64,000 nt of DNA, from the IMG/VR virus record IMGVR_UViG_3300028805_000116; one strand, 5' to 3'. The translations under genes were made by a program, and so were the position numbers. Source of the stretch: a virus. The notes beneath the pieces were generated by a model. That model made no database searches and had not been told where the DNA came from. It saw nothing but the letters and a program-made list of their open reading frames with translations. Below, one piece after another: positions 1 to 64,000 of the stretch. Positions within the stretch are counted from its first letter, which is position 1. Every line of letters starts with the position of its first letter.

Positions 1-843
1 AAAATTATATTTTTCTTTTATTTTAAAAGAATATCTTTTTAATTTATTATTAATATTTGTATTTATTTTATTATATTCTTTTAAATGTTTATTTTTAAAT
101 TCTTTTAAATTCTTTATATTATTATTATTTTCTTTAATTAATAATAATTTAAATTTATAATTTTCTTTATTTAATTCTTTATCTAATAATAGATTATAAA
201 TATTTTTTAATTCATCTTTAGTTATTTTATTATATTCTTTAATATAATCTAAAATATATTTATTATTAAAATTTTCTAAAAAATTACTTTTTAATTCTTT
301 AAAATTAAAAGTATTTAATTCATCTAAAGTTTTTAAATCTTTTTTAGAATATAGACTTTTTATTTTACTATTTAAATATTTTAGATTTAAAAAATAATCT
401 TTATCTAAAAAATTTAAAATAAAATAATTAATAATAGATTCATAAATACTTTTATCCATTGAATCTAGTTTTTTTCAGACTTTATCTATATATTTTTTAT
501 CATTTATTAGATTTATTTTATTTTCATCTAGAATTTTAATAAAATTTTCTAGATTATAAATATTAAAAAATTTATTTTCTAAATTTTCATCTATTAATTT
601 TTTTCTTTTTTCTTTATTTTCTTTAATATCTATTTTATTATTAATTAAATAATCTAATTCTATTAATTTATTAAAATTTTCTAAATTTTCTTTATTTTCA
701 TCTAAAAATTTATTAATATTTTTTTCATCTATTTTATTATATTCTTTTAGATCTATTCAATTTAAAGAATAATTAATTTTTAAATTAGATTTATATTCTA
801 ATAATTTAGAATTTTTAGATTTTAAATATTTTTTATCATACAT
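1..843 (-). CDS. Hypothetical Asn/Lys/Ile-rich protein, 3' part running off the left edge of the window. Region is ~12 % GC. In-frame TGA codons (reverse-complement 'tca') are read as sense.
   Basis: ATG at 841-843 on the minus strand. The frame stays open to position 1 only if TGA is read through. Composition is completely unlike the rest of the window. Confidence 0.35.
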
Positions 844-882
844 TTTTATAATAATTAAATAATAAAAAGTTTTTAAATAGTT

Positions 883-1107
883 TTAATTAGTTTTTAATAC
901 TTTAATTTTTTTAGATTTTTTATTCATATATTTATAATCTAATAAATATTTATCTATTATATTTATATTTATTAAATAAGTATTAAATAAATTTAAATAA
1001 TTTTTTTTATCTATCATTTTATTATTAAATAAAATTTTTAATTCTTTTATATCTTTTAAATAATCTTTTTTTAAATTATATAGATTTAGATATTTTTTAA
1101 TATTCAT
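883..1107 (-). CDS. Small hypothetical AT-rich protein (74 aa)
   Basis: ORF in the six-frame track ending in a genuine TAA. Same orientation and composition as the flanking AT-rich ORF. Confidence 0.35.
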   Translation of the reverse strand: MNIKKYLNLYNLKKDYLKDIKELKILFNNKMIDKKNYLNLFNTYLININIIDKYLLDYKYMNKKSKKIKVLKTN

Positions 1108-1435
1108 CTTTTTTAAATTAATTAAATAAAAATAAAATTTTCTAGAATAATAATAAAACTTTTAAAGAAAATAAAGTTTTTTTATATACTATATATTTTA
1201 ATATTTTTTTCATAAGTCAAGTATGAATAAATAAATATTATATCTGGATTATTTATATATTTATTATATCTAATTGCAAGAAAAAAAGCAAATTTTTATA
1301 GACTTTTTTATATTTAAAAATATTAATTCTAAACTAGACTTTTAAAAAATCTAAAAAGATTTTTTTCTAAAAAGATTATATTTTTAAATAGATTATTATT
1401 TTTATTTAAAACAATTCTAAAATATAATCCATCTA

Positions 1436-1478
1436 AAAAATAATCTATCTAAAAAATAATCTATCTAAAAATATTTTT
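1436..1478. repeat. Tandem direct repeat, 2 copies of aaaaaataatctatctaaa
   Basis: Two identical adjacent copies in non-coding AT-rich DNA. Confidence 0.6.
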
Positions 1479-1519
1479 TATTAAAATTTTTTTTTCTAAA
1501 AATAAAAACTTTTAAAGAA

Positions 1520-1800
1520 AAAAGACGGGATACAAGCACCCAAACCCCCCTATATGAGCTTTTTGTTGGGGTGTTATACCTTTCTTACAAAATTCACTCT
1601 TTCATAAAAACCCACTCTCTCAAAAAAATACTTTCTTTCAAAAATACACATCTCATCAAAAGAATATAACACCCAATAAAAAATAACCCATATAAAAAAT
1701 TCACTAAAATAGTGAACTTTTCAAAAAAGGCCCCATACATATTAAAAGGTACACCTAAGTAAAGGAGGGCCAATATTATATATCAATCTTTAAAAATGTC
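1520..1800. promoter_or_regulatory. Non-coding, comparatively GC-rich structured region with C/G runs, repeated ttcactc/cccactctc words and a perfect palindrome TTCACTAAAATAGTGAA (1708-1725). Candidate origin, att or operator region.
   Basis: No ORF in any code. Compositional break between the ~12 % GC flank and the ~33 % GC phage body. Inverted and direct repeats present. Confidence 0.35.
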
Positions 1801-1824
1801 AATACCTGTAAAAAGAGATAATAT

Positions 1825-1849
1825 AAAAAAGCTACTCAATGAGAGTAGC
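1825..1849 (-). terminator. Rho-independent terminator for the leftward operon
   Basis: Hairpin gctactc-aatgag-agtagc preceded on the plus strand by A6, which gives a hairpin followed by T6 on the minus strand. Confidence 0.45.
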
Positions 1850-1923
1850 GAATGAGGGATTTATCACATCCTGTATAAAGGATGCGGAATCTCTTTAAAT
1901 ATGGAAGAAACCTTTTTAAAGGT

Positions 1924-2160
1924 CTACTTCAGGGAAGCAAGATACTCTTCCCAAAAACCATTCTTTCAGAAACATAGAATATGTCTTTCACATCTTAAAC
2001 CATATTGTATGTAGTCATCTTCTATATCATCTATTAGATGTCGTCAGAATGATTGGAGGGTAATTAACGCATTTGTTAATTCTTCTGTTTCAACTATTAA
2101 ACTATCCTTTGTCTGAGAAAGGATTATAGTCTTATCAAAGTCTATTGTTCTCTCTGTCAT
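1924..2160 (-). CDS. Hypothetical protein, ~78 aa (MTERTIDFDKTIIL...)
   Basis: Minus-strand frame with ATG at 2158-2160 and TAG at 1924-1926. In-frame TGA read as Gly. Confidence 0.4.
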
Positions 2161-2178
2161 AGATAGATAGTTTAAGAA

Positions 2179-2958
2179 TTAAAATGCAGGTGTATAGGAT
2201 GATGATTTGTAATCACTATCATCTTTTAAATATTCTCAACCCTTGTAGTAGAGTTCAATCTCCTTATCAGGGGTAAACTTATCTTTCATAAGCTTATACC
2301 TCCTATAAGGTACACCATCACAATTACTATCCTTTTCAATTATTATGAATACATTAGATAGGTCCATTATCTTCTGAGTTCATTCCCAGGTTCAATGTCT
2401 ATTGGTGTGGTGTAATACCACTATAGCTATATCTAACTTTTGTGCTAACTCCTGTAATACAGCCATACATTTATTTTGACTCTCCCTAGCATCGTTAGAC
2501 ATATTGTTACCTATTCTAGAGAAGGTATCTATTACAAATAATTCGTAACCCATCATAGCCTTTTCATTTAGAAGGGTTTCTAAAGCATCTAATGAAATTC
2601 ATTGTGCATTATTGTAATAATCAAATTTCTTAAGCATAGTATTCACATAGTTTTGCATATCATTCTTTTCATAGTCTGATAGTTTGTTTAAATCTGTCAA
2701 AGCATCTTTACCTTTTCAATGGAACCGTAACCGTCTTGACTGTCGCATCGTCTCGATAGGAAATTCCAGGTTAATGTAGAAACCTTTTCTTCCTCTCTCA
2801 GCATTTTTACTAATTATATCCATTGCGAAGGTAGTCTTTCAAGAATTACTCTCAGCCACAATAGTGACTAATTCTCAGGACATAAAGCATCAGAAATCAT
2901 TAAAATTCTCTGATGGGTATATGAATCCTTTTTTTGTTTCAAATTGGTAGTCTTTCAT
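2179..2958 (-). CDS. RecA-family ATPase, Sak4-like, ~259 aa. Walker A VTIVAESNSGKTTFAMDII. Walker B LFVIDTF. Also IVVLHHTN.
   Basis: Hand translation of the minus strand. The glycine of the Walker A GKT is encoded by TGA. Bounded by TAA at 2971-2973 upstream and TAA at 2179-2181. Confidence 0.7.
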
Positions 2959-2984
2959 TTTTGTTGGTGGTTATGGGGTAAAAG

Positions 2985-3887
2985 TTATTTTATAACCAAA
3001 TTCACTCTACTTAATTCTCTTCATACATTATGAGCTATCTCTTTAAATTTACTCTCTCAGAACGCTTCCTTTAGTTCTGTACTTCTTTCTTTCATTTTGT
3101 TTAAGTCATCTTTATGCGTCATATGGTATTTGGCTATTTCATATAACCTATCATCCCATTGCCTATCTCAATCCCTATTAAATCCAGACAGATAGGTATC
3201 AAATTTAGGTCGGTATTGTGGGTCCTTTATTCTGTATTTAAATTCAAACTTAAATAACTTCTCATCATATAAGATATCCTGTAACTCCTTTTGAGAGAAG
3301 TTCATAGTATCAAAAAGTTTCCTAGATTTCTTTTCATCCTTTTTTATTCAGTTCTTATGATAGAAGTTTTTATATATATCTTCGAATCAAAGCGCGCTAC
3401 CAACATCATTATATAATCATTGTGTATTAGTTTGTTTAATGTCTTGTGTCTTTTCTTTACCTAAACCAGAAATAACATTAGACTGTGTAGTAGTGGTAGG
3501 TACACGAGATGCTTTAGCATCGAGTGTAGTAATATCATCACACCTTCCCTCACACTCCTTTTCATTATCATTATCATTTACATTATCATTATCATTATCA
3601 TTAGGTTTAGGTTTGGTTATGGTTTGGTTATGGTTTGGTTTTTGTGAGTTATTCCAGGTCTTAGGCGGTCTTCAACCTTTACATCAATTCATATACCTTT
3701 CATTGTTTGCATCTAACTGTGGTTTAATTAGAAGGAACATTCACATCGCAGGCCCATCTGTTTCTATTTCATTTCAATATAATCAATATTGACAAATCAT
3801 ATCAAAAAGTTTCCCTTTATCTTCATTTGTCAGAAATTTAGATGCCTCGTAGAAGCTCCTGTAAAAAACGAAACTCTCTCTCTCCAT
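2985..3887 (-). CDS. Hypothetical replication-associated protein, ~300 aa. N-terminal FYRSFYEASKFLTNEDKGKLFDMICQYGL motif. Internal low-complexity linker TKPKPNDNDNDNVNDNDNEKE.
   Basis: Continuous minus-strand frame from ATG 3885-3887 to TAA 2985-2987, with several in-frame TGA. Sits directly upstream of the RecA-like gene. Confidence 0.5.
3540..3660. repeat. Microsatellite-like tract (cattat)n followed by (ggtttggttat)n, embedded in the CDS above and encoding the ND-repeat linker
   Basis: Visible hexamer and 11-mer tandem repeats. Confidence 0.6.
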
Positions 3888-3892
3888 CTTTA

Positions 3893-4141
3893 TTCTTCCT
3901 TAGGAGATAAAATTTCTTCGCCATTACATAAAGTTATAGTTCAATTCATTGGAACATTTGGTACATTATAGCTATACCCTCGCTCCTTTGTTTCCTTCTT
4001 CCATTTGTTACTATTAAGGTACTTGGTAGTAAATGGAAAAGATGTCTTGTTAATCTTGTCCATTAATTCTGTGTTGTCACAGTTCTTGATGATGAACTCA
4101 ATAATGTCATCAATAGTAATTTCTTTCGCTTCTTTAAACAT
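3893..4141 (-). CDS. Hypothetical protein, ~83 aa
   Basis: Track ORF 3941-4141 extends through an in-frame TGA to TAA at 3890-3892. Confidence 0.45.
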
Positions 4142-4492
4142 TGTAATAATAAATAAGTAATAAAAACGCAGTAAACAAAAAGCCCAACAAAGTCGTCGGG
4201 CACATTACACAAAATTCTCCACTACGTATTATAAGAGGTGTCCGAACTCTGTGTAATACGATGTCAGGCTTTTTGAATTTCTACACTATCCTATTTAGGG
4301 TAGAGAGAAAAAAATTCAAGAGAAATATTCCCCTGTATTTTTAGATTATATAAAAATGTCAAATTTTTATAACATTTTGTTAGGTCAGGTCTGATGTATA
4401 TTTTTTCGAAAATGTCAAATGAAAAATTTTTATAACACGAATAAAAAATATAATCTATTAATATAGAAACATATTTACTACCTATCATCACT
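4142..4492. promoter_or_regulatory. Divergent intergenic region between the leftward and rightward gene blocks. Contains two copies of aaaatgtcaaat(g)aaaaatttttataaca (about 4354-4380 and 4409-4438).
   Basis: Non-coding. Direct repeats lie between divergently oriented genes. Confidence 0.45.
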
Positions 4493-5440
4493 ATGTCGCT
4501 ATTCTCAGATTTTACTCAAGGAGCTATAATTCAAAATCCTAAAGCAACCTATAGTTATAAGAAGGCTTTAGAGATAAAGAAAGAAACTGAACCTGTAAAA
4601 ACCTGGAAAGAAATAAGAAATGAAATGAAAGAGAAACTTACCCCAGAAGAATATAAGAAACGACTATATAAAGAAACCTACCAAAGAAAAAAAGAAGATA
4701 TAGCTAAAAAATATCAGGAAAAGAAAGCCGAGGAAGAAGCTTATATTGAGGAAATATATAAAGAGGTATACGATATATTACCTGAGCCTCAGGATTATGA
4801 TGATATCTTTACACAAAAATATAGATGTGATGATATCGTAAAAGATAGTTACATTTTTTCTTGGTGGAGTTCTAAGTTGGCCCGTATGAATTGGAATTAT
4901 ACACCTAAACAAAAAACTCCATTTAGAATAAGTAAAAGGTATGGAATTGATTTCCCGATAAAAGCTTTAATGTGAATACAAGATAAGGCTTACAATTATT
5001 TAAAACCTCATTTAGAGGAGATAAGGAATTGTAAATATTACTTAAGTAAAAAGCAATATATTTATTCACCTATATATTACATTGATGAGCCATTAAGAAC
5101 GATAGCAGATAATTGACCAGTTAATACTGCTCGCATAATAAATGTAGCAGATTGAATGATTAGGTGAAAATTTATAGCATCTGAATTGTATCTATGAAGG
5201 AATAATTTTATCTTTTGAGATGTGCTGGTTACAAATACCTGAAATACATTTAGGATAGCCTTAGAAAATAACCTGCCTTGGCTAACTAAAGATACTGTAG
5301 AGAAAATACATTCCCTAAGAATGGACTGGTGGAAAAATAAATGAGAAAAAGCTCCACCAATATACATAGTGAATGATGCTTATTTAATCCAGATTCATCC
5401 AAATGAACGAGAAACTTTATATTATATTGTACCAACATAA
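4493..5440 (+). CDS. Hypothetical Lys/Glu-rich protein, 315 aa
   Basis: Track ORF 4493-4975 continues through 8 in-frame TGA to TAA at 5438-5440. The stop overlaps the next start (taATG). Confidence 0.55.
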
Positions 5441-6138
5441 TGCCTAAATATATACCATTAAAAAAATGAGAGAAATTCTGAAAGCTTATTGCTTTATGAG
5501 AATGCGAAAAGAGATTAATATGAAAACAATGAGCTTCTGCTCGATATGAGAAATGTAAATGTACTTGTAAAAAGTGAAAAGAATTACGAGTCGCAAGAAC
5601 ATATTTAAATACTGGCCATACTGTAAGTTGTTGATGTGCGAGGTGAATTCCAAAATTAAAACATTGAGACACGTGAAGTAAATTATATAAAATCTATATG
5701 ACCGCTAAATCTAGGTGTAATAACCCAACTTGCTATAAATATAAGCGATATTGATGAAGGTGAATAAAATTTTTACGAGATAGTTATGAAGATTTTAAGA
5801 GAGATATGTGAGAATGATATTTAGAGCACATAAAAAAATATTGAAAAGAAAATACCCAAATAGATAGAATAGATAATAATTGAAATTACTGTAAAGATAA
5901 TTGTAGACGAGTGACTTGTAAAGAAAATTCAAGGAATAGAAGGAGTAACCATTTAGTTGATTTTCGTGGAGAAAGAATTTCGCTAATAGAGGCTTACGAA
6001 AAAGCTTCTCCTAAAATATCTTTCCCAGTCTTTTTATCTAGAATCTATAATAAGTGATTAGATAAAAACGTAGAATTAGCTTTATATTGAACAAATAAAG
6101 AAATAAGAGACTTTTTATCAGTTAATAGTGAAAAGTAA
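5440..6138 (+). CDS. Hypothetical protein, 232 aa. Position just upstream of terL suggests a possible small terminase subunit.
   Basis: Frame open from ATG 5440 to TAA 6136-6138 when TGA is sense. Translationally coupled to flanking genes. Confidence 0.4.
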
Positions 6139-6139
6139 G

Positions 6140-8293
6140 ATGGCATATGGGTTTTTATATAAAGACTTTGATGCAGACAGGGGGCTATTTTATAATGGAC
6201 AGCCACAGAACTTGAAATATGTCCTAGACCCTAAAGAAGCAGAACAATGGTATGAAAAACACAGAGAATTAATGGTGTCTGTGAATATTAAACGTCCACC
6301 AGATTTAGAAATCCCTGTTCAGATACCATTAGGTACAGGTAAACTCCTTAAACAAGATATAGATGAAAAGTTTTTATCCTTTATCACAAAGGGAGCTGTA
6401 TCAACCCGTATGGAGTTCATCTTATCAAGATTTATGGATAACTATCACCTTGGTACAGATTGAACCTTTTACAGGAGAGAGAAGGAAGATGTATCAGCTT
6501 TAGATAGTACCAGAAATGTCCTGGCACTGTGTATGATGAAAGATATTATCCTATGAATATTTAGGGTTACTCCTTTAAAAATCCCAGCCTGAAAGAATAA
6601 AAAGAACCTTTGAAAGATGGAATATATTGAATGGGATATTGGTGAAGACTTTTCTATTGACTACGAGGTTCAATGAACTAAGTTTACCACAAACCTATTC
6701 TGAGTATATAAGCCTAAATTATTTGAAGCTATGCTTGCAGATACCTGAAGGACATTTAACGGATTCTGTTTACAGCGTTGGCAGATGATGGTTTGGCTCT
6801 TATCAGGTTGAGTTACCTATGTAATTTGACCAAGGTGATGAGGTAAATCATTGTATATTAACGGAGATAGTGCGGGGTATTTACTTAAAGAGATAACAGA
6901 TAGTAATGAACGTATTCAAGAATTTTCAGTTCTCTATATGGGATTATCGCAAAAGCAGAACGCACCATATATGGTTTACTCTCAACAAATGCTTAATAAT
7001 CTTATTGATTTGCCGAGTTTTTGTAACAAGTTACCTGATAGTACAGGTTTATACATCCTCGACGGAGATAAGCAGAGAAAACTTGAATATGTTACAACTA
7101 ATCAGAATGACCCTACTAGGTCAAGACGTACAAGAAAATTCGTTTGAGATGAAGCAGACTATCTTGACTGGGACTATGTAGGTACAGCTATGGCCACAGC
7201 AGATTCATTAGTTACATTAATCTCTACTATCGGTCCTGATACACAAGCTTGAAACTTCTATAAAGGTTGGCTTAATGCTTATAAAAACCAAAGAGATTAT
7301 GAACCTATAGATGTACTTATTCACGATATATGGATTAAATACTGAATGCACCTATGTAAAAGTAGAGCTGATTATATAAAGAAAATTAAGAATTGAGATT
7401 TTGAAAAAATGAGAGCCGAGTTTATTCAGCGTCGCCCAGAGGTAGCCTTACATTTTACTATGGATGATGTTGAGTTTCTTACAGAGGAACAGAGAACAGC
7501 TCAGGTAATTAGAGTTCTAAACGCTAGATGATATGACTATATGCTTGCCGAATACTATGGAGAATATTCCACAGACCAAACTGTATTCAATATTGAGTGA
7601 GTGCAGCTAGCTTGTCCTAGCGATTGTGACTATTGGGTAGTTGGTTATGATGAAGCCGATACCTTCGACAATCCTTGATTATGTATCCTTTGATGTAAAG
7701 ATTGAAAGTATTTCATTAAGGAAACATATAACTTAGCAAAGGAGAGTAATGAAAGATTTGCTAAGATGAAGAGTATTATAACCGATTACAAAAATAAATG
7801 AAAGCCAGTTTACCTTGTGCTTGACGCTTCTAGGTGATGGGCCGCAGCAAGGGAATTATGAATGTTATGAATGCCTTGTGATATGCTTATCAAATGGACA
7901 GGTAATGTTACTTATCAACCTTGAGCTAGGCATAATGTAGGTAAACAACGGTGTATAGAAATGATTAGAAGCAGCTTCTTTGATACCAACCTTATTCATA
8001 TTGACCCAGCTTGTTATGGAGAATGAGGATTAGTTGAGGAGTTGTGACACTTTAAAAAATATAAATCTTCAGCTAGAGGTGAGAAGAAAATTCACGATGA
8101 CCAGGTTTCAGGAATGATGCTTGTGCTTTATTTCGCCTGGTTCCACGACCAGCTAGCAACTAAAGATGTGAATAAACTTTGAAATCAAAAGACTAATGCA
8201 CAAATAGCTGAATGACTTTGGGCTGAGAGATACCAGAAGCCTAAAGAGACAACTTGAGATTTTCTCTCAAATTTAAAGAATAATTTATTCTAA
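6140..8293 (+). CDS. terL: Terminase large subunit, ~717 aa. Walker A VIGPRGGGKS with three TGA-encoded glycines. Walker B KFVGDEADYLDWDY. C-terminal nuclease-like region HDDQVSGMMLVLYFAW.
   Basis: Single frame 6140-8293 joins track ORFs 6128-6463 and 6851-7147. Only TGA interrupts it. Terminates at TAA 8291-8293. Confidence 0.8.
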
Positions 8294-8334
8294 AGTTATA
8301 AAAATTTGCCACTTTTATATAATCTAAATATAGG
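8292..8334 (+). promoter_or_regulatory. Conserved promoter-like motif aaagttata...ttatataatctaaatatagg, copy 1
   Basis: Near-identical motif also found at 24511-24556 and 42386-42430, each immediately upstream of a gene start. Confidence 0.5.
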
Positions 8335-8338
8335 AAAA

Positions 8339-8641
8339 ATGTTATTAGAAAGAAAACAAGAGGTTTTAAAAACCTTAGCAGAAAATTATGTAATTATAAG
8401 AGACGAGGATTGAGAACTCCTCTGTCTTCTCGGAAGAGATGATGAATGATATTTTATCTATTCCCTTGAACAGTACAATATTACCAAATCAGACGCAGAG
8501 GCTTTGTTAGACAAGGCAGCCTGAATTGCGCTAGTTCCAGTGGTTGATGAGAAGATTAAATTACAGTATAAAGAAGAACTAGAAAAACACGAAGCTAAAA
8601 TTAGAAACCAGATAGAGGATGATTACTTTGAAGAGGAATAG
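8339..8641 (+). CDS. Hypothetical protein, 100 aa (MLLERKQEVLKTLAENYVIIRDEDGELLCLLG...). Ends with TAG.
   Basis: ATG 8339, TAG 8639-8641, 3 in-frame TGA. Confidence 0.55.
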
Positions 8642-8664
8642 ATTTATATCATAGTATTTTCTAA

Positions 8665-11600
8665 ATGGGAGTTTGGGATAAAATAAAAAGCTGAGCTAGA
8701 AGTTTGTGGAGTTGAGTAAAAAATTTCTTTTGAGCTTGAGATAACTACGAAGAAGCCGAAGTAAAAACTCAGGAAAACGAAAATAATAAGCAAACCCTAA
8801 ACCAGCAAATACAGAATTGAATATTAAATAGTAATACCACCAACAATACCAACAATACACCAAGCTATAGAAGTGCTATCGCAGACGTTAGAGATAATCT
8901 ATGACAACAATGACAAGAAATAGATACAGTTAATAATCCTATACAGCAAAATACTCCAGAAGTAGATAAAGAAAAAGAACCAAGTATTCTAGATATATTC
9001 ACATCTTGAGAGGCTAGAAAGAAGTTATGGAATGATATTGTTGATGCCCCAGTAAACCTTACTGCACGGTGAGCTAAGAAAATCTGACAATTATCAGACT
9101 TTGTTTGAGATGTCATAGATTCCCGTAGAGCTACAAGTGAATATAATGAGAATGAAAATTTAGTTGCTGTTGGGTATAATAAGGAGAATAAAAATGTACA
9201 GTATCTAGATTTAAACGAGAGCAGATGATTATTCGATAACGACTGGTGAACTAGGAGTTGAACTAGAGATTTATATGATAAATATATGTCTGAATGGTTA
9301 AATACTCTAGATACTCCAGGAATAACTGAAGAACAAAAAGACCAAGCACTTCTTGATTTCTACGATAAAGCCAAAAACTTATTCAGGATAAGAGAGGATG
9401 ATTATTATACAAATTGATTATTTTCTGATTGATTATACCACAGAAGATATGAAATGTATACAGAAGATGAGTTAGAAAAATTATCAAAAACCTGAGACAG
9501 AGAATGAAGATATGTACCAACGTTTGATGAATTCTTAGATTTCGTTTGAGCAGATAATGCTAATAGAGCTAAGAAACAAGAGATATTTGAAAAATATTGA
9601 TTATCTGGAGAAGATGCAGAAGAATGAGAAGATACTGAATTACTTAATTTATCAGAAGATTTTCAGAGCAATTGGAAGTCTAATCTATTAAAAATTGGTA
9701 CACAGGGGTTTGATGAATATTTTGACCCTATGAGAACTGTAAACTGAAATGCTTGAACTGAAGTAGAGCTTTATGCATATTGAATTTTAAACGATAGACT
9801 AGATGCTTTATACACTAGGGTTGCTCCAATATATAATGCGGAAAGAGAAATTCTTAAAAGAGATAAATCTACACGAACTACTTGAGATAAATTCATAATA
9901 GACACAGCCAACAGATTTAGAGAAATGGAGAAGGCTTATGTTGATTGAATTAATGATTGGGTAAGGCAACAAGCATTATACTGAACATCTAAGGATGGGC
10001 ATATGGTTAGGATGCTAGATGTCTTCGAAAATTGAGAATCTCTTGCAGATGTGTTAAATAAAGAAGCTATAGAAGCAAGTTGACAGGAATGGAATCCTCA
10101 TTTGTCTATCCTAGATATTACGGGTAGAATGGCAAATGAAGCATTATATAGCTACACAAAAGACCATAATACTTGATTTTGGGCTCCATTAAAAAACCTT
10201 TGGTCTGATGTTGAATTGTTATTTGAGCCAGTAGGTAGAACATTATGAGAATGATGACAGGCATTATTTTGAATAACAATGGATACACTAAATGGTATAG
10301 TTACTTGACACGATTGAAAATTTGCAGACTATCAAGACCAAGATTTCTCTACTTGATTTATGCTAGAAACTGATGATAGTAATTTTGCTAGAACAGTTAA
10401 AAAATATGCTGTTGAAATTGGAGAGGTAGCGCCTGAAGCATTATGAAACATCGCTCCAGATGTAGCATTAGCTATGGCAACTTGACCTTGAGCTTTAACT
10501 ACAATGGCTAGACACGCAAAGGATTTAAGTAGAGTATATAAATTATCAAGGGAAGCAAAATGAGCTAGTTTCTTAAGAAAAACTTGGGCTGTATTAGCTC
10601 AAAACCCTGCGAAAGCAAGTAGAAGTTTATGACTTGATGTAGGTAAATATACTCAGATTATGTCGACTATTAAAAGCGCAAAGAATGTACCACAAACTTT
10701 AAAGACTTGAGCAGAATTACTAGATAGAGCTACAACTCAATTAGCATTATGACAGTTTATGGATTGACAATGGAGTGCTTATGATACCGAACCATATTCA
10801 AATGCTTCATTCATTATGTCTATGGTATGAAGTACAGCATTCGATGTATTCCCTGAATTATTTAGAGGACTTACCTGAAGATGACGATGGAACACTTTAA
10901 TATGAGATTGAGCCTGAGGTAATATATGGAGTCTTGCTAGATATATAGATAGTTCGCCTGAAGCGGCAGAAAATGTAGCTAGGGCTTTATGAAAGAGGGC
11001 ACAAGATATTTGAGTCGAAGATTTAAAAGCTTATGCTAGAAATTTCTGAGCAGTAGAAGAAGCTGCAAAAAAGGTATATAATCAATTGAGTGATGCTGAA
11101 AAGGCAGCGTTAGGAAAGATGACTAAATCTTTAACTTGGAATTTTATATCTCAAGCGTACTGAGCTAATTCAAATATAGGTAAAAATATCAGACTTATAT
11201 TGGCTAATGGTTCTACAAATATAGCAGATGTATATAAATATCTAGGTAAGATACCTTGAAAGGTGTCTATATGACCATATGTCTCTACTATACAATTAAA
11301 AAACTGAACAAGTGTTAATGTATTATGAACTTGAGAAAAATGAATGTATAATCCAAAATTGGATTCAATATATTCCTGAAATTTTACAACTAAACTTAAT
11401 GATTGATTCACAGATTGAGATATATCTAAATTAGGTAAAACTGATGAATTTGGTGAGTTAAGTAAAAATAAAGATAAATATTTTTATAAAGTTTGAGATA
11501 GATATTATCTAAACGAAGAATGAATTAAGAAACTTTGAATGAAAGCAGAAAATTTAACTTTAGAAGCTTTATGAGTTTCTTTAGCTAGAGCAGAAGATGT

Positions 11601-11733
11601 TAAATGAATATTTAAAGAAAAAATGAAAAACCTTAAAAATAACAACCTTAAGCCTGATACGGTAAATGCAGTAGCAGATACCTGAGCTTATGATGAGGTT
11701 GTATATAAGGTAAAAGAAGTTTTATGATGTTAA
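8665..11733 (+). CDS. Large hypothetical virion-associated protein, ~1022 aa. Portal or other head protein possible.
   Basis: Stop-free frame (TAA/TAG) from ATG 8665 (preceded by in-frame TAA) to TAA 11731-11733. Frame arithmetic is consistent at both ends. Dozens of in-frame TGA. Confidence 0.5.
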
Positions 11734-11743
11734 TATTAATTTA

Positions 11744-14700
11744 ATGGCAGTACAAGATTGTGATGATTTATCAAATATTATTGCTATATGAATATTGTCT
11801 TGAGATGATGATTTAGCTAAAGAGATAGTTAGGCTATCCACACAAAAGAGAGATTCGTTAGTTCGTGCTGGTAAACTTAAATGAGAAGATGCTGTGGAAG
11901 AAGCTACTTGACGAAGTGCTCACGAACTTGAATTAAAAGCCAATTCTGCTGATATAGAGCTCAGAGCTATTGTTCAAGCCAAAATCTTAACTTGAGAAAT
12001 TTGAAATGCGGAAGCGTATGTTGCTTTAGCAGAACAGATAACAAAGTCAGGATGAAGTATGTCTCAACAAATTAGTCTTTTAAATAAATTAAGAAGTGCT
12101 AAGGTTACAGATTTACAGGATATTGCTAAACTACGGTGATGAGCTTATAAAAATTATCCAGCTAAAGCTAAAAAAGAAATGGAAGAAGCTATAGCATCTA
12201 CTATTTCGGCTAACTATAGTATTAGAAAATATTCTGACTTTATGAGTTGAGAAGTTTCTGATTTAAAGACACAACTTAAAAATAAGAAGATAACTCAAGA
12301 ACAATATGAAGAGCAGATGAAATGACTCCATAAGAAGGTTATGGATAGAATAAACGCTTGAGAAAATCCAAAAGATTTTGTCCCTATTGATAAAGAATGG
12401 GATACTATAAAAAGAATTTACTCTACAGAGAATGTAGATTCTGATGCTATTACTGAAGTATTAGAATCCAGATGAAAAGCCTGGGTTCAATATGTAGCAG
12501 CTAGAGAATTATTAGCTGACTGAATGGTTGACGATGAATTACTTAAGGCTTTCGAGTCTTTGTTTGAAATGGATAATTTAGTAGGAGAATTAACTATTGA
12601 TGATATTGCTAAATTCTGAAAATGAGACTTAGATAAATTATTAGCCTTAGCCTTTACAAATACAGAACAATTATATAAAGATTGAATGCTAAGAGAGGCT
12701 TATAGAGCTAAACTTGTTGAGGTAACTTCTTGAATGAAAGTCTCTAAAGAGAATATAGCTAAAGCTACATCTATTATGAATACGATAGGTTTTGCTGAAC
12801 AATGAGCTTCCTTTGCTGATATAGCTACAGCTGACGCCGCAGCGCGTGCGGCTAGAAAGAGATGATTTAAGGTAAAAGATTGAAAAACTTTCTTGAATTC
12901 CTTAAAGTCATTCTTGAGAAAAGAAGAGGATAAAATGTTTGACTGACCTATTGTTATCGATTGAATAGAGATGACGGCTAAGGATATTATCCAAATTATA
13001 TACGATATAACTTGAGATGAAAATATCCTTAAGTTAATTAGAATAGGGTTTTATTCAGACGAAACTATATTATCTATTGCTACATCTAAATTGTTTAATG
13101 ATTCAGATGATGCTGCAAAGAAAATATTAAAATTATTTTCTAAGGCTTGAGATTGAAACACAATTGCCAATACTAGGAATATAGCTTTAAAAGCTATCAC
13201 TTGAGAAGAGATTAGAGAATGAGCAAAAATTGGATTCTTTAATTTTAGAAAAAATCTCTATTTTAAAGATGAATTAGATAGTGCTAAAGCTGAATTCTAT
13301 GATAAGTTAGCAGATAGAAATAAGATGAAGGTAGATTCATCTGATATTGAAGATATAACTCTAGATACTGATGATGCGGACAAAATAGCAGACAAACTAA
13401 GAAAATTTAAATGAGGGTATATTATTGTAAACGATGCTAGATATAAGACTAATAAGGCATTTAATGACGCTCTTAATAAGGTTAATAGTGAAATCAAGAA
13501 TGAAGAGGATAAGATAACTTGTATCTTTCCTAGATGATGAATGTCCTCTAGTTTTGTTATGGAATGAAAACAATTATACTTTAAAACTACAAACGCTAAA
13601 ATTTTCGATAATGTAGCTTGAACTATATCTATTCAATCTATGTGAAAATCTAGGCCGACAAGAGAAATTATTGCTAAAGCTTTTGAGGCTAAGACAGGTA
13701 AAAATGGAGATAAACTTAGATACCAGGCTAGTTATACTAAATGAGTATCTGATAGTCAATGAAGAAAACTTTCAGACCAGCAATACGAATATTTTAAAAA
13801 TTCTGTTGTGAGAGATGAGAATTGAAATTTAACCCCTGTATATCATTGAACTGTGGATAGATTCAATATCCCAGATATGTGAAAATCTAAGTTTGCTGCA
13901 CATTGACCTTGAATGTATTTTTCCACAAGTAGAGATGCTGCAGAAACATATTCTAGATTAAAAGATAATCGCTGGAACCCATTTAAGAAGCGTAGAATAA
14001 TAGAGGCATATCTTGATATTAGAAATCCTATAACTGAAGATACTGTTTGATTCGATGATGCTTGGTTAAATGAATTAGAAGCTCTATGATATATTATCGA
14101 TAGAGATATGGTTAAGAGACAGAAATGAAAGGTAAAAGATATATACAATGTTCTTTATATGTTTCAAGATAAAAAGAAGCAATGACAATTTGTTACAGAC
14201 TTTAAAAGGGTTACTTGATTTGATGGTATCAGAATAGATATGCGTTGAGATGAAAAGTATTGGATAGTATTTGAAGCTAATCAGGTAAAGTATGTAGATA
14301 ATAAATTACCTACAAGTAAGCCTAATATGAAGTATCAGGGAAGGGACAGTAATTTATTGTTTATAGAACAACCTACAGAAAAAGAAATAGATGATTACTT
14401 ATCTGAAAACAACGTGTCAGATATATTATTAAAGAGATTTTGAGAAGCTAAAAGTTTAGACGAGTGATTATTTATTACAAGGGATTGAAAAATAATTTCT
14501 TGAAGATATAGACCAGATATATATCCAGTTAATAAAATTTGGGATGATGCGTGATACAAATTAAATTTAGAACATCCTACTGCTATAGAAACTGCCGTAT
14601 TCGATTTGTGGAAAAATGTGGGGAAGGCTGACACGTATGAAACTGCATCTAAAATGCTTTTGGATAGAGCGATGGAAAAAGAATGATTAATCCGCATTCG

Positions 14701-17700
14701 CCCAAGAATTTTGTCTGATTGAAATGAGCTTATTATTACTATAGCTAGTAAAGAATTAAGCCCACAACAAAAGGCTGTTCTTTCGGAATATATTTCAAAA
14801 TTTAAAGAAGACTTTAGGGAATGAACTAGATGACAGATTACAGTAGAGGCCCAACGGACAGACAATAAGGGGATGTACCCTGGCGAGACTATTAATGTAG
14901 GCTTAAATACCAACATTAACGATATTGATAAAGTATTAAAAGAAAAAATAAATTCTCAAATTAGTGAGCATATTCCTGATGAACAAGTTTTAAAAAATAG
15001 AGCTAAACAAAAGGAGACTTATTGAGAAGGAATATCATTAATAAGGCTATGAGAAAAACAACCATCATTTATGAGACGTTTAGATGATTATGTTTCTCAG
15101 CAAGATGTAGCAGCAACTGATGCTATGAAGGCGCAGATGTTTACAAAAGATAGAACTGTTCAAGAAATAGCTGATGCTTATTGAGTATCTGTTGAGTTTG
15201 TAAAATGAACTAATATGATTGCTTGAGTTGAGGCTTATTGAGCGTATTGAGATGGTATTATCTATTTCACAGATATGGTTAAGGAGAGTACAGCTCCACA
15301 CGAATTGTTCCACGCCATATTTGATATGCACGTAGGTAAAGAACAACACGATAAATTACTCAAACAATGAAGTAAACTCTTCAATGTTAGTGAAGACGAA
15401 ATGGAGGAAATAATGGCAGATAGTTTTGCTCATTGGTTTAATACTTGAGAGTTTATTTACTGAGACGAACTTATAAAGGCTGCTAAAAAGAAGAGACCTA
15501 ATAAAGCAGAAAAATCATTTATAAATAAGGTATTAGAAGTCTTTAAAGACTTAAAGAAATGGTTATGATTAATGGATGACCATAGGGCTGAAGTTAAACA
15601 GATGTTCGACGATATGGTAAATATGAAATATCTACCAGACGCTTGAAAAGCTGTTGAAGCTACGGAAGCTATGATTAAATATAATGATGACTTGGAGAAG
15701 GCTGCTATAAAATACTACTGACAATTACTTTGAGATTACCAAGAAGACTTATCTCCAGAATATATTGAAAGGATTCGCACGAAACTTTCAGAAAAAACTT
15801 GAATTGATTTTAAATCTTTTGACCAAATCCAAGATAAGGCTCTACTATGGCAAAAGGTTGATGAAGCTTTTGTTGTAGATAAATTAGTTTCAGGTAGATA
15901 TGATAAAGAGATTGTAGATGTAGACAATTTAATTAATTGAATAGAGAAACTTACAGATAAAGAGTTAGAGGATGTTATATTCAAAGATTTATGAGTTTTA
16001 AGTAAATGATGAAAGGTTGTAGGTAGAGATACTATTGATGCAATAAGAAACGCATATATAGATTATAAAACTGCCTGAAATGCCGTAGATAGTTTAATAG
16101 CTAAAGGTAAACTTACAGCTTATATACATTGAACTGAGGCGCAGAATGTATCTATGGAAGATATAAGGGCAATATTCCAGAATTGAACATTCGCTCAAAA
16201 ATATAAAGAAATGTTCTTCCCTAATCAAAAACTTACAGCAAAAGAAGAACAAGAGATAATAAAACAAATCAATGATAATATATTTGATACTTTATCAATT
16301 CAGTTTGCTGAAAATTTAGTATCAGCTTGATATGAATTGCCTTTGATAAATATCAAAACATTTATGTATGACTATTTAAATTGAAAGTTAGACTTAAATA
16401 ACAAGTTTGTTGAAGCATTTCTTTATAAAAATAATATTCCATTTTCATCCGATTGATTAAGATGAATTGTAGATAGTTTAATGCCATCAGAATTAAACTT
16501 CAACTATAATTTCTCAAATTATTCATATTGACTTGGGCAAAGGCCTCACGTCTGAGAAAAGGCTGTGTTCAAGGAAGTTGATAATAGGTTTGTTATGGAC
16601 AGTTATTCAGCTTTAGCCTGAATAGAATTAGCTGCTAAGTGATGAATTCCTGAAAATGAGGAAAGGAAAATATTAGAAGAAATCCTTACTAAATATGTAA
16701 ACGAGGTAATTAAATGAGTCAAAGATTGAACGTTAGATTTCAAATGAGCTCAAGAATTAAAACAAGAAGTATGATATGCTTTAGATATGTTTGAACAGGA
16801 TATATTATTGCCTAAATATGGTATATTCTTATCTCCTCAAGAAAAGCAATGACTTATAGGAATGAAATATGACTTGCCTATTTGAGTAAAATGACAAAAC
16901 ATAACTAATGTGACTAAGCAGCTAAACGACATAAAACAGAAGCTCTTAAATAAATATGATAATACGCTATGAAGTATAGTAGAAAATAATGATATTAATG
17001 AAGCAATTCTTAAATGAATTAAAAGTGAAGATGAAAGAATACAAAAGAAAATAGATGCTAGAAGAGATATGTTAGCTGAGAGGTGATGAGTTATCAGAGA
17101 GGTTAATTGACAATATTTGGTATATAATGCTAAACAGGCATTAGAATATGCTTTAGAAGATTTGCCTCCAAGTATTAATTGATTAGAATGACTTAGAGTG
17201 CTATGAAAAGAATGAATTGATAAATTATCTAATCAACAGGCATATGCTTTACTTAGATATATAGAAGCTGCTAAAAGCCTAGATGCCACAGCTTGATATG
17301 CTATAGAGCTTATGTATAAACAAAACCCTATGCTACTTCAATATAATTTCTTTGAAGCATATAGAGTATGAGACCAATGAATTCCTAAAGCATTAGAATG
17401 AAATTCATTAAATTTTGACAAACTATTATCTAGATTAGAAAATACAGCTAAGCTTGATGAAACATCTAAGAAGAATATATTTGAATGAGTTATTAATAAG
17501 TTTAGAAAACAATGATATGTTACTAATGATGACTTAGATGATATTATTGATAAGTGAATAAAAGAAGCATACGCAACATATAAACAGTCGCATATGTCTC
17601 CTAAAGAGATAAAGAAAGCCGTAAATAAAATGAAGAATATTTACAAGAAAGCTTTCGCTCCTTACACTTATTTAAGAGATATTCCTTCTTGAGGAACTGT

Positions 17701-20700
17701 AGATTGAGTAGAATTCAGGAATATAAAATCTAAAGTAAGGGAGGCTATGAAACAGCAATACAATCAAGCTATGGAAGATTTAAAGTCGGTATGAATTACA
17801 AATACGGATTGAATTCAAGATACTATATATCTCACCCTTCCAACTTGACAGAAGATGTCTCTTAGAGATGCTTCTACATTAGATGTTGATAGTTGGAAAA
17901 AATGAATATTTAATGATGAAAGTGTTTATGTAGCTTGAGCTGATGAATTATGAGCTGCTTGAAAGAAGACTGTAGAAGAGCAAAAGGAGTTCAGGAAAAC
18001 TATGGTTAACGAATATGACTCGACATTACAGACTATACTGAACCAATCTCAGTTTATTAGCGAATCAGAAAGAGCATTACAAGGTTCTATTATGAGTGAC
18101 GTAAGGGCTATGTTAAGACAATGAAATCTTACAAACTTAATAGTAGATGCTTTAGATGCCGTAAGTTGACTTAATGAAGAGGCTGCTAGATGAATAAAGG
18201 ATTATCTTATCTGATGGAAGTGAAACGTTTCATTCTGAAAATGGAAGTCTTCTCAGATTATAGAGAGAAATGAATTAGTAAAGAAAGCATACGCACAATA
18301 TTATGCTATGGATTTGTCTAAACTTAATAAGGTAACTCCTTGAACAAAAGCAGAAGACTTAGCTTTAAGATTAGCAAGATACTTTAAAAATTTGGAAAGA
18401 TTATTAGGTAGTGCAGATTGAGTAACTTGATGTACTACAAGTAATCAATTAAATAGAGCGTTCTTCCATATAGGTGAAGTTGTTATGAATGTGGATAGTG
18501 TAAAGTGAATTTTCTGATTATTATCTGCGGTAGAACAAAACCAGATATTAAAGTTGTTTAAGTTTGCTAAGTGAGATTTAAGAAAACAAGCTGAGGTATT
18601 TATTCGTAAAGGTAAAGGTAATTTTACTGAGAGCCTTTGATGATATAGAGACTACGCAGAAGATATTAGTTGAATTACTAGAGATGAGTTCAATGAGATT
18701 TTCTGAACATCATTTAACGAGGACGATTTTAAGAAAATACTTCAATGACTTACAGGTTTCTCATTGGTATGATGAGTTACTAAACCTGTTATGAAAGCAT
18801 TGAATTTCTTGAGCTGAACTAATTTCATATTTAGAGCTGCAATGTCTTACCCTTGACAGCTACTTACAATTCCTTTACAAAGCACAGCATATTTCTTAAA
18901 ACAGATATGATTTGAAAGAGCTTTGGATATTGATAGCTTATCTGATATTGACGAAGTTAGAGTTCATTATTGAATTTTGGATTGAGCATATAACGAAATT
19001 AATTGGTTTAATAAAAAATATAGGGTTAGTCCAGATGATGTTAGAGTAGATAGTTACTATAATAGGTACTGAATCCCTGATGTAGAATGAATTTATAAAA
19101 CTACATCCATAGAGAGCAGTGATGATTACATAAATATGTATGCTAAAATTAATAATCAAACTGCATCAAGTATCAGTTCTACAAATAAATGGATAAGACA
19201 ACTAGACCCATATAAAGATAATGCAAATAACATTATAGACTGATTATTCGCTAGAAACTTTAAAAACATAGCGTTCCAAAAAGCTATAAGACAGAATGAC
19301 TTTATGCAATTTTCTTCAGCAAAAGAGTTCTTAGCCTTTATGGAAGACCCTACGGTATGAGGTTCTGTAAAGCAAAAACTATTAGATAGAGTTGCTGCTT
19401 ATTCAGGTAGAAACTTTAGAAATATCCTTTGATTAGGATTCTGATGAATTGATAGAGCTGTATGATGAAGTGGATTTGGAAACATAATGTACTGACTTAT
19501 GCAGATGTTTAACTTTAGATGAAGTTGGTGACAGAATATATTTAAACAAGCTTGAGCTGCTATTAAGACTTGACTAAAGATAGTGAAAGCAAATCCTTGG
19601 TTAAGTAGAGAATGAAGAGATGCCGTTGGTAGATATATAGCTACACAGCCAGAATTTATGAATTTTGTCTGAGCTTTATTTAATGACTTAAAACGAAGTT
19701 GGAGGTTACAAAGATTCCAAGATAATTGAAGATGGCCAGATAACGAAGATATGTATGTGACTACAGAGTTCTGAGATGTATTTGACGCATATTCAGCTTT
19801 AGATTTTATAGATTACTTAACAGAATCTTTAAGTCTTACTTCACAATTATTCCAGTGAATACAATCATTCTGACCTGCTAGACCAATATTAGAATGAGTA
19901 GAAAGCGCATATAAATCATATATGGACCCTACAATTTATAAAGATACATTCTGAATTTGAGCTTTCTTTAATGCTTTATGAAAGAACTTCTGAAGACAAT
20001 GGAAACCACATAACTGGATTGCTAAAGCATTATGAGCCTTAACTACAGATTGACCTGAGGCATTCTGGACATATGTACAAAATGAATGGTATAAATTATC
20101 ATTTGGTTCTGTAAGGTATATGGTTAATGAAGATAGTAATTCTTATGGATATACTTTCGAAATGACTTGACAACAATGATGAATTCCGTCTATTATAATG
20201 TGAGAATGAAAACAAGGTTCTGATAAAAATTTCTCTTATGAAATAGATAATACAGAGACTTGGGAGACTATAAAACAATTATTTAGTAGCTGAAACTCTT
20301 GGGACGATAGACTTACATATGCCTGAAATCTTTGAAAAGCATTTGTTAACTGAAGTCAGTTCTTTAGTTTATGGAAGAATGCTTGAAAGGCTTGGAATAG
20401 GAATGCTCCAAGTTATTATACAGCAGATGATTTAGCAGATGTTTTACAAAATACTGAAGCTTGATTAGAGTTTTACCAGAAATGAATTGTAACTCCTAAA
20501 ACAAAAGAAGAAGCTGAGATATTCTTTGATACAATATTAGAAAATTCTAAGTTCCGTCCTTGAAGTAGTAATTTTACTAAATCATTAATCAATTATGAGG
20601 ATTATTGACATATGAATGGTAAAGAGAAATGAAATGAAGCTGATGCTGAAATGGAACTTTGGCTAGACCATATGAAACACGTAACTGATGACCATTGAGT

Positions 20701-21952
20701 TATAAGAAAAAATTGAAGCGAGGAGACGGTTGACCCATCTTGGAATAAATTAATTAATGCTGTTAGAAGTTGAGCTTACAATGGAACTTATACAACAAAC
20801 TTGATTTATAACTATGCTAAGACTTGGTTAGACAACCATTCGTCTGACCCTAACTATCAGCTTTATCTTAAACTCTTATGACAATGACAAGCTCATAAAT
20901 TAATTGAGTCTACACAAGACGATATTATAAAAGCTTGGAATGCTGGTAAGAAATGAGTTGATAATAAATGGACGGAGACTGAGTTCAAAAACGCCTGATT
21001 AAGGAGAGATATGTTATTATCTATGTGAAACACTCCTTTACCTTGAGATACTGAAACATTCTTTGATAAACTACAAGTTCTAGATGAGGATAATGCCACA
21101 GTTGCAGCATTACAAATCATTCAGAACCAAGCAAAAGAATGAGATAGAAAAATTATTGATAAGTTCTTTAATGTAAAAGAGAATGATGATTGAACAAAGT
21201 CTGTTACATTAAGAAGACAATATGAAAGTACATTAACTCAGATTTGAGCTGTTGCTAAAGCTATTGATGAATGAAATCTTGAGAGGGCAATATCTGAATC
21301 TTCTATTCTTACAAATATGTATAAGAACCAAGACCCATCAGGAGCTGTAACTGCTACATTGATTGATAGTGTTGTTAATAGAATATACGATACAGATAGT
21401 TTTTCTCCTGAGCAAAAGCAAGAAGCTATTATAGCATTATTCCATCATAATAAAGAATTCATACAAAAGAATCCAGAAAAGCTAAGAGAATTATTATGAG
21501 ATGAATATGATACTTATGCTAATTATATGAATCAGATGCTTTATCAATGGGATTGAGCATTATTGTCTACATTAGAAAGTATGCAGACTAGCTGAAAAGG
21601 TTCATCTTGAACTGCTAAGAAAACTAAAGCTACTTCTAGTGAATTGAAGAAATTAGCCGCCTCTCTAGGTAATGAATGATGAGCTAGAGGAACTTGAACT
21701 GTATGAAGCACAAAATCTTGGGTACCTGTTATTATTAAGTGAGCAGACTTAGTAAAGGAGTTATGAGTAAAATGATATACTCCTAATAAGGTATCATTGT
21801 CTATAAATGCTTATAAGCCTAAGATAGATTTAAGTATAGCTAAAGATATTAACAGAAAAGTTAAATGACCTAAGACACAACAGATATCAAACAAAAAACA
21901 ATTAAGTAAACTTGAAGATAAGGTTACAAAAGCTACTGAAGCAGAAAGTTAG
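11744..21952 (+). CDS. Giant protein, ~3402 aa, polyvalent-protein-like. HExxH zincin-like motif PHELFHAIFDMH at about 15296-15330. H-Y-E-class ADP-ribosyltransferase-like motif VYHGT...GPGMYFSTS near 13850-13950.
   Basis: Single frame from ATG 11744 to TAG 21950-21952. Same frame mod 3 as track ORF 21317-21499 which lies inside it. No TAA/TAG over 10.2 kb, >150 in-frame TGA. Confidence 0.6.
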
Positions 21953-22095
21953 TTAGTACCATAAACAAAAATAAAATAAGACATACAAAATATCTCAGAT
22001 GGAGTATTCTCCATCTTGAGAGTTGTATGTGTCTTAAATTATTTTTCATAACGAAAGTACCTGATATTTCTTTTATATTTTTATGCCAATAAATT

Positions 22096-22419
22096 ATGTC
22101 AATAGATGTAAATCAGATGGAAGACGATGTTCTAACAGAACACGTTGCTCCAGAGAATGAAAAGGCTAGGGAAATGCTGGACAGATTATGCCAAGAAGAA
22201 ATGTGAATGTCTGCTCAAGAGCTTTACCTTAGATGAATTTTACAAGAGATTAAATATCTACAAGATAATGCCAAAGATGGTAGCGATAGAGAAAAGTTAT
22301 TAAAGTACCTCAAGGAGGTAGATAATATATGTTGATTCTCTAAAGATAAAAGGGATGTAAAGATAGAAACTAAGTTACGTAGTGCATCCGACATTTTTAA
22401 TTCAACTAATCTAAATTAA
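22096..22419 (+). CDS. Hypothetical protein, 107 aa
   Basis: ATG 22096, TAA 22417-22419 overlapping the next start (taATG). Confidence 0.5.
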
Positions 22420-24461
22420 TGGAAAACATAGATAGCGAAGTAAAAAAGCAAGAGCAGGAGGCTAAAAAGAAAATCTACCAAGACAACTCCACTGATGCTG
22501 AACGCACCATCTACGGAAAACTCAAAAACATTTTAATCCATTTCAGAGATAATATCTTTCCAGAATGGTTTGATGTTATTAAAATGGATAAACTATATTC
22601 TAAAGAATATGAAGCTTGACTTAAAAAACATAATATGCAATATAAGTCAGCTAAAATATATCCACTTATCACTTCTATCCACGATACATTTATGGCTTCA
22701 TTATACGATAATGACTTGAGACCAAAGATATATCCTATGGAAGAGGTAGAACCATCTACAGTTGATGATGCCCAATTGTTCTTTCAATGGGGAACTGAAA
22801 TATCTGAAACAGAACAAACAAACGAAATTATTAGAAATGAGGCTTCATTAATTTGAGCTTCTTACTGAATGCCAGGTTATACAACAAGCATTATGAAAAA
22901 CGACGATTGAGATAACGTCGTAACATTCATACCTTGCCTATTCCCTGTATCAGCTTTTGAAATGTTTTATAGTGTCTGAGCCACAGATTTCTATAAAGCC
23001 CCAGAGAAGTTTAGAAGAAGATTTATCCCTTTTGATTGACTTAAAGATGCTTTCTACCCTATATGGGATTGAAAGGATTGAATGGGTAAACAAGTAGAAA
23101 AAAAGAAAACAGCTATCCTAGACGCACCTATGCCACTCAGTAAAGCAGATTTTACAAAGATATATGATATTGATGCGTATTCCGCAACGTATTTGGGAAA
23201 CTTGGGTGATGGAACTCCTACTGGTATGATTTATGATACTACATTTAATATTTTGGATAGTTCTAGCTACTGTGAAGTAGTTGACCTATACATAGGTGAT
23301 AAGCTTATGGTTATGGTAAATGGTTACTTTGTTTATTCAGGAGAGAGCCCTTTTAAATATTGAGAAGACTTTGCTATCTCTTGAAAAGATTGACCATTTA
23401 TAGAGTTAACATTTGAAAAAGGAGTTTGATGTATTCCAAGTGGAATTTGAAAGAAAGTTATGTGACATCAGAAGCAGTGTAATGCTTTATTTAACTCTAT
23501 AGCAGATGCTGTTTATAGACATTTAAATCCTGTATTAGCAGCAGTTCAATGAGCTATTACTGACCCTACCACAGGTAACGCTCCTACAAGTATTGGCTAT
23601 GATGAATGAAAGGTTTATTCAATTAATCCATCATACGCTTGAATGAATAATGCTATTACAAAGATAGACTTTACTGATTACAATATCCTTCAATTAGCTA
23701 TGAATCAGTTTGAGAATATCAAAGCTGATGCCTATACTATTTGTTGAGTTAACTCATATGTTCTAGGTTGAGAATGAAAAATTGAACGTTCAAGATACTG
23801 AGCAGAGCAAAGGGTTAATGCCTCTAAAGCTAGACTTAGCCCAATGATTAAATCTATAGGTAGATTCTATGCTAAATTATTCTATCATTGGCTATGACTT
23901 GCTAAACAAAGTTGAGCTAGTGTAGCTTATGTACAGAACGAAGATGAAGAGTATGTAATTAATTTATCTGAATTAGATAAGAAATTTAAAATTGTATGTT
24001 CAGCAGATATCGGAGTTGAAGAAACTAAAGCTTCTAAAGTTCAATGATTATTGACTATGATGCAGAACACTTCAGCATTTGCTACTAACCCTATTACAGG
24101 ATTACCTGATATTGACAATAGGGCATTCCTTGAAAGTGTTGCAGATTATGCAGGACTTAAAGGATTTAAAGCTATGTCAACCGATGAACAGAAACAATAT
24201 ATTGATGATAGTTATGTAATTAAAGATTACATTCAACAAAAAGAAATAGAAGCGCAACAACAAGCACAACAAGCACAACCTCAACCAGAAGAACAGGCTA
24301 TGCCAGCTACCAATGAGCAACCTTCAGAAGAGGAGCTTGCTATGATGATGCAACAAGCACAGTGAGCTAGTCCAGACCAATCAACATTACCTTATGTAAA
24401 TTCACAATATCCTACGCAACAAATAGACGATAGCCAACTTGACTTCGTGTTGCCACAATAA
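22419..24461 (+). CDS. Putative portal protein, ~680 aa. Assignment rests on position, size and an acidic Q-rich C-terminus only.
   Basis: Track ORFs 22419, 22635, 23082 and 24051 are all in one frame and joined by in-frame TGA. TAA at 24459-24461. Sits immediately upstream of the scaffold-like and capsid-like genes. Confidence 0.4.
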
Positions 24462-24471
24462 TATGGAAAGA

Positions 24472-24510
24472 AAATCTGGGTTTAGAACTCAGATTTTTCT
24501 TTTTATTTTA
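24472..24510 (+). terminator. Rho-independent terminator (aaatctgggttt-aga-actcagattt + T-run)
   Basis: 10-bp stem with one mismatch followed by ttctttttatttt. Confidence 0.5.
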
Positions 24511-24556
24511 AAAAGTTATAGTAAAAACCTAAAAATTTATAATCTAAATATAGGAA
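24511..24556 (+). promoter_or_regulatory. Conserved promoter-like motif aaaagttatagtaaaaacctaaaaatttataatctaaatatagg, copy 2
   Basis: See 8292-8334. Confidence 0.5.
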
Positions 24557-24723
24557 AGGTTATTGGATACCTTTCTGTGAGTGATGCGTAGACGCATAAT
24601 GGTGATGGTGGTTGAATGGATTAGCTAGCTATGTGGGAAGTATCTGAGTTGGTAGGCAGAGAAAGTCTATATAGACAGCATAGCTAGTATATCTATTCGC
24701 ATTTATTTCATTTATTAAAAATA
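24557..24723 (+). other. Long, relatively GC-rich, structured 5' leader. Inverted repeats atgcgtagacgcat and gctagctatg/catagctagt. Contains a 14-codon mini-ORF MRRRIMVMVVEWIS.
   Basis: 167 nt between the promoter motif and the scaffold-like gene start, with nested inverted repeats. Confidence 0.3.
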
Positions 24724-25632
24724 ATGAACGGGGAAGAAACCACAACTTTAGGAGCAGTTGCTGAGAGTCAGCAAAATATCTCCAATCCAAATGAAACTGC
24801 ACCAGTTGCAGAACAGCCAGTTCAGCCTGAACAACCTGAACAAACTACAGTTGCCGATAACAACTGAACTTGAACTTCAAGTTGAGATGTTGCACAAACA
24901 ACTCAAACTGCTGAAGCTCCTGTTGAACAGAAAGATGTTCTTGAGGAAGTTAATAAGATACTTAACGAAAACAAAACATTAGAAACTGTTGCTCAAGAGA
25001 CTGAAGCAAATCAAACTCAAAAAGAGAATGAAGCTGCTCTTAATGAGATTGTTAAAGAAACTACAAAAGACCTTCCATCTGAAACAGCTACAGATGTAAA
25101 AGCTGAAGTAACTTCTTCATCTGAAGAATCAGATAAGCTTGACGAAGAGTTAAAGCAATGACTTGAAGATGTCAAAGATAAGAAGTCTGCTGAAGAAATG
25201 GCTAAGAAAGTTTACTTAGCATTCCAAAAAGAAAGAAGTATGCACCAGTTCGATAATGAACAAAATGCTAATACTATTCAAATTCTTAAGGATATGAATA
25301 AGAAACTTAATGAACAGGTTACTACTACGGATAATGACCCTAGAGTAACAAAACTTGATGATGAGTTCTATACTCTTTGGAGACTAGAACAATCATACAA
25401 AAAAGATAAAAGTGAAGTTAGCAAGAAAAATCTAACTCGCTATTATGTTGCAAAATTAGCAGTATTGAATCCTTCAATAAGTGCTAATAAAATTATGGAT
25501 GTATTTAATAATGCTCCATTAAAATCTAATACTATGTGAGAAGGTGTACCTACGTCTGCGCCAGTTGCCGAAGTAGAGAAACCTGCTCCAACTCCTAGAT
25601 GAATACCTTTATCTAAAAGATGAATGTACTAA
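24724..25632 (+). CDS. Scaffold-like acidic protein, 302 aa (E/Q/T-rich)
   Basis: ATG 24724 to TAA 25630-25632. Same frame as track ORF 25198-25539. Sits directly upstream of the capsid-like gene. Confidence 0.45.
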
Positions 25633-25722
25633 TCTAGTTGTTAATTATTTATTTAATTAACTTTGAGCCACGCTTGGAATAGCGTGAGCTTTTTTCGTTT
25701 TATTCTTAATTGGTAAATTTAA

Positions 25723-27228
25723 ATGGCAGGAACACAAAGTTGTAATCCTTGTGATGCTACTGGATTAGCTGAGAAAAGTGTAGCTTTTCAGGACATCCTA
25801 AACCCATTGTACGCTAATGGTAGAGTTCTCGAAACTTGGGGACAGTATGAAGATTTCCTAAGATATGAGACAATTTTCTTCGATGTAGTACCTCAAAAAG
25901 ACCCTACAACAGGAGAAGTATATGTAACTTATAAATTCAAAGATGGTTTAGCTGCTTCTAGCGAACTAACTTTGTTAGACAACGAATGTAAAGTTGGATG
26001 GTATGAACCAAAAATCTGTGGAGAAGAAACTGAAATTACTGAAGTTAACGGAAAAGAAATTACTGTTGCTTCTTTGGCAAAATTAGGTGGAGTTAACAGA
26101 GATTCTACAATCCTAGTTACTAGACAAGGAGGAAATCCAGTTAATGGACTTTACATTGAATCAGTTGCTTTAGTTGATGAAACTGACCCTAAAGGACCTG
26201 GAGTTATCACTTTGAAAGAAGCTCCTTCAGTTCAATTAGCCGCTGGTGACAAAGTTAGAAGAGGTGCTTACTTAAGAGACAGAAACTGTAATACAGAAAT
26301 CTTCAATCCAGTAAGACTTGGAGATATGGATTACTATTCAGCTTTCTTCAGAACTATCTCTATCTCTCACGAATTCAATTGGTGTGATTTGAACAAAGAC
26401 TACCTTATCTCTGGAGGAATCCAAGCTATCGTAGATGCTATGTTCAGAAAAGGAGATGTAGAAGCTATTAAAGAATTCTTACACGCTGCTTTCTATGACA
26501 GAAACATTCAAGTTGGTGATTATAAATGGGAGACTATGGGACTATTCCCAGCTCTTGCTGCTGCTCAAGACGGAGGACTTAAGATTGCTTTCGACCTTGA
26601 AGGATGTTGCGACCCAGCCGCTTCTGAATGTACAAATGCTAGACATCAAATTCAAGCTTTCTTAGATATCGTTATTAATAAAGCTATGATTTCTGGAATG
26701 TACAAAAACAACGTAACAGTTGCTATGAACAAAAAAGCTATGGAAGGACTTCATATGATGCAAGGATATTTCCAAGATTATGGAAATGTTGGATTCTTAG
26801 ATGGAAGCAATTATGACATCGATGTTGGATTACCAAGAATTAGATATGCTGGTATTACTATCACTTTCAAATATCTTCCAATCCTTAACGATTTCGACTT
26901 CTCTGTAATGTTGACAATCCCTGAAGAAAAAGTTGGAGTATTCCAACCTAAATATACTGTAGTTGATACTAACGGTAAAGTTGTACAAAACGCTAATATT
27001 AACGGATACATCTCAAAAGGAACTCCTATGTTGAGATACTTACCAGATAATCCTTACAACATCTGAGCTCAGCTTGGAGAATGTAACAAGATTGTTGGAG
27101 ATGTTAAATTCGCTGTAGTATGGATGTGAGTTGATAAAGGAGCTTACAGATTCATTAAGAACTTTGGAAAATGTGTATTGAACAGTTGTCCAGTATGCGG
27201 ATTAGATGATGTAGATTTCTTAGACTAA
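25723..27228 (+). CDS. Putative major capsid protein, ~501 aa
   Basis: Track ORF 25723-27066 has no TGA over 447 codons. It continues through 2 TGA to TAA 27226-27228. Follows the scaffold-like gene and is followed by a strong terminator. Near-absence of TGA suggests a highly expressed gene. Confidence 0.45.
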
Positions 27229-27242
27229 TCTAGTCTTTCAAA

Positions 27243-27282
27243 AATGGGAGGGCTTTAATTAGCCTTCCCTTTTCTTTAATTA
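27243..27282 (+). terminator. Rho-independent terminator (gggagggc-tttaatta-gccttccc + T-run)
   Basis: 8-bp GC-rich stem with one mismatch followed by ttttctttaatt. Confidence 0.55.
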
Positions 27283-27298
27283 AAATAAACAAAGCTGT

Positions 27299-27961
27299 AT
27301 GAAGGTAAAAGACATATATAAGTGAACTAATATAACGGATTCTGGGTGTGGTTCGAAGATATCCAGATTTAATGATATCTTGTCCAGCTTTGCAGTTGAG
27401 GTGTATGATTTTTATCCTAGGAAAATCATACAAAGATTTGCCCCAGCCGATTGTAAGGCACAAATAACTACGAAGTATCCTATCGCTAAAGTGTGGGGCT
27501 TTTTCTGAAAAGGATGTGAAGTTTGATGTAGTATGGACCCTAAAGACTGTTGTGCTTGATATAGAAGACTTCTTATGGAGGAAATGTATTGAGACAATCT
27601 AGACCAAAATAGTTACGCTATAGTATATGATGATGCAGGAGATGATGATGATAATCTAGATGAGTTTTCTGATAAAATCATATTCAAACTTCCTAAATGA
27701 TTAACAGATGCTTTTGTGGTTTATTCTAAAGGTTTCCCTAAAGTAAAATCTTTAGATGATGATATTGATATAGATAGATATACATTATCTCTGTTGAGAT
27801 TATATATGAAAAGTGAATATGCTTTAGACGGAGAAAATGATATTAATATGTCTGCAAACTATCTTAGTAGGTTTCAGACAAAATTAAAAAGATATAAGGA
27901 AATGTATGATAATAATATAAAATACATTGTTCCTTGAGCTTTAAATGCTGCTAATAAATAA
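27299..27961 (+). CDS. Hypothetical virion protein, 220 aa. Asp-rich central stretch.
   Basis: ATG 27299. Same frame as track ORF 27716-27937. TAA 27959-27961. Confidence 0.45.
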
Positions 27962-27963
27962 GA

Positions 27964-30291
27964 ATGGCACAACAAGATAAAACAGACTTTTATTGGAATG
28001 GGGAGCTTGCTGGTGCTGTAAATAACCTATACTATGATTTAATTAATGTAGATGTGGTACACGTACCATATGCTACAAATCATAGAAATTCCTCATTCTT
28101 TTTAAAAACAAGACTCCCATATGGTATTGATGAAATATGGAGTGAATGACAAGATACCGCTTGATATGAAGTTACAGATGTGAAAATCGTCTGGGATGAT
28201 AATTGTAGTAAAGAAGATTGAACGGCTTATGCCTTATGAAAAAAATGAAAAGAAAAAGCTATCTTTGCCACTCAAGTCCATAATTGATGCGTATGAGTAA
28301 CTTCTTCGTGAGAGACTATGCCGTTCTTTAATTGCTCTAAATGATGCCACGCCTGAGAGGATGACCGTGATTATTGTCCAGATTTAAGTAATGAGGATGA
28401 ATGTTCTGATTGGAAATTATTTGTTACAGATTTCGTAAAATGAACTAGACGAGATTGAAAAACATTAGTAAATGCAAATGCCTGAGAAACTATTTCTGAT
28501 GATGTTTGAATCCATACTTGAATACAAATAAATAGATATAATCTTTGAACTACATTATGATATTTTTCTGATGAAAATATAGAGAATAAAAAAGGTACAT
28601 TTCAATGACCTATAACAACTCCTGGGAATTATTTATTAGTATATGATTCTCAGAATGGTTCTGAAGACTGATTTGCTTGACAGGTCAGAATGATTACAGG
28701 AACAGAAGATTTTTGAGGGATAACTAGAATCCAATTAGATTTGCCTTGGTCCTGATTTGGAGTTATTGACACTTCATCATTAAGGCAATGAGAAGAAAAA
28801 ATGCAAATGTGATGACACGTAAGTTATGCTGTCTTTACAGATTGGTGAGATGTTATATGATTCGCAGATAATAATAAAATATATTTATTACCTACTCCTT
28901 GAGACTGTAAGGCTATCAGACCTTATATACAAGAAACTTGAGGTGTAAAATCAGATATTGTATCAGTGGTAAGTACTAATGGTAAAATATTTATATTAGA
29001 TAGTAAATGATACGTACAATATAATAGCTGATGATGATGACTAGATAAATTCCATATTAATGCAGAAATGGATGCTTGAGAGAATAAATCTTCTCTTATT
29101 GCATATAGAGATATGATATTAGCCTTTTGAAGAAAAAATATATCTATATGAGTCCCAGATGAACAAAATATGCTTTGGACAATGTATAAACAATCTGCAA
29201 CAATATGAGCCTGGAGTAGATATTCTTATAACGAATATGATTGAGCTTTGGTGTTAGTATCTAACGACAAAAGGCTTTTGCGTTTATGAGTAGAATGAAA
29301 TGTGTGAAGATATATGTTACAAATGGAGGATATATGAGAAAAATTTAATTGAAAACTCTCAGCATTAATTCCTTGAGATGAGGTATTTGTTTGAAGCGAT
29401 AATAATATTCTTAGAATATTTGTAAATACAAAGCCTAAGCCATATGAGAAATCTCCATCATATCAACGTGCTGACTTTTCGTCAGGGTGAAATACTATGA
29501 CACATATATATAAATATGACACATTATTTCAGGTTTACACAGAAGACCACGTAAAATGAAACCTTATAAAAGGACTATATGAATGAATATATTATTGAGA
29601 ACGCTGAATTTATAATAGGATAGATTGAATATATGATATTTGATGAAATGATTTTCAAGTAGATATATCTGCATATTTAATAGAAAATGAAAATAATTGA
29701 CTAGAATGACATCCTACTTTATTCAATCTAGCAAAATTAAATAGGCTGATAACTATTCTCTGACCTTGAGTATACTCTAATAACTCTAAGATAAAGATAA
29801 CAACATATTCAAAATGAATTGGATATGTATACGAATTTCCTATCAATTGAGATTGAAATGATTGGGTGTGACTTATAACAAGCTATTATTTAAACGAATC
29901 ACTGAGCAGTGACGAGAGAGAAAAAATAGAATGTATGCTTACAACATTACAAGATAGCCAAAAACAATATCAACCTAATTGTCCTAATTGAGATGTTCTA
30001 AGACAATACATTACTCAAACAACTCCTTGGTGTAATAGTTATACGGAGATGTTAACTGAAAGCCACGGTGTTTGTATAAACGATAAGTTATATGAAATCG
30101 CACCAACAATGCCTCTCACTACTGATTTATGAGAAAACCAGCAATATTCAACACAAATAAAATTAGAATTAATATGATGAAAAGGAGATATAATCTGTTT
30201 CGGTTGATGGTTAGCTGAACTATTTATTGCTCCTTTATTCCAAAAGTGACCAGATTGAGAATATCAACTACAGCCTAATACAGACTGTTAA
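27964..30291 (+). CDS. Hypothetical structural protein, ~775 aa. Tail tube or adaptor candidate.
   Basis: Track ORF 27964-28149 extends through many TGA to TAA 30289-30291. Frame is consistent mod 3. Confidence 0.45.
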
Positions 30292-30338
30292 ATTCTTATT
30301 GGTTAATCTGGCTTATTTATTTTTATGTTTAAATACAT

Positions 30339-30695
30339 ATGAACGAATTAGATGCCATACAAGAACAAATGGCCGCTCTAGGTATTGATGTGTCTCCAGA
30401 GGCACAGCAGGCCCCTATGTATGACGAATCTGCTATGCTTACTCCAGAAGATGAAGCAATGTTCGCTCCTGGGTGAGAATACGCTATTGAAGAAGAAATT
30501 CCAACAGAGACTATGCCAGCAGATGTTATGCCAGCAGAGGGAGAGCTTCCACAAGAAATGCCAGCTTATGATATCGAAGAGCTTAAAATAGACATCCAAC
30601 CTATGTTACAATGACTTCCTAAGGAAGAATTTGCTAACTTAATTATTTGGATGGCAGAACAATTTAATTTATTAAATGCAGAAAACAATGCCTAG
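30339..30695 (+). CDS. Acidic hypothetical protein, 118 aa
   Basis: ATG 30339, TAG 30693-30695. Overlaps the next start (ATGCCTAG). Confidence 0.45.
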
Positions 30696-32307
30696 ACAAA
30701 GAAAACCACAAAGTGGTGCACAAAGATTTTGAACTGGAAGGGTAGCCAATACAACCACTGGTTCAACTACAACACAAGCTGTTTATAGAATTCCTACAGG
30801 GAATAAAAGAGATTGTGATGTAAGAAATTTCGAAGTTACTTGAACTTCTCCAATTGTTGTAGCTATCGAATGAGAGAATATCTATAGAATTTCTCTTGAT
30901 ATGGCTGCATTAGAAAGCGCCATAGAAGATATGAATTTAGACCTATCTAATGTTACGTTACAAACAGTTAATTGAGATGTAACTTTTACAGGTAACATAA
31001 CTGCAGAAGGAGAATTTACTTGAACTACAATCACAGCTACAACTTGAAATATTACTAATATAGTTTCAAATTCAATCACTGCAGATGCTGTTTCTACAGA
31101 CGATTTAAATACAGACTGACTTACTGTAACTAATAATGCTACAGTAGGTGGAACTCTATGAGTGGAGGGGGCTACAACATTAGGTAGCACATTAGCTGTT
31201 GATGATGTAATCTTGGCTAATTCAGATTTAACTGTAGCTTGAACTACAACGACTAACTCAATCGTAGCTAATTCTTGAAATATATCAGATTTAACTTCTA
31301 CTTCTATTTCAACTTGAACATTAGATGCTTCAACTTCTATTTCTACAGATTGAACATTAGATGTGACTTGAGCTTCTACTTTATGAGAAGTTAGTGCTAC
31401 AAATATTTCAGCTTCTTGAAATGTTACAGCTGGAGGAGACTTAACTGTAACTTGAGCTTCTACATTTACAGGAAATGTAACAGCTTGAAATATTTCTGCT
31501 GAAGATGTTTCTGTAGATGATTTAACTGTTACAGGTAATTCAACAGTTACAGGAACTCAGACAATTAATTGAGCTACAATCATAAATGATACTCTTACAG
31601 TAACTTGAGCTACTAACTTATGAGGTAATGTATCTACTACAGGAAACTTATCTGTAGCAGGTAATTCAACTATTACAGGAACTCAGACTGTTACTGGAGA
31701 TAGTATCTTTAGTGGAAATGTATCTGTTACAGAAAACTTAACTGTTGCAGGTGATGCTACTGTTACAGATGACCTTACTGTAAACGGTACTACACATTTA
31801 AAAGGACTTGAAACTGATTGAAGTGTTGATATTGATGGAACACTTAGAGTAACTTGAGCTATCGATGGATTGAATTGACTTACAGTTACAGGTCAAGTTG
31901 AAAGTGATACAGTTAGAACAGGTGAGGTAATTGCTAATGAAGCTAGAATTTCTGAGGGATTATATCTTTCTCAATGAGCTGAAGCCCCTGATTTTGTTCT
32001 TCAATCTGAAAAAGGACAACCTAATTGAGTTGCTCCATTAGATGCTAATGGACAGATTGATACAAGTTATTTACCTCCTGTATATACTTCTGCTATAGTT
32101 AAGATGTGAGTATGAGTATTCTCTAACTCAGACACATCTGTTGTAGTAGATGCTGATATTAAAGCAGATAGCTTCGTTATCATATCTAACTATCAAGATA
32201 TCACTTGAGACTTAAATGAAACTATTAATGTATGACAGCTTACTGTTGTAAGTAATCAAATAGAAACTTGAAGTTATAAATATATTGTAGTTAATGCTTT
32301 GAGTTAA
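30688..32307 (+). CDS. Tail fibre protein, ~539 aa. Beta-helical G/T/S repeats LTVTGNSTVTGTQT. C-terminal PLDANGQIDTSYLP motif.
   Basis: ATG 30688 to TAA 32305-32307. Repeat glycines are TGA-encoded. The xLDxNGxIxxxxLP motif is typical of phage fibres. Confidence 0.6.
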
Positions 32308-32334
32308 TTTTATTTCCTAATCTAAATACACAAT

Positions 32335-34080
32335 ATGCCAAGAGCAAGATTAGTATTCGATGGGGACTGAGTGTATACAGAGAAGGAAGCACGCATCCAT
32401 AAACTAACCCAGGAAACAGAAAATAAAATAGATAATATCCCTGGGGTAGTTGACGATGTGAACTCTACTTCTACGACAGACGCTTTGTCTGCGAATATGG
32501 GTAAGAGATTACAGGACCAGATTAACCAATTAACTTGATTAAATAAATTTTTATCTACTTGGGATTGTACGACTGGGCTTCCTGTTACAGACCCATCTGC
32601 AACTCCATTTACATATGCAAGTGGTAACTATTATTTAGTTGCTACTGTCGCTTGAGAATGAGGAACTAATTATAAACCTCATTGAAGTACATTTACTCCT
32701 TGAGTAGCTTCTACAGCAGTAGAAACTAATGAAGTAAATGTAAATGATATGTATATCTTTGATTGAAGTCAATGGATATTACAAGTAAATAAAGTAAAAG
32801 AAATAATTGTTGATGATGGACTTTCTCCTGATTCAACTAACGCTGTAGAAAATAGAGCTATCTATAATGCTCTAACTACTAAGCAAGATAAGATATTAGA
32901 TTTGGCTGATATTAGAGCAGGTGCCGCTTTAGGTATGACATCTATTCAGCCTTGAGATAATATAACAGAATTGACAAATAACGTAGGTTATCAAACTGCT
33001 GGAGATGTCGCTTCTGCCATAAATGACGCTATTGAATGAAGTAAATATGTTTGACCTACGGCACCCGACCCAGCTACAGAGTGAATGCTTTGGTATGATA
33101 CAACAAACGATGTACTAAAAAGTTACGACTGAACTAACTGGAATGAGGTTGGTAGTGATGCTGCTGATATTAACACAAAAACATTCTACCTATCAAATAC
33201 AGGAGATACAACTAATGCAAAAGCTGCATTGGATTGGTACTTGGCAGGGAAAAATCCTATTATTATATATAATAATACTGCATATATAGTAACTCCAAAT
33301 GCATATTCACAAACTGCTCTATGCTTTTGTGCAGCAAGTGTATATGCAGGTCGTGATAACTCTAAAACTACGAATTGAGTATTAACACTTGCAATAATCT
33401 ATAGTTGAGATACAGTTACTTCAATTCAAGCTGGTACAGCTGGTATAAGAGTACTTGAAACTGACAGAGATTATTCAACTCCATATACTCCTGAATATGA
33501 TTGAAGCCCAACTACAAAAAAATATGTAGACGATAAAGTTAAGAATGCTATAACTTCTTGAACTACAGCCCCTTCTAATCCAGTAGTTTGACAACTTTGG
33601 TATGATACAACTAATCATATCTTAAAAATATATAATTGAACAAGTTGGGTGCCTGTAGATACAGACACAACTTATACAGCAGGTACTAATGTACAGATAT
33701 CTAATCAAAATGTGATTTCTTCTACAGATACAACTTATACAGCTTGAACTTGATTATCTTTAAGTTGAACTGAATTTAATGTAAATACTAATGATATCGC
33801 AACGGTATCTTATGTTGATTGAAAGATATATATTTGATGAAGTGCTCCTGGAGTATGGTCAGAATGAATGCTTTGGTTTGATACATCAGTTAGCTCATTA
33901 AAGGTTTATTTATGATTTATGCCTTGACGAAAAGTAGTAGCTACAAAAGATGATGTAAATAATATAATAAGTGATGCTGCATTCTCTGCTTCTTGGGATT
34001 GAGACACAACACACGCACCTAGTAAGAATGCAATATATGATGTACTAGGAGACGTAGAAACTTTACTTGCTAACCTATAA
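32335..34080 (+). CDS. Tail fibre protein, ~581 aa, with three Phage_fiber_2-like repeats (GMLWYDTTNDVLKSYDGTNW, QLWYDTTNHILKIYNGTSW, GMLWFDTSVSSLKVY).
   Basis: ATG 32335 to TAA 34078-34080. Repeated WYDT...Y.G..W motif. Confidence 0.55.
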
Positions 34081-34085
34081 GAGAA

Positions 34086-34775
34086 ATGACAATAGCGAGT
34101 GAAATAACAAGATTACAATGAGCTAAGGCTGATATAAAAAGCTCTATAGAATGAAAGTGAGTAAGCGTTCCTGCTTCTGCTAAATTAGATACATATTCGA
34201 CATATATAGACCAAATAGAGAGATGAGACCCTAGATGAAAGTTTGTAGTAGGTACTATTCTTAGGACTTGAGTGATTACAAATATTTCAAGTAGTGATGC
34301 TGTATATTTCTTTTGATGGGAGATGTCTTATGTAGATAATGATGTAATGATACTATGTCGCCCTTGGATTTATGATAATTATTCTTCTAGTTGAAGTTCT
34401 GATTATACTGTCAACTTAGATTGTTTTGCTTTAGATTGAACTACATTAGATTTTAATAGGTGAGGATGAAGCCATTGAAATTTTCTGATTAATTGAAGTT
34501 TAAGTGCCAAATCTTATAAATGCTATAGAGAATGAGATATAGTCCATTTTCAATTAAATTATGAGTTCTATCGAAGCGAATATAGCGATACATATTATGT
34601 GATGGATGCGATGTATAACATAAGCACAAAGGCTTGGAGTTCAAACGAATGGACGGTAGATAGAGATTTCAGGTTAGATAATTCTTGAAATATGAATTTA
34701 TATAATGCCTCTTGGGAATGATGTACTTCTTGAAAGTGTACTCCTATTATAAAACGGACACCAGTTCTTAGTTAA
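34086..34775 (+). CDS. Tail-associated hypothetical protein, 229 aa
   Basis: ATG 34086 to TAA 34773-34775. Confidence 0.4.
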
Positions 34776-34804
34776 AATAATTTAATTAATAATTTTAAAA
34801 TATT

Positions 34805-37800
34805 ATGGCAAAAGCACGTCAACAGTATTTTGCAGATGAAGTAACTTTACAGAAAGAGAACAGGGATTTCGCTATACAACCTGAACTCGTTGAGAAACTA
34901 GAAAGTATAGAAGCTTGAGCTCAAGTTAATGTAATCGAAACAGTTAAAGTGAACTGAGAGGCATTAACTCCAGATGAGAATAAAGCTGTTGATGTGAGTG
35001 TCCCTTTAGTAGAGGACACTCTTTATTCAACAGACCCAGATAAGGCTCTATCTGCAAATCAATGAAAAGTATTATATGAATATATACAAAATTTAGCCTC
35101 AAGAGGTAGATATCTTTCTAACTGGAATACAGTTACTTGATTGCCTACTACTAATCCAGTTGATAATCCATATCAATATCGTGCTTGAGACTATTATGTA
35201 GTAAGTAATGTAGCTGCCGAAGGCGGTACTAACTATAGACCTAATGGTAGTACTTATTCTTGGGGAGTAGCTTCAACTACAGTAGAAACTGAAACTGTAA
35301 AAGTTTGAGATTATTATACATATGATTGACAGCATTGGCTTTTACTTGTAAATACGGCTAGAGAAATTGCTATAGATAGTAGTTTATCTACAACAAGTAC
35401 AAACCCTGTAGAGAATAAAGTAATTACAAATGCTCTAAATACTAAACAGAATAATATCACAGATTTAGAAACTATACGTAGTTGAGCTGCTTTATGAGCA
35501 ACAGCATTACAACCCTGAGCTAGTCTATCAGAATTATCTTGAACTTCTGATAACATAACTCAATGAACTACAAATCTATTTATGACTACAGCTGAGAGAA
35601 GCAAATTATCTAATCAAAGCTGAGTTAATACTTGAGATGAAACTCAAACAACAATAAAAAATAAATTATGACAAGCGTCTGCTTCAACAGATGGTTATCT
35701 TACTTCAACAGATTGGAATACGTTTAATAATAAACAATGAGCCATTTCCGATTTAGAAACAATTAGAAGTAATGCCTCTGCTTGAAAGAATGCAAGTGAT
35801 ACAATAGCAACTTATGGAGATGTAGTTACACACGATGCTGATGAATTTGCCACAGCTTCACAATGAGCTAAGGCAGATACAGCATTACAAAATGGAGACA
35901 ATGTATCAGAGCTAGTTAATGATGCTTGATATATAACAGATGCTTATCACGACGATACAAAACAAGACAAATTAATAGCTTGAGCTAATATTCAAATTGC
36001 TGCAGATTGAAAAACAATTTCTTCTACAGATACAACATATGTAGCTTGAGACTTTGACATAAAAGACCTAGCTGATAGTACTTGACTTAGAACAGAATGG
36101 AGCTGAAAGCAAGATGAATTAATAGCTTGAGCTAATATCCAAATCGCCGCAGACTGAAAGACTATTAGTGCTACAGATACTAAATATACAGCTTGACCTG
36201 GTATTAGTATTTCAAATAATAATGTTATTTCTAATACACAGACAAGTGCTGAATGGTGAAACATCCAAGGAACACTAAGTAATCAAACAGACTTACAATT
36301 AGCTTTAGATGATAAACAAGATACTCTTACAGCTTGAGCCAATATACAAATAGCCCAAGACGGGACAATCTCTGCTACAGATACTAAATATACAGCCTGA
36401 ACTTGAATTTCAATTGATGCTAATAATGTAATAAGCAACACACAAACATCAGCTGAATGGTGAAACATAACTTGAACTCTTTCAGACCAAACAGACTTGC
36501 AAACTGCTTTGGATGCTAAGCAAGATGATTTAATTGCTTGAGCTAATATCCAAATCGCAGCAGATTGAAAAACAATCTCTGCAACAGATACTCAATATGT
36601 CGCTTCAGACTTTGATATTAAAGACTTAGCAGACTCTACAGGAAAGAGAGCTTCTTGGGATGCTAAACAGAATGCTATTTCAGACTTAGCTACGATTAGA
36701 AGTAATGCATCTACAGCTATTCAACCTAATGATAATGTTAGTGAATTAACAAATGATGCTGGTTACATTACAAGTGCAGATATTCCTACATTAGATACAG
36801 CTATGTCTGATAGTTCTACAAATGGAGTGCAGAATAAAGTAATTAAATCCTATGTAGATACTCAAGTACAAGAAGCTACAAGTGGTGCGGTGAGCGATAC
36901 AGCATATTGAACAAGTTGGAATTGAATTACAGGTATAGCTCCTTCTAAGAATGCTGTCTATGATAAGATTTCTGCTATGGATACAACTATAGCTTGAAAG
37001 CAAGCCACGATTAGTGATTTATCCACTATTAGAGCAGGAGCTTGAAAATGAGCTACAGCTGTACAGCCTTGAGACAATGTATCAACCCTTACAAATGATG
37101 CAGGCTTTATCACTAAAGCTGTAAGCGACTTAACAAATTATTATACTAAGAATGAAACATATACAAAATCTGAAGTAGCTGATTATGTAGCAAACTTTGC
37201 TTGATTTAAAGTAGTTGCACAGTTACCTACTACAGATATTAAAACAACAATAATTTATTTGCTTTGACCTGTTGGAACTTGAGCAGATAAATATGAAGAA
37301 TATATTTACTCAAATAATGCTTGGGTAAAGATATGAGAGACTTCTGTGGATTTAACAAATTACTTTAATACATCTACAGATAACTCAGATAGTATTACTC
37401 AAGGTTCTACTAATCTATTTCTAACAAGCGCAGAAAGAACTAAGCTTTCTAATACAAGTGGAACTAACACAGGAGATGAAACTAAAACAACTATCCAATC
37501 TAAGTTAGGTGCTGCGACTTCTAGTAATGATTGATATTTAAGTAGTGCTGATTGGTCGAAGTTTAATAGTAAGGCTGACACAACAATTATAAATGACACG
37601 GCTTATGCTTCTAGTTGGAATGCAGATACAACTCACGCCCCTACAAAGAATGCTGTGTATGATAAGCTGAATGCTATGGATACGACTATATCAGGTAAAG
37701 CTGATGCTACAGATGTAAATGTAAAATATTTTAAATTGTCCTCTACATCTGATACAACTCACGCACAGGAAGCTGTAGATTGGTTTTTAGCTTGAAAAAT

Positions 37801-39538
37801 TCCTGTTCTTCAAGTTGGAGATAATGATTTCTATTATTTAGATAGAAACGTTCCATTAGAATCAATTAATAATCCAACATTAACATTTTCAAATCAAAAT
37901 TATGAAAGCTATCAATATGTAATAATAGATGTATCTAATTGAACAGTAGATAGTATACGTACAGCAATTCAATCATTTGTGGCAACATCCTGAAATCAAA
38001 CAGTTAATTGACAAAAAACATTTGGGACTTCACCAATAGTTCCTTCTAAAACTTCTGATGCCACTAATACTTGAACAGCAATAGCAACAGAAGCACAGGT
38101 ATATAAGAAACAAGATAAACTAGCTACACAAACAGCTTATACATCTAAGGGTACTGCTAGCAAAGTACCTCAGATTACAACAAATAGTCTGTGACAGGTA
38201 ACTTGAATTACTGAGGTTGATATATCCTATCCTAGTCAAGTCTCAGATGTGGCTTATGCTTCTAGCTGGAACTGAGTTACAGGAACAGCTCCTTCAAAGA
38301 ATGCTGTCTACGATAAAATCTCTGCTATGGATACAACCATAGCTTGAAAACAAAATACTCTTTCAACACAAACTGCATATACTTCTAAATGAACTTCTAC
38401 TAAAGTCCCTCAGATAACAACTAACACTTTATGACAAGTAACTTGAATTACAGAAGTTGATATACAAGCTTGAGAAACTTACAACGCTTGAGAATGAATA
38501 GAAATCTGAAATGACTACTCAGCTATGCAATGACCTGCACCAGATGGTTTTCACGTGCCACTTAATACAGAATGGCAAGCTGTTTATGATGTATGGACAG
38601 CTTTAGGTGGATGAAGTTCAGACTGAACTAATTTCTGAATAGCATTAAAGTTGCCTTTCGCTGGTTACCGTGACGCCTCGTCTGCTGGTGTTTACAGTCA
38701 GGGTACCGACGGGAACTATTGGTCTTCTTCTCGTAGCGATGCGAATCGTGCCTACTACCTGTACTTATATTCGAATGCTCCTGACCCCCAGAGTTTCGAC
38801 TACCGTGCGTACGGTTTCTCTGTACGTTGTTTCAAGAACTCCCCAACTGTACCTACATCTTCTTGGACAAAACTATATTGAACAAGTATAGAAAGTTGAT
38901 GAATATTCTGGAGTAGTACAGATTGACTTATATCATTATCAAGCGACTGACAGACTTGGATAACAATAGCTGATAAGAACTTATGAGCCACAACTGTATG
39001 GAACAGCTGAGACACATTAAGTGAAGCTAATTGTGGTAAATATTTTCAACGATGAAATAATTATGGTTTCCCACGGACTTGAAGTGTAACAACTTCTTGA
39101 ACTCAAGTAGATGCTAGTAGTTATTGACCTTGAAATTATTACTCAAGTGATACATTCATAAAATATAATTGAAGATGGGACACAACAGATAATTGAAATC
39201 TTTGGTGATGAGTAACGTGAGTAGTAAGTAACGCTATCACAAACACAGGAGTACTTAGTGTGAATGGAGAGACTGGAGCAGTAAATCTGACTATACCAAC
39301 GATTAGTACAATAACAGTAACTCTGACTGCTGCTTGATGGTCTTCTAATGAGCAAACTGTTTCTGCTATAGGAGTTACTGCAAGCAACACAGTTATAGTT
39401 TCTCCTGCACCAAGTGATATAGCTGATTATGCTGACTGTGGTGTTTATTGTTCTGCTCAAGGTAGTGGAACTTTAACATTTGGATGTGATACAGCACCAG
39501 ATGGAGATATAGTAGTGAATGTACTAATAATGAGTTAA
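34805..39538 (+). CDS. Large tail fibre / receptor-binding protein, ~1577 aa. Many internal repeats (ANIQIAADGKTISATDTKYTAG..., SWNADTTHAPTKNAVYDK...). C-terminal FISUMP-like domain (GYRDASSAGVYSQGTDGNYWSSS...GFSVRCFKN).
   Basis: ATG 34805. Same frame as track ORF 38651-38881. TAA 39536-39538. Confidence 0.6.
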
Positions 39539-39550
39539 AAAAGTCTGATT

Positions 39551-39621
39551 TCTCCTATCGTTTAAGTCTAGGAACGCTACCAGAAAGGGTAGAAATGAGG
39601 GGTAAGAACTCTCTAGGAGAA
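39551..39621 (+). ncRNA. tRNA-like cloverleaf element, copy 1. 7-bp acceptor tctccta/taggaga, D-arm, anticodon-arm ctacc/ggtag with 6-nt loop, T-arm gaggg/ctctc. Flanked by direct repeats agtctgattt.
   Basis: Manual folding. Homologous to the copy at 41644-41714 with compensatory base changes in two stems. Confidence 0.4.
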
Positions 39622-39657
39622 AAGACTAGTCTGATTTATTTCTTATGTTTAATAATT

Positions 39658-40347
39658 ATGGCTATATTTAATACAGTTTATGGAGGTACAGGATGAGGAT
39701 GGAAACCTAGTGCATCTGTAACTGCACGATACAAATTTGCATTAGATACGAAAGATTATTCTTGAAATAATAGGAATGCAACAGAGCAAACAAGTACACT
39801 TTCTTATGCGATGGATGGTAACTTAGTCTATGCAGTATTTAATAACACTATGCTTTCTGCGAGTAATTGATTAAGTAGTGCTAACTATACAGCATCTGCT
39901 TGGATAAAATCTAGTGAGGTAAAGACTTGATATGTGCTAATTACTTGATGAAGTAACCACAATATGCAACCGTTATTAGTTGGTATATCTAGCGAAACAA
40001 ATAACAAATATATCTTCAAATCTCAATATTGGATATGAAGCCCTAGTTATTGTCCACCTATTTGAACTGCACCAGATGAATTAGTAATACCGCTTAATCA
40101 ACGAAAGCTAATTACATCAGTAAGAAAAGATGGGGTTTGTTATCTTTATGTAAATTGAAGTTTATGATATTCAGGTTCTATCACAACAGAATTAAGAACA
40201 GAAGAATGGCATATATGAAACCAATGGTCTAACTCTACACTTAATTTTAATGGTTGAGTATCAAACTTAATAATAGACCAATCTCCACGAACAGCAGATG
40301 AAATCCTAGCATATTATAACCAAACGAAATCTAACTACTGACTTTAA
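39658..40347 (+). CDS. LamG/ConA-like jelly-roll protein, 229 aa. Tail fibre/receptor-binding accessory candidate. Ends ...AYYNQTKSNYGL.
   Basis: ATG 39658 to TAA 40345-40347. Confidence 0.45.
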
Positions 40348-40377
40348 TCAGACTTTTTAAATTCTTTAAAGACAGCG

Positions 40378-41634
40378 ATGCCAATAATAAATATGGTATA
40401 TAAGAAGAAAAAGGGATGGAAACCTTGAGCTAATACACTTTTATATTTACCATTAAATTCAACTGATACATATACAGATAAGAGTTGAAATAATATATCT
40501 ACTACAAATAGCAATGTAACATTTGGAGATTATTATTGAGTTGAGTGCGGAATTTTTAATTGAAGTAATACTCATATACAAGTTACTCCATTTGCTATAC
40601 CAGATACAGTAACATTATTATGCCGAACTCGTTGACCATCAATATCATCATCTTACGATGCTAAGATATTTGATGCTAGAAGTAACCCAACTATAACTAC
40701 TTGAAAAATACCAACAACACGAAGTGACTGAAAAAATGCTTATTTTGCTTGGTTGAATAATTGAGGAATAAATACTGTACAAGGAATTAATGACCAATGG
40801 TTTTTGTTCGCTGTTACTATATGATGATGAACTGTAGATATATATGCTATATGAGATAATCTTAATATACATTTATCAGATAGTTGAACTATAAATGCGT
40901 GAACTCCATCACAGATAAATATCGGAAATGAATATAATAATGGTGCTAGTAGATATTATAGTTGATGAATAAGCGAGCTTATATTAGAAAATAAAAAATG
41001 GACAGCAGATGAAGTAACAGCATATTATAACCAAACAAAATCAAACTACTGACGGCCTAAAAGGTTACCATCAGCTTATCAAGAAGTAGAGTATATACAG
41101 AGTAGCTGAACTCAATATTTTAGTGTGTTAAATTCATTCAAGACAAGCTATAAAACTGTAATAGATTTCCAAATGGTAACCACTTGATGAGATTATATCC
41201 CATTATGAATGCTTAAGGCTGATGCTAGTTATAAATATTGAATAAATGCTTATAGCTGATATTTCAAAGTAATAAGTTGAAGGTCTTGGGCAAATACTAA
41301 ATCAGAAGATAAAAATAGACATACTTTTATAATTGATAAAAGTACAGTAACAGTAGACTGAACAAATTATAGTATTAATTATGTAGATGTTACATTTGAT
41401 TTTTGAATTTGAGTATTTGCATATCATAGTAATGGGGGCACACTATGGCAATTTCTTTCAAGTAATAAATTATACAAACTAGATATATATGATGAGGGTG
41501 GAACACAGATTTTTAATGGAGTGCCTTGTTATAGAAAAAGCGATAGTGTAATATGAATGTACGATGTAATAAATAAAGTATTTTATACAAATGAATGAAC
41601 TTGAACATTTACTAAATGACCAGATGTAAACTAA
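40378..41634 (+). CDS. Paralogous LamG-like protein, ~418 aa. Contains an internal ...AYYNQTKSNYGRPK junction.
   Basis: ATG 40378 to TAA 41632-41634. Shares a sequence block with the preceding gene. Confidence 0.45.
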
Positions 41635-41643
41635 TCAGATTTA

Positions 41644-41714
41644 TCTCCCATCGTTTAAGTCTAGGAACACCATCAGTAAGGATGGAAATGAAAGGTAAGG
41701 TCTTTCTGGGAGAT
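41644..41714 (+). ncRNA. tRNA-like cloverleaf element, copy 2. Acceptor tctccca/tgggaga, anticodon-arm ccatc/gatgg, T-arm gaaag/ctttc. Flanked by direct repeats aatcagattta.
   Basis: See 39551-39621. Covariation preserves the pairing. Confidence 0.4.
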
Positions 41715-41921
41715 TTAATCAGATTTATTTCTTTTCTTTAACCAATGACCGTAACTCTTACTTTTACCCTCTTTATAGTTCTGTGTATCCTAGTGGGGTA
41801 TGAGATATTTAGAAAATAATAAAAAGCTGAATGACTAAACTATTTGAGAGAAAAGCAACGCTACTAGATACAAGTCGAACTATATATTAACTCAGCCTTT
41901 TACCCCTTCCTTTAACCTAAT

Positions 41922-42056
41922 ATGCTAAAATTACTTCTCCTTCTTATATTCTTAGTCCTATTTGTGATAGGAATCATTAAGATAGATTTATTTCTATTTA
42001 GAGTAATTGTCGCTATAAGCATTATAGCTTTAGTGGCAATATTAAATTATCTTTAA
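41922..42056 (+). CDS. Small hydrophobic membrane peptide, 44 aa
   Basis: ATG 41922 to TAA 42054-42056. Almost entirely L/I/V/F. Confidence 0.35.
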   Translation: MLKLLLLLIFLVLFVIGIIKIDLFLFRVIVAISIIALVAILNYL

Positions 42057-42075
42057 TCTTTACATTATATAAACA

Positions 42076-42384
42076 ATGACAAATATTTTCATTTGGCTTA
42101 TTGCTATTTCTGTAGTAATCACTAGCATAGTTTCTTTTGCTAAGCCAGCTTATAAGAAATTCGCAGGAAAATTTGCAGTAAGTATTAACATTCTTTTAAG
42201 TTTTATCCTTTGAGAAGTAGCTTCTTTCTCAGTAGCTCCTCTATTAGGATTGGAATTCAATTCAGGACTTCTTATTCTTTTAGGGTTAGCTCTTTGAACT
42301 GGGTCTAACTTATGGTATGACCTATGGGAAATTGTTAAATGATTAGGAGTTAAACTTAAGAAGGGGATTGAAGAAGTGAAATAA
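42076..42384 (+). CDS. Membrane protein, 102 aa, two predicted TM helices. Holin/lysis-associated candidate.
   Basis: ATG 42076 to TAA 42382-42384. Confidence 0.4.
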
Positions 42385-42385
42385 G

Positions 42386-42430
42386 AAAAAGTTATAACAA
42401 AACCCTTAAAATATATAATCTAAATATAGA
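42386..42430 (+). promoter_or_regulatory. Conserved promoter-like motif aaaaagttataacaaaacccttaaaatatataatctaaatatag, copy 3. Followed by a 9-bp stem hairpin at 42445-42481.
   Basis: See 8292-8334. Confidence 0.5.
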
Positions 42431-42509
42431 GAAACTATTTCTCTGTAGCTCCTACTTTATTCCCCCGATAAGGTAGGAGCTTTAATTTTATTAAATAATT
42501 TTAATTGCT

Positions 42510-43001
42510 ATGAGAGCACTTAAAACTTTTATGAGAAATCGCAAAGCAGAAATGCTAGGTTGCGGAGAATGTAAGTGTAGAACTTTACAATGCCGACGTT
42601 ACGCAGATGAATTCTGTAATTGTGGTGATGCAACAATCTGAGATATGAGAAGTTATGCAGAGAACCGATTTGCGACTTCAGAATTAATGAATAATGTAAC
42701 AGACCCAGATACAGTTCAAGCTAATGCTGATACAATTATAGAATGAGCTTGAGAAGAATTGCGTCCTTTCTATAATGCCGTTAAAGCAGGTAATACATTT
42801 GAAAAATATGTTACTGATGAAGGATTAACTGTAGATGAGACTGGAACTTGTGATGATGAATTAGCTAATACAGATGCTGCGTTCATATTATATGTATCTG
42901 CTATGGGAGCTATTGATTGTAAATATCTATGATTGAATAGTGGTAATTTAATCAACGCTACAGAAATAGCTGCTTATTTAGATAGCATTAATGCAGATTA
43001 A
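42510..43001 (+). CDS. Cys-rich hypothetical protein, 163 aa (CGECKCRTLQCRRYADEFCNCGD)
   Basis: ATG 42510 to TAA 42999-43001. Confidence 0.45.
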
Positions 43002-43023
43002 TTTACCCCTTAAATAAATTATA

Positions 43024-43164
43024 ATGAAATTTAAATATAAACCAGGGAAAGAAGATTACTTCGATTACCTTAAAAAATTAATATGAGTTAAGAAAAAGAA
43101 ACCTTCCAAAAAGGAAAAGGAAGAAAAGGTAGACTACCTCTCTTTAGATGAATTAAATAAATAG
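43024..43164 (+). CDS. Small Lys-rich protein, 46 aa
   Basis: ATG 43024 to TAG 43162-43164. Confidence 0.3.
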
Positions 43165-43166
43165 CA

Positions 43167-44291
43167 ATGCCAACACAAGAAGAATTAAATGCTGCACAGG
43201 TTGAATTAGATATAGCTAATGATAACTATGCGCAGCTAGCTGATAGATATAATAAATATCAGCAATTATTCCAGACTTATGCTAGTTCTAGTCCAGAAAT
43301 CCAGAATAGAGCTGCTGCTGCTATGTGAAGAGCTTTGGAAGATTACTATCAAACTCAGGAAAAGATGAAGGCAGCTGAAGAAAGAATAGCCCAGGCCCAA
43401 AATGTAATGAATAATTATAATGAAATTATAGCTAATCAGCCTGCGCAACAAACAACTACAAGAAGAGTAGTTAGACAAAATCCTAATTGAACAATAACAG
43501 AAGAAGTAATAGCGGAACCAATACAAAATAATTCACGAGCTGCTATTGGAACTACAACAGATTGAAGAACTATTACTACTGACCCTAATAAAGTAATATA
43601 TGCTGCCGATTGAGCAGTAGTAGTAAAAAGTAGCTGAATAGCAGATAAATTTAATAATACCACTATTTGATATACTGCTGATTGAAGACCAATCAAAATT
43701 CAAAAAGAAATAGACTCGATACCTGTAGAGACGACTGTAGCTTGATATACTTCTAATTGAAGCCCAATCTATTGACCAGCTCCACAAGGAACTACTTGAA
43801 CACAATGAACTACGATAGTAGCACAGCCTTTATTAAATGGAGGACCAATTACATCTAACTGAACTCCGACTATTGGCTGACCTTGACAGAGCGGTACCCA
43901 AAGCTGATGAAGGATTTCTACAACTACAACAAATAACTCTTTCTGATGAGCAGGGTGGACATATAACGCTGACGGGTCAATGACTTCACCAAATTGACAA
44001 ACTAAGGTTTATGCTGACTGAAGTATTTCTTTTTGACCAAATTCAACAACATCTACACCTCGTAGAAGGATAAATATTACTCCATCTACCAATCCTATAG
44101 ACAGAATTAAATGAACATATAATATGGGAGTTTGAGCAAATAATACCTTATATAATGTAGCTAAAGCGAGAGTTGGATATAATAATTTAACAGATTGGAA
44201 TTGAATTGGCTGAATAAGAGATAACCTTCAATGATGAGTTAATATGATTAAAGGCGCTGCTTGAGCTGTAAAATGAGCTGCGCAATTTAAT
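43167..44291 (+). CDS. Hypothetical protein, ~374 aa. Coiled-coil N-terminus, Gly/Thr-rich C-terminal half.
   Basis: ATG 43167 to TAA 44289-44291. Confidence 0.45.
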
Positions 44292-44341
44292 AAATGACTT
44301 AATCAATTCCAGTGAAACTTTAATTAAATAACTTTTAACTT

Positions 44342-45622
44342 ATGGCAATAAATAATTGAAGACAAGTAATTACCTGAGGGTATATGGACCCTAATGGTAA
44401 TATTGTAGAAGAAACTCAATGGGTGCCAAATACTACACATAGTCCAGACCATATCTTAAATCAAGTTAACAGTATATTAGATTGAACAAAAACTCCAGCA
44501 CAGGTTAGAGTAGAAGACAATATATATTGAACTCCTACTGTTAATTCTACTAATACAAATTCTTGACCAAGTATGTCTAGCATATTCTCTCCTCAAGAAA
44601 CATATCAATATCGTTCAGAATGATATTATAATCAAGGGGATACTACTTTATGAGACGCTTGGAAAAATTTAGCTGATTGAATAGGTAAATATAGCTCAGA
44701 AGCTAACTCAACTTTATCAGGTTATAATTCTTTATTAAACTTTATAAAGAATAATGAGGAATGATTACAATGAACAACCTGAAAAGTATATGATAAATTG
44801 GTTAGTTGAATTCAGAGCGATTATGATTATGCTAATAGGATGTTCTGACCTGAAGGGGAATTAACTAAAGAGGTAAATCAATATTATGATGATTTATGAA
44901 ACTACTTAGCTTCAGACGCTTGAAGGCAGGCTGCGACTATAGCTGCTCAATGAATACATACCTGAGCCTCATTAGGTTCAATTAGAGCTCAACAAAACGA
45001 AGCCTATAATCAAAGTTTCCAAAGATATGTTCAGGCTAAAGAACAACAGATTAATGCAAAGCAACAGCTTGCTAGTAATTTGCTTAACTTTATGTCTACA
45101 TTAAGAAAAGAATATTGAGACACAACAAATACTTATATTATTGAAATGTATAAGAGAGCTGCTGATTTATATGAGAAAACAGCAATGTCAGCCCTTGCAG
45201 ATTTGAATGCGTTTAATAATATGAGTGCTACAGCAAGTTGAAGTTGATGATGAGGAAGTTCATCTACTTGAAGTTCAATCTTAGATGGTATCCTAGATGA
45301 TATGAAGACTAAGAAGACTCTTTTAGACGCTTGATATACAGAAGAGCAGGCTGATGAATTAATCGCAAATGCGAAGAAAACAGATAAAAAAGATTCAACT
45401 ATAGTTAAATCTGAAAGTGAAATAGATGCAGCCAAGAAGAAGCTTAACCAAACACAACCTAAGTCTAATAGTACAGCCGCTCAAAAAAAACAAGCAGTAA
45501 GAGATGCAAATGCTGCATTACAAAAACTAAAAGATGAAGCTTGGTATACAAAACTCTGAGGTAATTTGGCTACGGCGGCAGTTAATCTAACCCCTAATCG
45601 GTTAATAGATATGTTCAATTAA
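44342..45622 (+). CDS. Hypothetical protein, 426 aa
   Basis: ATG 44342 to TAA 45620-45622. Confidence 0.45.
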
Positions 45623-45636
45623 AAAATAAATAACTA

Positions 45637-45888
45637 ATGGCACGTAATATATTTTCTAGGCAGGTGTGGAAACTTCAACAAAGAGGTTTCCCCCTTGCAG
45701 ATGCTAAACGTATAGCATATTATCAGCAGGTAAAGAATGGGAACATTAAACCTGGCACATATCAATTGACAGATGAATGAAAAGAATATAGCAATCTTTT
45801 TTCTGAAAAGAGAGCTGTAATAAGAAAAAATAGAGCTAGACAAAATCAGCTAGCTAAAAAACAAAATGCTTTAAATTGAATATTATAA
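45637..45888 (+). CDS. Small basic protein, 83 aa
   Basis: ATG 45637 to TAA 45886-45888. Confidence 0.4.
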
Positions 45889-45890
45889 AG

Positions 45891-46331
45891 ATGCGTTGTG
45901 ATTTATGTAATAAACCAACTAGATGTAGCTGTAAATGAGGTTGATGTCCTTGATGTAATTCAACCAATAAACAAATATCCCTTATGAATGATTTAATTAA
46001 GTTCTGACTTAGTAAAGATATTGTAAAGGAAAGACTTAAAGAAATACATTCCTATACAGATAAGATAGATGGATATACATTATATGAATATATTACAGGA
46101 GAAATCTCTGAAGAAAAATTCAAAGAAGCTTTAGAGACTTATAAGCCTAAATATGGATGATATCACCCAAGTATATATTCTAATAAAGCTGTCTCTAATT
46201 GAGTTAATCCTAATAAGCAATGCGTTTATAAGAAACCTTGAGTCTGGGAAAGATGTATCTATTGTAATTCTATTAAGAAATATATGATATGAAAAGAATG
46301 CCCTATGCATAAATGAGAAGAAAATGAATAG
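45891..46331 (+). CDS. Zn-ribbon/Cys-rich protein, 146 aa (CDLCNKPTRCSCKGGGCPGC...CIYCNS...CPMH)
   Basis: ATG 45891 to TAG 46329-46331. Confidence 0.45.
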
Positions 46332-46383
46332 AAATCGCAGGTACTTTCGTAGTCAAAAATAAAATAAGACACGTTAATATATT

Positions 46384-46420
46384 AAGGTGGATAATTGTTC
46401 CACCTTTAATTTATTTCATA
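46384..46420 (+). terminator. Rho-independent terminator (aaggtgga-taattgt-tccacctt + T-run). Part of a ~50-bp element repeated at 48733-48785.
   Basis: 8-bp perfect stem followed by taatttatttc. Confidence 0.5.
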
Positions 46421-46431
46421 ATTTATACATT

Positions 46432-47358
46432 ATGGAAAACTTAACAGAAGAACAAATAAAAGCTTTTGAATGAGCTCTTACATTACCAGAAGATATGGCT
46501 GAAGCCACAGACTTCGAAGCTACAGAAGCAATTAAAGTTGATTATGACGTTAAGCTCCCAGAGTTCTTTTCTCTATGAAAATGGATTTACAAGACTTCTA
46601 ATCAATGAACTCTTTGAGCTTGTACTTCATTATGAACTACGCATTGAGTACAAATCTTACAGGTAAAAAAGAATTGAGTAGAGCCAACAGATAGGAATAT
46701 AATTACTCCACAATGGAAGGACCTATGGAGTAAGATGGGTCACTCAACTACTAAATATGATGGTTGAGACTATGTAGAGAAAGCCGTATCAACTGCGTTA
46801 AAGGAATGAATTCTTATTGAGGAGAATTGACAATTAGCTAAATTCGATGCTTATGCTACTTGAGAATGGGATAGAAGCGATAAGGCTATCGACCTAATGA
46901 AGAGATATCTTTATCAAGGTTGCCCTATTGTGTGGTGTGTAAGGTGAGATAAAACAACTTGGAGCGAGATGACTAAATGAGAAATCAAAACTGTTCCTAC
47001 AACTCCTACGGGATGACATTGTATAGCACTTGTCGGTTGGGATAATTGAGGATTCTGGTTTGTTAATAGCTGGAGTGCTAACGATGGTAAGAAACTTAAA
47101 TCTAGGTTCTACATTTCTTTTAAGACTATGAAAGATTTTGGATATAGATTTAACTATAGATATTGGGTTCTCTATATGAAAGAAGACGAAGCTAAAAGTG
47201 CAGAATATCTAAAGAGAAAGAATAGGGCTTTAGTAGTATTGCAAGCCCTTAAAAAATTATATCCTGAAGAGAACTCAGATGTTAAGATAGGGATTGAAAC
47301 TTTAAGCAGAGCTCTACGTAAAAGTTATCCAGAGCTTAATACAGATTTACCGTTGTAA
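46432..47358 (+). CDS. Papain-like (C1-type) cysteine peptidase, 308 aa. Catalytic-type motifs NQGTLGAC, GGHCIALVGW, NSWS. Candidate endolysin/peptidase.
   Basis: ATG 46432. Same frame as track ORF 47128-47358. TAA 47356-47358. Q/C/H/N-S-W order matches the papain fold. Confidence 0.5.
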
Positions 47359-47381
47359 AATTTAATTTTAAATAGAAAATA

Positions 47382-47888
47382 ATGTCTTGAGAATTCAGTG
47401 CAGCTGGTGCCGTCGCTAGTGTAGCAGGGGGGATAACGCTTGCTTCTGTACTAGAATATCTACAATTAAGTGGAGAAGTTTATGCTATTTTTGCAGGGCT
47501 TCTCTTTTTAGATTTTGTCTTTTGAATAGCTGATGCTTATTTTGAAAATAAACAAAGTGTAACTTCAACAAATGCTTGGAGAGGAATATTTAAAAAATTC
47601 TCCAAATTAATGCTCCCCTTGATAGTAATATTTGTTTTAAAATGAGTTGGCGCTGAGGATATATCTATGTTAGTGACAAGTGTAATGAGTATATTAATCA
47701 TAACAGAGTGATACTCTATTATCTGACATATATATTCAATTAATACTTGAAGCCACTTGTCAGAGATAGATGCCTTTTCTTTGCTTATAGAATTTATCGC
47801 TAACTTATTTAAGCAGAAGCTACCTAGAAAAGAAGAAAATTTAGAAACTATTAAAGAAGATGAGCAAACCACACAGGATAACCATTAA
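47382..47888 (+). CDS. Holin, 168 aa (phage_holin_4-like: ...YAIFAGLLFLDFVFGIADAYFENK...)
   Basis: ATG 47382 to TAA 47886-47888. Membrane topology and sequence resemble the LL-H/phi-29-type holin family. Confidence 0.55.
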
Positions 47889-48243
47889 TGGGCAGGAATA
47901 TCATCTTAACAAATGTATCCCAGCTGATGCTAAATCAGAACACCATATAGTTTGACGCTGTAATAGAGTACAATATAATACAAATGAAGCTATTAATAAA
48001 GTGTTAATCGCAGATAGAAAGCACCAAGCTCTCAATAGGTTCTATGGGCAATCACAAAGTCCACACGAGCAATTAAGAGATATGGTAAAATTATGGGAAC
48101 CTGTGTTAAGTGATGTAGTGAGAGAGGAGTTATATGCTATTCTCTCCTTACCTAGATGAGCTTTCTATCAGCCAGGAATGGTAAAGAAAAAATATGAAGA
48201 TAAGGAATTATTCTCTGACGAAAAGAGTCATTTTTATAAATAA
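47860..48243 (+). CDS. Hypothetical protein, 127 aa, overlapping the holin 3' end out of frame
   Basis: ATG 47860 to TAA 48241-48243. Positions indexed carefully. Confidence 0.4.
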
Positions 48244-48273
48244 TTTTTACCCCATTACCCAATTAAAAAAAAT

Positions 48274-48498
48274 ATGACAACAATTAAAGATGTTGAACCA
48301 GTAGAAGTTTTATGAACAGATTGAAAAATTTACAAAAGAATGCCTTGTGAAGTTTACACAAGAGTTATGGGTTATATCAGACCAGTAAGTTGATACAACC
48401 CTTGAAAGAAAAGCGAATTTTATGGAAAGAAATTTTTCGAAGAAAATAAAGTTTCAAACTCAGATTTTATCCGTAAATATTGAAAACAAGATGCCTAG
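48274..48498 (+). CDS. Stand-alone NrdD-like glycyl-radical module, 74 aa (...CEVYTRVMGYIRPVSGYNPGKKSEF...)
   Basis: ATG 48274 to TAG 48496-48498. Matches the class III RNR C-terminal motif RVxGYL...(F/W)NxGKxxE. Confidence 0.5.
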
Positions 48499-48716
48499 TA
48501 AGGTTTTAATGATTTGTGGTGAGACTTGTATAAAATGTAAATTTCTAAAGCCACATCTTGAAAAGTTCTGTTTAGATAATAATATCCCTTTTGAAGAAAA
48601 AGATGTGAATATGGCTACGCCTGAAGAAATTGAATGAGCTACTTCATTGCCAGTAGTATGGTTCGACGACAAACAAATAGATTATGACGAAGCTCTATCT
48701 ATTATTTCTAAATAGA
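48491..48716 (+). CDS. NrdH/glutaredoxin-like redoxin, 74 aa. CxxC = CIKC. Also LPVV motif.
   Basis: ATG 48491 overlaps the previous stop (ATGCCTAG). Track ORF 48422-48637 extends through TGA to TAG 48714-48716. Confidence 0.5.
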
Positions 48717-48820
48717 AACCATAGGTAGTACCGTTATCAAAAATAAAATAAGACACATAAAAATATTGAGGTGGACAATTATTCATCTCAGATAAAATTT
48801 TACATTAAAATAGATAACCT

Positions 48821-50239
48821 ATGAGCGATTGTAAATGTAAACATCCTTGTAATCCTTGCAATGATAATTGTCCAGATGATGAAGAAATTACTGAGGTAGA
48901 GCTATTAGATGCCGATGAATGCTCTGGTCCTTGCGGTGGATGTTGCTCTAGTTGATGTAAGGATAATTGCTGAATAAATATTCAATCTACAAATGAATGT
49001 CTTACTGTAGATACATCAGAATGTTGAGTGGTTAAACTTACAGTAGAATGTCCTAAACCTACATATGTAAAGGCTTGAGATAACATTACTGTAGAAGAAG
49101 AAACTCCTCCAAGCGACTGTTATTCAAATTGATGAGATTGTTGAATAAAGTGATGATGGAAGATAAGCTCTACAGATGAAAATGTTAAAGCTTGTGACAA
49201 TGATAGCACACCCTGAACATTAATAGATAAACTAGAAGAAGGACATTGAATAAATATTGACCCTATAGGGTGTGATTGAAGCAATAGTAAATTAAGAATT
49301 TCATTTGATGATAGCGTTATACCTCCTTGTCCAACTCCGCCTAGGATTATAATAAATGACCAGTCTGAGTTAATTGATGCTAGAGTTAGTTGAACAGACT
49401 GACATACTATAACTATTACAGATAAAGATAAGTGAGTATTCTATGCTAAGCTAGTATTAGCTGATAATCATATATGGACTGAAGCCACTTGAAAAGAATG
49501 AGTTTGGGAACAGTATCTATGAGAAAAGGCTGCAGTTAATTGGAAACCTGTTAGACAATCTTGATGAGCTTTAGATGTGAGTGCTTCTCTACGTAAGTGA
49601 TTAGCATTCTTTAACTGAACTGACGCTGCTCCAGGATTATGAATAATAGAAATTACAAAGAAATGATTATACCAGGTATGATTTTCTTGAAGTGCTGAAT
49701 TCTCTTATTGAGTACACGCATTTAGAGTACAGCTATATAAAATTCCAAAAGCAGATAGAAGTAAGACTAATACCATAATTGAGAGTAGATACTCTTGACC
49801 ACTAGGTTATGAACCTTGGCAGCCTGTTATAGGCAATGCAGGTAATATTAAATTTGTTTCTAATGTTACTTGATGATGATGAGAAAGTAGACCTGACGTA
49901 GAAAAATGAGAATATCATATGGATTATCCATTAATATGAGAAAAAACCGAAGTAGAATGACAGCATTGAATCTGATATTCTGCTTCGTTATGAGCCGTGA
50001 TGGATAGAGTAACTGTAACAGGTAATACTATAGTAGAATTGGACGAATGAGATAGGTTGCGTATTTGATTAAAAATGTCTACATCAATAATGCACTCTTG
50101 AGATATGATGGCTAAAATTCCTGCAAGTTTCTTAACCTGACATTTTGCTTTGCTATGAGCTGACGCAGGACAAAGTGATAATGGATGAGAAGCTTGATTC
50201 TCTTATTACGCTAACCTTATTCATCCTTTACTTTCTTAA
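48821..50239 (+). CDS. Cys-rich N-terminal domain + jelly-roll-like C-terminal protein, ~472 aa. Tail fibre/receptor-binding or lysis accessory candidate.
   Basis: ATG 48821 to TAA 50237-50239. Many in-frame TGA. Confidence 0.4.
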
Positions 50240-50243
50240 TAAC

Positions 50244-50274
50244 AAAAATCCCCTTTTCCGAGGGGATTTTTTTG
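50244..50274. terminator. Bidirectional rho-independent terminator (aaaatcccc-ttttccga-ggggatttttttg) at the junction of the convergent gene blocks
   Basis: Perfect GC-rich stem flanked by A-run and T-run. Confidence 0.65.
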
Positions 50275-50523
50275 TAAGCAAAATTCAATAGTTTTTGCTA
50301 GAGATATAACAAATGACTACAACAAACCAAACAATTTTGGATGATTGCAACCTATATATAATAAATTCCTAACGAATTGCAAGAGAAAAATTACATATAA
50401 CTTAAGAATAGACAAACTCATAAGAAAACTGTAATTGCTATACATAGTATAGAAAAGCTTTTCTCTAATTCTTTTACCTTCTTTTCTAGTTTAGAGGTTC
50501 TAGCTATTTGGCTTTCCAGAATT

Positions 50524-51102
50524 CTATCAAAGGAATTCTGCCTCTCATCCTGTAAACCCATACGTCATTCAATAATTTCAAACCTGTCTTGAGTTGCTGT
50601 CATTATTATCTTCATAAAGATTTAAATCTAGTATTGAGGTAATATTATTATCGTGATAAACATATACAGGCGACTTACAATATTCATCACTATCTACCGC
50701 CTCAGAGAACCAATAGAAGAAATCTCTGTCTGGGTATCTTTCTCTCAAAGAATGATATCCTTGTTCTGCACTTCAGAAGACTATCTCTGTATTAGGATTA
50801 ACCCTAAAGATAGAGTATTCTTCTGTAGCCCATAGGGTATTTGTATTGGTTTCTAATATTAGCAGACTACATTCTACAGATTCTTTTATATCTTTCAAGT
50901 CTTTTGTTGCGTTATATAATATATCCTGTAAGAATTCCTGTAAGTCACAAGTATCATATATTTCTCCAGATGGGAGATTATGTTCTATCTGGTTAATAAA
51001 GTAATCTATATCTTTCGTACTTCAGCAAGAGGCAATAATTAAATGGACATTACCTCCATTAATTTCTCTTATCTTAGGACGGTAATAACTTACCGCAGAC
51101 AT
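50524..51102 (-). CDS. Hypothetical protein, ~192 aa (MSAVSYYRPKIREINGGNVHLIIASCGS...)
   Basis: Minus-strand ATG at 51100-51102, TAG at 50524-50526, frame consistent. Confidence 0.4.
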
Positions 51103-51188
51103 TAATTTTTGTCATACGGTAAGTCAATCATCTGTAAAGATACCCCATTTACCTCTAATCTGTTTTCCTCCGATTAAAGTCATAATTA

Positions 51189-51701
51189 GTTTTCTTTAGT
51201 AGGTAAAGTCCATCAAACATATTTACCAATTGTATCATATTCATTATCTTCTAGGAAGAAGCATCATCCTTGTTCTTCGTTAATTCTTTTGTCTTTAAAC
51301 TCATTTAATTCTTTATTGGCTTCATCTGTAACCTTTTGGTATTCAGCAGATAAGTCAGCCATTTCTTTATCTAATCAATTAAGTTGAGCTTCATCTTCAT
51401 CTGTCCAATTCTCTCCTTTAGCTTTCTTTTCTGATAACTTATTTCTTAATTCTCCTAAAGGTTGCATCTCTTCAGAAATTCTTTTCCATTCTGGTTCACA
51501 TTTTTCTTTTACAATTTCCTCTGCTTTTTTCTGAATTTCTCCTCAGATTTTTTGATATAATTCGGAATCATCTAATGCTTTAGCTGCTTTCTTAAATAAT
51601 TCTTTATCTAGGTTAAGTATATCTGTCCAGGTTGCTCAACCTATAGTTGAGTTTAACCATTGTTGTAAAAGTCTTCATTCTTTTACGCTAACTGATTTCA
51701 T
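51189..51701 (-). CDS. Coiled-coil hypothetical protein, ~170 aa
   Basis: ATG 51699-51701 (minus), TAA 51186-51188. Confidence 0.4.
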
Positions 51702-51758
51702 TTATTTTATTTTTATTAAACTAAATAATAAGCATATTGCTTTAAATCTTCGCCTTTA

Positions 51759-52493
51759 TGGTCGTGGTTTATATCATAACGAGCAGTATAATCTCATTCA
51801 ATTATAACCTTAGTCATATAGGCATTTTTTGCATAGCCCGCGTTTTCTATTTTTAATTCCTGTACCACAAACCTATTATCATCAGGAATTATTCACAAGT
51901 CTGTGAATGTATCAAATATAGATTGGGCTTGATTATCTATATCTGATTTAACTCTATCTCAAGCTACAGATATTATTGTTATCTTACAGGGAAAACTTTT
52001 AAAGTTCCACTCTACTCAAGATAACACGTTTACTATTCTCTTATGCCGTTCTGTATAAGTTTCACTTGGTAAAGAGATATGTCAAAAGTTTCTACGGTTA
52101 TTCTTTTTACTAGGTATAAATCCATAGAGAATAATTTCTATAGCCTCATCAGAGTTCTCAATAACTTCAGCATCTATACTATCTCGCTTCCGTCATTCAA
52201 ACTTTTTCTTAGGCATTAATTCAATATTGTAAACGTAAAACATTCTCTGAATATTTCCTTAGCCAATTAATAATAGATTGTAAATCAGCTATATCTACAT
52301 CAAGAATGTATCAATGAGAAAACTCTCATTCTGGAGTTTTAACGCTAACGTGGATTACTCAGTCTCAATCAGTATATAAATCAAAATATTTCCCTAATTG
52401 TTTTACAGGTTCTGATAAAGCATAGAATGCACAATTAAATTCATTCAGAAACTTCTGTAGTGTTTCAACTATCGCTTTGTCCTGTTTCTCCAT
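51759..52493 (-). CDS. Hypothetical protein, ~244 aa
   Basis: ATG 52491-52493 (minus), TAA 51756-51758. Confidence 0.35.
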
Positions 52494-52502
52494 TATGATT
52501 TA

Positions 52503-53588
52503 TTTAGTAATAAATATAATATCTGACAAACTATCTCGCTGTATAATTAAATCTCCTTCATTATAAGATTTCATATAGTTATCTACCGCTTCTTTTATAT
52601 ATCATAAATTGCTTTTTACTTTATTATGATTCCCATCAGAAGAATAACATACTATAAATATCTTATTCCCATTATGAAGTCTTCTCTCTTGAGAACAATT
52701 ACTATATAACCAATCAATTAATTCAGTTTTATGCTCTGTAGCGTAGTCTATATCCTTTCCAAATCATTTAGGGAAGACCGACATTTTTAAATCGAATGGT
52801 ATAGAATTAATATAGAAGTCTATTTCTCTACTACGCTGGTTAGGTTCATCTTCTACTATATCATATTTTAAGAATTGTTCTTCTGCAAAGTTAGATATCT
52901 GTAGATTAAATCGTCTATTTAAAGCATATCTAAATACTTTATCATAATCTAGATTTTTACTTTCACAAGTTTCTTTTGTTTTTTCTTCTAACTCATTATA
53001 AGATTGTACCTTATAAATATAATCTGTACAGTAATCAAAGCGGTCGTTTTGCTTATTCCCCCGACTTTGTAGATTAACTAGAGCTTTATTTAATTCTTCT
53101 TGTAATTGTTCCATATTTTATTTTTGTTTGTAAAGGGCTTTTTATTCTCGAGAGGTTTTCTTCTTTCTTCCTCTCTTTTTCTTTCATTTTATAGGTTCGT
53201 TATCTTTGATTGTTTCAATTGTTTCAAAGATAGTTTCTTGTTTCTTTTCTTTATCTGTCACAAGTTCTGTAACGTTTATTTCCAGAGCTACAATCTTTCA
53301 TTGAATTATGGCATCATTAATAGCTGATGTTTCCTTATAAGTAAAGGCATAATCCTTAAATATATTTGTAGCATCTTCTGGGGTAATTATTATATAGTTA
53401 TTATTATAAGGTAGTTGTACCTCATTTCAAAGGAAAAATGAAAAGTCTTTTATCTCTCTAGAAATTGTTATTGGTATAACTTCTTTCTTCTCATTTACCT
53501 TATCTATTAAATAATTTATTGCATCTACTAATGCGTTATAGTCTCCTATACCAGGGGACCTTCTAATATAATCAACCTTATGTATCAT
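52503..53588 (-). CDS. Hypothetical protein, ~361 aa, with a C-terminal PD-(D/E)XK-like motif (EIDFYI...FDLK). Track ORF 52764-53114 is its interior.
   Basis: Same frame from ATG 53586-53588 through internal Met 53114 to TAA 52500-52502. Confidence 0.35.
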
Positions 53589-53596
53589 CCCCATTA

Positions 53597-54166
53597 TCAT
53601 CTAGGCAAACTAAAATCAACTGCTAGAGCGTCTGTTCATCTAACTCTAGGCTTAGGCTTTGGAGTGGGGGCTTGGGTCCCCAAGTACTCGGGCTCCGAAA
53701 TTTTGGCTGGCATTTCGGGTTTCGCTACTAAATTAACCTTTTTCTCAGCCATAGTCTTTTTATAGGTTTCTATCTCCTTATCCAAGGAGTCATTTTCATT
53801 TTTAATTCTTTCTAGAGTTTCTCTCTTAGCTTTATTCGATTCAAGGTATTCCTTTATTAAGGTCTTACTTTCTTTAGCAATAACCTTAAAAGGCTCGTCT
53901 AATGACGAGATTGTCTGTGTATATAAATCCATAACTACTGTTGCTAATTGGAACTTGTCCAATCCTACTTTGTGAGTTTCTAGATATTCCTCACATACTT
54001 CAATTAGCTTTGCATTTATATCGTCAAGCATAGCGTCAGCATCTGCTTTATTATGCTTAACAATCACTTCCAATCATACCTTCTCTAAAGAGAACTCTAG
54101 TATTCATTGGTACACAGTTATAAATTGGCTCAACACTTTGCGTGTTGCTTTAGCTGTTGTCTGCAT
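53597..54166 (-). CDS. Hypothetical protein, ~189 aa. Pro/Lys-rich C-terminus.
   Basis: ATG 54164-54166 (minus) upstream of the track ORF. TAA 53594-53596. Confidence 0.4.
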
Positions 54167-54710
54167 CGTCTAAATCATTTTCCGTTATAAATCTTCTTAT
54201 TTTTAAAGCTATCGTTTCCACAATGCTTTTTACATTATAATATGAAGTTTTCATTATCCTAGCAATCTCATACTTTCATCTACCCTGCCCAAGGTATTGA
54301 AGTATTTGACTTTCTAGTGGGGTAATAATGTTATTTGCTACTAGAACATAGTCTAGTATATCAATATCCATATCATAACTTCGGTGTTCACTATCTCTAA
54401 TATCATCAATAGTATAACTCTCAAGTCAATACTGATTAATCTTATTGTAGAGATAACCACCTCATCTATTAAATAGATACCATAACTTAGAGATTTTCTT
54501 CTCTTCAGGTAAGTCCTCTCTAAGTATGATATTATCAGCTAAGAGAAATGCCTCTGAAAGAATATCTTCTTTTGTGTAAGTGTTATTCTTTATTCTTAAT
54601 AATGGGTTCTTTCTCATCAAAAGAGACATATTGTCGTAGAGAAATATTCTCCCATCATCTATATTTTTAGAATATTCACTTAGCACACGTTCGTAAATAT
54701 TCTTTGGCAT
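54153..54710 (-). CDS. ECF-like sigma factor / LuxR-type HTH regulator, ~185 aa. Region-2-like EDILSEAFLLADNIIL...KLWYLFNR. Region-4-like HTH TPLESQILQYLGQGRGKYEIARIMKTSYYNVKSIVETIALKI.
   Basis: Track ORF 54462-54710 extended through TGA to TAA 54150-54152. Confidence 0.5.
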
Positions 54711-55182
54711 TTTGTTTTTATTCTGGTAAAGCTAACTCATCCTCTAAACAACGAGCACAAGTCACTAAGGTTTTTATTCATAGGAATTTGCTTACACATT
54801 CATACATATATTGGTAAGCTGTTTCTGCTAAATGGATATAATCTAAGTCATCCATTTTTGTATTTAATAATTCTTGACTAAATTGATATGAAGCTATAGC
54901 GTGCTTAACCAAGCATCGCATATGGTCATCACATTCAATAGCCATTTCTTTTAGTTTTCTCATAGCTAACCTTCTCTCTTCCAAGAGGCTTTCCATTTTC
55001 GTCTCGTGCCATATACTTTGCTCTTCCAAATCAGCAGCTTCATCTTCTGAGAAGATTTTTCTGTTGTTTAAGTCTACTTGTAGAGAATTGTATAGTTCAT
55101 TATGATGAGAATAGCTAGCAATAAGATTAGCTATAAGTTCTATCAGCTCTGTAGCTGCTCAACGTTGACTATCTTTATTCAT
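54682..55182 (-). CDS. Hypothetical Cys/His-rich protein, ~166 aa, overlapping the sigma-factor gene start. Speculative anti-sigma/zinc-binding.
   Basis: ATG 55180-55182 to TAA 54679-54681. Confidence 0.35.
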
Positions 55183-55186
55183 TTTA

Positions 55187-55933
55187 CATTCTATCTAAAC
55201 TGTTTTCAGTTGTCTCTATTTCTCCCTTATGCACTCAGAGAAGATACTCATAAAGCTTTTGCTTTACGAACTCCTCAGCTTCTTCTCTAGTAACAAAATG
55301 GGTAATATTCTGATGCTGTATCGTCTTCTGCTTTGTAAAGATAAGATAACTAAAAGCTAACGTATCCACGTCTGGATGAGCAAGGAATTGAAACCAAGGA
55401 TAAAATCTACCTTGAAAACATTCAAAATCCCATTTTTCTTTCTCATTCCATTTTTTCTTAGCCGTCTTGCAATCAAACAAAGCGACACCATCCATTCCCC
55501 AATCTATTTCACCAGTTAAAATAACCTTATACCCAGAGAAATCTACTTCTACTGCGCTCCTTAAATTTCTAATATCATACATACCAAGAGCTTCGTATTG
55601 TTTTGATAAAGGAATTAATTGGTCAAGTCCATCATAAAGCCGCTGGAATTGATTATCAAGGACTCAACTAGGAGAGTAGTACTTCATCCTTTCAGGATTC
55701 ATCATCCTTCTACAGATTTCGATTTCCTTACGAGCAAAGTCTTCTCATTGATTAATATTGGCGAAGATTATATTTTCTATTAAGTTTCAAACCCAGTAGG
55801 TATTAGCCTTTTTCTTAGGTGGTAATTCTGTGACAAATGAAGGCTTAGGAGTAAGAGCCTTCTCGATTTCCGTAACGGATACAATAATAGTTTTATAATC
55901 TTCTTTGAGTGGTGCGAATTCGTGGTATAGCAT
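55187..55933 (-). CDS. YqaJ/lambda-exonuclease-like PD-(D/E)XK nuclease, ~248 aa (...TGEIDWGMDGVALFDCKTAKK...)
   Basis: ATG 55931-55933 to TAA 55184-55186. Contains track ORF 55235-55582. Confidence 0.4.
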
Positions 55934-56798
55934 CTTCGGTATAGAATATTAACTAAATTAGAAAGGAAGCTCATCTACAGGTGGAACTTCTTTTGTAGCA
56001 GGTTCTTCTCAAGCTGATTGCTTAGAAGAGGCTTCGTGATATTCTCTTAATTCCTGCATATGTTTATTTCTCCATTCCCTATCTTCTTCAGACATATCAT
56101 CACCTATCTTAAATGTAGGAACTGAATAATCTGTACTTCCTGTAGATAATTCTTTTTCATCTCAGAAAGATATTTTCTTACTAAGGAAAGCAAATGCTTT
56201 ATCGTCTTTGAAAGTTTCTCACCATTCTCAAGATGCAGAACTTTTAAGACAGATAGTAAAGATTTCTTCAGGATTTTTTACATCAAAACAATGTAAGTTT
56301 CTAAATAGTTTTAACCCAACTCAAGTTACTTCTGGTTTAATATCTTTCCATAAACCTTTATACAATACTTCATTTCAAGATAATACTGTAATAGGTTCAG
56401 AGAAATCATAAATTTCTGGCCCCCAAACTCAACCTTTAGTTTGGAGATAACCTTTTACATTCCAGCTCTCAGAAATAACTACAAACTCTTTAGGCATATC
56501 TTTAAGAGCAAAAGTTTTTTCAACTCAAGCATCTCTGTCCCATACCTTAAAGCATCCATCTTCAATTTTTTCTTTATTAGCTTTTCATTTAGCATCTTTT
56601 ACTAAACCAAACTTAGCACTTTTCCAATCATACCAACCTGTTGTTGGATGTTTCATTCAGCTAGTAGCTGAACCTTTTTTCTCGATGTCGTCAAAAAACA
56701 TTTTTTATAATAATATAATATAAAGATACTCTTAAAGAGGATAACCTCTTAAAGACAAAACCTTTATAAGGATTTAAAATCCTTTGTCAAGAGAATTT

Positions 56799-56990
56799 TT
56801 ATTTAGTTATGTAATATAAGTTTCTTAGAGTTAAGAACCCTGATTTCTCATCAGGAGAAAAACAGATAGCATCTATTTCACAACCCACTTCTTCATTAAG
56901 TAATAAGATTGTAGCCTTTAATGGGGCTGGCAAATCTTGTTCTAGAATAAAAGTAATTAGACTTTTTGGTAGTAATATAGTCCCATCCAT
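56799..56990 (-). CDS. Small hypothetical protein, 63 aa
   Basis: Track ORF with a genuine TAA. Confidence 0.3.
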   Translation of the reverse strand: MDGTILLPKSLITFILEQDLPAPLKATILLLNEEVGCEIDAICFSPDEKSGFLTLRNLYYITK

Positions 56991-59361
56991 AACGTCTATC
57001 TTTTCTTTGGTGATGATTTTAATAGTTCAGTGATTATATACTACAGTATAACCACCTACACTTTTATATGGATTCATTTCTTTTATTTTCTTAATGTAAA
57101 AGTTTTTGTTTTGCTATAGATATAAAGTCTGCATATCTTACCCTATCATAAATTCTCTCTCCTATTAGTCTGAATCTAATCGTGTAGGGATAACTTTTCC
57201 CCATATGGCAAAGGAGCCATCGGCCCTTCAGACCTAAAAGGAATTCAATTTCACTAGAGAAATCTGCATTGACTTCATCTGTTCGTTCTAATCATTCAGC
57301 CTTAGCTTGCTGTTTAAGTTCAGCAATAGCTTCAGATAAAGTTAAGTTCTTACCTTTAGTTTTCATCTACATAACTTTTTTTATAAATTCTCTTGACTTA
57401 GAGTTATAAATGATTAATATAGACTCCGCTGTCAATACAAAGCTAATTGACATTTTCTATTTTTCTACTCAATTAGCGTGTCCGTTGTATCGGCAGATTC
57501 TAAATCATTTTTTCTTGTGAATCTTTAATGAGATTCAAACACTTCTAAACTTTGGGGTAAAGGATACAGAAGTGATAATGTGGTGAGCGTTTGTTTCAAC
57601 TAACAACCATTCACCATTTCAATCAGCAAATAGATAACTCCAGGATTTACTCTCACCTGGGGTTACTATCATTTGCTCTACAAGTTCGTTACCTATTCTA
57701 TCACGAACCCATTTTAAAGGATAATAACTATTCATATTTTAACATATAGGAATAAAACAATCTTTGGACTTTAAATAAAAGCCCCAAGGCAGAGTAAACC
57801 TATTAGTATTATGTTCAACCCATAGATATCATTCTATAAGTCAGACTACTTCTACATAATAGCTTACTCCTCCTTGAGGCATTTTTATTATATCCCCTTT
57901 TTTTAAGAGAATATGTGGGATTACTCTCATTTTTTGTTTTTGTTTTTGCTGGCTAAATAATTACAACACATTTAAAATAAAGTTATAGTTTTAATTTGCA
58001 AGTCTTTTTTAAAGAGGTATAGTCATCCACTTGAACTAATCTAGCTCAAGTTTTTTTATAGCTGAGTTATAGTTCTTCACCCAGTGAGAACATTCACTAG
58101 CACAATATTTTCCCCTGAGCCAATCGTTTCAAGTGACTCTAGTCTCCCGACCATTCCTAACGTACATCGCAACCCATTCTTTTATGGATTCTTCAACGCT
58201 TGAGAATTTCTTTTTCTTTCAGTTATACATCCATCAAAATCAATTATTGCTTGGATACATAGCCTGTTTAAACATACCCGACTCAGCATTGCTGACTCAA
58301 ATTACATTTTTAATACATTGCTTATAGTTATCAGTCTGCGTAGCACACTCGTGAACTATAGCATAACTAATAGATTCATTCCCAACTAATGAATTTACCT
58401 TTTCGACAAGCTTCTGTTCTGTCATTTCTCGGGTGTAGATGATAGTTTCTTCTACAGTTGTAGCTCAAGTTAAGACATCACCTGTAAGTGAAGTAGCTTG
58501 TTCAATAATTAAATCCTCACCGTGTCATAGGTTAAATCAAAATATAAATACTAAGATTGTAACCATAACTATAATAAGGATTTTTAGTCGCTTAGTTGTC
58601 ATACTTTGGTTTAAGATTTAAATCTTCCCAACCTATATTTCTATAGAGAAGGTGCAGACTATACCTCTTGCCCTCTTTAGAATAGTTCCAGACCGTAGTC
58701 CGAGCTGTGCGAACACCTATTCTTGGCTGAGGCTTCCACCTCTCCAAACATTATTTCTTTTGCACATATCTTGATAACGGCATAACGCTTCAAATAAACA
58801 TTTTCTACAGCTTTCAATTTCAATTCATTTCTCGCAAACTCTTTTCTTCTCTTCTACTTTTTCTTTGCTGTAGAAGTGTTCCTTTATAATTTCTTCTCAT
58901 CTCGACATATAATCTATTGTAAAGAAATAAAATCCCCATATATAGATTATATATTTAAGATAAATTTTAATAACCTATTCCTTATCAAAAGGTACTTCTA
59001 ATTGGTTTTCATCTTTCTTTCTATCTTCACCTTTATAATGAGCAATTAAAGCTCTAGCTAATTCCATAGCCCTTTCTTCATTTCAAGGTATCCCAGCTAT
59101 CTCATTTAATTCTTGAGCGGCTTTTTCTAATTCGTACTTATTCATTAATCTGTATATTGCATAATGTTAAAAAGTCTATTAGGTAACTCTTCATCGTGTT
59201 TATGTTGCCTAAGTTTTTTAATTATCTTCTTATATTGATATGGGCGGAGACTTCCATAATAGGAAGACTTCTTATTATTTTTCCATTTTCAATATTTATC
59301 TTTTCGCACGTGACGACAATATGAGCAATGACAGCAACCAAAGCCCATACTGATAAAATTA

Positions 59362-59742
59362 TTAGAATACATTGAACGCATTTAATGTTAAAACAATATT
59401 CCATATTAATACAATAATAGATACCAAAAACAAACGAATATCTTGTGTATCGGTATCATTTTCTAACCTTCTAATTCTATCTTGGTGGATTTGTAAGATT
59501 TCTGAGGTATTCTTAGCTACCTCAGAAGCTATATCCATAACATCCACAAGATGATTTACATTTTCATATAACTCATCTTGGTTTTCATCTAGCTCCATTA
59601 TATCCTTTGCTAGAAAGGTGATTTGTTCCTGAAGAAACTGCATTTCTCCATCGTGTAATTCTTCTACTGAATTACACTTTGTAACCTTTGGGTTTTTCAT
59701 AATTATATATATTATTAATTTAAAACACAATAAACACATCAA
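59362..59742 (-). CDS. Membrane-anchored coiled-coil protein, ~110-126 aa
   Basis: Track ORF with a genuine TAA. N-terminal start is ambiguous. Confidence 0.35.
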   Translation of the reverse strand: MMCLLCFKLIIYIIMKNPKVTKCNSVEELHDGEMQFLQEQITFLAKDIMELDENQDELYENVNHLVDVMDIASEVAKNTSEILQIHQDRIRRLENDTDTQDIRLFLVSIIVLIWNIVLTLNAFNVF

Positions 59743-60320
59743 CTACGTAACTCTCAATTCCTTTTCTTTTCTTCATATTCTTCATCAGATAAATATTCCA
59801 TTTGAGGTTCATATCTACTTGTCACTCGTACCTCTCCACGAGAAGGAGCGTTCCAAGTAAGTTCTGTTGGTGTAGCTCAAGACATAATATGAACCTGCCC
59901 ATTCTGAACATTATAAGTATTAATTATTGGGGGGATTGGGAATGTAAACTGCTCAGCCATCATACCATCTTCTCAAATTATATCCCCTGACTGATTATAC
60001 TTTAAATAATATTCTCTTAGCATATCATTTACCTCTATAGATATTATTTTATACATTCTCTTAGCTTCTTCAAAATCAGCAATTCACCTTACCCATTCCC
60101 ATAATTCATCTATAAATCTAGGTAGGCCAATAGAAGATAGTCAACATCTTACTATACATTTCATACTAGGTTTTTCATACCATACTTCTATAGTAAGTTT
60201 TCATCTCATATATTTTCTCTCTATTACGGGGTATTTCATTTTATTTTTATTAAGATATAAATCTTGTCTCAACAAACCACCACGCTAATAGGATAACTAT
60301 TTCTATCCCTATAGTTATTA

Positions 60321-60551
60321 TTAATCCTTTCCACGGTTGTTCCATCGTTTAATTATTTTCTCAAGTAAAATAGTTATCTTGTCCCCTATTAGACAGGGAA
60401 GACAGAGGTGAATAACCCAACTGTCTTCGTGTGTCCAATATTGTTTACAATGTCTGTTGCAATACATACAACTCTCTTCACTAATAGCTTCATAATCTTC
60501 CATTGTCTCTTCCAATAATTCACTAGCATTACTATCCAATGTAGCATCCAT
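60321..60551 (-). CDS. Cys-rich Zn-finger-like small protein, 76 aa
   Basis: Track ORF with a genuine TAA. Confidence 0.35.
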   Translation of the reverse strand: MDATLDSNASELLEETMEDYEAISEESCMYCNRHCKQYWTHEDSWVIHLCLPCLIGDKITILLEKIIKRWNNRGKD

Positions 60552-60876
60552 CCTTCAATATTTTTCTTTCAAGTCTACCGTCCCCCAATTTATTTCTGCT
60601 AGCTCCTTCATTGTGTTATATCGATAATCGTACCATTTAGCTTTCTTATCTACACTAGGAGTGAATGGTTTAAATCGTCTCATTATCCTTTTACTAACTC
60701 AATAAAATCATCTAACTCTTTATCAATCATTCATCTTATGATATTCTTCAATTCCTCATATTGAGTGATTTCTGGATTATCAAAAGATGGTTCTCATAGG
60801 TGGTCTAGATTAGCATAGGAATCAACCACATCCATTATTTCATTAGCTAATTTTTCTGCTATACTTATCATTTTTA

Positions 60877-61656
60877 TTGCATCATCATTATAAATGAACT
60901 ATCTTCTCAGGCCATAGTTACAGGTAATTTACCATCCCATCTTTCAATCCATTTTAATTTTACATATTCAGCACCTCATTGGTTTTGAATAGCTTTAGCT
61001 TGGATTTCAATAGCCTTAGCTTGCGCCTCAGCTGCGACAACCTTTTGGTCAGCTTCATACTTTACTTTCTCTAGCTTATTCTTTTCGGCAAGAGCATTCT
61101 GTTCAGCGGTAACCTTAGCCTCAATTGCATCGTTGAATGATTTACTAAAGTTAAAGTTTACAATATTGAATAACTGAATTTGGACTCCGTATGGTTCAAG
61201 CCTTTTGTTCAATGTTTCTTCAATGTTTTTAGATACATCACTTCTTTCAGTAATCAATTGCTCTGCTGAATATTTAGCGACTACTGCTTTAAATACTTCT
61301 TGAATAGCAGGAGTAATAATCTTTTCAGCTACTTTTTCTTCTTTACCTACATTCTTGTATAGGTTTACTACTTCGCTTTCCTTGTACTTGTAGTTCACTA
61401 CTATTGTGGCACCTACACTCTGCAAGTCTTTTGAACTAGCATCAGCTGTAGCATCTAATTTTTGCGTCTGTACATTATATTTTACAGACTTAGTAATGAA
61501 TGGAGTTTTAAAATGTAATCCATCCGTGTAAACAGTACTGTTAACTTTTCCTAGTGTAACAGTAAATCAGTTGTATCCAGGTTCAACTACAAACCAAGAG
61601 TTAAAACCACAGATTACTAACAAGAGTATGACAATACTCCAAACAAATTTTTTCAT
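60877..61656 (-). CDS. SPFH/band-7 (prohibitin/stomatin-like) membrane protein, ~259 aa. N-terminal TM helix MKKFVWSIVILLLVICGF. SPFH core includes ...ITPAIQEVFKAVVAKYSAEQLITERSDV...AEAQAKAIEIQAKA...
   Basis: Track ORF 60976-61425 extended upstream to ATG 61654-61656 and downstream through TGA to TAA 60874-60876. No TAA/TAG in frame. Confidence 0.5.
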
Positions 61657-62246
61657 AATGTATATTGGTAAAAATATAAAAACTAATATTTAGGATGAGG
61701 CAATTTCCTTATCCAGCTTTTAAGCCAATCGCTTATCCATTCACTAAATTCCATATCTGAAGCAAGGTCAATCACAACAAATAAAAAGAGTAATCAAACA
61801 ATTATAAGTCCTATCATAGGTCCAGTTCAACAGTCTTCACACATAGTAATATAATTAAGAAATAAAATTATTCTTTATCTAATTTTTTATGTAGCCATTC
61901 TTTAGCTCTATCCTGTATGATTTCTGATAATTCCCCACCAAAAAGTCACAAATCAACTATTATAAATATCACAGAGAGAAATCCTCCAATAAGGATTATT
62001 GCTACTACAGTAAGAAAAGTTCAAAGTATTAGTCACATAGTAATATAATTAAGAAATAAAATTAATTTTCTTTTGGCTTACGTTCATCTAACCAATGCTT
62101 AGTCCAAGCCTTTAGATAATCTGAAAGGGCTCAACCTAATAACATATCATCTACAACTCCTGCTAATAATAATGTTAGGAGTAGTATTATAGGTAGCATA
62201 AATATAACGAATATCATTTGTATATAATAATAATATAAAAGTCTGA

Positions 62247-62519
62247 TTACTCTCACTCTTTAATTTCTTTCCTCATTTGATTTTTAACTTCATCATACCA
62301 TTTAGAATAATTCCATTCTTTATATAGTGCCATTTGATTAGAAGTTGGCGATAGTAAATAAATCTCTGCTAATCTTAACATAAGTTTATCTTTCAGCTTT
62401 TTATTTTCTTCTTCTAGCATATCTATATACTTATTCATCTTGTCCAAAAACTTTTTATCTTTTTCATCTTCACAGATAAATGAATATCTTGTTTTAGTCC
62501 AATTACTTTCTACTTTCAT
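62247..62519 (-). CDS. Small hypothetical protein, 90 aa
   Basis: Track ORF 62253-62519 extended by two codons through TGA to TAA 62247-62249. Confidence 0.4.
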
Positions 62520-62549
62520 TTTTAAAAGTAAATAATATAAAAGTCTGAT

Positions 62550-62742
62550 TTAGTCTGCATTTAGAATTACAACATCTTTTAATGCACCTCAATTTTCCAT
62601 ATCATTTACTCGGTTCTCTTCTACACTTTCTAATGTGGTAGCCTCATACTCACTCTTAAAACTACCATTTTCTCGGTATATCCATACCTCTTTATCTTGT
62701 GGCATTTTCTGTAATTTTTCTATAAGTTCTTTTACTGTCATT
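62550..62742 (-). pseudogene. Small gene MTVKELIEKLQKMP|QDKEVWIYRENGSF... disrupted by a 1-nt frameshift near 62697-62703
   Basis: The N-terminal 16 codons are in one frame and end at TAA 62692-62694. The rest continues seamlessly in the -1 frame to TAA 62550-62552. Confidence 0.35.
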
Positions 62743-64000
62743 TCCTTTAGGTAAATAATATAAAAGTCTGATTTAGTCTAAAGCTGAAATTACGTTTATA
62801 AGTAAACATACAAAAGCAAACAACAACACTAATGGAACTCATACAATAGGGCATATAACACACAATGCTGTCATAGCAAAGGCTGCCACAAATATACAAA
62901 TAGTAATTAAAAGTCAGATTATTATTTTCATTTCCATAGGTAAATAATATAAAAGTCTGATTATAATGTAATAATATCTCCATCAACAAGGAACACATCA
63001 AATACATTATCTACTTTAATATGTTCGACTTTACTATCCCATCTCCTGATGTCTGGAATTGCCATATTCCAAATCTCTCCTAATTCATATTCAAACGAAA
63101 ATCATAATTCTGATTTCTTTTCTTTCCATCCCCACCATTTCTTGTAGTATGGTTTCCAATATTCTCAACCAGTGACTATATGGTTTTTGAATTTTTTTAA
63201 TCTTCGTTTCATACTTTAATATTACTAAGTAAAAAATCCTCTAACTTATCTTCATCACATAAGGCACTTTCTATCAAGTAGTATTGGTATTCATTTTCTA
63301 ATATACATCTATCTCAATTGGTTTTCCCATCTCGTTGCCAAATATGTTCTTCATATCAAGGTCTTTTTGGTCGCATTCCATTCTCACACACGAATTGCCA
63401 TAGTCAGCTTTCTTTCGCAACCAATGCTCTAATAGATTTTTCATAAAAAGTTAATCAGAATATAGTTCTTTTAGAAAAACTAATATATTTAGTTGTATAA
63501 TAAGCATTTCTTAAATGTGGTATTCATCGTGGTTTCCACCCTCTTTGGATAAGTCTATTCAATAGTTGTTCTAATTCGTCTACCATAGGTTATAAACTAA
63601 GTAAATAAATAACAGTTTCTCCTGCCGCTACACTAATAAACATCCCACCTAATACAAACCACCAAGTGAATAAATCATATTTGCATTGTATATGCCAACA
63701 TATAAAAAATACAATCATTGAGACAGATACTCAAGTTATAAATATTTCTCTTGTCATAGGTTATTAAATTAAGTAAATAAATCTGACTACTCTCTATAAT
63801 CATCATAAACCTCTAATGTCCATTGTCATTTTATATCTTTACCAATTATAATTTCATAATCTTTTTCCTCTACAAGTTTTAATAATTCTTCAAGAGTATT
63901 TATCTCTATATCTTTATATTTTCAAAAGTTATGTGTATAATGTAATTTGAATTTCATTCTGATTTTTATTTAAGATATGAAATAAGGTCTTCAATAGGTG

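What the first reader, a model, noticed from the sequence alone, without database searches (positions are those of the whole stretch)
39551..41714. Two homologous tRNA-like cloverleaf elements with compensatory stem changes, each flanked by short direct repeats and each closing a receptor-binding-type gene
Elements at 39551-39621 and 41644-41714 fold into acceptor (7 bp), D, anticodon and T arms. Between the copies the anticodon stem changes ctacc/ggtag to ccatc/gatgg and the T stem changes gaggg/ctctc to gaaag/ctttc, with the acceptor tctccta/taggaga changing to tctccca/tgggaga. Pairing is preserved each time, which argues for selection on RNA structure. The anticodon loop is only 6 nt and contains no UCA, UUA or CUA, so they are not obvious suppressor tRNAs. 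Both copies are bracketed by a(g/a)tc(t/a)gattt direct repeats. They could be degenerate tRNAs, att-like sites, processing signals or structured terminators of a duplicated fibre cassette.
Basis: seen in the sequence. Interest (0 to 1): 0.75.

Follow-up and report, generated by a model that had tools for sequence, protein, structure and literature searches.

The report
tRNA-shaped RNA punctuating phage fibre operon
Two 71-base stretches between tail-fibre genes of a phage that reads TGA as glycine fold into a conserved tRNA-shaped RNA that cannot decode; it matches no described RNA family and most plausibly marks where the long late messenger RNA is cut or stabilised.

Summary
Elements A (39551-39621) and B (41644-41714) fold as exact tRNA-geometry cloverleaves on the + strand. 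Six sequence variants from ten contigs keep 97.6% of pairs. Eight of 21 pairs carry double compensatory changes, and every G.U pair lies on the + strand. Of about 128,000 71-nt windows in this sequence, only A, B, the reverse complement of B and one weak AU-rich site give such a fold.

They are not tRNAs. ARAGORN and all Rfam models are silent, the "anticodon" loop is an A.G-closed GNRA tetraloop, and the T loop lacks T-psi-C.

The flanking "direct repeats" are two copies of a linker (TAATCAGAYTTTAT...) that separates all fibre/LamG cassettes in these phages. Filled junctions equal empty junctions plus 84 nt. The element always starts 7-12 nt after a stop codon and ends 30-39 nt before the next start. 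Both copies sit inside one ~10-kb late unit with no internal terminator.

Best reading (inferred, about 0.4): a tRNA-mimic punctuation or stability signal, like plant-mitochondrial t-elements, carried as a non-coding cassette.

The family is narrow and undescribed. The host is a code-25 bacterium (TGA = Gly).

The parts
39551..39621 (+). Element A: 71-nt tRNA-shaped RNA. Acceptor 7 bp, D arm 4-5 bp with an 8-nt loop, 5-bp arm capped by AGAAAG, 4-nt variable region, T arm 5 bp with loop GUAAGAA, discriminator A.
   Evidence: The same 71 nt occur in L001, L002/L089, L090, L094 and L101.
41644..41714 (+). Element B: second copy, differing from A at 15 of 71 positions; its stem differences from A all preserve pairing.
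   Evidence: The closest relative is in L095.
39542..39551 (+). 5' linker copy at A (AGTCTGATTT). It follows the fibre stop codon at 39536-39538 and overlaps the first base of the element.
39628..39657 (+). 3' linker copy at A (AGTCTGATTTATTTCTTATGTTTAATAATT), which is the 5' leader of the next gene. Sequence conservation among relatives ends about 20 nt after the element.
41632..41644 (+). 5' linker copy at B (TAATCAGATTTAT). It includes the stop codon of LamG2.
41716..41744 (+). 3' linker copy at B (TAATCAGATTTATTTCTTTTCTTTAACCA), leader of a 24-aa membrane ORF. It is collinear with the single linker of the empty junctions in L094 and L001.
40345..40377 (+). Empty junction between LamG1 and LamG2: one linker (TAATCAGACTTTTTAAATTC...) and no element.
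34805..39538 (+). Tail-fibre gene (1577 aa under code 25) that ends 12 nt before A. Its last ~170 nt are conserved together with A across otherwise divergent fibre genes.
39658..40347 (+). LamG1 cassette gene (229 aa, Laminin_G_3).
40378..41634 (+). LamG2 cassette gene (418 aa: a LamG-like half plus a C-terminal domain that is shuffled among relatives).
41745..41819 (+). Conserved 24-aa hydrophobic ORF (MTVTLTFTLFIVLCILVGYEIFRK), starting 30 nt after B.
   Evidence: Read directly. The same sequence follows the junction in L094, L001 and L090.
32318..32328 (+). Late-promoter-like motif TAATCTAAATA that opens the ~10-kb unit containing A and B. The next exact copy is at 42416-42426.
   Evidence: Within 38500-43200 no terminator-like site lies between A and 42447 (one minimal 5-bp hairpin at 38802 inside the fibre gene).

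Best explanation
A and B are copies of a previously undescribed, tRNA-shaped, non-decoding RNA. It is transcribed as part of the long late mRNA that encodes the tail fibre and its interchangeable receptor-binding (LamG-type) cassettes.

Shown: the RNA keeps exact tRNA geometry (7-bp acceptor stacked on a 5-bp T stem, 2/1/4/0-nt junction linkers) and tRNA core identities (U8, G10-C25, U11-A24, A14, R15/Y48, R26/A44). Its 'anticodon' loop is an A.G-closed GNRA tetraloop, and its T loop is GUAAGAA rather than T-psi-C.

Inferred mechanism: the element mimics a pre-tRNA for the host's tRNA end-processing enzymes. RNase P would cut at its 5' side and RNase Z or other nucleases at its 3' side. This would cut the polycistronic transcript 7-12 nt after the upstream stop codon and 30-39 nt before the next start codon. 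The fibre message, the cassette message and the lysis-gene message would then acquire separate ends and separate stabilities, as with tRNA punctuation and the t-elements of plant mitochondria.

At the DNA level the element behaves as an 84-nt non-coding cassette. It begins with the same linker as the gene cassettes, so it is gained, lost and moved by recombination at that linker.
For: Structure and selection:
- Both copies fold as a cloverleaf MFE.
- 8 of 21 pairs covary and 97.6% of cells are paired across six variants.
- An independent RNAalifold prediction gives the same structure, and the fold is robust in its mRNA context.
- The shape is essentially unique among about 128,000 windows.
- G.U pairs (U13.G22; G50.U60 in A; U6.G65 in L092; U51.G59 in L088/L091) occur only on the + (sense) strand, and the minus strand folds worse.
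- There are no indels in the 71 nt in any variant.

Placement:
- The element always starts 7-12 nt after a stop codon and ends 30-39 nt before the next ATG, on the coding strand, in all ten contigs.
- A and B lie within one promoter-to-promoter unit (32318-42416). Within 38500-43200 no terminator-like site lies between A and 42447 (one minimal 5-bp hairpin at 38802 inside the fibre gene), and canonical terminators exist elsewhere in the phage.

Cassette behaviour: a filled junction equals an empty junction plus 84 nt. The element follows four unrelated C-termini.

Precedent: non-canonical tRNA-like t-elements direct RNase P/Z cleavage of plant mitochondrial mRNAs (PMC1920247).
Against: - No RNA-end data exist, so cleavage is pure inference.
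- The T loop lacks the GGTTCRANYCC motif that plant t-elements retain, and the D loop lacks G18G19. The elbow that bacterial RNase P and RNase Z contact is therefore non-canonical.
- There is no 3' CCA.
- The strong conservation of the loop sequences (GNAAG in two loops, the D loop) would fit a dedicated protein partner at least as well.
- The conserved spacing to stop and start codons follows automatically from insertion at a fixed point in the linker, so it is not independent evidence.
- Only six variants from one narrow clade are known.
- D-arm invariance is partly an ascertainment effect of the 18-mer used to find relatives.
Confidence: 0.4

Rival explanations
1. Cis-regulatory protein-binding RNA. 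A phage or host protein binds the conserved loops (two GNAAG loops and the D loop). This would control translation or translational coupling of the downstream cassette, or insulate it from ribosomes terminating on the fibre gene.
For: Loop sequences are invariant while the stems covary. The element sits 7-12 nt after the stop codon, where a terminating ribosome would abut it, and it lengthens the stop-to-start distance from ~30 nt at empty junctions to ~118 nt.
Against: No candidate RNA-binding protein was identified among 27 proteins scanned. This reading does not explain why the scaffold should copy tRNA dimensions so exactly. The next start codon lies outside the structure and is unpaired in the consensus fold.
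Confidence: 0.2
2. Trans-acting tRNA mimic. After excision, the 71-nt RNA accumulates and titrates or misleads a host factor that recognises tRNA shape, for example a tRNA-targeting defence nuclease, a modification enzyme or the CCA-adding enzyme.
For: The geometry and core identities are full tRNA-like, with a non-decoding GNRA-capped arm. There are two copies per genome in a highly expressed late unit.
Against: There is no evidence of excision or accumulation. The element is absent from most related LamG-cassette phages, so it is dispensable. No known nuclease target loop is mimicked.
Confidence: 0.1
3. DNA-level element only: a recombination hotspot or miniature mobile insertion with a target-site-like duplication. 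It would shuffle fibre cassettes, in the manner of the PeSL cassettes of T4-like phages, and have no RNA function.
For: Linker copies lie on both sides, and each pair is matched within a site but differs between sites (AGTCTGATTT; TAATCAGATTTAT; A[T/C]CAGC; TGGA(A)TTT). Filled and empty sites are otherwise collinear. Mosaic breakpoints lie ~170 nt upstream and ~20 nt downstream of A. Different cassettes follow the identical element in different phages. PeSL precedent: PMC2839356, PMC4122927.
Against: Recombination alone does not select for compensatory stem changes, for G.U pairs restricted to the sense strand, or for exact tRNA dimensions. The duplication length is variable (about 7-16 nt). 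No transposase or recombinase was found. There are only one or two copies per genome. This reading is compatible with the main explanation as the way the element spreads, but not as its function.
Confidence: 0.12
4. Intrinsic or factor-dependent transcription terminator or attenuator that closes the fibre gene.
For: Its position is immediately after stop codons, and T-rich sequence (ATTTATTTCTT) begins ~16 nt downstream.
Against: The terminator scan finds nothing at either element. The U-rich tract is not adjacent to the closing stem. The phage's real terminators are simple GC hairpins followed by a U-run (25633-25722, 27229-27298, 50240-). Downstream genes lack the late-promoter motif and so depend on read-through.
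Confidence: 0.05
5. Decaying tRNA gene, or attP-type mimic of a host tRNA.
For: The cloverleaf has tRNA core identities. A related phage carries real tRNAs (L092).
Against: ARAGORN and the Rfam tRNA model give nothing, even at E<=10 on 91 nt. Covariation and invariant non-tRNA loops show present-day selection. The D-arm 18-mer is absent from GTDB species genomes. No integrase was found.
Confidence: 0.03

Closest known systems
Plant-mitochondrial t-elements and tRNA punctuation of organellar transcripts (Forner et al. 2007, PMC1920247)
   Same: A non-canonical cloverleaf embedded in an mRNA precursor directly after or before coding regions. It is proposed to recruit RNase P/RNase Z to create mRNA ends, and it does not decode.
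   Different: t-elements keep the canonical T arm (GGTTCRANYCC) and have experimentally mapped ends. This element has a GUAAGAA T loop, a GNRA-capped 'anticodon' arm and no mapped ends. It occurs in a phage of a code-25 bacterium.
mascRNA/MALAT1-type tRNA-like 3'-end modules (from general knowledge; Rfam models searched, no hit)
   Same: A tRNA-like fold at the end of a long transcript, with a non-functional anticodon arm. Cutting it off sets the upstream RNA's 3' end.
   Different: The system is eukaryotic and nuclear. There is no sequence or covariance-model similarity.
PeSL promoter/stem-loop cassettes of T4-like phages (PMC2839356, PMC4122927)
   Same: A short conserved intergenic module that recurs between variable genes and marks the points where modules are exchanged by homologous recombination.
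   Different: PeSLs are a promoter plus a simple terminator hairpin, dozens per genome, in early hyperplastic regions. Here the recurrent unit is a ~30-nt linker, and the structured part is a tRNA-shaped RNA present once or twice, in the late fibre operon.
Canonical tRNA (Rfam RF00005)
   Same: Stem lengths, junction lengths and total length match. U8, A14, G10-C25, U11-A24, R15/Y48 and R26/A44 are present.
   Different: The central loop is 6 nt and GNRA-type. There is no T-psi-C and no G18G19. No detector or model recognises it.

Membership tests
tRNA (RF00005 / ARAGORN definition) | Recognised by tRNA detectors or the covariance model | tested here: not met
   ARAGORN finds 0 genes in the window and in L001, L002, L088-L091 and L093-L095; in L092 it calls only two canonical tRNAs ~4 kb away, none at the element. 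Rfam gives no hit at gathering score, nor at E<=10 on 2.7 kb or on 91 nt.
tRNA (RF00005 / ARAGORN definition) | 7-nt anticodon loop with U33 | tested here: not met
   The loop is 6 nt, AGNAAG, in all six variants. N varies A/U/C, as expected of a GNRA tetraloop closed by A.G.
tRNA (RF00005 / ARAGORN definition) | T loop T54-psi55-C56-R57-A58 and D-loop G18G19 | tested here: not met
   The T loop is GUAAGAA (GUAAGGU in B) and the D loop is AAGUCUAG. Real tRNAs in the related phage L092 have GGTTCGAATCC.
tRNA (RF00005 / ARAGORN definition) | Cloverleaf with 7/4/5/5-bp stems and 2/1/4-5/0-nt junctions | tested here: met
t-element / tRNA-punctuation processing signal | tRNA-like fold with an acceptor-T coaxial stack embedded in an mRNA precursor next to coding regions | tested here: met
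   The stack is 7+5 bp. The element lies 7-12 nt after stop codons, on the sense strand, inside one transcription unit.
t-element / tRNA-punctuation processing signal | Conserved T arm GGTTCRANYCC (used to find t-elements, PMC1920247) | tested here: not met
   The motif is absent.
t-element / tRNA-punctuation processing signal | RNA termini coincide with the element borders; cleavage by RNase P/RNase Z | not testable with these tools
   No transcript data or enzymology are available.
Intrinsic terminator | GC-rich hairpin immediately followed by a U-run | tested here: not met
   No terminator-like site is reported at either element. After the closing stem A has AAAAGACT and B has TTTAATCA.
MITE / small transposable insertion | Terminal inverted repeats, fixed-length target-site duplication, many copies, cognate transposase | tested here: inconclusive
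   The flanking duplication is present, but its length varies from about 7 to 16 nt and it extends into the element. The only inverted repeat is the 7-bp acceptor stem. There are 1-2 copies per genome. No transposase was found in 27 proteins scanned.
Phage attP / integron attC recombination site | Identity to a host tRNA gene segment, or RYYYAAC...GTTRRRY cores in a long imperfect hairpin, together with an integrase | tested here: not met
   The D-arm 18-mer is absent from GTDB species genomes except for one Nitrospirota match that the element model scores only weakly (18.5 bits). There are no attC cores, and the structure is a cloverleaf, not a hairpin. No integrase was found. Only the 18-mer was searched, so this is a weak negative.
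PeSL-like shuffling cassette | Conserved intergenic motif recurring at the boundaries of swapped modules | tested here: met
   The linker TAATCAGAYTT... occurs at empty and filled junctions in the window, L001, L088-L092, L094 and L109/L110. Mosaic breakpoints flank A.
PeSL-like shuffling cassette | Composite promoter plus terminator stem-loop | tested here: not met
   There is no late-promoter motif and no terminator at the junctions.

The most novel reading that the evidence does not exclude
A new class of phage non-coding RNA: a tRNA-shaped, GNRA-capped mimic carried as a movable non-coding cassette in the receptor-binding-protein operon of phages of code-25 (Absconditabacteria/Gracilibacteria-type) bacteria. 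It would be excised by tRNA-processing enzymes and then act in trans on host machinery that recognises tRNA shape, for example as a decoy for tRNA-cleaving defence nucleases or tRNA-modifying enzymes.
Probability: 0.1. Interest if true: 0.85.

Novelty: new variant of a known kind. Interest (0 to 1): 0.6.

Why it matters
If the element is cut by tRNA-processing enzymes, it would be (to my knowledge) a first case of t-element-style punctuation in a phage operon. It would show how a phage with a ~10-kb late transcript sets different amounts of fibre, receptor-binding cassettes and lysis proteins without internal promoters or terminators.

It also gives a compact, covariation-supported RNA motif specific to phages of uncultured code-25 bacteria, where almost nothing is known about RNA processing. 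The linker system around it is a clear example of how receptor-binding modules are swapped.

The motif is small enough (71 nt) to test directly in vitro.

Tried and rejected
- Suppressor or unusual tRNA: rejected (loop anatomy).
- Any Rfam family, including ribozymes, Y-RNA-like and viral tRNA-like structures: no match at E<=10.
- Programmed translational bypass, with the flanking repeats as take-off and landing sites. This is attractive at A, where AGT before the stop and AGT in the 3' repeat are in frame with LamG1. It was rejected because frames and codons do not match at B or L088 and empty junctions already have stop and start codons.
- -1 frameshift or read-through into the open frame that crosses the element. 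Rejected because the register relative to the upstream gene differs between variants (offset 12 or 15 nt versus 10 or 13 nt), and read-through in the A/B register meets TAA in the D arm.
- Small peptide starting at the invariant GAAATG. The peptides are not conserved beyond what the stems impose.
- Extended closing stem formed by the flanks: not conserved.
- Targets complementary to the loops elsewhere in the window: none enriched.
- More family members. Five of six IMG/VR pattern scans, including two aimed at the 3' half or the middle of the element, returned only the two known contigs plus chance hits. The sixth, a 15-mer scan, gave 87 stretches, none a new member. INPHARED gave no match. 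Ten look-ups of LamG and fibre homologues added only the window's own phage (L101). The weak model hits in L009/L048 and similar loci share only the searched 15-mer inside a coding region.
Full report
**What the window is.** The 64-kb window (32% GC) has coherent genes only if TGA is read as a sense codon. TGA makes up 4.7% of codons, more than all GGN codons together. It also encodes the Walker-A glycines of the terminase (G-PR-G-G-G-K-S, read as TGA CCA AGG TGA TGA GGT AAA TCA) and of a DnaB-like helicase. So TGA means glycine (genetic code 25), which points to a phage of an Absconditabacteria/Gracilibacteria-type host. A 110.6-kb ENA contig (L101) is the same phage.

Under code 25 the region of interest reads, all on the + strand:
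- a late-promoter-like motif at 32318
- fibre genes at 32335-34080 and 34805-39538
- element A
- LamG1 (39658-40347)
- LamG2 (40378-41634)
- element B
- small membrane ORFs
- the next promoter-like motif at 42416

**The observation.**
- Each copy's minimum-free-energy structure on the + strand is a cloverleaf. The reverse complements fold worse.
- The two copies differ at 15 of 71 positions. Their stem differences all preserve pairing.
- Pattern scans found the element in two IMG/VR contigs and seven metagenome contigs. Together these give six distinct sequences.
- On these six sequences, 8 of 21 pairs change on both sides and 97.6% of cells are paired, against 41-56% for slid partners. No shuffle reaches the covariation score.
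- The T stem is completely replaced (GAGGG/CTCTC, GAAAG/CTTTC, GGTGT/GCACC) with no change in length.
- RNAalifold on sequences with 25-40 nt of flank returns the same cloverleaf and leaves the flanks single-stranded.
- The fold dominates the ensemble with 50-150 nt of native flank.
- As a control, I folded every 71-nt window of both strands (about 128,000). Only A, B, the reverse complement of B and one weak AU-rich site gave a cloverleaf MFE with a closing stem of at least 6 bp.
- G.U pairs occur at four different positions, always on the + strand. This points to sense-strand RNA.

**What it is not.**
- ARAGORN finds no tRNA here or at the element in any of its relatives.
- Rfam reports nothing at gathering thresholds. 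It gives no tRNA or tRNA-like family even at E<=10 when only 91 nt are searched.
- The central loop is AGNAAG with N = A, U or C. From established knowledge of RNA motifs, this is a GNRA tetraloop (GAAA/GUAA/GCAA) closed by an A.G pair, a capping loop rather than an anticodon loop.
- The T loop, GUAAGAA, also begins with GNRA and lacks T-psi-C. The D loop lacks G18G19.
- The tRNA core is nevertheless intact: U8, A14, G10-C25, U11-A24, A15/U48, R26/A44, junctions of 2/1/4/0 nt, and a 7+5-bp acceptor-T stack.
- True tRNAs in a related phage are canonical.

The element is therefore tRNA-shaped but is not a tRNA.

**The flanking repeats and the genomic logic.**
- In every contig the element starts 7-12 nt after the stop codon of a fibre or LamG-type gene. 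It ends 30-39 nt before the next start codon, on the coding strand.
- It follows four unrelated C-termini (...VVNVLIMS, ...GPDVN, ...SNYGL, ...AYFTI(E)).
- The same C-termini occur in relatives without the element.
- Junctions without the element carry a single linker, TAATCAGA(T/C)TT(T)AT..., running from the stop codon to the next ATG. Examples are window 40345-40377 and sites in L001, L088, L089, L090, L092, L094 and L109/L110.
- Aligning filled junctions (window B, L095) with empty ones (L094, L001) shows that filled equals empty plus 84 nt. The linker start is present on both sides.
- The repeat pairs match within a site but differ between sites.
- The similarity appears to run on into the acceptor and D-stem 5' strands (TAATCAGATTTATCTCCCATCGTTTAAG versus TAATCAGATTTATTTCTTATC-TTTAAC). 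This is suggestive, not proven.

The 'direct repeats' are thus the common inter-cassette linker, duplicated. The element behaves as a non-coding cassette exchanged at that linker.

Around A, four otherwise divergent fibre genes converge to near identity over their last ~170 nt, the element and ~20 nt beyond it. Different cassettes follow after that. This matches the module-boundary behaviour described for PeSL motifs in T4-like phages (PMC2839356, PMC4122927).

**Transcriptional context.** An exact late-promoter-like motif (TAATCTAAATA within TATAATCTAAATATAGGAAA) occurs at 8320, 24540, 32318 and 42416. Ordinary hairpin-plus-U terminators follow the capsid-region genes and the last + strand gene. 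None lies at or between A and B. A and B are therefore internal to one ~10-kb late transcript, and they bracket the two LamG cassettes.

**Mechanism.**
- Shown: a conserved sense-strand RNA with tRNA dimensions and a non-decoding arm, placed between cistrons.
- Inferred: it works as a pre-tRNA mimic. RNase P and RNase Z recognise the acceptor-T stack and elbow rather than the anticodon. Cutting would separate fibre, cassette and lysis-gene messages and give them different ends and lifetimes.
- Closest documented analogue: the t-elements of plant mitochondria, non-canonical cloverleaves whose borders coincide with mRNA ends (PMC1920247).
- Weaknesses: the T and D loops are non-canonical, there is no CCA, there are no RNA-end data, and the invariant loops might instead serve a dedicated protein.

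I put about 0.4 on this reading. About 0.2 goes to a protein-binding or translational role, about 0.1 to a trans-acting mimic, about 0.12 to a purely DNA-level recombination or mobile role, and small values to the terminator and pseudo-tRNA/att readings.

**Distribution and novelty.**
- The family is narrow: the window's phage and eight other contigs.
- It is absent from other phages with homologous LamG cassettes or fibre tips (L102-L115) and from 50,697 GenBank phage records.
- Its D-arm 18-mer is absent from 185,579 species genomes, apart from one match that the element model scores only weakly (18.5 bits).
- Full-text searches found no description of such an element.
- The kind (a tRNA-like structure inside an mRNA) is known. 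This sequence family, its GNRA-capped design and its setting in a code-25 phage fibre operon are new.

Noticed in passing
window, whole; e.g. 6140-8293 and 2179-2958: TGA encodes glycine (code 25). The Walker-A glycines of the terminase and the DnaB-like helicase are TGA codons. TGA makes up 4.7% of all codons, more than GGN combined (2.8%), while TGG stays at 1.2%.
   Followed up: yes
window 8320, 24540, 32318, 42416 (+): Exact recurrences of TAATCTAAATA within TATAATCTAAATATAG(G/A)(A/G)AA, always intergenic and upstream of + strand late genes. This is probably the phage's late promoter.
   Followed up: partly
window 21953-22095, 46332-46431, 48716-48820 (+): A three-member intergenic motif, CAAAAATAAAATAAGACA(Y), followed about 10-15 nt later by a hairpin. 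It is a second conserved regulatory or RNA element, unrelated to the cloverleaf.
   Followed up: no
window 24462-24723 and 42385-42509: Long leaders after the promoter-like motif that contain strong hairpins (e.g. 42447-42481, 15 bp). These may be structured 5' UTRs of the scaffold-like gene and of the 42510 gene.
   Followed up: no
window 1108-1511: A 404-nt, extremely AT-rich non-coding stretch with tandem AAAAAATAATCTATCT-type repeats. It may be an origin or iteron region.
   Followed up: no
window 41745-41819, 41922-42056, 42076-42384: A run of small hydrophobic ORFs (24, 44 and 102 aa) directly after element B. The 24-aa ORF is conserved in L001, L090 and L094. This may be a lysis or holin module.
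   Followed up: partly
window 40378-41634 compared with L089 9410-10030 and L088 667-1287: The C-terminal half of LamG2 (LPSAYQEVEYIQ...GPDVN) occurs in relatives as a separate gene fused to different N-terminal docking peptides (MAIFNTVYGG, MGVYIG). This indicates domain-level shuffling of receptor-binding modules.
   Followed up: partly
L092 11916-12082 (-): A related phage carries two canonical tRNAs (Met-CAT and Ser-TGA) about 4 kb downstream of its cloverleaf element. The clade can therefore hold real tRNA genes alongside the mimic.
   Followed up: partly
window 11744-21952 (+): A single 3402-aa ORF with 210 TGA codons, adjacent to a 1022-aa ORF. These are giant virion-associated proteins of unknown function.
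   Followed up: no

Follow-up and report, generated by a model that had tools for sequence, protein, structure and literature searches.

A probable lysis module with a papain-like cysteine peptidase and a holin in a phage that reads TGA as glycine

The genes described here lie in a 64,000-nucleotide stretch of viral DNA (IMG/VR record IMGVR_UViG_3300028805_000116), referred to below as the window. Three of them, P1, P2 and P3, occupy positions 46432-48243. They and the neighboring features discussed in the text are:

42076..42384, + strand: a 102-aa membrane protein, weakly holin-like (three hydrophobic segments; phrog_1299 holin, E = 0.005)
46384..46406, + strand: terminator-like hairpin, AAGGTGGA-loop-TTCCACCTT with a T-rich tail, in the gap that separates P1 from the gene before it
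46432..47358, + strand: P1, a 308-aa cysteine peptidase and candidate endolysin (15 TGA = Gly codons)
47382..47888, + strand: P2, a 168-aa holin of the Phage_holin_4_1 / TcdE type (Pfam, PHROGs, hydropathy)
47860..48243, + strand: P3, a 127-aa soluble, mildly basic protein; the gene overlaps the 3' end of P2 by 29 nt
48274..48498, + strand: a 74-aa NrdD C-terminus mini-ORF (PF13597 positions 532-560 of 562, E = 5.6e-6; NrdD NCBIfam models)
48491..48715, + strand: a small thioredoxin / NrdH-like glutaredoxin ORF (phrog_22; TIGR02194 weak)
50251..50265, + strand: terminator-like hairpin, 3' of the last plus-strand gene, at the switch to the minus-strand block

The match of the 74-aa ORF is confined to the C-terminal glycyl-radical motif of the anaerobic ribonucleotide reductase NrdD, and the ORF accompanies P3 and the peptidase in relatives. 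The start of the thioredoxin-like ORF is taken from database gene calls; an ATG-first start would be at 48422. The hairpin at 46384..46406 may form the upstream edge of a transcription unit with the lysis genes. It is treated as an observation only, since the number of terminators found in the region (3, compared to 1.9 expected) is not above chance.

When the standard code (table 11) is used, the longest plus-strand ORF within 46432-48243 is 76 residues long. Code 25, in which TGA means glycine, is needed to keep the frames of P1, P2 and P3 open. The 308-codon P1 frame contains 15 in-frame stops, every one of them TGA, and the chance of finding a frame of this length free of TAA and TAG is about 6e-9 at the base composition of the window. 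In-frame TGA is present in 63 of the 66 window genes, on both strands, with 31 of the 34 minus-strand genes among them. A codon alignment of ten peptidase genes has 38 TGA columns, which stand opposite mainly GGA, GGT, GGG and GGC and never opposite TGG, so that code 4 (TGA = Trp) is rejected. Recoding of the late genes only, in a host with the standard code, is also rejected because the minus-strand genes contain TGA too and no suppressor tRNA is encoded in the window, where no tRNA genes were found. TGA is the main glycine codon genome-wide, so replication of the phage requires a host whose native code is code 25. With TGA read through, the coordinates and lengths that the sequence-only reading gave are correct. 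The phage has two public copies (ENA and JGI), and the independent gene calls on both have identical P1 and P2. P3 is identical in the ENA copy, whereas the JGI copy has it shortened to 80 aa with an unchanged stop.

Judged from the genetic code alone, the host would belong to the Absconditabacteria (SR1) or the Gracilibacteria; the earlier suggestion of a CPR host agrees with the codon evidence. The code-25 phages of Absconditabacteria and Gracilibacteria likewise have dense in-frame TGA and nearly no annotation under code 11 (PMC10746230). Absconditabacteria carry genes for peptidoglycan synthesis, and their wall, as in the characterized Absconditabacterium, is of the Gram-positive type (PMC8080830). 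A prophage copy or relative was sought in 185,579 reference genomes and none was found, and the window has no terminal repeat, which would be a sign of genome completeness.

P1 consists of an acidic N-terminal segment (residues 1-41), a catalytic domain (about 42-249) and a conserved helical C-terminal extension (250-308). The catalytic domain carries the motifs Q58-G-T-L-G-A-C64, G195-H196-C-I-A-L-V-G-W203 and N212-S213-W214, in the Gln-Cys...His-Asn-Ser-Trp order common to papain and the cathepsins (C1A). Residues Q58, C64, H196, N212 and S213 vary little or not at all among 120 P1 homologs, and the Gln, Cys, His and Asn are conserved also across 88 remote relatives, 50 of which contain PF00112. 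When the profile of the phage family is aligned with that of papain and 22 C1 relatives (hhalign), the probability is 99.8% (E = 8.6e-30, 223 columns). Q58, C64, H196, N212 and W214 are then in register with Q19, C25, H159, N175 and W177 of papain, and the catalytic spacings of 6 and 16 residues are those of papain. The same family profile aligned with the single papain sequence recovers the His-Asn block only, with a probability of 4%. The motifs on which the sequence-only reading had based a papain-order cysteine peptidase are thus present and fall on the catalytic residues, and the objection that they might miss these residues in profile alignments fails.

That reading had also named C1, C39 and CHAP as the Pfam families in which P1 might be found. 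The only Pfam model touched by P1 is Peptidase_C39_2 (PF13529), at 20.6 bits, below the threshold of 24, and over the C-terminal half of the model only. Some members of the family do pass this threshold (P0102 at 30.0 bits, and several precomputed matches). P1 has no match to PF00112 even at E <= 1 and none to CHAP or NlpC/P60 at E <= 1, and the latter two are absent among the top fold matches. The relationship to C1 emerges when profile is compared to profile. Like P1, the CHAP, NlpC/P60 and Peptidase_C39_2 lysin domains are Cys-His peptidases of the papain clan, but the fold matches of P1 are C1A enzymes instead of CHAP or NlpC/P60.

The fold comparison was made with a model of a homolog that is 58% identical to P1, and the best 50 Foldseek matches of this model in the PDB are all C1A enzymes. 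The His/Asn lobe of the model is confident. The Cys lobe has pLDDT < 50, probably because the database sequence carries TGA-to-W artefacts. Trp-for-Gly artefacts at the papain-invariant Gly columns affect all nearer relatives of P1. By both sequence profile and fold, xylellain (PDB 3OIS) is the best solved structure for P1, and both motifs are aligned in the profile match.

P1 differs from papain in several respects. It has four cysteines only (C64, C164, C169 and C197) and hence cannot form the three disulfides of papain. A short acidic N-terminal segment, with a net charge of -10 over the first 40 residues, takes the place of the I29 propeptide of papain and the cathepsins. The 19-residue hydropathy maximum is 0.72 with no hydrophobic segment, and P1 is thus without a signal peptide by this simple hydropathy test, as distinct from a dedicated signal-peptide predictor. 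No recognizable wall-binding domain is present. Judged by the alignments, P1 belongs to the papain superfamily as a divergent, C1-like cysteine peptidase whose Gln-Cys-His-Asn residues are intact.

P2 contains three to four hydrophobic segments and a charged, acidic C-terminal tail. It matches Phage_holin_4_1 (PF05105) at 36.4 bits, above the cutoff of 22.2, as well as phrog_13191 (holin); the match to TIGR01593 (E = 5.6e-8, 32.8 bits) is under the cutoff of 40.2. These matches bear out the earlier assignment of P2 as a phage_holin_4-type holin. P2 resembles the Phage_holin_4_1 and TIGR01593 lysis holins (TcdE type) in its multiple transmembrane segments and charged tail. Unlike the tails of the TIGR01593 holins, which are basic, that of P2 is acidic.

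The peptidase and a holin or other small membrane protein stay together in most related loci of code-25 phages (designated by L and a number). The two genes are adjacent in the window, in L015 and in L017, where a small P3-like ORF lies between them; they are separated by one gene in L013 and by about 2 kb in L001. Homologs of the 102-aa membrane protein are found in L002, L003, L007 and L013, and some relatives have such a homolog, rather than P2, near the peptidase. L002, L003, L007 and L016 have an alternative small transmembrane protein there. Overall, a holin or another small membrane protein is found no further than about 2.5 kb from the peptidase in most related loci, despite changes in gene order; none is evident in L004-L006. 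The peptidase is always at the end of the late/tail-fiber block in the loci examined.

It is from position alone that the function of P1 is deduced, and the end of the late block also contains genes unconnected with lysis: the NrdD mini-ORF and the thioredoxin-like ORF in the window, and metallophosphoesterase, RNase H and TnpB genes in relatives. P1 could accordingly be a protease for host takeover, anti-defence or morphogenesis, with the holin as a chance neighbor in a compact genome. We consider this very unlikely, because the linkage with a holin-type gene persists through several rearrangements, the gene is distant from those of the capsid and portal, the usual site of maturation proteases, and the window shows no alternative lysin. 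Moreover, the C1 domains of other phages are fused to, or lie beside, modules directed at peptidoglycan.

None of the sizeable window proteins matches a lysozyme, amidase, CHAP, NlpC/P60 or transglycosylase in Pfam or PHROGs. A minus-strand ORF at 58036-58602, which might have been a transglycosylase anchored in the membrane and a competing endolysin, was rejected because it has no match in Pfam, PHROGs, NCBIfam or the PDB. The ORF of 315-385 residues located 5' of the peptidase in relatives is not a conventional lysin either: it encodes an HTH-metallophosphoesterase, RNase H or TnpB. The conserved holin linkage, together with the absence of another detected wall hydrolase in the window, makes P1 most likely an endolysin, or at least a lysis-associated peptidase of the wall or envelope.

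Two phages provide the closest precedents. The 'endolysin' of Alicyclobacillus phage MMB025 (XXN61434.1, PV686781.1), a standard-code protein of 753 residues, begins with a Peptidase_C1 domain, which also reaches the Peptidase_C39_2 threshold, and continues with an Rv2525c-type glycosidase-like domain and PG_binding_1. Its gene is in a lysis position, 3' of the tail fibers, and its host is monoderm. P1, in contrast, is a stand-alone protein of 308 residues that lacks a binding module and ends in a helical extension of its own. The two have no direct sequence match and are connected via a bridging relative; a tblastn search with P1 against 50,697 deposited phages found no match. Tsac_2838 of Thermoanaerobacterium phage THSA-485A, annotated 'peptidase C1A papain', is a stand-alone C1 protein of about 277 residues in a lysis-type cassette, with a small ORF 3' of it. 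Immediately 5' of Tsac_2838 is a lysozyme with GH25 and PG_binding_1 domains, a partner that the window lacks.

A glycosidase thus accompanies the C1 domain in both phages, so that the C1 domain could be accessory rather than the main lysin. P1 might, by analogy, be an accessory protease that attacks a proteinaceous layer of the envelope, either an S-layer or proteins anchored in the wall, after the holin has opened the membrane, with an unrecognized enzyme encoded elsewhere cutting the peptidoglycan. The characterized C1 enzymes are proteases, which is the default expectation for the family, and we know of no wall substrate for xylellain or the cathepsins. Furthermore, S-layer-homology domains occur in 10 of the 88 remote relatives, and in L016 a CW_7 wall-binding protein, which has no counterpart in the window, is encoded four genes 3' of the peptidase. 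Most of the window proteins are unannotated, so an unrecognized muralytic enzyme may be among them. However, the relatives with S-layer-homology domains are remote, cellular proteins and do not come from phages. Neither a glycosidase nor an amidase candidate emerges from Pfam and PHROGs for the window, and the ORF at 58036-58602 is transglycosylase-like by eye only, with no support from any family or PDB entry. Such an accessory role appears rather unlikely, and an endolysin remains the preferred assignment for P1.

The sequence-only reading had called a C1-type endolysin atypical. This holds for the characterized endolysins, and no report of a C1-type peptidase cleaving peptidoglycan was found in the literature. 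More widely the term needs qualifying: the lysin catalytic domains catalogued for phages of Gram-positive hosts include Peptidase_C39_2 (PMC8223927), and C1 domains are found in the lysis cassettes of deposited phages. The pairing of a holin with a papain-family protease, and with no other visible enzyme for cutting the wall, is uncommon, with precedents in other phages. Other Cys-His enzymes of the papain clan with which viruses cut wall peptides are CHAP, NlpC/P60 and the pseudomurein endoisopeptidases PeiP and PeiW of archaeal viruses (MEROPS C71).

P3 is read in a different frame from P2. It has 62 homologs, and their alignment begins at the proposed start codon; the hydropathy maximum is 0.54, with no hydrophobic window or transmembrane segment. 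On this evidence, P3 is a genuine protein, soluble and conserved, that occurs only in the phage lineage of the window. The earlier proposal that it might be spanin-like does not stand, because P3 lacks a membrane segment; in addition, the likely hosts are monoderm (PMC8080830). The same proposal's other possibility, an antiholin, is rejected in its membrane form, given the lack of a transmembrane segment and a frame that differs from that of the holin gene. P3 has neither a sequence match nor a fold match in the PDB. An EHHI...N...H..LN motif suggested an HNH nuclease, but this is unsupported by Pfam, PDB sequences and the fold search, and the HNH family is absent even among the weak Pfam matches of 58 P3 members.

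Soluble antiholins exist (T4 RIII), as do protease inhibitors encoded beside their enzymes (the staphostatins). P3 could belong to either kind, acting as a soluble antiholin that binds the holin or as an inhibitor or chaperone that holds the peptidase inactive in the cytoplasm. P3 accompanies the lysis genes. Its start lies within the 3' end of the holin gene, and in three gene orders (those of the window, L016 and L017) the gene directly 3' of a holin-type gene is P3-like. On the other hand, the overlap of the two genes is not conserved among relatives, and the most constant neighbor of P3 is the NrdD mini-ORF (window, L013 and L015). P3 was detected by HMM in 7 of 14 distinct related loci, compared to all 14 for the peptidase, and no family, fold or motif match supports a regulatory role, which is doubtful.

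The position of the genes, their conserved linkage and the absence of another detected lysin agree with the earlier reading of this neighborhood as a lysis region. The region is probably the lysis module of a code-25 tailed phage, with P1 and P2 working by the holin-endolysin route. The late operon of this phage, whose genome is about 63 kb, would end with the module. Late in infection, P1 would accumulate in the cytoplasm until the time set for P2 to open the membrane. P1 would then reach the wall and cut the stem peptides or cross-links of peptidoglycan, or a protein layer of the envelope, causing the cell to burst. P3 would be a conserved, soluble accessory protein encoded on the transcript that also carries the holin gene. 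For this system we infer the action of P1 on the wall, the bonds that it would cleave there and its need for the holin.

A more far-reaching proposal is that one clade of papain-type C1 peptidases is limited to TGA = Gly genomes and is the sole endolysin of Absconditabacteria or Gracilibacteria phages. The enzyme would cut a peptide target specific to the CPR envelope and would be restrained in the cytoplasm by its own conserved acidic N-terminal segment, by the helical C-terminal hairpin, or by P3 as an inhibitor or antiholin. We regard this full set of claims as improbable.

The novelty of the module is modest because C1-type domains are already present in the lysis cassettes of MMB025 and THSA-485A. 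Lysis by phages of code-25 CPR bacteria has no earlier report, and the sole paper on such phages (Liu et al., mBio 2023, PMC10746230) is silent on both lysins and holins. Standard-code gene calling renders the whole lysis cassette invisible. Database translations made with code 4 introduce Trp-for-Gly errors at glycines of the catalytic site, which weaken both family assignment and structure prediction. If P1 is an endolysin, the papain C1 family proper would join the catalytic domains of lysins, and the protein would be an enzyme for opening the cells of Absconditabacteria and Gracilibacteria, which are uncultivated or hard to grow.

Read with the standard bacterial code (table 11), the longest plus-strand ORF in 46432-48243 encodes 76 residues. 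The frame that starts at 46432 nevertheless describes a coherent protein with 15 interruptions, all of which are TGA, and the chance of a 308-codon frame free of TAA and TAG is ~6e-9 at this base composition. Once TGA is read through, the three ORFs are present as the sequence-only reading gave them:

46432-47358, plus strand: P1, the candidate lysis peptidase, 308 residues, TGA read through
47382-47888, plus strand: P2, the holin, 168 residues, TGA read through
47860-48243, plus strand: P3, a small ORF of 127 residues that overlaps P2 by 29 nt in a different frame

The P1 and P2 models match the gene calls on both public copies of the phage (the JGI contig of 63,192 bp and the ENA contig of 110,628 bp). 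The P3 model is identical in the ENA copy, and the JGI copy has an 80-residue version that shares the stop.

When ORFs of 100 codons or more are counted, the same readthrough increases the ORF total of the window from 15 to 77 kb; it also produces a tightly packed phage genome, in which a plus-strand block of packaging, structural and late genes (~4.5 to 50.2 kb) has minus-strand blocks on both sides. In-frame TGA is found in all 32 plus-strand genes and in 31 of the 34 minus-strand genes, with a twofold difference in density (55 per 1000 codons in the plus-strand late genes, 25 in the minus-strand genes). The stops used in the whole window are TAA (56) and TAG (10). In a codon-level alignment of ten peptidase genes, the partner codons in the 38 TGA-containing columns are mainly GGA, GGT, GGG and GGC, and TGA and TGG occur together in none of them. 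Database homologues of P1 are mostly translated under code 4, where TGA is Trp; at the TGA positions of the window their W, which is their own TGA, alternates with G and small residues. The papain-invariant glycines of the QG..G.C and GGH motifs are a W artefact in all nearer relatives and are G in remote standard-code C1 proteins. TGA is the main glycine codon of the window (818 TGA versus 416 GGN in the large genes). Code 25, in which TGA is Gly, is in use genome-wide, and the host should therefore read this code natively, which would make it a member of the Absconditabacteria (SR1) or Gracilibacteria. Phages using code 25 are on record for these groups (PMC10746230). The window contains no tRNA genes, and no copy of the phage was found among 185,579 reference genomes. 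The code-4 database translations of this phage lineage write every TGA glycine as tryptophan; the database protein P0001 is the window's own P1 gene with 15 Trp-for-Gly errors, some of them at active-site glycines.

P1 stays below the curated Pfam thresholds. Its sole Pfam match is to Peptidase_C39_2, over the C-terminal half (20.6 bits versus a threshold of 24); Peptidase_C1 and CHAP do not match, and PHROGs and NCBIfam gave no useful match. There are 217 homologues of ~305-315 residues, located on phage-sized contigs, and the P1 profile matches 131 of 1.84 billion cluster representatives. Gln58, Cys64, His196, Asn212 and Ser213 are invariant or nearly so, with the spacings of 6 and 16 found in papain. 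A PDB search with the family profile found xylellain (3ois, C1A; E = 0.003) with both motifs aligned. The 88 full-length remote relatives comprise 50 PF00112, 12 Peptidase_C1_2 and 26 Peptidase_C39_2 proteins, and papain as a query recovers 41 of the 130 representatives. The deciding result came from aligning the profile of the phage family with one of papain and 22 C1 relatives: the probability was 99.8%, with E = 8.6e-30, and the 223 aligned columns span the whole mature papain domain. Its register places Gln58, Cys64, His196, Asn212 and Trp214 on papain Gln19, Cys25, His159, Asn175 and Trp177, so that the motifs previously read as lying in papain order do align with catalytic residues. P1 is thus a divergent papain-superfamily protein that stands nearest to C1 and retains a full set of predicted catalytic residues. 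Its clade, taken out to about E = 1e-10, appears to be confined to genomes in which TGA is Gly.

An AlphaFold model was built on a 58%-identical homologue. Within the catalytic domain its confidence is limited to the His/Asn lobe; the conserved, helical C-terminal extension (residues 250-308) is modeled with high confidence. A fold search with this partly low-confidence model returned C1A enzymes as all top 50 PDB matches, and the top viral matches are annotated C1 peptidases. The N-terminal 41 residues of P1 are very acidic, and the protein has no hydrophobic segment.

P2 was correctly recognized as a phage_holin_4-type holin: it scores 36.4 bits against Phage_holin_4_1 (threshold 22.2), is assigned as a holin by PHROGs, matches TIGR01593 weakly, and combines three or four hydrophobic segments with a charged tail. 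P1 adjoins P2 at the distal end of the late block. A conventional holin-endolysin module is the most likely reading of the region, in which P2 would be the holin and P1, a divergent papain-family peptidase of a clade that appears specific to code-25 phages, the enzyme. The peptidase-holin linkage survives gene rearrangement in most of the related code-25 phage loci examined (L numbers):

Window and L015: peptidase, then holin
L017: holin, then a P3-like ORF, then peptidase
L013: one gene inserted between peptidase and holin
L001: holin ~2 kb upstream of the peptidase
L002, L003 and L007: place of the holin taken by a homologue of the small membrane protein at window 42076-42384
L016: peptidase, then an 88-residue single-TM protein

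The protein at 42076-42384 is a second small membrane protein of the window and is weakly holin-like.

An ORF that recurs on the upstream side of the peptidase in the relatives was considered as a lysin and rejected, being a metallophosphoesterase, RNase H or TnpB. Five loci (L001, L002, L003, L007 and L008) have a conserved HTH and calcineurin-like metallophosphoesterase gene there; the end-of-late blocks of L004-L006 contain an RNase H fusion, and that of L009 an IS605-type TnpB (5616-6668). All three are absent at the corresponding position of the window. Paralogues of a 265-residue window protein (5341-6138, plus strand) interrupt or flank the lysis genes of relatives (L013 8052-8729 and 11315-11992, one of them between peptidase and holin; L015 7582-8178). 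They look like homing-endonuclease-type proteins by eye and have no Pfam match.

Two precedents were reached from P1 through a bridging relative. The annotated endolysin of Alicyclobacillus phage MMB025 consists of Peptidase_C1, a glycosidase-like domain and PG_binding_1; in Thermoanaerobacterium phage THSA-485A, a GH25 and PG_binding_1 lysozyme is followed directly by a stand-alone Peptidase_C1 gene. Since the C1 domain is paired with a glycosidase in both, P1 could instead be an accessory protease, acting for example on a protein surface layer. P1 also has no binding module, no report of a characterized C1-type endolysin was found in the literature, and many window proteins have no annotation; these points likewise speak against a lysin role. 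Pfam and PHROGs scans of every sizeable window protein gave no match to a lysozyme, an amidase, CHAP, NlpC/P60 or a transglycosylase. From this exclusion, the position of P1, the retained linkage and the two precedents, we infer that P1 is the lysin. Among the listed catalytic domains of lysins, Peptidase_C39_2 is one that occurs exclusively in phages with Gram-positive hosts (PMC8223927). The wall of the characterized absconditabacterium Vampirococcus is of the Gram-positive type, and its genome carries genes for peptidoglycan synthesis (PMC8080830), which makes a wall peptide a plausible substrate for P1.

In L016, a 185-residue CW_7 peptidoglycan-binding protein (7128-7685) is encoded four genes downstream of the 64%-identical peptidase. 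It might act as a wall-binding subunit supplied by its own gene, and nothing equivalent is present in the window. A 188-residue window ORF (58036-58602, minus strand) begins with a membrane anchor and contains NAESGMFKQAMYPSNNGFGWMY, a stretch that is transglycosylase-like by eye. Searches of Pfam, PHROGs, NCBIfam and PDB sequences gave no support for a transglycosylase.

P3 has 62 homologues of ~130 residues, conserved from the proposed start; this conservation marks it as a real gene, and it is restricted to the phage lineage of the window. The protein is mildly basic and soluble, its hydropathy peaking at 0.54. The earlier suggestion of a spanin-like protein does not hold, and a monoderm host would offer a spanin nothing to do. 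Neither Pfam, PHROGs and NCBIfam nor the PDB sequences contain a match to P3; a model of moderate confidence (pLDDT 71, pTM 0.49) gave no match in a fold search. An HNH nuclease with the His/Asn motif as its core found no support. P3-like genes were detected by HMM in 7 of 14 distinct related loci, always inside the end-of-late block, and lie directly 3' of a holin-type gene in the window, L016 and L017. The most constant neighbor is a downstream mini-ORF resembling the NrdD C-terminus (window, L013, L015). A soluble antiholin and a peptidase inhibitor are candidate roles for P3.

Several other features of the window are listed here:

48274-48498, plus strand: mini-ORF of 74 residues, matching the final ~30 residues of NrdD, the anaerobic ribonucleotide reductase
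48491-48715, plus strand: NrdH/thioredoxin-like ORF, next after the mini-ORF
48821-50239, plus strand: last gene of the plus-strand block, 472 residues, no family match
50251-50265: terminator-like hairpin 3' of the 472-residue gene
11744-21952, plus strand: 3402-residue protein with an ART-PolyVal ADP-ribosyltransferase domain (69 bits)
60874-61656, minus strand: membrane-anchored SPFH/Band_7 protein (112 bits) in the minus-strand (early) block

The mini-ORF match includes the glycyl-radical motif (RVMGY...NPGKKSEF); the remainder of NrdD is unmatched, and no complete NrdD is encoded in the window. Homologues 69-71% identical immediately precede the peptidase in L001 and L007 and follow P3 in L013 and L015. 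The mini-ORF could encode a 'spare-part' glycyl-radical protein of the phage. The N-terminus of the 472-residue protein is very cysteine-rich (CKCKHPCNPCNDNCP...). The 3402-residue protein, in which a HELFH zincin-like motif is seen by eye, looks like a giant polyvalent protein and is probably packaged in the virion. The first 1400 nt of the window have 7-12% G+C compared to 30-35% elsewhere; given this and the different lengths of the ENA and JGI copies, they may be misassembled foreign AT-rich DNA or an unusual phage end. No terminal repeat was found in the window.

Cysteine-peptidase lysins are an established class, to which P1 would belong, and the lysis cassettes of deposited phages already include C1 domains. 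The module bears on lysis by CPR phages and on the chemistry of C1-type lysins.

What the first reader, a model, noticed from the sequence alone, without database searches (positions are those of the whole stretch)
54153..55182. Phage-encoded ECF-like sigma factor with an overlapping upstream Cys/His-rich partner ORF
The 185-aa product has a region-2-like segment (EDILSEAFLLADNIIL...KLWYLFNR) and a region-4/LuxR-type HTH (LESQILQYLGQGRGKYEIARIMKTSYYNVKSIVETIALKI). Its start overlaps a 166-aa ORF with C..H..C..H and C..C clusters, an arrangement reminiscent of sigma/anti-sigma pairs. It may drive the conserved promoter motif above.
Basis: partly seen in the sequence, partly recalled or inferred. 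Interest (0 to 1): 0.6.

Follow-up and report, generated by a model that had tools for sequence, protein, structure and literature searches.

The report
Divergent phage sigma-like factor with zinc partner
A phage that reads the stop codon TGA as glycine encodes a small protein predicted to fold like a bacterial sigma factor, next to a conserved probable zinc-binding helper. No sequence profile recognises it as a sigma factor, and its function is inferred, not shown.

Summary
The two ORFs are real only under genetic code 25 (TGA = Gly). The downstream gene is 54150-54710 (-), 186 aa. The upstream gene is 54718-55182 (-), 154 aa, not 166. It ends at a TAA 7 nt before the next ATG, so the two genes do not overlap.

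Both proteins belong to conserved, unannotated metagenomic families (88 and 75 clusters). They stay adjacent in relatives down to about 25% identity.

No Pfam or NCBIfam sigma model reaches its threshold. Only the C-terminal helix-turn-helix is detectable by sequence (hhalign against sigma region 4, P about 6e-8). The region-2 match is marginal.

The partner is a confident helical bundle with invariant C-x3-H and C-x2-C. It shows no anti-sigma domain similarity and no ZAS motif.

Verdict: probably a very divergent ECF/SigH-like phage sigma factor in an early/middle operon. The partner's role and the target promoter are unknown.

The parts
54150..54710 (-). Sigma-like gene, 186 aa under code 25. 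It has three in-frame TGA (Gly) codons at 54462-54464, 54426-54428 and 54276-54278, and a TAA stop at 54150-54152. Its last 17 nt overlap the next gene (53594-54166).
   Evidence: 88 homologous clusters
54420..54710 (-). N-terminal helical domain (residues 1-97), predicted to resemble sigma region 2. The model has helices 5-15, 17-26, 47-63, 69-81 and 84-97.
54522..54578 (-). Residues 45-63, YTKEDILSEAFLLADNIIL. This is the only N-domain stretch that aligns by profile to ECF region 2.1/2.2 (RpoE 44-60, GDVPDVVQEAFIKAYRA). D49 and E53 are invariant; a nearly invariant Ser occupies the position of the Gln in RpoE's DVVQE.
   Evidence: hhalign score 20.8-21.0, P 0.003; decoy controls 16.8-19.7; invariant columns
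54177..54377 (-). C-terminal helix-turn-helix domain (residues 112-178), of the sigma region 4 / LuxR-GerE type.
54718..55182 (-). Partner gene, 154 aa, with TGA (Gly) codons 8 and 135 and a TAA stop at 54718-54720. It is predicted as a helical bundle (helices 9-39, 46-78, 86-108, 113-133, 143-151). It starts 1 nt after the preceding 249-aa gene and ends 7 nt before the sigma-like gene.
   Evidence: 75 clusters; AF2 pLDDT 92.8; phrog_15722, function unknown, E 5.8e-9
54901..54915 (-). Codons C90-L-V-K-H94 of the partner. C and H are invariant and one helical turn apart, so they are candidate zinc ligands.
   Evidence: invariant columns; kept in relatives of about 38% identity
54748..54759 (-). 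Codons C142-A-R-C145 of the partner, part of the invariant T-C-x-R-C-L motif. Candidate zinc ligands.
56763..56790 (-). Near-consensus sigma-70-type promoter, TTGACA-N16-TATAAA. It lies in the 97-nt gap upstream of the tightly packed 247aa-249aa-partner-sigma gene run. It is the likely host-RNAP promoter of the operon (inference).
48724..48755 (+). One of four copies of motif 2, GGTAsT-N8-CAAAAATAAAATAAGACA, each followed by a hairpin. The others are at 21952-21983 (+), 46340-46371 (+) and, inverted, 22030-22061 (-). It is a non-sigma-70-like element upstream of the portal operon, a Cys-peptidase-like gene and a 472-aa gene. It is a candidate, untested, target of the phage sigma-like factor.
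   Evidence: 4 matches against 0 expected; conserved in L001 and in about 13 metagenome contigs
8295..8326 (+). One of four copies of motif 1, GTTATA-N17-TATAATCTA. The others are at 4342-4373 (-), 24515-24546 (+) and 42391-42422 (+). A related site at 58951 (-) heads the leftward gene run that contains the sigma-like gene. The canonical TATAAT suggests host primary-sigma promoters.
   Evidence: 4 matches against 0.01 expected

Best explanation
The 186-aa protein is a very divergent two-domain member, or analogue, of the sigma-70 superfamily. It is ECF/group-4-like or SigH-like, with sigma-2 plus sigma-4 and no region 1.1 or region 3. It is encoded by a code-25 (TGA = Gly) phage, presumably of Absconditabacteria or Gracilibacteria.

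The gene sits in the leftward replication/recombination gene run. Relatives have the order DnaB, about 225 aa, about 245 aa, partner, sigma-like. The run is probably transcribed early or mid-infection by host RNA polymerase from sigma-70-type promoters.

Inferred mechanism: the protein binds host core RNA polymerase. The helix 47-63 (DDILSEAF) would contact the beta-prime clamp helices, and the C-terminal HTH would contact the beta flap and a -35-like element. This would redirect the enzyme to phage-specific promoters. The best candidate target is the non-canonical, phage-conserved motif 2 upstream of the portal, lysin-like and other late genes.

The co-transcribed 154-aa helical protein, with invariant C-x3-H and C-x2-C, is probably a zinc-stabilised partner that modulates this step, as inhibitor, co-factor or RNAP-binding protein. 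The direction of its effect is unknown.

Shown: the genetic code, the gene structures, family conservation, synteny, the HTH similarity and the fold similarity of a predicted model. Inferred: RNAP binding, promoter choice, zinc binding and any partner-sigma contact.
For: - Code 25 and intact ORFs.
- A conserved family of 88 clusters with no annotation.
- The AF2 model (pLDDT 78) has two helical domains joined by a disordered linker.
- All top 50 Foldseek PDB hits are sigma factors or sigma-like domains aligned over nearly the whole model. The best are B. subtilis SigH (9a4r_A, E 1.8e-3, prob 1.00), SigL (6dv9_F, E 8e-3) and sigma-E (1or7, E 0.05).
- Sub-threshold but consistent sequence hits. 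The family profile against PDB sigma-H gives E 0.02-0.03. TIGR02937 sigma70-ECF spans residues 43-173 at E 0.045. The SigH-like model NF006147 is hit by 16 of 42 members, best E 4.8e-4. phrog_351 'sigma factor' gives E 0.011.
- hhalign against 11 ECF sigmas: C-domain Prob 91-95%. The only N-domain match falls on the collinear region 2.1/2.2 helix.
- The order partner then sigma-like is kept in L001, L013, L014 and L016, at sigma identities down to about 25%.
- The genes lie among early/middle-type genes: RusA, and a DnaB-like helicase in relatives.
- Phage-specific conserved non-canonical elements lie upstream of late genes.
- Lytic-cycle phage sigmas are known to be very divergent from bacterial ones (PMC9429907).
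Against: - No sigma profile passes its threshold. Pfam gives only sub-threshold GerE and no Sigma70_r2.
- Iterated profile searches of 5.8 and 1.84 billion proteins never bridged to an annotated sigma factor.
- The region-2 hhalign score of 21.0 is barely above the reversed decoys at 16.8-19.7.
- The C-domain matches LuxR/GerE regulators as well as it matches sigma-4.
- The model is of a 91%-identical homologue that carries one Trp artefact from code-4 translation. Its pTM is 0.46, and the fold-search E-values are weak (1.8e-3 to 0.9).
- The helix expected for regions 2.3/2.4 is interrupted by a conserved G-G-G.
- Motif 1 promoters carry a canonical TATAAT and precede several structural gene blocks, so host sigma alone might suffice.
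- The most divergent clade (L015) has the sigma-like gene without the partner.
Confidence: 0.6

Rival explanations
1. The protein is a LuxR/GerE-type DNA-binding transcription regulator, activator or repressor. Its family-specific N-terminal helical domain would serve dimerisation or partner binding. It would act on host sigma-A holoenzyme at phage promoters or operators and would not replace sigma.
For: - The only family-level sequence hits that recur are LuxR-type. GerE gives E 0.0006-0.0016. EpsA (LuxR) is hit in 17 of 42 members and BglJ in 13 of 42. DesR, NarL and VraR appear in the PDB profile search at E 0.017-0.06.
- The N-domain similarity to sigma-2 is not significant by sequence.
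- NCBI names a fragment 'helix-turn-helix transcriptional regulator'.
- Motif 2 begins with a short inverted repeat, GGTA-n-TACC, which would suit a dimeric regulator.
Against: - The top 50 Foldseek hits include no LuxR-type regulator. Almost all of the alignments span both domains.
- Isolated sigma-2 domains match the N-domain over nearly its whole length.
- The 186-aa size and the domain order are those of ECF sigmas.
- The sub-threshold TIGR02937 and SigH-like matches span both halves of the protein.
Confidence: 0.25
2. The pair forms a two-subunit specificity factor or an RNAP-remodelling module. In analogy to T4 gp55/gp33, SPO1 gp34/gp33 or B. subtilis SigO-RsoA, the zinc-binding helical protein would be an obligatory co-factor. 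Alternatively it would be an inhibitor of host sigma-A. In neither case would it be an anti-sigma of the phage factor.
For: - The two genes are adjacent and conserved from 99% down to about 25-38% identity.
- The longest-contig lengths listed for the two families coincide for at least 11 pairs.
- In L014 the two genes overlap by 14 nt.
- The partner lies upstream of the sigma-like gene, unlike typical sigma/anti-sigma operons.
- The partner has long helical hairpins of the kind used by RNAP-binding factors.
Against: - The P0192 clade carries the sigma-like gene without any partner homologue nearby.
- No interaction was tested.
Confidence: 0.1
3. A classical ECF sigma / zinc-binding anti-sigma (ZAS) pair. 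The partner would sequester the sigma until a redox or zinc signal releases it.
For: Adjacent, co-conserved genes. Invariant Cys/His residues in a cytoplasmic helical bundle.
Against: - The HxxxCxxC ZAS signature is absent. The ligand candidates are C-x3-H and, 47 residues later, C-x2-C.
- No Pfam or PDB sequence hit.
- The gene order is reversed relative to most ECF operons.
Confidence: 0.05

Closest known systems
ECF (group 4) sigma factors, e.g. E. coli sigma-E (RpoE; 1or7, 2mao) and M. tuberculosis SigL (6dv9)
   Different: No Sigma70_r2 or r4_2 profile hit at threshold. Ser replaces the Gln of RpoE's DVVQE. A G-G-G break lies in the presumed 2.3/2.4 helix. No GGAAC/CGT-type promoter was seen. 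The neighbouring gene is not a recognisable anti-sigma and lies upstream.
SigH-type sigma factors (B. subtilis SigH/Spo0H; Fusobacterium nucleatum sigma-H, 3mzy; NCBIfam PRK08295 models)
   Different: All scores are far below the curated cut-offs. Identity is about 15-22%. The host lineage and the function (sporulation or competence control) are unrelated.
Phage-encoded lytic-cycle sigma factors (SPO1 gp28 and gp34 with gp33; T4 gp55 with gp33; phiEco32-type gp36)
   Same: Small and highly divergent. Phage-encoded and expressed from an early/middle module. Expected to switch host RNAP to later phage promoters. Some need a second small phage protein.
   Different: No detectable sequence similarity. 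tblastn against 50,697 phage records finds nothing, and phrog_351 gives only E 0.011. The host uses code 25. The partner is a Cys/His helical bundle unlike gp33.
LuxR/GerE-family C-terminal effector domains (NarL, DesR, VraR, GerE)
   Same: The C-terminal four-helix HTH scores as well against these as against sigma-4.
   Different: There is no receiver or ligand-binding domain. The N-domain resembles sigma-2 in the model. No LuxR regulator appears in the Foldseek top 50.
Zinc-binding anti-sigma (ZAS) domains (RsrA, RslA, RsiW, ChrR)
   Same: A small cytoplasmic helical protein with conserved Cys/His, encoded next to a sigma-like gene.
   Different: No HxxxCxxC motif. No structural or sequence match. 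Five helices including two about 30 residues long. Upstream gene position.

Membership tests
Sigma-70 family, group 4 (ECF) | Significant match to Sigma70_r2 (PF04542) or to whole-protein sigma-70 models (TIGR02937) | tested here: not met
   No PF04542 hit at E <= 1 in the query or in 42 + 17 + 10 relatives. TIGR02937 gives E 0.045, 13.4 bits against a cut-off of 42.9.
Sigma-70 family, group 4 (ECF) | Region 4 HTH (Sigma70_r4 / r4_2) | tested here: inconclusive
   Sigma70_r4_2 gives E 0.17 in 1 of 17 members. hhalign against the ECF sigma-4 part gives Prob 91-95%, P 9e-7 to 6e-8. GerE/LuxR domains score equally well.
Sigma-70 family, group 4 (ECF) | Two-domain sigma-2 + sigma-4 architecture without regions 1.1 and 3 | tested here: met
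Sigma-70 family, group 4 (ECF) | Region 2.2 core-binding motif (the D-x-x-Q-E pattern, DVVQE in RpoE) and the region 2.3/2.4 helix | tested here: inconclusive
   D49 and E53 are invariant and S52 is nearly invariant in place of Q. The profile alignment to RpoE 44-60 scores 21.0, against decoys of 16.8-19.7. The second helix is broken by G83-G85.
Sigma-70 family, group 4 (ECF) | Binds core RNA polymerase and confers promoter-specific initiation | not testable with these tools
   Needs biochemistry or complex modelling.
ZAS anti-sigma factors (for the partner) | HxxxCxxC zinc motif within an anti-sigma domain fold | tested here: not met
LuxR/GerE transcription regulators | GerE (PF00196) domain above the gathering score | tested here: not met
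   18.5-19.9 bits against a cut-off of 23.5, in only 4 of 42 members at E <= 0.1.
Code-25 (Absconditabacteria/Gracilibacteria-type) phages | TGA read as glycine throughout the coding sequence | tested here: met
   TGA 5.07% + GGN 2.7% gives a normal Gly content, and TGG is 1.17%. W/G alternate in the columns of code-4-translated homologues. Such phages are described in PMC10746230.

The most novel reading that the evidence does not exclude
This may be a previously unrecognised sigma-factor lineage specific to TGA = Gly phages of CPR bacteria. It would work together with a dedicated zinc-binding helical partner, as a two-protein switch. It would recognise the unusual conserved element GGTAGTACC-N5-CAAAAATAAAATAAGACAC upstream of late genes. 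That would give the first concrete handle on transcription control in Absconditabacteria/Gracilibacteria phages and on their hosts' RNA polymerase.
Probability: 0.2. Interest if true: 0.6.

Novelty: new variant of a known kind. Interest (0 to 1): 0.42.

Why it matters
Phage-encoded sigma factors are a classical way to time gene expression. All known examples come from phages of cultivated, standard-code hosts.

This family is invisible to Pfam, NCBIfam, PHROGs and standard annotation. In NCBI only a 104-aa fragment, truncated by code-11 translation, carries a name. It is found only in TGA-recoded metagenomic phage contigs.

If it is a sigma factor, three things follow:
- Code-25 phages reprogram the RNA polymerase of uncultivated CPR hosts.
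- The conserved non-canonical upstream elements would be defined as testable promoters.
- A new zinc-binding partner protein would be added to the repertoire of sigma modulators.

It also shows that genes in such windows must be translated with code 25 before any annotation is attempted.

Tried and rejected
- Table-11 ORF calling fragments both genes.
- Code 4 (TGA = Trp) was rejected. It would give 5-10% Trp, whereas TGA plus GGN gives a normal Gly content.
The 91%-identical P0001 and the 99%-identical P0089 were modelled instead.
- tblastn against INPHARED phages found nothing.
- IMG/VR (two scans) and the GTDB representative genomes (two scans) gave no relatives. The first scans of each were handicapped by W/G columns that are TGA in the DNA.
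- The HMM search of 1.84 billion representatives and the iterated profile search gave only other unannotated phage proteins, with no bridge to known sigmas.
- hhalign in global mode gave a meaningless result.
- The narrow family profile (Neff 2.1) saw only 40 columns of the HTH. Adding remote members was needed.
- The generic sigma-70 promoter scan is uninformative in this AT-rich DNA: 81 sites found against 71.5 expected.
- The motif-2 scan of metagenome contigs returned loci too short to test co-occurrence with the sigma-like gene: no sigma or partner ORF within them.
- No tRNA and no Rfam family was found in the window.

Full report
**Observation.** Under the bacterial code the region 54153-55182 holds only fragments, because in-frame TGA codons break the reading frames. 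The whole window is recoded.

- Reading TGA as sense raises the DNA in ORFs of at least 100 aa from 15 kb to 77 kb.
- In 39 long ORFs TGA makes up 5.07% of codons, GGN only 2.7% and TGG 1.17%. TGA is therefore glycine (code 25), not tryptophan.
- Database homologues were translated with code 4. They show W and G alternating in the same alignment columns, which is independent support.

With code 25 the downstream gene is 54150-54710 (-), 186 aa, with TGA at codons 83, 95 and 145 and a TAA stop. The upstream gene is 54718-55182 (-), 154 aa, with TGA at codons 8 and 135 and a TAA stop. The upstream ORF, however, is not 166 aa and does not overlap its neighbour. It ends at a genuine TAA 7 nt before the next ATG. 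Homologues of 150-160 aa agree with this.

**Both genes are real and conserved.** The 186-aa protein has 88 homologous clusters at 55-91% identity. The 154-aa protein has 75 clusters. All come from metagenome assemblies and none carries a Pfam domain. The only name in any source is 'helix-turn-helix transcriptional regulator', given to a 104-aa fragment truncated by code-11 translation in a Methanobrevibacter MAG.

The order 249 aa, 154 aa, 184 aa recurs in an 82-kb contig at about 63% identity. In remote relatives (sigma-like about 25-28% identical, partner about 38%) the order is DnaB, about 225 aa, about 245 aa, partner, sigma-like. In L014 the two genes do overlap, by 14 nt. One very divergent clade (L015) has the sigma-like gene without a partner. 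No relative was found in INPHARED, IMG/VR or the GTDB representative genomes.

**Sequence-level tests of the sigma hypothesis.**

- Pfam finds only GerE, below threshold (residues 129-171, E 0.0016). Sigma70_r2 is never hit, in the query or in 69 relatives.
- PHROGs gives phrog_351 'sigma factor' at E 0.011.
- NCBIfam gives TIGR02937 (sigma70-ECF) at E 0.045, spanning residues 43-173, and the SigH-like NF006147 in 16 of 42 members (best E 4.8e-4). LuxR-type models (EpsA, BglJ) score similarly. All are far below their cut-offs.
- Family profiles against PDB sequences give sigma-H 3mzy at E 0.02-0.03 and SigA at 0.012, mixed with LuxR-type regulators.
- An HMM search of 1.84 billion representatives found only 18 hits. 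An iterated profile search found 105. All are unannotated.

I built an 11-sequence ECF alignment. I compared it with the W-to-G-corrected family alignment using hhalign.

- The C-domain matches sigma-4 with Prob 91-95%, P 9e-7 to 6e-8.
- The N-domain matches only over residues 39-63 / 45-61. These align collinearly with RpoE region 2.1/2.2: YTKEDILSEAFLLADNI against GDVPDVVQEAFIKAYRA. The score is 21.0, P 0.003.
- Column shuffles reach at most 12.6, but reversed decoys reach 16.8-19.7.

By sequence alone, therefore, the HTH is established and region 2 is at the detection limit.

**Fold-level tests.** It carries one Trp artefact from code-4 translation. The result has pLDDT 78, two helical domains (1-97 and 112-178) and a disordered linker.

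- Foldseek against the PDB returned, in the top 50, only sigma factors or sigma-like domains. These include SigH, SigL, SigD, sigma-E, AlgU, SigW, CnrH, WhiG, sigma-S, sigma-A and PhyR. Alignments span 132-279 columns. E-values are weak (1.8e-3 to 0.9) and probabilities reach 1.00.
- From my own knowledge of the sigma-E structure (not a tool result), the predicted helices 47-63 and 69-97 lie at about the positions of the sigma-E helices for regions 2.1/2.2 and 2.3/2.4. The second is interrupted by a conserved G-G-G.

The consistent picture is a sigma-2 + sigma-4 architecture. It rests on a predicted model.

**The partner.** AlphaFold gives a confident helical bundle (pLDDT 92.8; helices 9-39, 46-78, 86-108, 113-133, 143-151).

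- H26, C90, H94, C142 and C145 are invariant.
- C90 and H94 lie one helical turn apart. The C-terminal C-x2-C forms a plausible structural zinc site with them. This is inference, because the model coordinates could not be inspected.
- The anti-sigma reading has no positive support beyond adjacency. A co-factor or an RNAP-binding role is equally possible.

**Context and a working model.** The window is a phage genome segment.

- The rightward block (about 4.5-50 kb) holds a portal and, judging by size and repeat content (not tested against profiles), probable terminase, capsid and tail-fibre proteins, plus a 3402-aa protein.
- The leftward block (50-64 kb) holds RusA and small genes. A DnaB-like helicase lies at 2179-2958.
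- The sigma-like gene lies in the leftward block, packed 1-24 nt from its neighbours.
- A near-consensus TTGACA-N16-TATAAA lies at 56790-56763 (-), upstream of this gene run.

No DxDGD RNA-polymerase signature was seen in the window's proteins. Use of host RNAP is therefore the simplest assumption.

Two conserved non-coding motifs exist.

- Motif 1 is GTTATA-N17-TATAATCTA (4 sites against 0.01 expected). It has a canonical -10 element. It precedes both replication genes and structural genes, and a related site heads the run that contains the sigma-like gene (58951 (-), conserved in L001). This points to the host primary sigma.
- Motif 2 is GGTAsT-N8-CAAAAATAAAATAAGACA plus a downstream hairpin (4 sites against 0 expected). 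It precedes the portal operon, a Cys-peptidase-like gene and a 472-aa gene. It is conserved in L001 and in about 13 metagenome contigs. It is not sigma-70-like, so it is the better candidate target of a phage sigma. Nothing links it to this protein experimentally, and the retrieved loci were too short to test co-occurrence.

**Comparison and verdict.** The closest known systems are ECF and SigH-type sigmas, by fold, size and HTH. Functionally the closest are the divergent lytic-cycle phage sigmas such as SPO1 gp28/gp34 and T4 gp55, which are known to be hard to recognise (PMC9429907). Code-25 phages of Absconditabacteria and Gracilibacteria have been described; the terms 'sigma', 'RNA polymerase' and 'transcription' do not occur in that paper (PMC10746230).

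Membership in the sigma-70 family is not established by any curated profile. The claim 'works like a sigma' rests on predicted structure and context.

My confidences are about 0.6 for a divergent phage sigma factor, 0.25 for a LuxR-type regulator with a novel N-domain, and the rest for other partner-centred models. Novelty: a new variant of a known kind. Interest is moderate.

Noticed in passing
whole window: The window uses genetic code 25 (TGA = Gly): TGA is 5.07% of codons, GGN 2.7% and TGG 1.17%, and stops are TAA (35) or TAG (4). No tRNA gene and no Rfam family was found, so no phage-borne suppressor tRNA is evident in these 64 kb.
   Followed up: yes
window 1-1500: An extremely AT-rich stretch (14.6% GC over 1-2000) full of short direct and inverted repeats, including a 3 x 16-nt tandem TCTAAAAAATAATCTA at 1416-1471. 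It may be a replication origin or a terminal region.
   Followed up: partly
window 4342-4373 (-), 8295-8326 (+), 24515-24546 (+), 42391-42422 (+); weaker 4449 (+), 58951 (-): Motif 1, GTTATA-N17-TATAATCTA(AATAT), occurs 4 times against 0.01 expected. It looks like a strong sigma-70-type promoter with phage-specific extensions. The 58951 (-) site (TATAATCTATATATGGGGATTTTATTTC) is identical over 28 nt at the syntenic place in L001, whose proteins are about 60% identical.
   Followed up: partly
window 21952-21983 (+), 22030-22061 (-), 46340-46371 (+), 48724-48755 (+); L001 12598 (+), 17668 (-): Motif 2 is (A)GGTAsTACC-N5-CAAAAATAAAATAAGACAC followed about 13 nt later by a GGTGGA...TCCACC hairpin. 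About 13 of the 119 loci retrieved from the metagenome-contig scan carry the extended element. The 21952/22061 pair is inverted and could also form a long hairpin after the 3402-aa gene.
   Followed up: partly
window 62248, 62550, 62773, 62962 (-): Four copies of AATCAGACTTTTATATTATTTAC, each 10-30 nt upstream of a small leftward ORF. They may be a third promoter or regulatory class, or the trace of duplicated small genes.
   Followed up: no
window 11744-21952 (+): A 3402-aa ORF with 244 TGA/TGG positions when read with code 4. It has an HELFH zincin-like motif at residue 1186 and a stretch that looked to me like an ADP-ribosyltransferase segment. It may be a polyvalent, injected virion protein. 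No profile search was run on it.
   Followed up: no
window 55184-55933 (-) and 55958-56701 (-): The two genes upstream of the partner (249 aa and 247 aa; the latter is phrog_6706, function unknown) are syntenic with about 245-aa and about 225-aa genes that follow DnaB in relatives. The 249-aa protein has a D...FDCK pattern reminiscent of a PD-(D/E)XK nuclease, which suggests a recombination pair.
   Followed up: no
L015 (contig SRR13444042_1089, 81.6 kb): The most divergent clade of the sigma-like family (P0180, P0189-P0194) lacks the partner gene. The nuclease-like 221-aa gene directly precedes the sigma-like gene.
   Followed up: partly
window 60874-61656 (-): A 260-aa protein with a strong match to phrog_200 (E 8e-53, annotated 'lipoprotein'), and with an N-terminal hydrophobic segment. 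It is an unusual accessory gene in the leftward block.
   Followed up: no
window 46387-47358 (+): The real start is probably the internal ATG (MENLTEEQ...). The GTG called first lies inside the motif-2 hairpin. By eye the product has a Cys/His peptidase-like pattern (GACTSLG...GGHC), so it is a candidate endolysin.
   Followed up: no

Follow-up and report, generated by a model that had tools for sequence, protein, structure and literature searches.

A prohibitin-like SPFH gene in a phage that reads TGA as glycine, probably infecting Absconditabacteria, is a well-conserved copy of the host lineage's gene

SPFH proteins form rings or domes that abut membranes, with roles in membrane organisation and protein quality control (PMC12624060), and HflKC is a partner of the FtsH protease, which degrades lambda CII (PMC1838920). 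SPFH genes were listed in T4-like phages in 2006 and are also carried by Stenotrophomonas phages; orf75 of Burkholderia phage CSP3 encodes an SPFH protein discussed as a possible influence on lysogeny, ORF141 of Fusobacterium phage FNU1 belongs to the prohibitin family and is 77% identical to a Fusobacterium protein, and the authors describing phage GIB1 wrote that the reason for the presence of its SPFH gene 'remains unclear'. Code-25 phages of Absconditabacteria have already been described, without mention of SPFH (PMC10746230). We found no paper linking SPFH to Absconditabacteria phages, and none reporting a functional test of any phage SPFH protein. Phage SPFH genes being already known, what is notable in the present case is a TGA=Gly phage, by its codon usage one of Absconditabacteria, with a well-conserved copy of the host lineage's SPFH gene.

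We analysed a 64,000-nt stretch of viral DNA (IMG/VR record IMGVR_UViG_3300028805_000116; hereafter the window), near one end of which lie the gene and the parts of its product listed here.

60874..61656, minus strand: SPFH/prohibitin-family coding sequence, 260 codons plus a TAA stop (Pfam, PHROG and PDB sequence matches)
61585..61647, minus strand: N-terminal signal-anchor transmembrane (TM) helix, residues ~4-24 (single hydrophobic segment; helix 2-24 in a proxy model)
61066..61590, minus strand: SPFH (Band_7) domain, residues 23-197 (Pfam PF01145; Foldseek superposition)
60922..61146, minus strand: Ala/Gln/Glu-rich long helix, the coiled-coil wall region, residues ~171-245 (proxy model and conservation)

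The gene starts with an ATG at 61656, its final sense codon ends at 60877 and its TAA stop occupies 60874-60876. Three of its codons are in-frame TGA, namely codon 30 (61567-61569), codon 227 (60976-60978) and codon 250 (60907-60909), and because of them the standard bacterial code breaks the frame, with the result that an ORF listing yields only a 149-aa fragment (60976-61425). An earlier sequence-only reading of this DNA had placed the gene at 60877-61656; these coordinates are exact, but the frame is open only with the three TGA codons taken as sense, and the alternative code that this implies was left unmentioned. Reading through them is justified by the window as a whole (1-64000), in which ATG-initiated ORFs of at least 80 aa total 20,564 aa with TGA as sense vs. 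2,495 aa under code 11, an 8-fold rise. The gene contains neither CGA nor CGG codons, and its translation is therefore untouched by the reassignment of these codons that we discuss below. A long stop-free frame also runs antisense within the gene (60851-61390, plus strand) and recurs at every homologous locus; this is most likely a by-product of a strongly conserved sense strand combined with TGA not being a stop, and not a gene.

We found that the translated protein matches Pfam Band_7 (PF01145; E=7e-33, 114.6 bits against a cut-off of 23.6) over residues 23-197 and profile positions 2-174 of 176, and that it also falls into PHROG family phrog_200 (E=1e-50). Searched against all PDB sequences, it retrieved PHB2 (3.5e-29, with an alignment spanning residues 20-238 of the phage protein) and PHB1 (9e-25 to ~1e-25) ahead of HflC (1.5e-9), HflK (1e-6) and stomatin (2e-3), and Foldseek ranked these in the same order. 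Judged by these sequence matches, the protein is a member of the prohibitin branch of SPFH, nearer to it than to HflK/C or stomatin. Two more specific assignments were rejected. It is not an HflC equivalog, scoring 58.3 bits against a cut-off of 134.4 for NCBIfam TIGR01932 and 35.4 against 427 for PRK11029. Nor is it a lipoprotein, as the PHROG 200 label would have it: there is no lipobox ([LVI][ASTVI][GAS]C) in the protein or in nine close homologues, and Cys16 is not conserved, being absent from both host copies and from three phage copies.

The sole hydrophobic segment of the protein (residues ~4-24, Kyte-Doolittle 19-residue mean 2.24) is flanked by MKK (+2) on its N-terminal side and by no net charge (0) on its C-terminal side, for which the positive-inside rule predicts an N-in/C-out orientation; the longer homologues carry a highly charged N-terminal extension ahead of the TM helix, which fits this orientation. 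For the fold we relied on a proxy, a 93%-identical protein (P0001) modelled with AF2 from a shallow alignment of 26 close sequences, and the result is a low-confidence model (mean pLDDT 57) with an N-terminal helix (residues 2-24), a core of mixed alpha/beta structure and a long unbroken helix (175-242). When this model was submitted to Foldseek, all 50 top PDB matches were SPFH proteins, with the human PHB1/2 complex first, and its core superposed on stomatin SPFH crystal structures at 2.1-2.7 A (TMt ~0.8), values to be read with the low confidence of the model in mind. The stretch AEAQAKAIEIQAKAIQNQ, which the sequence-only reading had quoted as an Ala/Gln/Glu-rich coiled coil, occupies residues 209-226, inside the predicted helix at ~175-242 of the proxy, and the long-helix region aligns with the coiled-coil region of PHB2. 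The SPFH/Band-7 identity, the prohibitin-like type, the N-terminal TM helix and the coiled coil, all proposed at the outset from the letters of the DNA, are thus borne out, and these features of the protein are far beyond chance.

The three TGA codons also led us to the genetic code of the phage. In an alignment with standard-code homologues from Bacillota and Chloroflexi metagenome-assembled genomes (MAGs), the TGA codons of the window gene and of two related copies (L001, a host MAG contig, and L017, a phage-like element) fell on invariant Gly columns and never on a Trp column (0 cases), and an SPFH copy that is 89-90% identical (L019) has GGN at all three of the window's TGA sites. Orthologue alignments between the window and related phage contigs gave 130 TGA:TGA and 77 TGA:GGN pairs; among the Gly codons of the long structural genes TGA predominates (682 TGA vs. 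320 GGN), and the stops among the genes counted were 12 TAA and 1 TAG. Code 4 (TGA=Trp) is ruled out by this placement of TGA on invariant Gly columns and by its alternation with GGN in close homologues. In orthologues of the part of the window from 50000 to 64000, compared with the phage contigs L018, L028 and L027, CGA (69 aligned sites) and CGG (21) paired with TGG (26 times), with each other or with Phe or Tyr codons, and never with AGA, AGG or CGT, which themselves paired with Arg and Lys codons. By this pairing, CGA and CGG behave as Trp codons in the window phage. Reassignment of CGA and CGG to Trp, on top of UGA to Gly, was predicted for Absconditabacteria by Shulgina and Eddy 2021 (PMC8629427), and because the two codons act as Trp here, codon usage points to Absconditabacteria (SR1) as the host rather than Gracilibacteria. 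In the literature searched we found no report of CGA/CGG=Trp in phages, and ARAGORN found no tRNA, suppressor or otherwise, in the window.

The same code leaves its traces in other copies of the gene and in public translations. The SPFH copy at L019:10001-10798 (also in L020 and L021; protein P0004) has no TGA at all and writes Gly as GGA, GGG or GGT, and two of its conserved Trp positions, codons 25 and 244, are written CGG and CGA; in L001, the host MAG copy likewise uses CGG where the window gene has Trp. Since CGG or CGA stands at these sites, public translations of the L019 and L001 copies show Arg there. Seven public SPFH proteins (P0018, P0021, P0023, P0086, P0101, P0105 and P0120) show Trp where Gly is conserved, as in the 'VEPWYEWFTVTLWK' of P0101; evidently the contigs behind them were translated by code 4 instead of code 25, and this looks like a systematic annotation artefact. 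The consequences are practical, in that this SPFH gene and hundreds of its relatives are mistranslated in public protein sets (Trp for Gly, Arg for Trp) or split by standard codes, and that standard 'code 25' translation of the window phage itself places Arg at Trp positions.

The genes that could be named elsewhere in the window are as follows.

2179-2958: DnaB-like helicase
2985-3887: DUF6291 protein
5341-6138: HNH endonuclease
22419-24461: portal, a weak match
32335-34080: fibre-like repeats
46432-47358: the sole lysin-like gene seen, by a weak Peptidase_C39_2 match that falls short of the Pfam cut-off
51716-52243: RusA-like resolvase

Large genes occupy the plus strand from ~4.5 to 50 kb, and small, mostly unknown genes the minus strand from 50.5 to 64 kb. 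The minus-strand module that holds the SPFH gene also holds RusA-like, DnaB-like and LuxR-type-HTH genes, with the portal and fibre genes on the opposite strand. The sequence-only reading had assigned the SPFH gene to an early region; by position the gene does lie in a non-structural module, and early expression of that module is plausible from gene position alone. Dense in-frame, Gly-like TGA codons occur here together with portal, HNH, RusA-like and DnaB-like genes, the combination looked for in phages of code-25 hosts. We also considered that the region might be host chromosome, or a mis-binned contig, carrying the bacterium's own SPFH gene, as might be argued from the 74-79% identity of the protein to chromosomal copies and from a megablast of 40000-64000 that returned no DNA-level match among 50,697 GenBank phage records. 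This we hold to be extremely improbable. The window has portal, HNH, fibre-like, RusA-like and DnaB-like genes, and its structural block and its small unknown ORFs lie on opposite strands; the SPFH region shows gene-by-gene synteny to two long phage-like contigs (L018, 83 kb, and L028, 72.6 kb), in which the SPFH protein is 87% identical; four IMG/VR viral contigs carry copies that are 76-83% identical; and the genuine host contexts are different, with ATP synthase or ribosomal proteins nearby.

Several other parts of the window attracted our attention. A motif of ~24 nt, AATCAGACTTTTATATTATTTACC (minus strand), occurs in four copies in the region upstream of the SPFH module (62209-62248, 62511-62550, 62734-62773 and 62923-62962), each just upstream of the start of an annotated or candidate minus-strand ORF; these are candidate phage promoters or regulatory sites, and a generic sigma-70 scan did no better than on shuffled sequence. 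At the other end of the window, positions 1-1500 have a GC content of only 5-14% (100-nt windows), which rises abruptly to ~30% at about 1500. This stretch contains a 294-codon stop-free frame (1-882, minus strand) that continues past the window edge; its translation abounds in Asn, Lys, Ile, Leu and Glu and matched nothing in Pfam. A 74-aa ORF follows at 883-1107. The stretch may represent a genuine gene of very strong AT bias, an insert of foreign DNA or a junction made in assembly. In the structural block, a single ORF of 3,402 codons (11744-21952, plus strand) includes an HELFH motif that could mark a zinc-metalloprotease-like site.

The immediate neighbours of the SPFH gene flank it closely on both sides.

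61683..62217, minus strand: three tandem paralogous small single-TM genes directly upstream of the SPFH gene (ORFs and translations)
61683-61844, minus strand: small TM gene, 53 aa
61868-62038, minus strand: small TM gene, 56 aa
62062-62217, minus strand: small TM gene, 51 aa
60321..60871, minus strand: two tightly packed genes directly 3' of the SPFH gene
60683-60871, minus strand: 62-aa ORF with its ATG 2 nt past the SPFH stop, not conserved in L018 or L028
60321-60683, minus strand: 120-aa Cys-rich protein, kept downstream of the SPFH gene in L018 and L028 at 72% identity

In each of the three upstream proteins an acidic junction connects a TM helix to an amphipathic tail rich in Trp and Lys; two of the three genes have a 36-nt upstream repeat in common, and 26 nt separate the end of the last from the SPFH start. 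By their adjacency, the small TM genes may be tied in function to the SPFH gene. The small TM proteins, the 62-aa ORF and the 120-aa protein all lack a Pfam or PHROG match, as do most of the neighbours scanned, and the few matches obtained came without an informative function. No Pfam family was found at E<=0.01 in ten neighbours, the three small TM proteins included, and so no NfeD-family partner of the kind known from SPFH-NfeD operons (stomatin/QmcA-YbbJ type). A phmmer search for a second SPFH paralogue or HflK partner, covering every stop-free stretch of 50 aa or more in the window, retrieved the query alone.

This arrangement raised the question of whether the gene might serve lysis timing or membrane stabilisation, with an SPFH ring and the three small TM proteins sequestering or organising membrane-active phage proteins, or reinforcing the membrane against early depolarisation or lysis. 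The small single-TM genes stand in tandem directly upstream not only in the window phage but at the equivalent position in L018 (all three) and in L028 (two of three), their products are holin-like in size and shape, and SPFH proteins act elsewhere with small membrane partners and with membrane-stress systems, e.g. B. subtilis YdjI/SamI with PspA (PMC8581546; bioRxiv 2026.02.06.704340). Even so, we consider this explanation unlikely: the small proteins match no holin or other family, the SPFH module does not adjoin the sole lysin-like gene at 46432-47358, and the idea is further weakened because more distant phages keep the SPFH gene while lacking the small TM genes.

How widely the gene is distributed became clear from the searches for relatives. 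Homologues were found by tblastn in 59 GenBank phage records, and in most of them the gene already bears the name prohibitin, band 7 or HflC-like; the hosts include Rhizobium, Bacillus, Alteromonas, Fusobacterium, Faecalibacterium, Acinetobacter, Yersinia and Escherichia. With a matching PHROG family, these records, papers since 2006 and a common occurrence in phages of the present host group, SPFH proteins can hardly be called rare in phages, as the sequence-only reading had supposed. A large protein search returned 3,952 matches, of which the best 120 clusters were all 74-92% identical to the window protein. We examined ten further genomic contexts, two of them cellular and the others phage-like. 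On the cellular side, the chromosomal SPFH genes of TGA-recoded bacteria encode proteins 74-79% identical to the phage protein: in L001 (MAG contig CAMVNG010000003.1, 92.7 kb) the gene follows a tRNA-His and lies near GltX-, UDG-, NusG-, L11- and L1-like genes (neighbours identified by eye from their translations), and in L030 and L031 it stands beside FKBP and an F-type ATP synthase operon. The phage-like contexts (L017, L019-21, L022/L026, L023, L027, L032, L033 and L036) are marked by integrase, NinG, RtcB, fibre-repeat, tail, SU10-type portal, dUTPase or DnaB genes, or by being IMG/VR viral contigs. At least ten other phage-like contigs carry SPFH copies that are 77-90% identical, and IMG/VR held, besides the four viral contigs with close copies, five with distant ones, in pattern-based scans too pattern-limited for an estimate of frequency. 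The gene is common among phages of this host group. At two loci a tRNA gene adjoins it, a tRNA-Trp(CCA) just downstream in an integrase-bearing element (L017:9067-9140) and the tRNA-His just upstream in the host contig L001 (7727-7803); these are possible integration or recombination hotspots.

The SPFH gene is by far the best-conserved gene common to the window and otherwise distant phages. In most of the more distant phages its product is 77-89% identical, vs. 32-64% for the few other genes in common (L022, L027 and L032 have more ORFs in common with the window). In a simple NJ tree, host and phage copies formed one tight clade, 73-98% identical, within which the two host copies paired together; the host side consists of these two sequences only, too few to polarise transfer from host to phage or the reverse. 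The nearest non-recoded bacteria are 48% identical at most. Recent horizontal transfer as the source of the high identity is ruled out by synonymous sites that are near or beyond saturation between groups, and for the same reason the identity reflects long-standing constraint. We estimated dN/dS at 0.02-0.2 among the phage copies and at 0.056 between the two host copies, and by this measure of sequence divergence the gene is kept under strong purifying selection in several phage lineages. The constraint is greatest in the helix at residues 171-245, where identity stands at 84% with both host copies and at 91-97% with the other phage copies; the variable parts are the TM region (38-79% identical) and the C-tail (27-93%).

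Exclusion proteins are usually lineage-specific and fast-evolving, and this bears on the proposal, raised from the start, that the protein mediates superinfection exclusion, with a membrane-anchored SPFH protein blocking the DNA entry or adsorption of competing phages. We regard this as highly unlikely. The protein is 74-79% identical to a copy in a housekeeping context in the host, under similarly strong purifying selection in phage and host, and the near absence of change across otherwise distant phages favours a conserved cellular partner over a phage-specific target; furthermore, a search for defence-system components matched no PADLOC-DB family at E<=0.01. On the other side, the protein is membrane-anchored and most of it is predicted to lie outside the cytoplasm, it is encoded in a non-structural module among small genes of host-takeover type, and a similar entry or adsorption idea has been put forward (PMC13239085). 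The other proposal made at the outset, an HflKC-like modulation of host membrane proteases, fits the family better.

We reasoned, by analogy with the cellular systems, that the phage SPFH protein may be an anchored, ring-forming protein that supplements or joins the host complex to favour phage production, a reading to which we give nearly, though not quite, an even chance. The single N-terminal helix would anchor the protein with its N-terminus in the cytoplasm, which would place the SPFH domain and long helix at the outer face of the cytoplasmic membrane, the arrangement known from HflK/C and prohibitins. Through the conserved helix, subunits would assemble into a multimeric ring or cage around a membrane patch and its client proteins; the example of HflK/C and prohibitin suggests FtsH, a membrane AAA protease, as the main client. 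Produced from the non-structural genes during infection, the phage protein would add to the host complex, take its place or assemble together with it. Membrane proteolysis and integrity would thereby be kept favourable to phage production, for instance through protection of membrane proteins of the phage, such as the three small TM proteins from the genes directly upstream. Because the wall-forming helix is nearly unchanged, the phage copy most plausibly builds or joins a ring of this kind. Against this mechanism stand the score far below the HflC equivalog cut-off and the finding of neither a second SPFH gene nor an NfeD neighbour in the window; HflK/C and PHB1/2 are both hetero-oligomers. 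A bolder version, which we think quite unlikely, is that the phage protein is a subunit mimic that co-assembles with the host SPFH protein in a mixed, PHB1/PHB2-like cage, re-programming FtsH access or membrane compartmentalisation, and that it is a signature takeover gene repeatedly exchanged among distant Absconditabacteria phages. If this were true, it would offer one of the first functional handles on phage manipulation of minimal, episymbiotic CPR bacteria.

The locus provides a comparative set in which a single host lineage is matched with at least four clearly different phage backbones, the gene is under strong purifying selection and the presumed ring-forming helix is the most constrained part; this pattern of constraint across backbones argues that the phage protein performs the molecular task of its cellular counterpart and that the phage benefits from it. 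It makes SPFH a membrane-located candidate for studying how phage and host interact in Absconditabacteria, bacteria that have tiny genomes and are barely, if at all, in culture. A second interest lies in the doubly altered code of the window phage (TGA=Gly, CGA/CGG=Trp).

Among solved structures, the best match in both sequence and fold is PHB1/PHB2, the ring of the mitochondrial inner membrane (PDB 8rrh, 9o9z and 9unl; Foldseek E=4e-14 at 28-29% identity, obtained with the P0001 model of pLDDT 57). The two are built alike, with a membrane anchor at the N-terminus, then an SPFH domain and then a long coiled-coil helix, and the bulk of PHB1/2 lies on the side topologically equivalent to the exterior of the bacterial membrane, as is predicted for the phage protein. 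The differences are that prohibitin assembles only as a hetero-oligomer of its two paralogues, compared with one SPFH gene in the phage window, and that prohibitin is eukaryotic whereas this protein is bacterial or phage in origin. The HflK/HflC-FtsH complex of E. coli (PDB 7vhp, 7wi3 and 9cz1) has an N-in TM anchor and a periplasmic SPFH cage, modulates a membrane AAA protease and is tied historically to the lysis-lysogeny decision of phage lambda. It resembles the phage protein in sequence and fold, but as a much weaker match than prohibitin, and the differences include an HflC score below the equivalog cut-off and the absence of an HflK-like partner from the window.

Two further comparisons are closer in setting. 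The phage proteins of phrog_200, among them FNU1 ORF141, CSP3 orf75 and those of Alteromonas phages AD45-P1 to P4 and Bacillus phages AR9 and PBS1, are likewise phage-borne, about 250-300 aa long and N-terminally anchored, and the close resemblance of FNU1 ORF141 to a protein of its host genus is the pattern seen here; they differ in being at most ~40% identical to this protein, in having standard-code hosts and in that none comes from a Patescibacteria/CPR phage. The chromosomal SPFH proteins of Absconditabacteria type (L001, L030/L031) stand among housekeeping genes and differ from the phage protein mainly at the ends (N-tail 42-62% and C-tail 50-57% identical), but over their full length of 263 aa they are 74-79% identical to it, with the same TM/SPFH/coiled-coil layout, and they have in common with the phage its codon peculiarities, TGA at Gly sites and, in L001, CGG at a Trp site.

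What the first reader, a model, noticed from the sequence alone, without database searches (positions are those of the whole stretch)
62229..62965. Repeated intergenic motif TAAATAATATAAAAGTCTGATT(T) upstream of minus-strand early genes, sharing its GTCTGATT core with the repeats flanking the tRNA-like elements
Copies lie at about 62229-62250, 62525-62552, 62752-62775 and 62938-62962. A gtcagatt variant is at 62912 and another variant at 63775. On the coding (minus) strand this reads AAATCAGACTTTTATATTATTTAC just upstream of start codons. The same AGTCTGATTT / AATCAGATTTA word brackets both tRNA-like elements at 39543, 39627, 41633 and 41717. It is a candidate early-promoter/operator or RNA-processing signal.
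Basis: seen in the sequence. Interest (0 to 1): 0.55.

Follow-up and report, generated by a model that had tools for sequence, protein, structure and literature searches.

The report
Conserved gene-cassette junction in CPR-type phages
The repeated 24-base motif is real and is the boundary of exchangeable small-gene cassettes in a family of uncultivated phages that read TGA as glycine. It joins the upstream gene's stop codon, a family-specific TCAGA word and the phage's unusual gene-start leader, and its biochemical role (promoter, RNA-processing site or recombination site) has not been tested.

Summary
Four copies of TAATCAGACTTTTATATTATTTAC lie on the minus strand at 62226-62963 (0.01 expected by chance). 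Each starts with the stop codon of the upstream gene and ends 8-9 nt before the next ATG.

The exact 23-mer occurs in 46 IMG/VR phage loci. Its core, TAATCAGAYTT, is about 90-fold enriched there and sits at gene junctions: 61% of sites meet both ORF criteria, against 3% of control sites.

The motif has two parts:
- **AT-rich half.** This is the strongest version of a family-wide "TTTA box" found 23 nt before most start codons. It is also present when embedded in upstream coding sequence, and there is no Shine-Dalgarno sequence. It is therefore probably a per-cistron translation leader, not a promoter.
- **TAA+TCAGAY half.** This part is junction-specific.

Sequence similarity between phages breaks exactly at the motif, so cassettes are shuffled there. 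Copy number ranges from 0 to 11 per locus among the loci examined, with 0 or 1 in some relatives that share the band-7 gene. The same word also flanks tail-fibre genes and two 70-nt tRNA-shaped RNA cassettes in the late module, so it is not early-specific.

No sigma-70-type architecture and no phage RNA polymerase was found. The closest analogue is the PeSL cassette of T4-like phages. The biochemical role of TCAGAY remains inferred.

The parts
62940..62963 (-). Junction copy 1, exact TAATCAGACTTTTATATTATTTAC. Its TAA is the stop of ORF 62961-63212. The inferred next start is the second ATG, 32 nt from the T.
62751..62774 (-). Junction copy 2, AAATCAGACTTTTATATTATTTAC. The TAA at 62773-62775 is the stop of ORF 62773-62937. 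The ATG of ORF 62550-62741 follows.
62528..62551 (-). Junction copy 3, AAATCAGACTTTTATATTATTTAC. The TAA at 62550-62552 is the stop of ORF 62550-62741. The ATG of ORF 62247-62519 follows.
62226..62249 (-). Junction copy 4, TAATCAGACTTTTATATTATTATT (variant 3' end). Its TAA is the stop of ORF 62247-62519. The ATG of ORF 62062-62217 follows.
62909..62923 (-). Inverted partner word, AATAATCTGACTTTT. TCTGA lies 45 nt downstream of the T of copy 1, inside ORF 62773-62937.
63755..63789 (-). Second junction class, TAGTCAGATTTATTTACTTAATTTAATAACCTATG, in front of ORF 63590-63757. In many related loci the same class carries a canonical TAATCAGAT.
63584..63612 (-). A leader of the same class without the TCAGA word (TTATTTATTTACTTAGTTTATAACCTATG), in front of ORF 63197-63586.
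62034..62064 (-). TCAGA-less 31-nt repeat, TAATTTTATTTCTTAATTATATTACTATGTG. It has a near-consensus TTTA box and lies in front of small membrane ORF 61868-62038.
61840..61870 (-). Second copy of the TCAGA-less 31-nt repeat, in front of the paralogous ORF 61683-61844.
62062..62937 (-). The four small ORFan cassettes delimited by the junctions: 62773-62937, 62550-62741, 62247-62519 and 62062-217. They encode 51-90 aa when TGA is read as Gly.
40345..40380 (+). Sense-strand junction in the late module, TAATCAGACTTTTTAAATTCTTTAAAGACAGCGATG. It holds the stop of ORF 39659-40347 and the start of tail-fibre-region ORF 40378-41634.
41632..41644 (+). Junction word TAATCAGATTTAT. It holds the stop of ORF 40378-41634 and is the left direct repeat of cloverleaf el2.
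41716..41747 (+). Right direct repeat of el2 plus a leader running to the ATG of a 24-codon hydrophobic ORF (TAATCAGATTTATTTCTTTTCTTTAACCAATG). L047 and L048 have this junction without el2.
41644..41713 (+). el2, a 70-nt tRNA-shaped cloverleaf RNA cassette.
39551..39620 (+). el1, a 70-nt tRNA-shaped cloverleaf RNA cassette. It is also present in L047 and L048.
39542..39551 (+). Left repeat of el1, AGTCTGATTT. This is the reverse complement of AAATCAGACT, or equivalently a 2-mismatch sense variant.
39628..39637 (+). Right repeat of el1, AGTCTGATTT, followed by the leader ATTTCTTATG...ATG of ORF 39659-40347.

Best explanation
The motif is the conserved junction between exchangeable gene cassettes in a family of phages that read TGA as glycine (code 25). 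Their host is probably a Gracilibacteria/Absconditabacteria-type bacterium.

**Three functional pieces, read on the coding strand**
1. TAA, which terminates the upstream gene.
2. The word TCAGAY, found only at such junctions.
3. An AT-rich leader, CTTTTATATTATTTAC. This is the strongest form of a family-wide 'TTTA box' (TTTATwTyTTAA) that sits 23 nt before most start codons in place of a Shine-Dalgarno sequence.

**How it probably works**
- The junction gives any cassette placed behind it a ready-made start region, and gives any gene placed in front of it a stop.
- The many near-identical copies (24-35 bp, or 55-65 bp where a Lys-rich leader ending in the inverted word TCTGA is included) act as homology patches. 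Phage recombination uses these to insert, delete and swap cassettes: small ORFans, tail-fibre genes and tRNA-like RNAs.

**Shown**: placement, conservation, cassette boundaries, mosaic breakpoints, and variation in copy number.

**Inferred**
- The TTTA box acts in translation initiation.
- TCAGAY marks a transcript boundary, either a promoter/operator element for autonomous cassette expression (favoured) or a cleavage site.
For: **Placement**
- The TAA of TAATCAGAYTT closes an ORF of at least 30 codons at 74% of 174 sites (17% of control TAAs).
- An ORF starts 18-45 nt downstream at 76% of sites (control 11%). Both conditions hold at 61% against 3%.
- T-to-ATG distances cluster at 26 and at 29-33 nt.

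**Conservation**
- The exact 23-mer occurs in 46 IMG/VR loci.
- TAATCAGAYTT occurs 203 times against 2.2 expected. The median spacing is 405 nt.

**Mosaicism**
- 15 locus pairs share the downstream gene but have unrelated upstream sequence. Identity falls from 1.0 to 0.3 exactly at the 5' edge of the motif. 5 pairs show the reverse pattern.
- 37 pairs share the leader up to TCTGA and are unrelated after it.

**Cassette content**
- 161 distinct proteins follow the junctions. They fall in 84 clusters, with a median length of 83 aa. None of the nine window junction-region ORFs tested has a functional PHROG match.

**Insertion and copy-number polymorphism**
- el2 plus one copy of TAATCAGATTTAT is absent from the same junction in L047 and L048.
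- Copy number is 0 in L051 and L052, 1 in L050, 6 in L053 and 8 in the window.

**TTTA box**
- 339 of 540 ORFs of at least 100 codons have TTTA at -27..-20. The peak is 90 at -23 against about 6 per position in the background.
- It is present in 64% of genes that abut or overlap the upstream ORF, against 8% of random ATGs.
- No SD is visible, and there is no conservation upstream of the box in ordinary genes.
Against: - There are no transcript or protein data, so the promoter, leader and recombination roles are all inferred from sequence.
- The loci were retrieved by exact match to the motif. This inflates its apparent invariance. About half of the secondary copies are exact.
- Terminator-like hairpins directly upstream, which a PeSL-like unit would be expected to have, occur in only about 10-15% of units. 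They are not enriched over control genes.
- The right-hand boundary at an inverted TCAGA word is not predicted by simple homologous recombination. It hints at a sequence-specific process.
- Homology arms of 10-13 bp, as at el1 and el2, are short for general recombination.
- Gene starts were called by simple ORF rules.
Confidence: 0.55

Rival explanations
1. The whole 24-mer is a promoter. It would be recognised either by host RNA polymerase, with TATATT/TATTAT as the -10 box and TAATCAGAC as a substitute for the -35 or an operator, or by a phage-specific polymerase or sigma factor. Each small gene would then be its own early transcription unit.
For: - The block is contiguous, invariant and 24-25 bp long, like promoters of single-subunit phage polymerases. 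From memory, its first 10 bases resemble the T7 consensus TAATACGACT.
- TAnnnT hexamers sit at fixed positions.
- In about 10-15% of units a GC-rich hairpin plus a T-run immediately precedes AATCAGA. The downstream gene would then need a new start of transcription.
- A weak LuxR/sigma-region-4-like HTH protein is encoded at 54150-54710.
- The virion polyvalent protein carries an ADP-ribosyltransferase domain. By analogy with T4 Alt, it could modify host polymerase.
Against: - The sigma-70 scan gives 21 sites against 17 +/- 5 in shuffles. The '-35' hexamers it pairs with the motif lie in unconserved sequence.
- No RNA polymerase was detected in the window or in loci ORFs of at least 300 aa.
- The AT-rich half occurs before most genes, including operon-internal ones.
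- Copies occur in the late module. Some relatives that share the band-7 gene lack the motif in the orthologous early region.
- At el1 and el2 the word is followed directly by the RNA element, with no AT-rich part.
Confidence: 0.3
2. UAAUCAGAYUU is an RNA-level signal: an endonuclease cleavage or stability site. It would cut polycistronic transcripts into cassette-sized mRNAs and release the cloverleaf RNAs. The downstream UCUGA would pair with the new 5' end and protect it.
For: - The word is strand-specific and lies exactly at stop codons.
- It occurs as direct repeats on both sides of the two structured RNAs, with no leader between the word and the RNA.
- The inverted partner TCTGA lies 45-59 nt downstream in 24% of units against 3.6% expected. 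It occurs in all three reading frames (27:10:2), so it is a nucleotide-level signal.
- Upstream hairpins could be protective 3' ends.
- The word occurs in both early and late modules.
Against: - The predicted stems are weak, at -4 to -9 kcal/mol. The mean z-score is -1.4 even though the set was selected for having the partner.
- There is no covariation. The C/T after TCAGA is not matched by G/A before TCTGA.
- 76% of units have no partner.
- No candidate nuclease was identified.
Confidence: 0.2
3. TCAGAYTTTT is the recognition or terminal sequence of a sequence-specific DNA process, such as a recombinase, a transposase-like enzyme or a nicking/homing enzyme. The roughly 60-bp segment TCAGAY...RTCTGA would be a miniature inverted-repeat module that is mobilised as a unit.
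For: - Both edges of the shared module coincide with the same 10-nt word in inverted orientation: TCAGAYTTTT on the left and AAAARTCTGA on the right.
- el2 is an insertion flanked by a 13-bp duplication of the word.
- Copy number varies widely between the loci examined.
- The word is absent from 185,579 representative bacterial genomes apart from one chance coding hit.
Against: - No recombinase or transposase was found next to the arrays.
- The commonest neighbouring protein family has no Pfam match, and only a low-confidence structure model could be made.
- The distance between the inverted words varies, and most units lack the right-hand word.
- Duplication of the junction is equally expected from circle integration by homologous recombination, as described for PeSLs (PMC2839356).
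Confidence: 0.15
4. TCAGAY has no function of its own. It is a hitch-hiking piece of one ancestral intergenic region, spread and homogenised by recombination together with the useful leader.
For: - Relatives do without it.
- TCAGA-less leaders of the same classes exist at 63584-63612 and in the 31-nt repeat at 61840 and 62034.
Against: - The word is kept with several quite different downstream leader classes.
- It occurs in inverted orientation at the other module edge.
- It is retained next to RNA cassettes that have no leader.
- It is about 90-fold enriched.
Confidence: 0.1

Closest known systems
PeSL (promoter-early stem-loop) cassettes of T4-like phages (Arbiol et al. 2010, PMC2839356; Comeau et al. 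2014, PMC4122927)
   Same: Both are short conserved intergenic motifs repeated many times in hyperplastic regions. They flank small ORFans in the direction of transcription. They coincide with insertion, deletion and replacement breakpoints between related phages. They leave a duplicated motif on both sides of an inserted cassette.
   Different: A PeSL is defined by a full sigma-70 consensus promoter (-35, -10 and an AT-rich UP region) plus a stable G/C-rich stem-loop terminator. Here there is no conserved -35, and only a minority of units have a hairpin. The motif starts with the upstream stop codon, and half of it is a genome-wide start-proximal element. Some copies carry an inverted word at a second boundary inside the coding region. 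There is no sequence homology to PeSLs.
Phage 'morons' (autonomous promoter-gene-terminator insertions between conserved genes)
   Same: Small accessory genes are inserted between conserved genes, and their presence varies among relatives.
   Different: Morons are not bounded by one shared, exactly conserved junction sequence. Promoter and terminator function has not been shown here.
Promoters of single-subunit phage RNA polymerases (T7/T3/SP6 class, about 23 bp conserved)
   Same: Both are contiguous invariant blocks of about 24 bp repeated in one orientation. The first ten bases, TAATCAGACT, resemble T7's TAATACGACT (recalled from memory, not tested).
   Different: No such polymerase gene was found. 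The motif lies before consecutive tiny genes and in the late module. Its 3' half is shared with nearly all genes.
Non-SD translational enhancers such as the T7 gene 10 'epsilon' element (UUAACUUUA; recalled from memory)
   Same: Both are U-rich ACUUUA-like elements about 20-25 nt upstream of the start codon that act per cistron.
   Different: Epsilon works together with an SD sequence. Here no SD is visible. The element is found at more than half of genes at a sharply fixed distance. Any mechanism, including pairing with rRNA, is untested.
Small bacterial inverted-repeat elements that carry expression signals (for example Neisseria Correia elements; recalled from memory)
   Same: Both are short modules with inverted ends inserted in intergenic DNA. 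They can bring promoters or processing sites with them and are flanked by a target duplication.
   Different: The module here is much smaller (about 60 bp). It spans a start codon and is fused in frame to ORFs. Most copies lack the right-hand end, and no transposition has been shown.

Membership tests
PeSL (T4-like phages) | Contains a sigma-70 consensus early promoter (-35, 16-18 bp spacer, -10, AT-rich upstream region) | tested here: not met
   The consensus scan of 61500-64000 gave 21 sites against 17 +/- 5 in shuffles. The motif supplies only a TATTAT -10-like hexamer, and the paired '-35' hexamers lie in unconserved upstream coding sequence. There is no information content upstream of the motif.
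PeSL (T4-like phages) | Adjacent stable stem-loop acting as a terminator | tested here: inconclusive
   About 10-15% of units have a GC-rich hairpin plus TTTAG/TTTAT directly upstream. Upstream folding energy overall does not differ from control genes (Mann-Whitney p = 0.67). None of the four window copies has one (one search found 0 terminator-like sites).
PeSL (T4-like phages) | Concentrated in hyperplastic regions, flanking small ORFans | tested here: met
   The median spacing is 405 nt. Downstream proteins have a median of 83 aa and fall in 84 clusters for 161 sequences. The nine window junction-region ORFs tested have no functional PHROG match.
PeSL (T4-like phages) | Insertion, deletion and replacement breakpoints between related phages coincide with the motif | tested here: met
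   Identity profiles break at the motif edges. el2 shows a filled versus empty site. Cassette number differs between the window, L050, L051 and L053.
PeSL (T4-like phages) | Recombination between flanking copies yields cassette mini-circles | not testable with these tools
   This needs inverse PCR or read-level data from phage DNA.
Single-subunit (T7-like) RNA polymerase promoter | A cognate phage-encoded single-subunit RNA polymerase | tested here: not met
   Pfam found no RNA_pol domain in the proteins tested. The 3402-aa protein has no PDB sequence match. No motif B or C signatures occur in any ORF of at least 300 aa in the loci, or in any called gene of the window. Coverage of the relatives' genomes is partial.
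Single-subunit (T7-like) RNA polymerase promoter | About 23 bp contiguous conserved block with a defined initiating purine | tested here: inconclusive
   The 24-nt block is conserved. However, retrieval was by exact match, and the start site cannot be mapped here.
Shine-Dalgarno ribosome-binding site | Purine-rich GGAGG-like element 5-10 nt upstream of the start codon | tested here: not met
   G is 5-15% at every position from -25 to -2 (19% at -1), and no SD is visible before window genes. GGAG/AGGA in some class-A copies sits 0-3 nt from the ATG.
tRNA (for elements el1 and el2 that share the flanking word) | Cloverleaf with four helices of tRNA dimensions | tested here: met
   Helices of 7/5/5/5 bp are 97.7% paired, with 4 compensatory changes between the two copies and none in slid controls.
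tRNA (for elements el1 and el2 that share the flanking word) | 7-nt anticodon loop, canonical T-loop and D-loop, detectable by tRNA models | tested here: not met
   ARAGORN found 0 genes in the window. Rfam gave no tRNA hit even at E <= 10. The loop is 6 nt (AGAAAG or AGUAAG), and the T-loop is GUAAGAA or GUAAGGU. Relatives do carry 'tRNA-???' genes with 2-base anticodons.

The most novel reading that the evidence does not exclude
The segment TCAGAYTTTT...ATG(Lys-rich)...AAAARTCTGA is a roughly 60-bp miniature mobile 'gene-start cassette' with inverted ends, moved by a sequence-specific enzyme that has not yet been identified. It would carry a stop codon, a non-SD translation leader, a start codon and a short N-terminal tag. 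It could be fused to ORFs in any reading frame because TGA is a sense codon in this system. If so, it would be a new kind of selfish regulatory element. It would drive gene-cassette, tail-fibre and tRNA-like RNA exchange in phages of code-25 CPR bacteria.
Probability: 0.15. Interest if true: 0.8.

Novelty: new variant of a known kind. Interest (0 to 1): 0.55.

Why it matters
Almost nothing is known about how genes are expressed or exchanged in Gracilibacteria/Absconditabacteria or their phages, and the library search found no description of promoters for this lineage.

This junction gives three concrete, testable handles:
- **A start signal.** The portable start region (TTTA box at -23, no Shine-Dalgarno sequence) may reveal how translation starts in these organisms. 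It would also improve gene calling in code-25 genomes.
- **A cassette marker.** The exact, family-wide sequence tag delimits accessory-gene, tail-fibre and small-RNA cassettes. It is useful for finding anti-defence or host-range cargo and for tracing recombination in rumen viromes.
- **A convergent system.** If TCAGAY turns out to be a promoter or recombination signal, it would be a PeSL-like modular-shuffling system that arose independently in an unrelated phage lineage.

Tried and rejected
- **Standard genetic code.** ORFs are fragmented under code 11. ORF coverage is 15 kb under code 11 against 77 kb with TGA as a sense codon.
- **TGA = Trp.** Rejected in favour of Gly. With TGA read as G the terminase reads GPRGGGKS, and tail-fibre repeats align TGA with G.
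- **Known RNA families.** Rfam gave no hit at gathering thresholds for the window or 15 loci, apart from one true tRNA. Nothing meaningful appeared at E <= 10 around el1 and el2.
- **Known phages.** Megablast of 56-64 kb against the phage collection found nothing.
- **Phage RNA polymerase.** Pfam, a PDB sequence search and motif regexes were all negative.
- **Virion RNA polymerase reading of the 3402-aa protein.** Pfam finds only an ART-PolyVal domain.
- **Host-genome origin of the motif.** One scan of 185,579 genomes gave a single chance coding hit in a Bacteroidales MAG.
- **More cloverleaf homologues.** Exact and gapped pattern scans found only L047 and L048.
- **Enrichment of upstream terminators.** Not found.
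- **Long-range RNA hairpin.** Weak energies and no covariation.
- **The commonest junction-adjacent protein family** (window 63197-63586; 325 homologues). It has no Pfam domain. AlphaFold gave pLDDT 59 and pTM 0.36, too poor for a fold search.
- **Literature.** A search for the motif string and for promoters of this lineage returned nothing.
Full report
**Context**

The window is a 32% GC phage genome segment in which TGA is a sense codon. ORFs of at least 100 codons cover 15 kb under the standard code and 77 kb when TGA is read through. TGA most likely encodes glycine. With TGA read as G the terminase reads GPRGGGKS, and tail-fibre repeat units align TGA with G (ADxKTIS/QDGTIS, TAxTxIS/TAxPGIS). 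That is genetic code 25, known from Gracilibacteria and Absconditabacteria (PMC10746230, PMC9297842).

A plus-strand structural block runs from about 4.5 to 50 kb. It includes a 3402-aa polyvalent protein with an ADP-ribosyltransferase domain. It is followed by a minus-strand block of mostly small genes from 50 to 64 kb. No tRNA and no Rfam family was detected in the window. No similar record exists in the phage collection.

**Checking the observation**

Four copies of the 24-mer lie on the minus strand at 62940-62963, 62751-62774, 62528-62551 and 62226-62249. This is 4 matches with up to 3 mismatches against 0.01 expected. On the coding strand each copy reads (T/A)AATCAGACTTTTATATTATTTAC.

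In every case a TAA at the 5' edge of the motif is the stop codon of the upstream ORF. It is the motif's own first triplet in copies 1 and 4 and lies one base upstream in copies 2 and 3. An ATG follows 32-33 nt after the first base of the motif.

The 'variant at 62912' is an inverted copy of the core (AATAATCTGACTTTT) inside the next ORF. The 'variant at 63775' is a second class of the same junction (TAGTCAGATTTATTTACTTAATTTAATAACCTATG).

**Relatives**

The exact 23-mer occurs in 46 stretches of IMG/VR viral contigs, often 2-4 times within about 1 kb. Sequence on both sides is otherwise diverse.

Within these loci the shorter word TAATCAGAYTT occurs 203 times against 2.2 expected. The median spacing is 405 nt. 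It is followed by several distinct AT-rich 'classes' of leader.

The word marks gene junctions:
- Its TAA closes an ORF of at least 30 codons at 74% of sites (control TAAs 17%).
- An ORF starts 18-45 nt downstream at 76% of sites (control 11%).
- Both conditions hold at 61% of sites against 3%.
- The T-to-ATG distance peaks at 26 nt and at 29-33 nt.

The 20-mer is absent from 185,579 representative bacterial and archaeal genomes, apart from one chance coding hit. The retrieval by exact match inflates the apparent invariance. About half of the additional copies in the loci are exact.

**The motif is composite**

No window gene has a Shine-Dalgarno sequence. Instead, 339 of 540 ORFs of at least 100 codons in the window and loci have TTTA starting between -27 and -20. 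The peak is 90 at -23 against about 6 per position in the background. The consensus is TTTATwTyTTAA, and nothing is conserved upstream of it.

This 'TTTA box' is present in 64% of genes whose start abuts or overlaps the upstream ORF, so it is often embedded in coding sequence. Only 8% of random ATGs have it. A per-cistron signal at a fixed distance from the start codon is most simply a translation-initiation element. That reading is an inference.

The CTTTTATATTATTTAC half of the finding is the strongest version of this box. In all four window copies the TTTA lies at -22 or -23 from the ATG taken as the start. Only TAA+TCAGAY is specific to the junctions. Ordinary genes lack it.

**Cassette exchange**

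Among 62 distinct class-A units, 15 pairs share the downstream gene but are unrelated upstream. Identity falls from 1.0 to 0.3 exactly at the 5' edge of the motif. Five pairs show the reverse, and only one pair is similar on both sides.

The proteins that follow the junctions are small and diverse. There are 161 sequences in 84 clusters, with a median of 83 aa. The nine junction-region ORFs of the window that were tested, plus the 54150-54710 protein, have no functional PHROG match.

Copy number varies widely. Loci that share the neighbouring band-7 gene at 75-93% protein identity have 0 junctions (L051, L052) or 1 (L050) in 13-21 kb. L053 has 6 and the window has 8. Compared with L050, the window carries extra junction-bounded cassettes on both sides of the shared MKVESNW gene.

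**A second boundary**

In 24% of units (3.6% expected) the inverted word TCTGA lies 45-59 nt downstream. It follows the ATG and a Lys-rich, A-rich stretch. It occurs in all three reading frames (27:10:2), so the signal is at the nucleotide level.

Thirty-seven pairs share this leader up to TCTGA and become unrelated within 5-10 nt after it. The shared module is therefore about 55-65 bp, bounded by TCAGAYTTTT and AAAARTCTGA. It is fused to different ORFs.

The RNA stems this could form are weak, at -4 to -9 kcal/mol with a mean z-score of -1.4. They show no covariation.

**Link to the tRNA-like elements**

el1 (39551-39620) and el2 (41644-41713) are 70-nt cloverleaves. They are 97.7% paired and have 4 compensatory changes in 22 pairs, with none in slid controls. 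They are not tRNAs by ARAGORN or Rfam, and they have 6-nt 'anticodon' loops.

el2 is bracketed by a 13-bp direct repeat, TAATCAGATTTAT. In L047 and L048 the same junction is uninterrupted. el2 plus one junction copy is therefore an insertion.

Relatives carry true tRNAs in equivalent slots. L011 has tRNA-Arg followed 3 nt later by AATCAGATTT. Relatives also carry a UCA-anticodon tRNA and 'tRNA-???' genes with 2-base anticodons.

The junction word also separates the tail-fibre-region genes at 40345 and 41632. The word is therefore a general cassette boundary, not an early-gene signal.

**Promoter test**

A sigma-70 consensus scan is not above shuffles, and the motif supplies only a -10-like TATTAT. 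No RNA polymerase was found. Terminator-like hairpins directly precede AATCAGA in about 10-15% of units, some with a conserved AGGTGG loop. They are not enriched over control genes.

A promoter within the junction remains possible, and I favour it for TCAGAY. It is not demonstrated. RNA processing, a site-specific DNA process and pure hitch-hiking remain live rivals.

**Comparison with known systems**

The best analogue is the PeSL cassette of T4-like phages. PeSLs are conserved promoter/terminator motifs that flank ORFans and mediate modular shuffling (PMC2839356, PMC4122927). The features compare as follows:
- The location and breakpoint criteria are met.
- The defining sigma-70 promoter is not met.
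- The stem-loop is present only in a minority of units.

This element works like a PeSL but is not a member of that family. The literature search found no description of this motif or of promoters in this lineage.

**Verdict**

The feature is real, strongly non-random and conserved across the phage family. Its evolutionary role as a cassette junction is well supported. Its biochemical mechanism is inferred. I rate it a new variant of a known kind, of moderate interest.

Noticed in passing
whole window; e.g. 6140-8293 (terminase) and 34805-39538 (tail fibre): TGA is a sense codon and most likely encodes glycine (code 25). With TGA read as G the terminase reads GPRGGGKS, and tail-fibre repeats align TGA with G. 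This points to a Gracilibacteria/Absconditabacteria-type host.
   Followed up: partly
upstream of most genes in the window and in loci L001-L053: There is no Shine-Dalgarno sequence. Instead a 'TTTA box' (TTTATwTyTTAA) sits at -23 from the ATG in about 50-75% of genes. This includes 64% of genes whose start abuts the upstream ORF, against 8% of random ATGs. It is probably a lineage-specific translation-initiation signal.
   Followed up: partly
39551-39620 and 41644-41713 (+): Two 70-nt cloverleaf RNAs have tRNA dimensions but a 6-nt 'anticodon' loop and a non-canonical T-loop. Four compensatory pair changes separate them. They match no Rfam family. el2 is an insertion that is absent from L047 and L048.
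   Followed up: partly
L053 527-599; L050 7958-8031 and 5328-5404: Relatives encode 'tRNA-???' genes with 2-base anticodons (6-nt loops) next to tRNA-Trp. L050 also has a tRNA with a UCA anticodon, which would read UGA. L050 carries a cluster of 8 tRNA genes.
   Followed up: no
loci L004, L005, L007, L010, L012, L024, L027, L028, L036 and others: Hairpins with covarying stems share a conserved loop, (G)AGGTGG(A). They are followed by TTTAG/TTTAT and then directly by AATCAGA. The loop resembles a Shine-Dalgarno sequence.
   Followed up: partly
e.g. L004 minus-strand offset 1285, L007 minus-strand offset 1211, L013 plus-strand offset 8368, L016 plus-strand offset 3534, L024 plus-strand offset 6784 (0-based offsets on the named strand): A second recurrent structured sequence occurs in at least 15 loci. 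It is an AGGTGG-loop hairpin followed by gcaggattcaatgaggg-loop-ccct...atctct. It has no Rfam match.
   Followed up: no
61840-61870 and 62034-62064 (-); ORFs 61683-61844, 61868-62038, 62062-62217: An exact 31-nt repeat, TAATTTTATTTCTTAATTATATTACTATGTG, precedes two small single-pass membrane proteins. These are two of three tandem genes that look paralogous by eye. The third gene has the TCAGA junction instead.
   Followed up: partly
11744-21952 (+): A 3402-aa polyvalent protein carries an ART-PolyVal ADP-ribosyltransferase domain and an HExxH motif. It has no detectable RNA polymerase and no PDB relative.
   Followed up: partly
54150-54710 (-): A 186-aa protein has a weak C-terminal LuxR/GerE-type HTH (E = 0.0016, below the Pfam cut-off). 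It may be a sigma-region-4-like regulator.
   Followed up: no
63197-63586 (-) and 325 homologues: This family (LEQLLNxLIxKGWKP...ESGLWQFVCEN...DEDKLEDFLLSNIK) is one of the two commonest gene families next to the junctions. It has no Pfam domain. The AlphaFold model was too poor to use (pLDDT 59).
   Followed up: partly
L053 (ENA ERZ27256871 k141_1027000, 110.6 kb contig): This is a close relative, with the neighbouring 129-aa protein 95% identical. It has six junction words within 2.3 kb, lying 2.3-4.6 kb from the contig end. Two of them are upstream of the region that corresponds to the end of the window, so the array probably continues beyond position 64000.
   Followed up: partly
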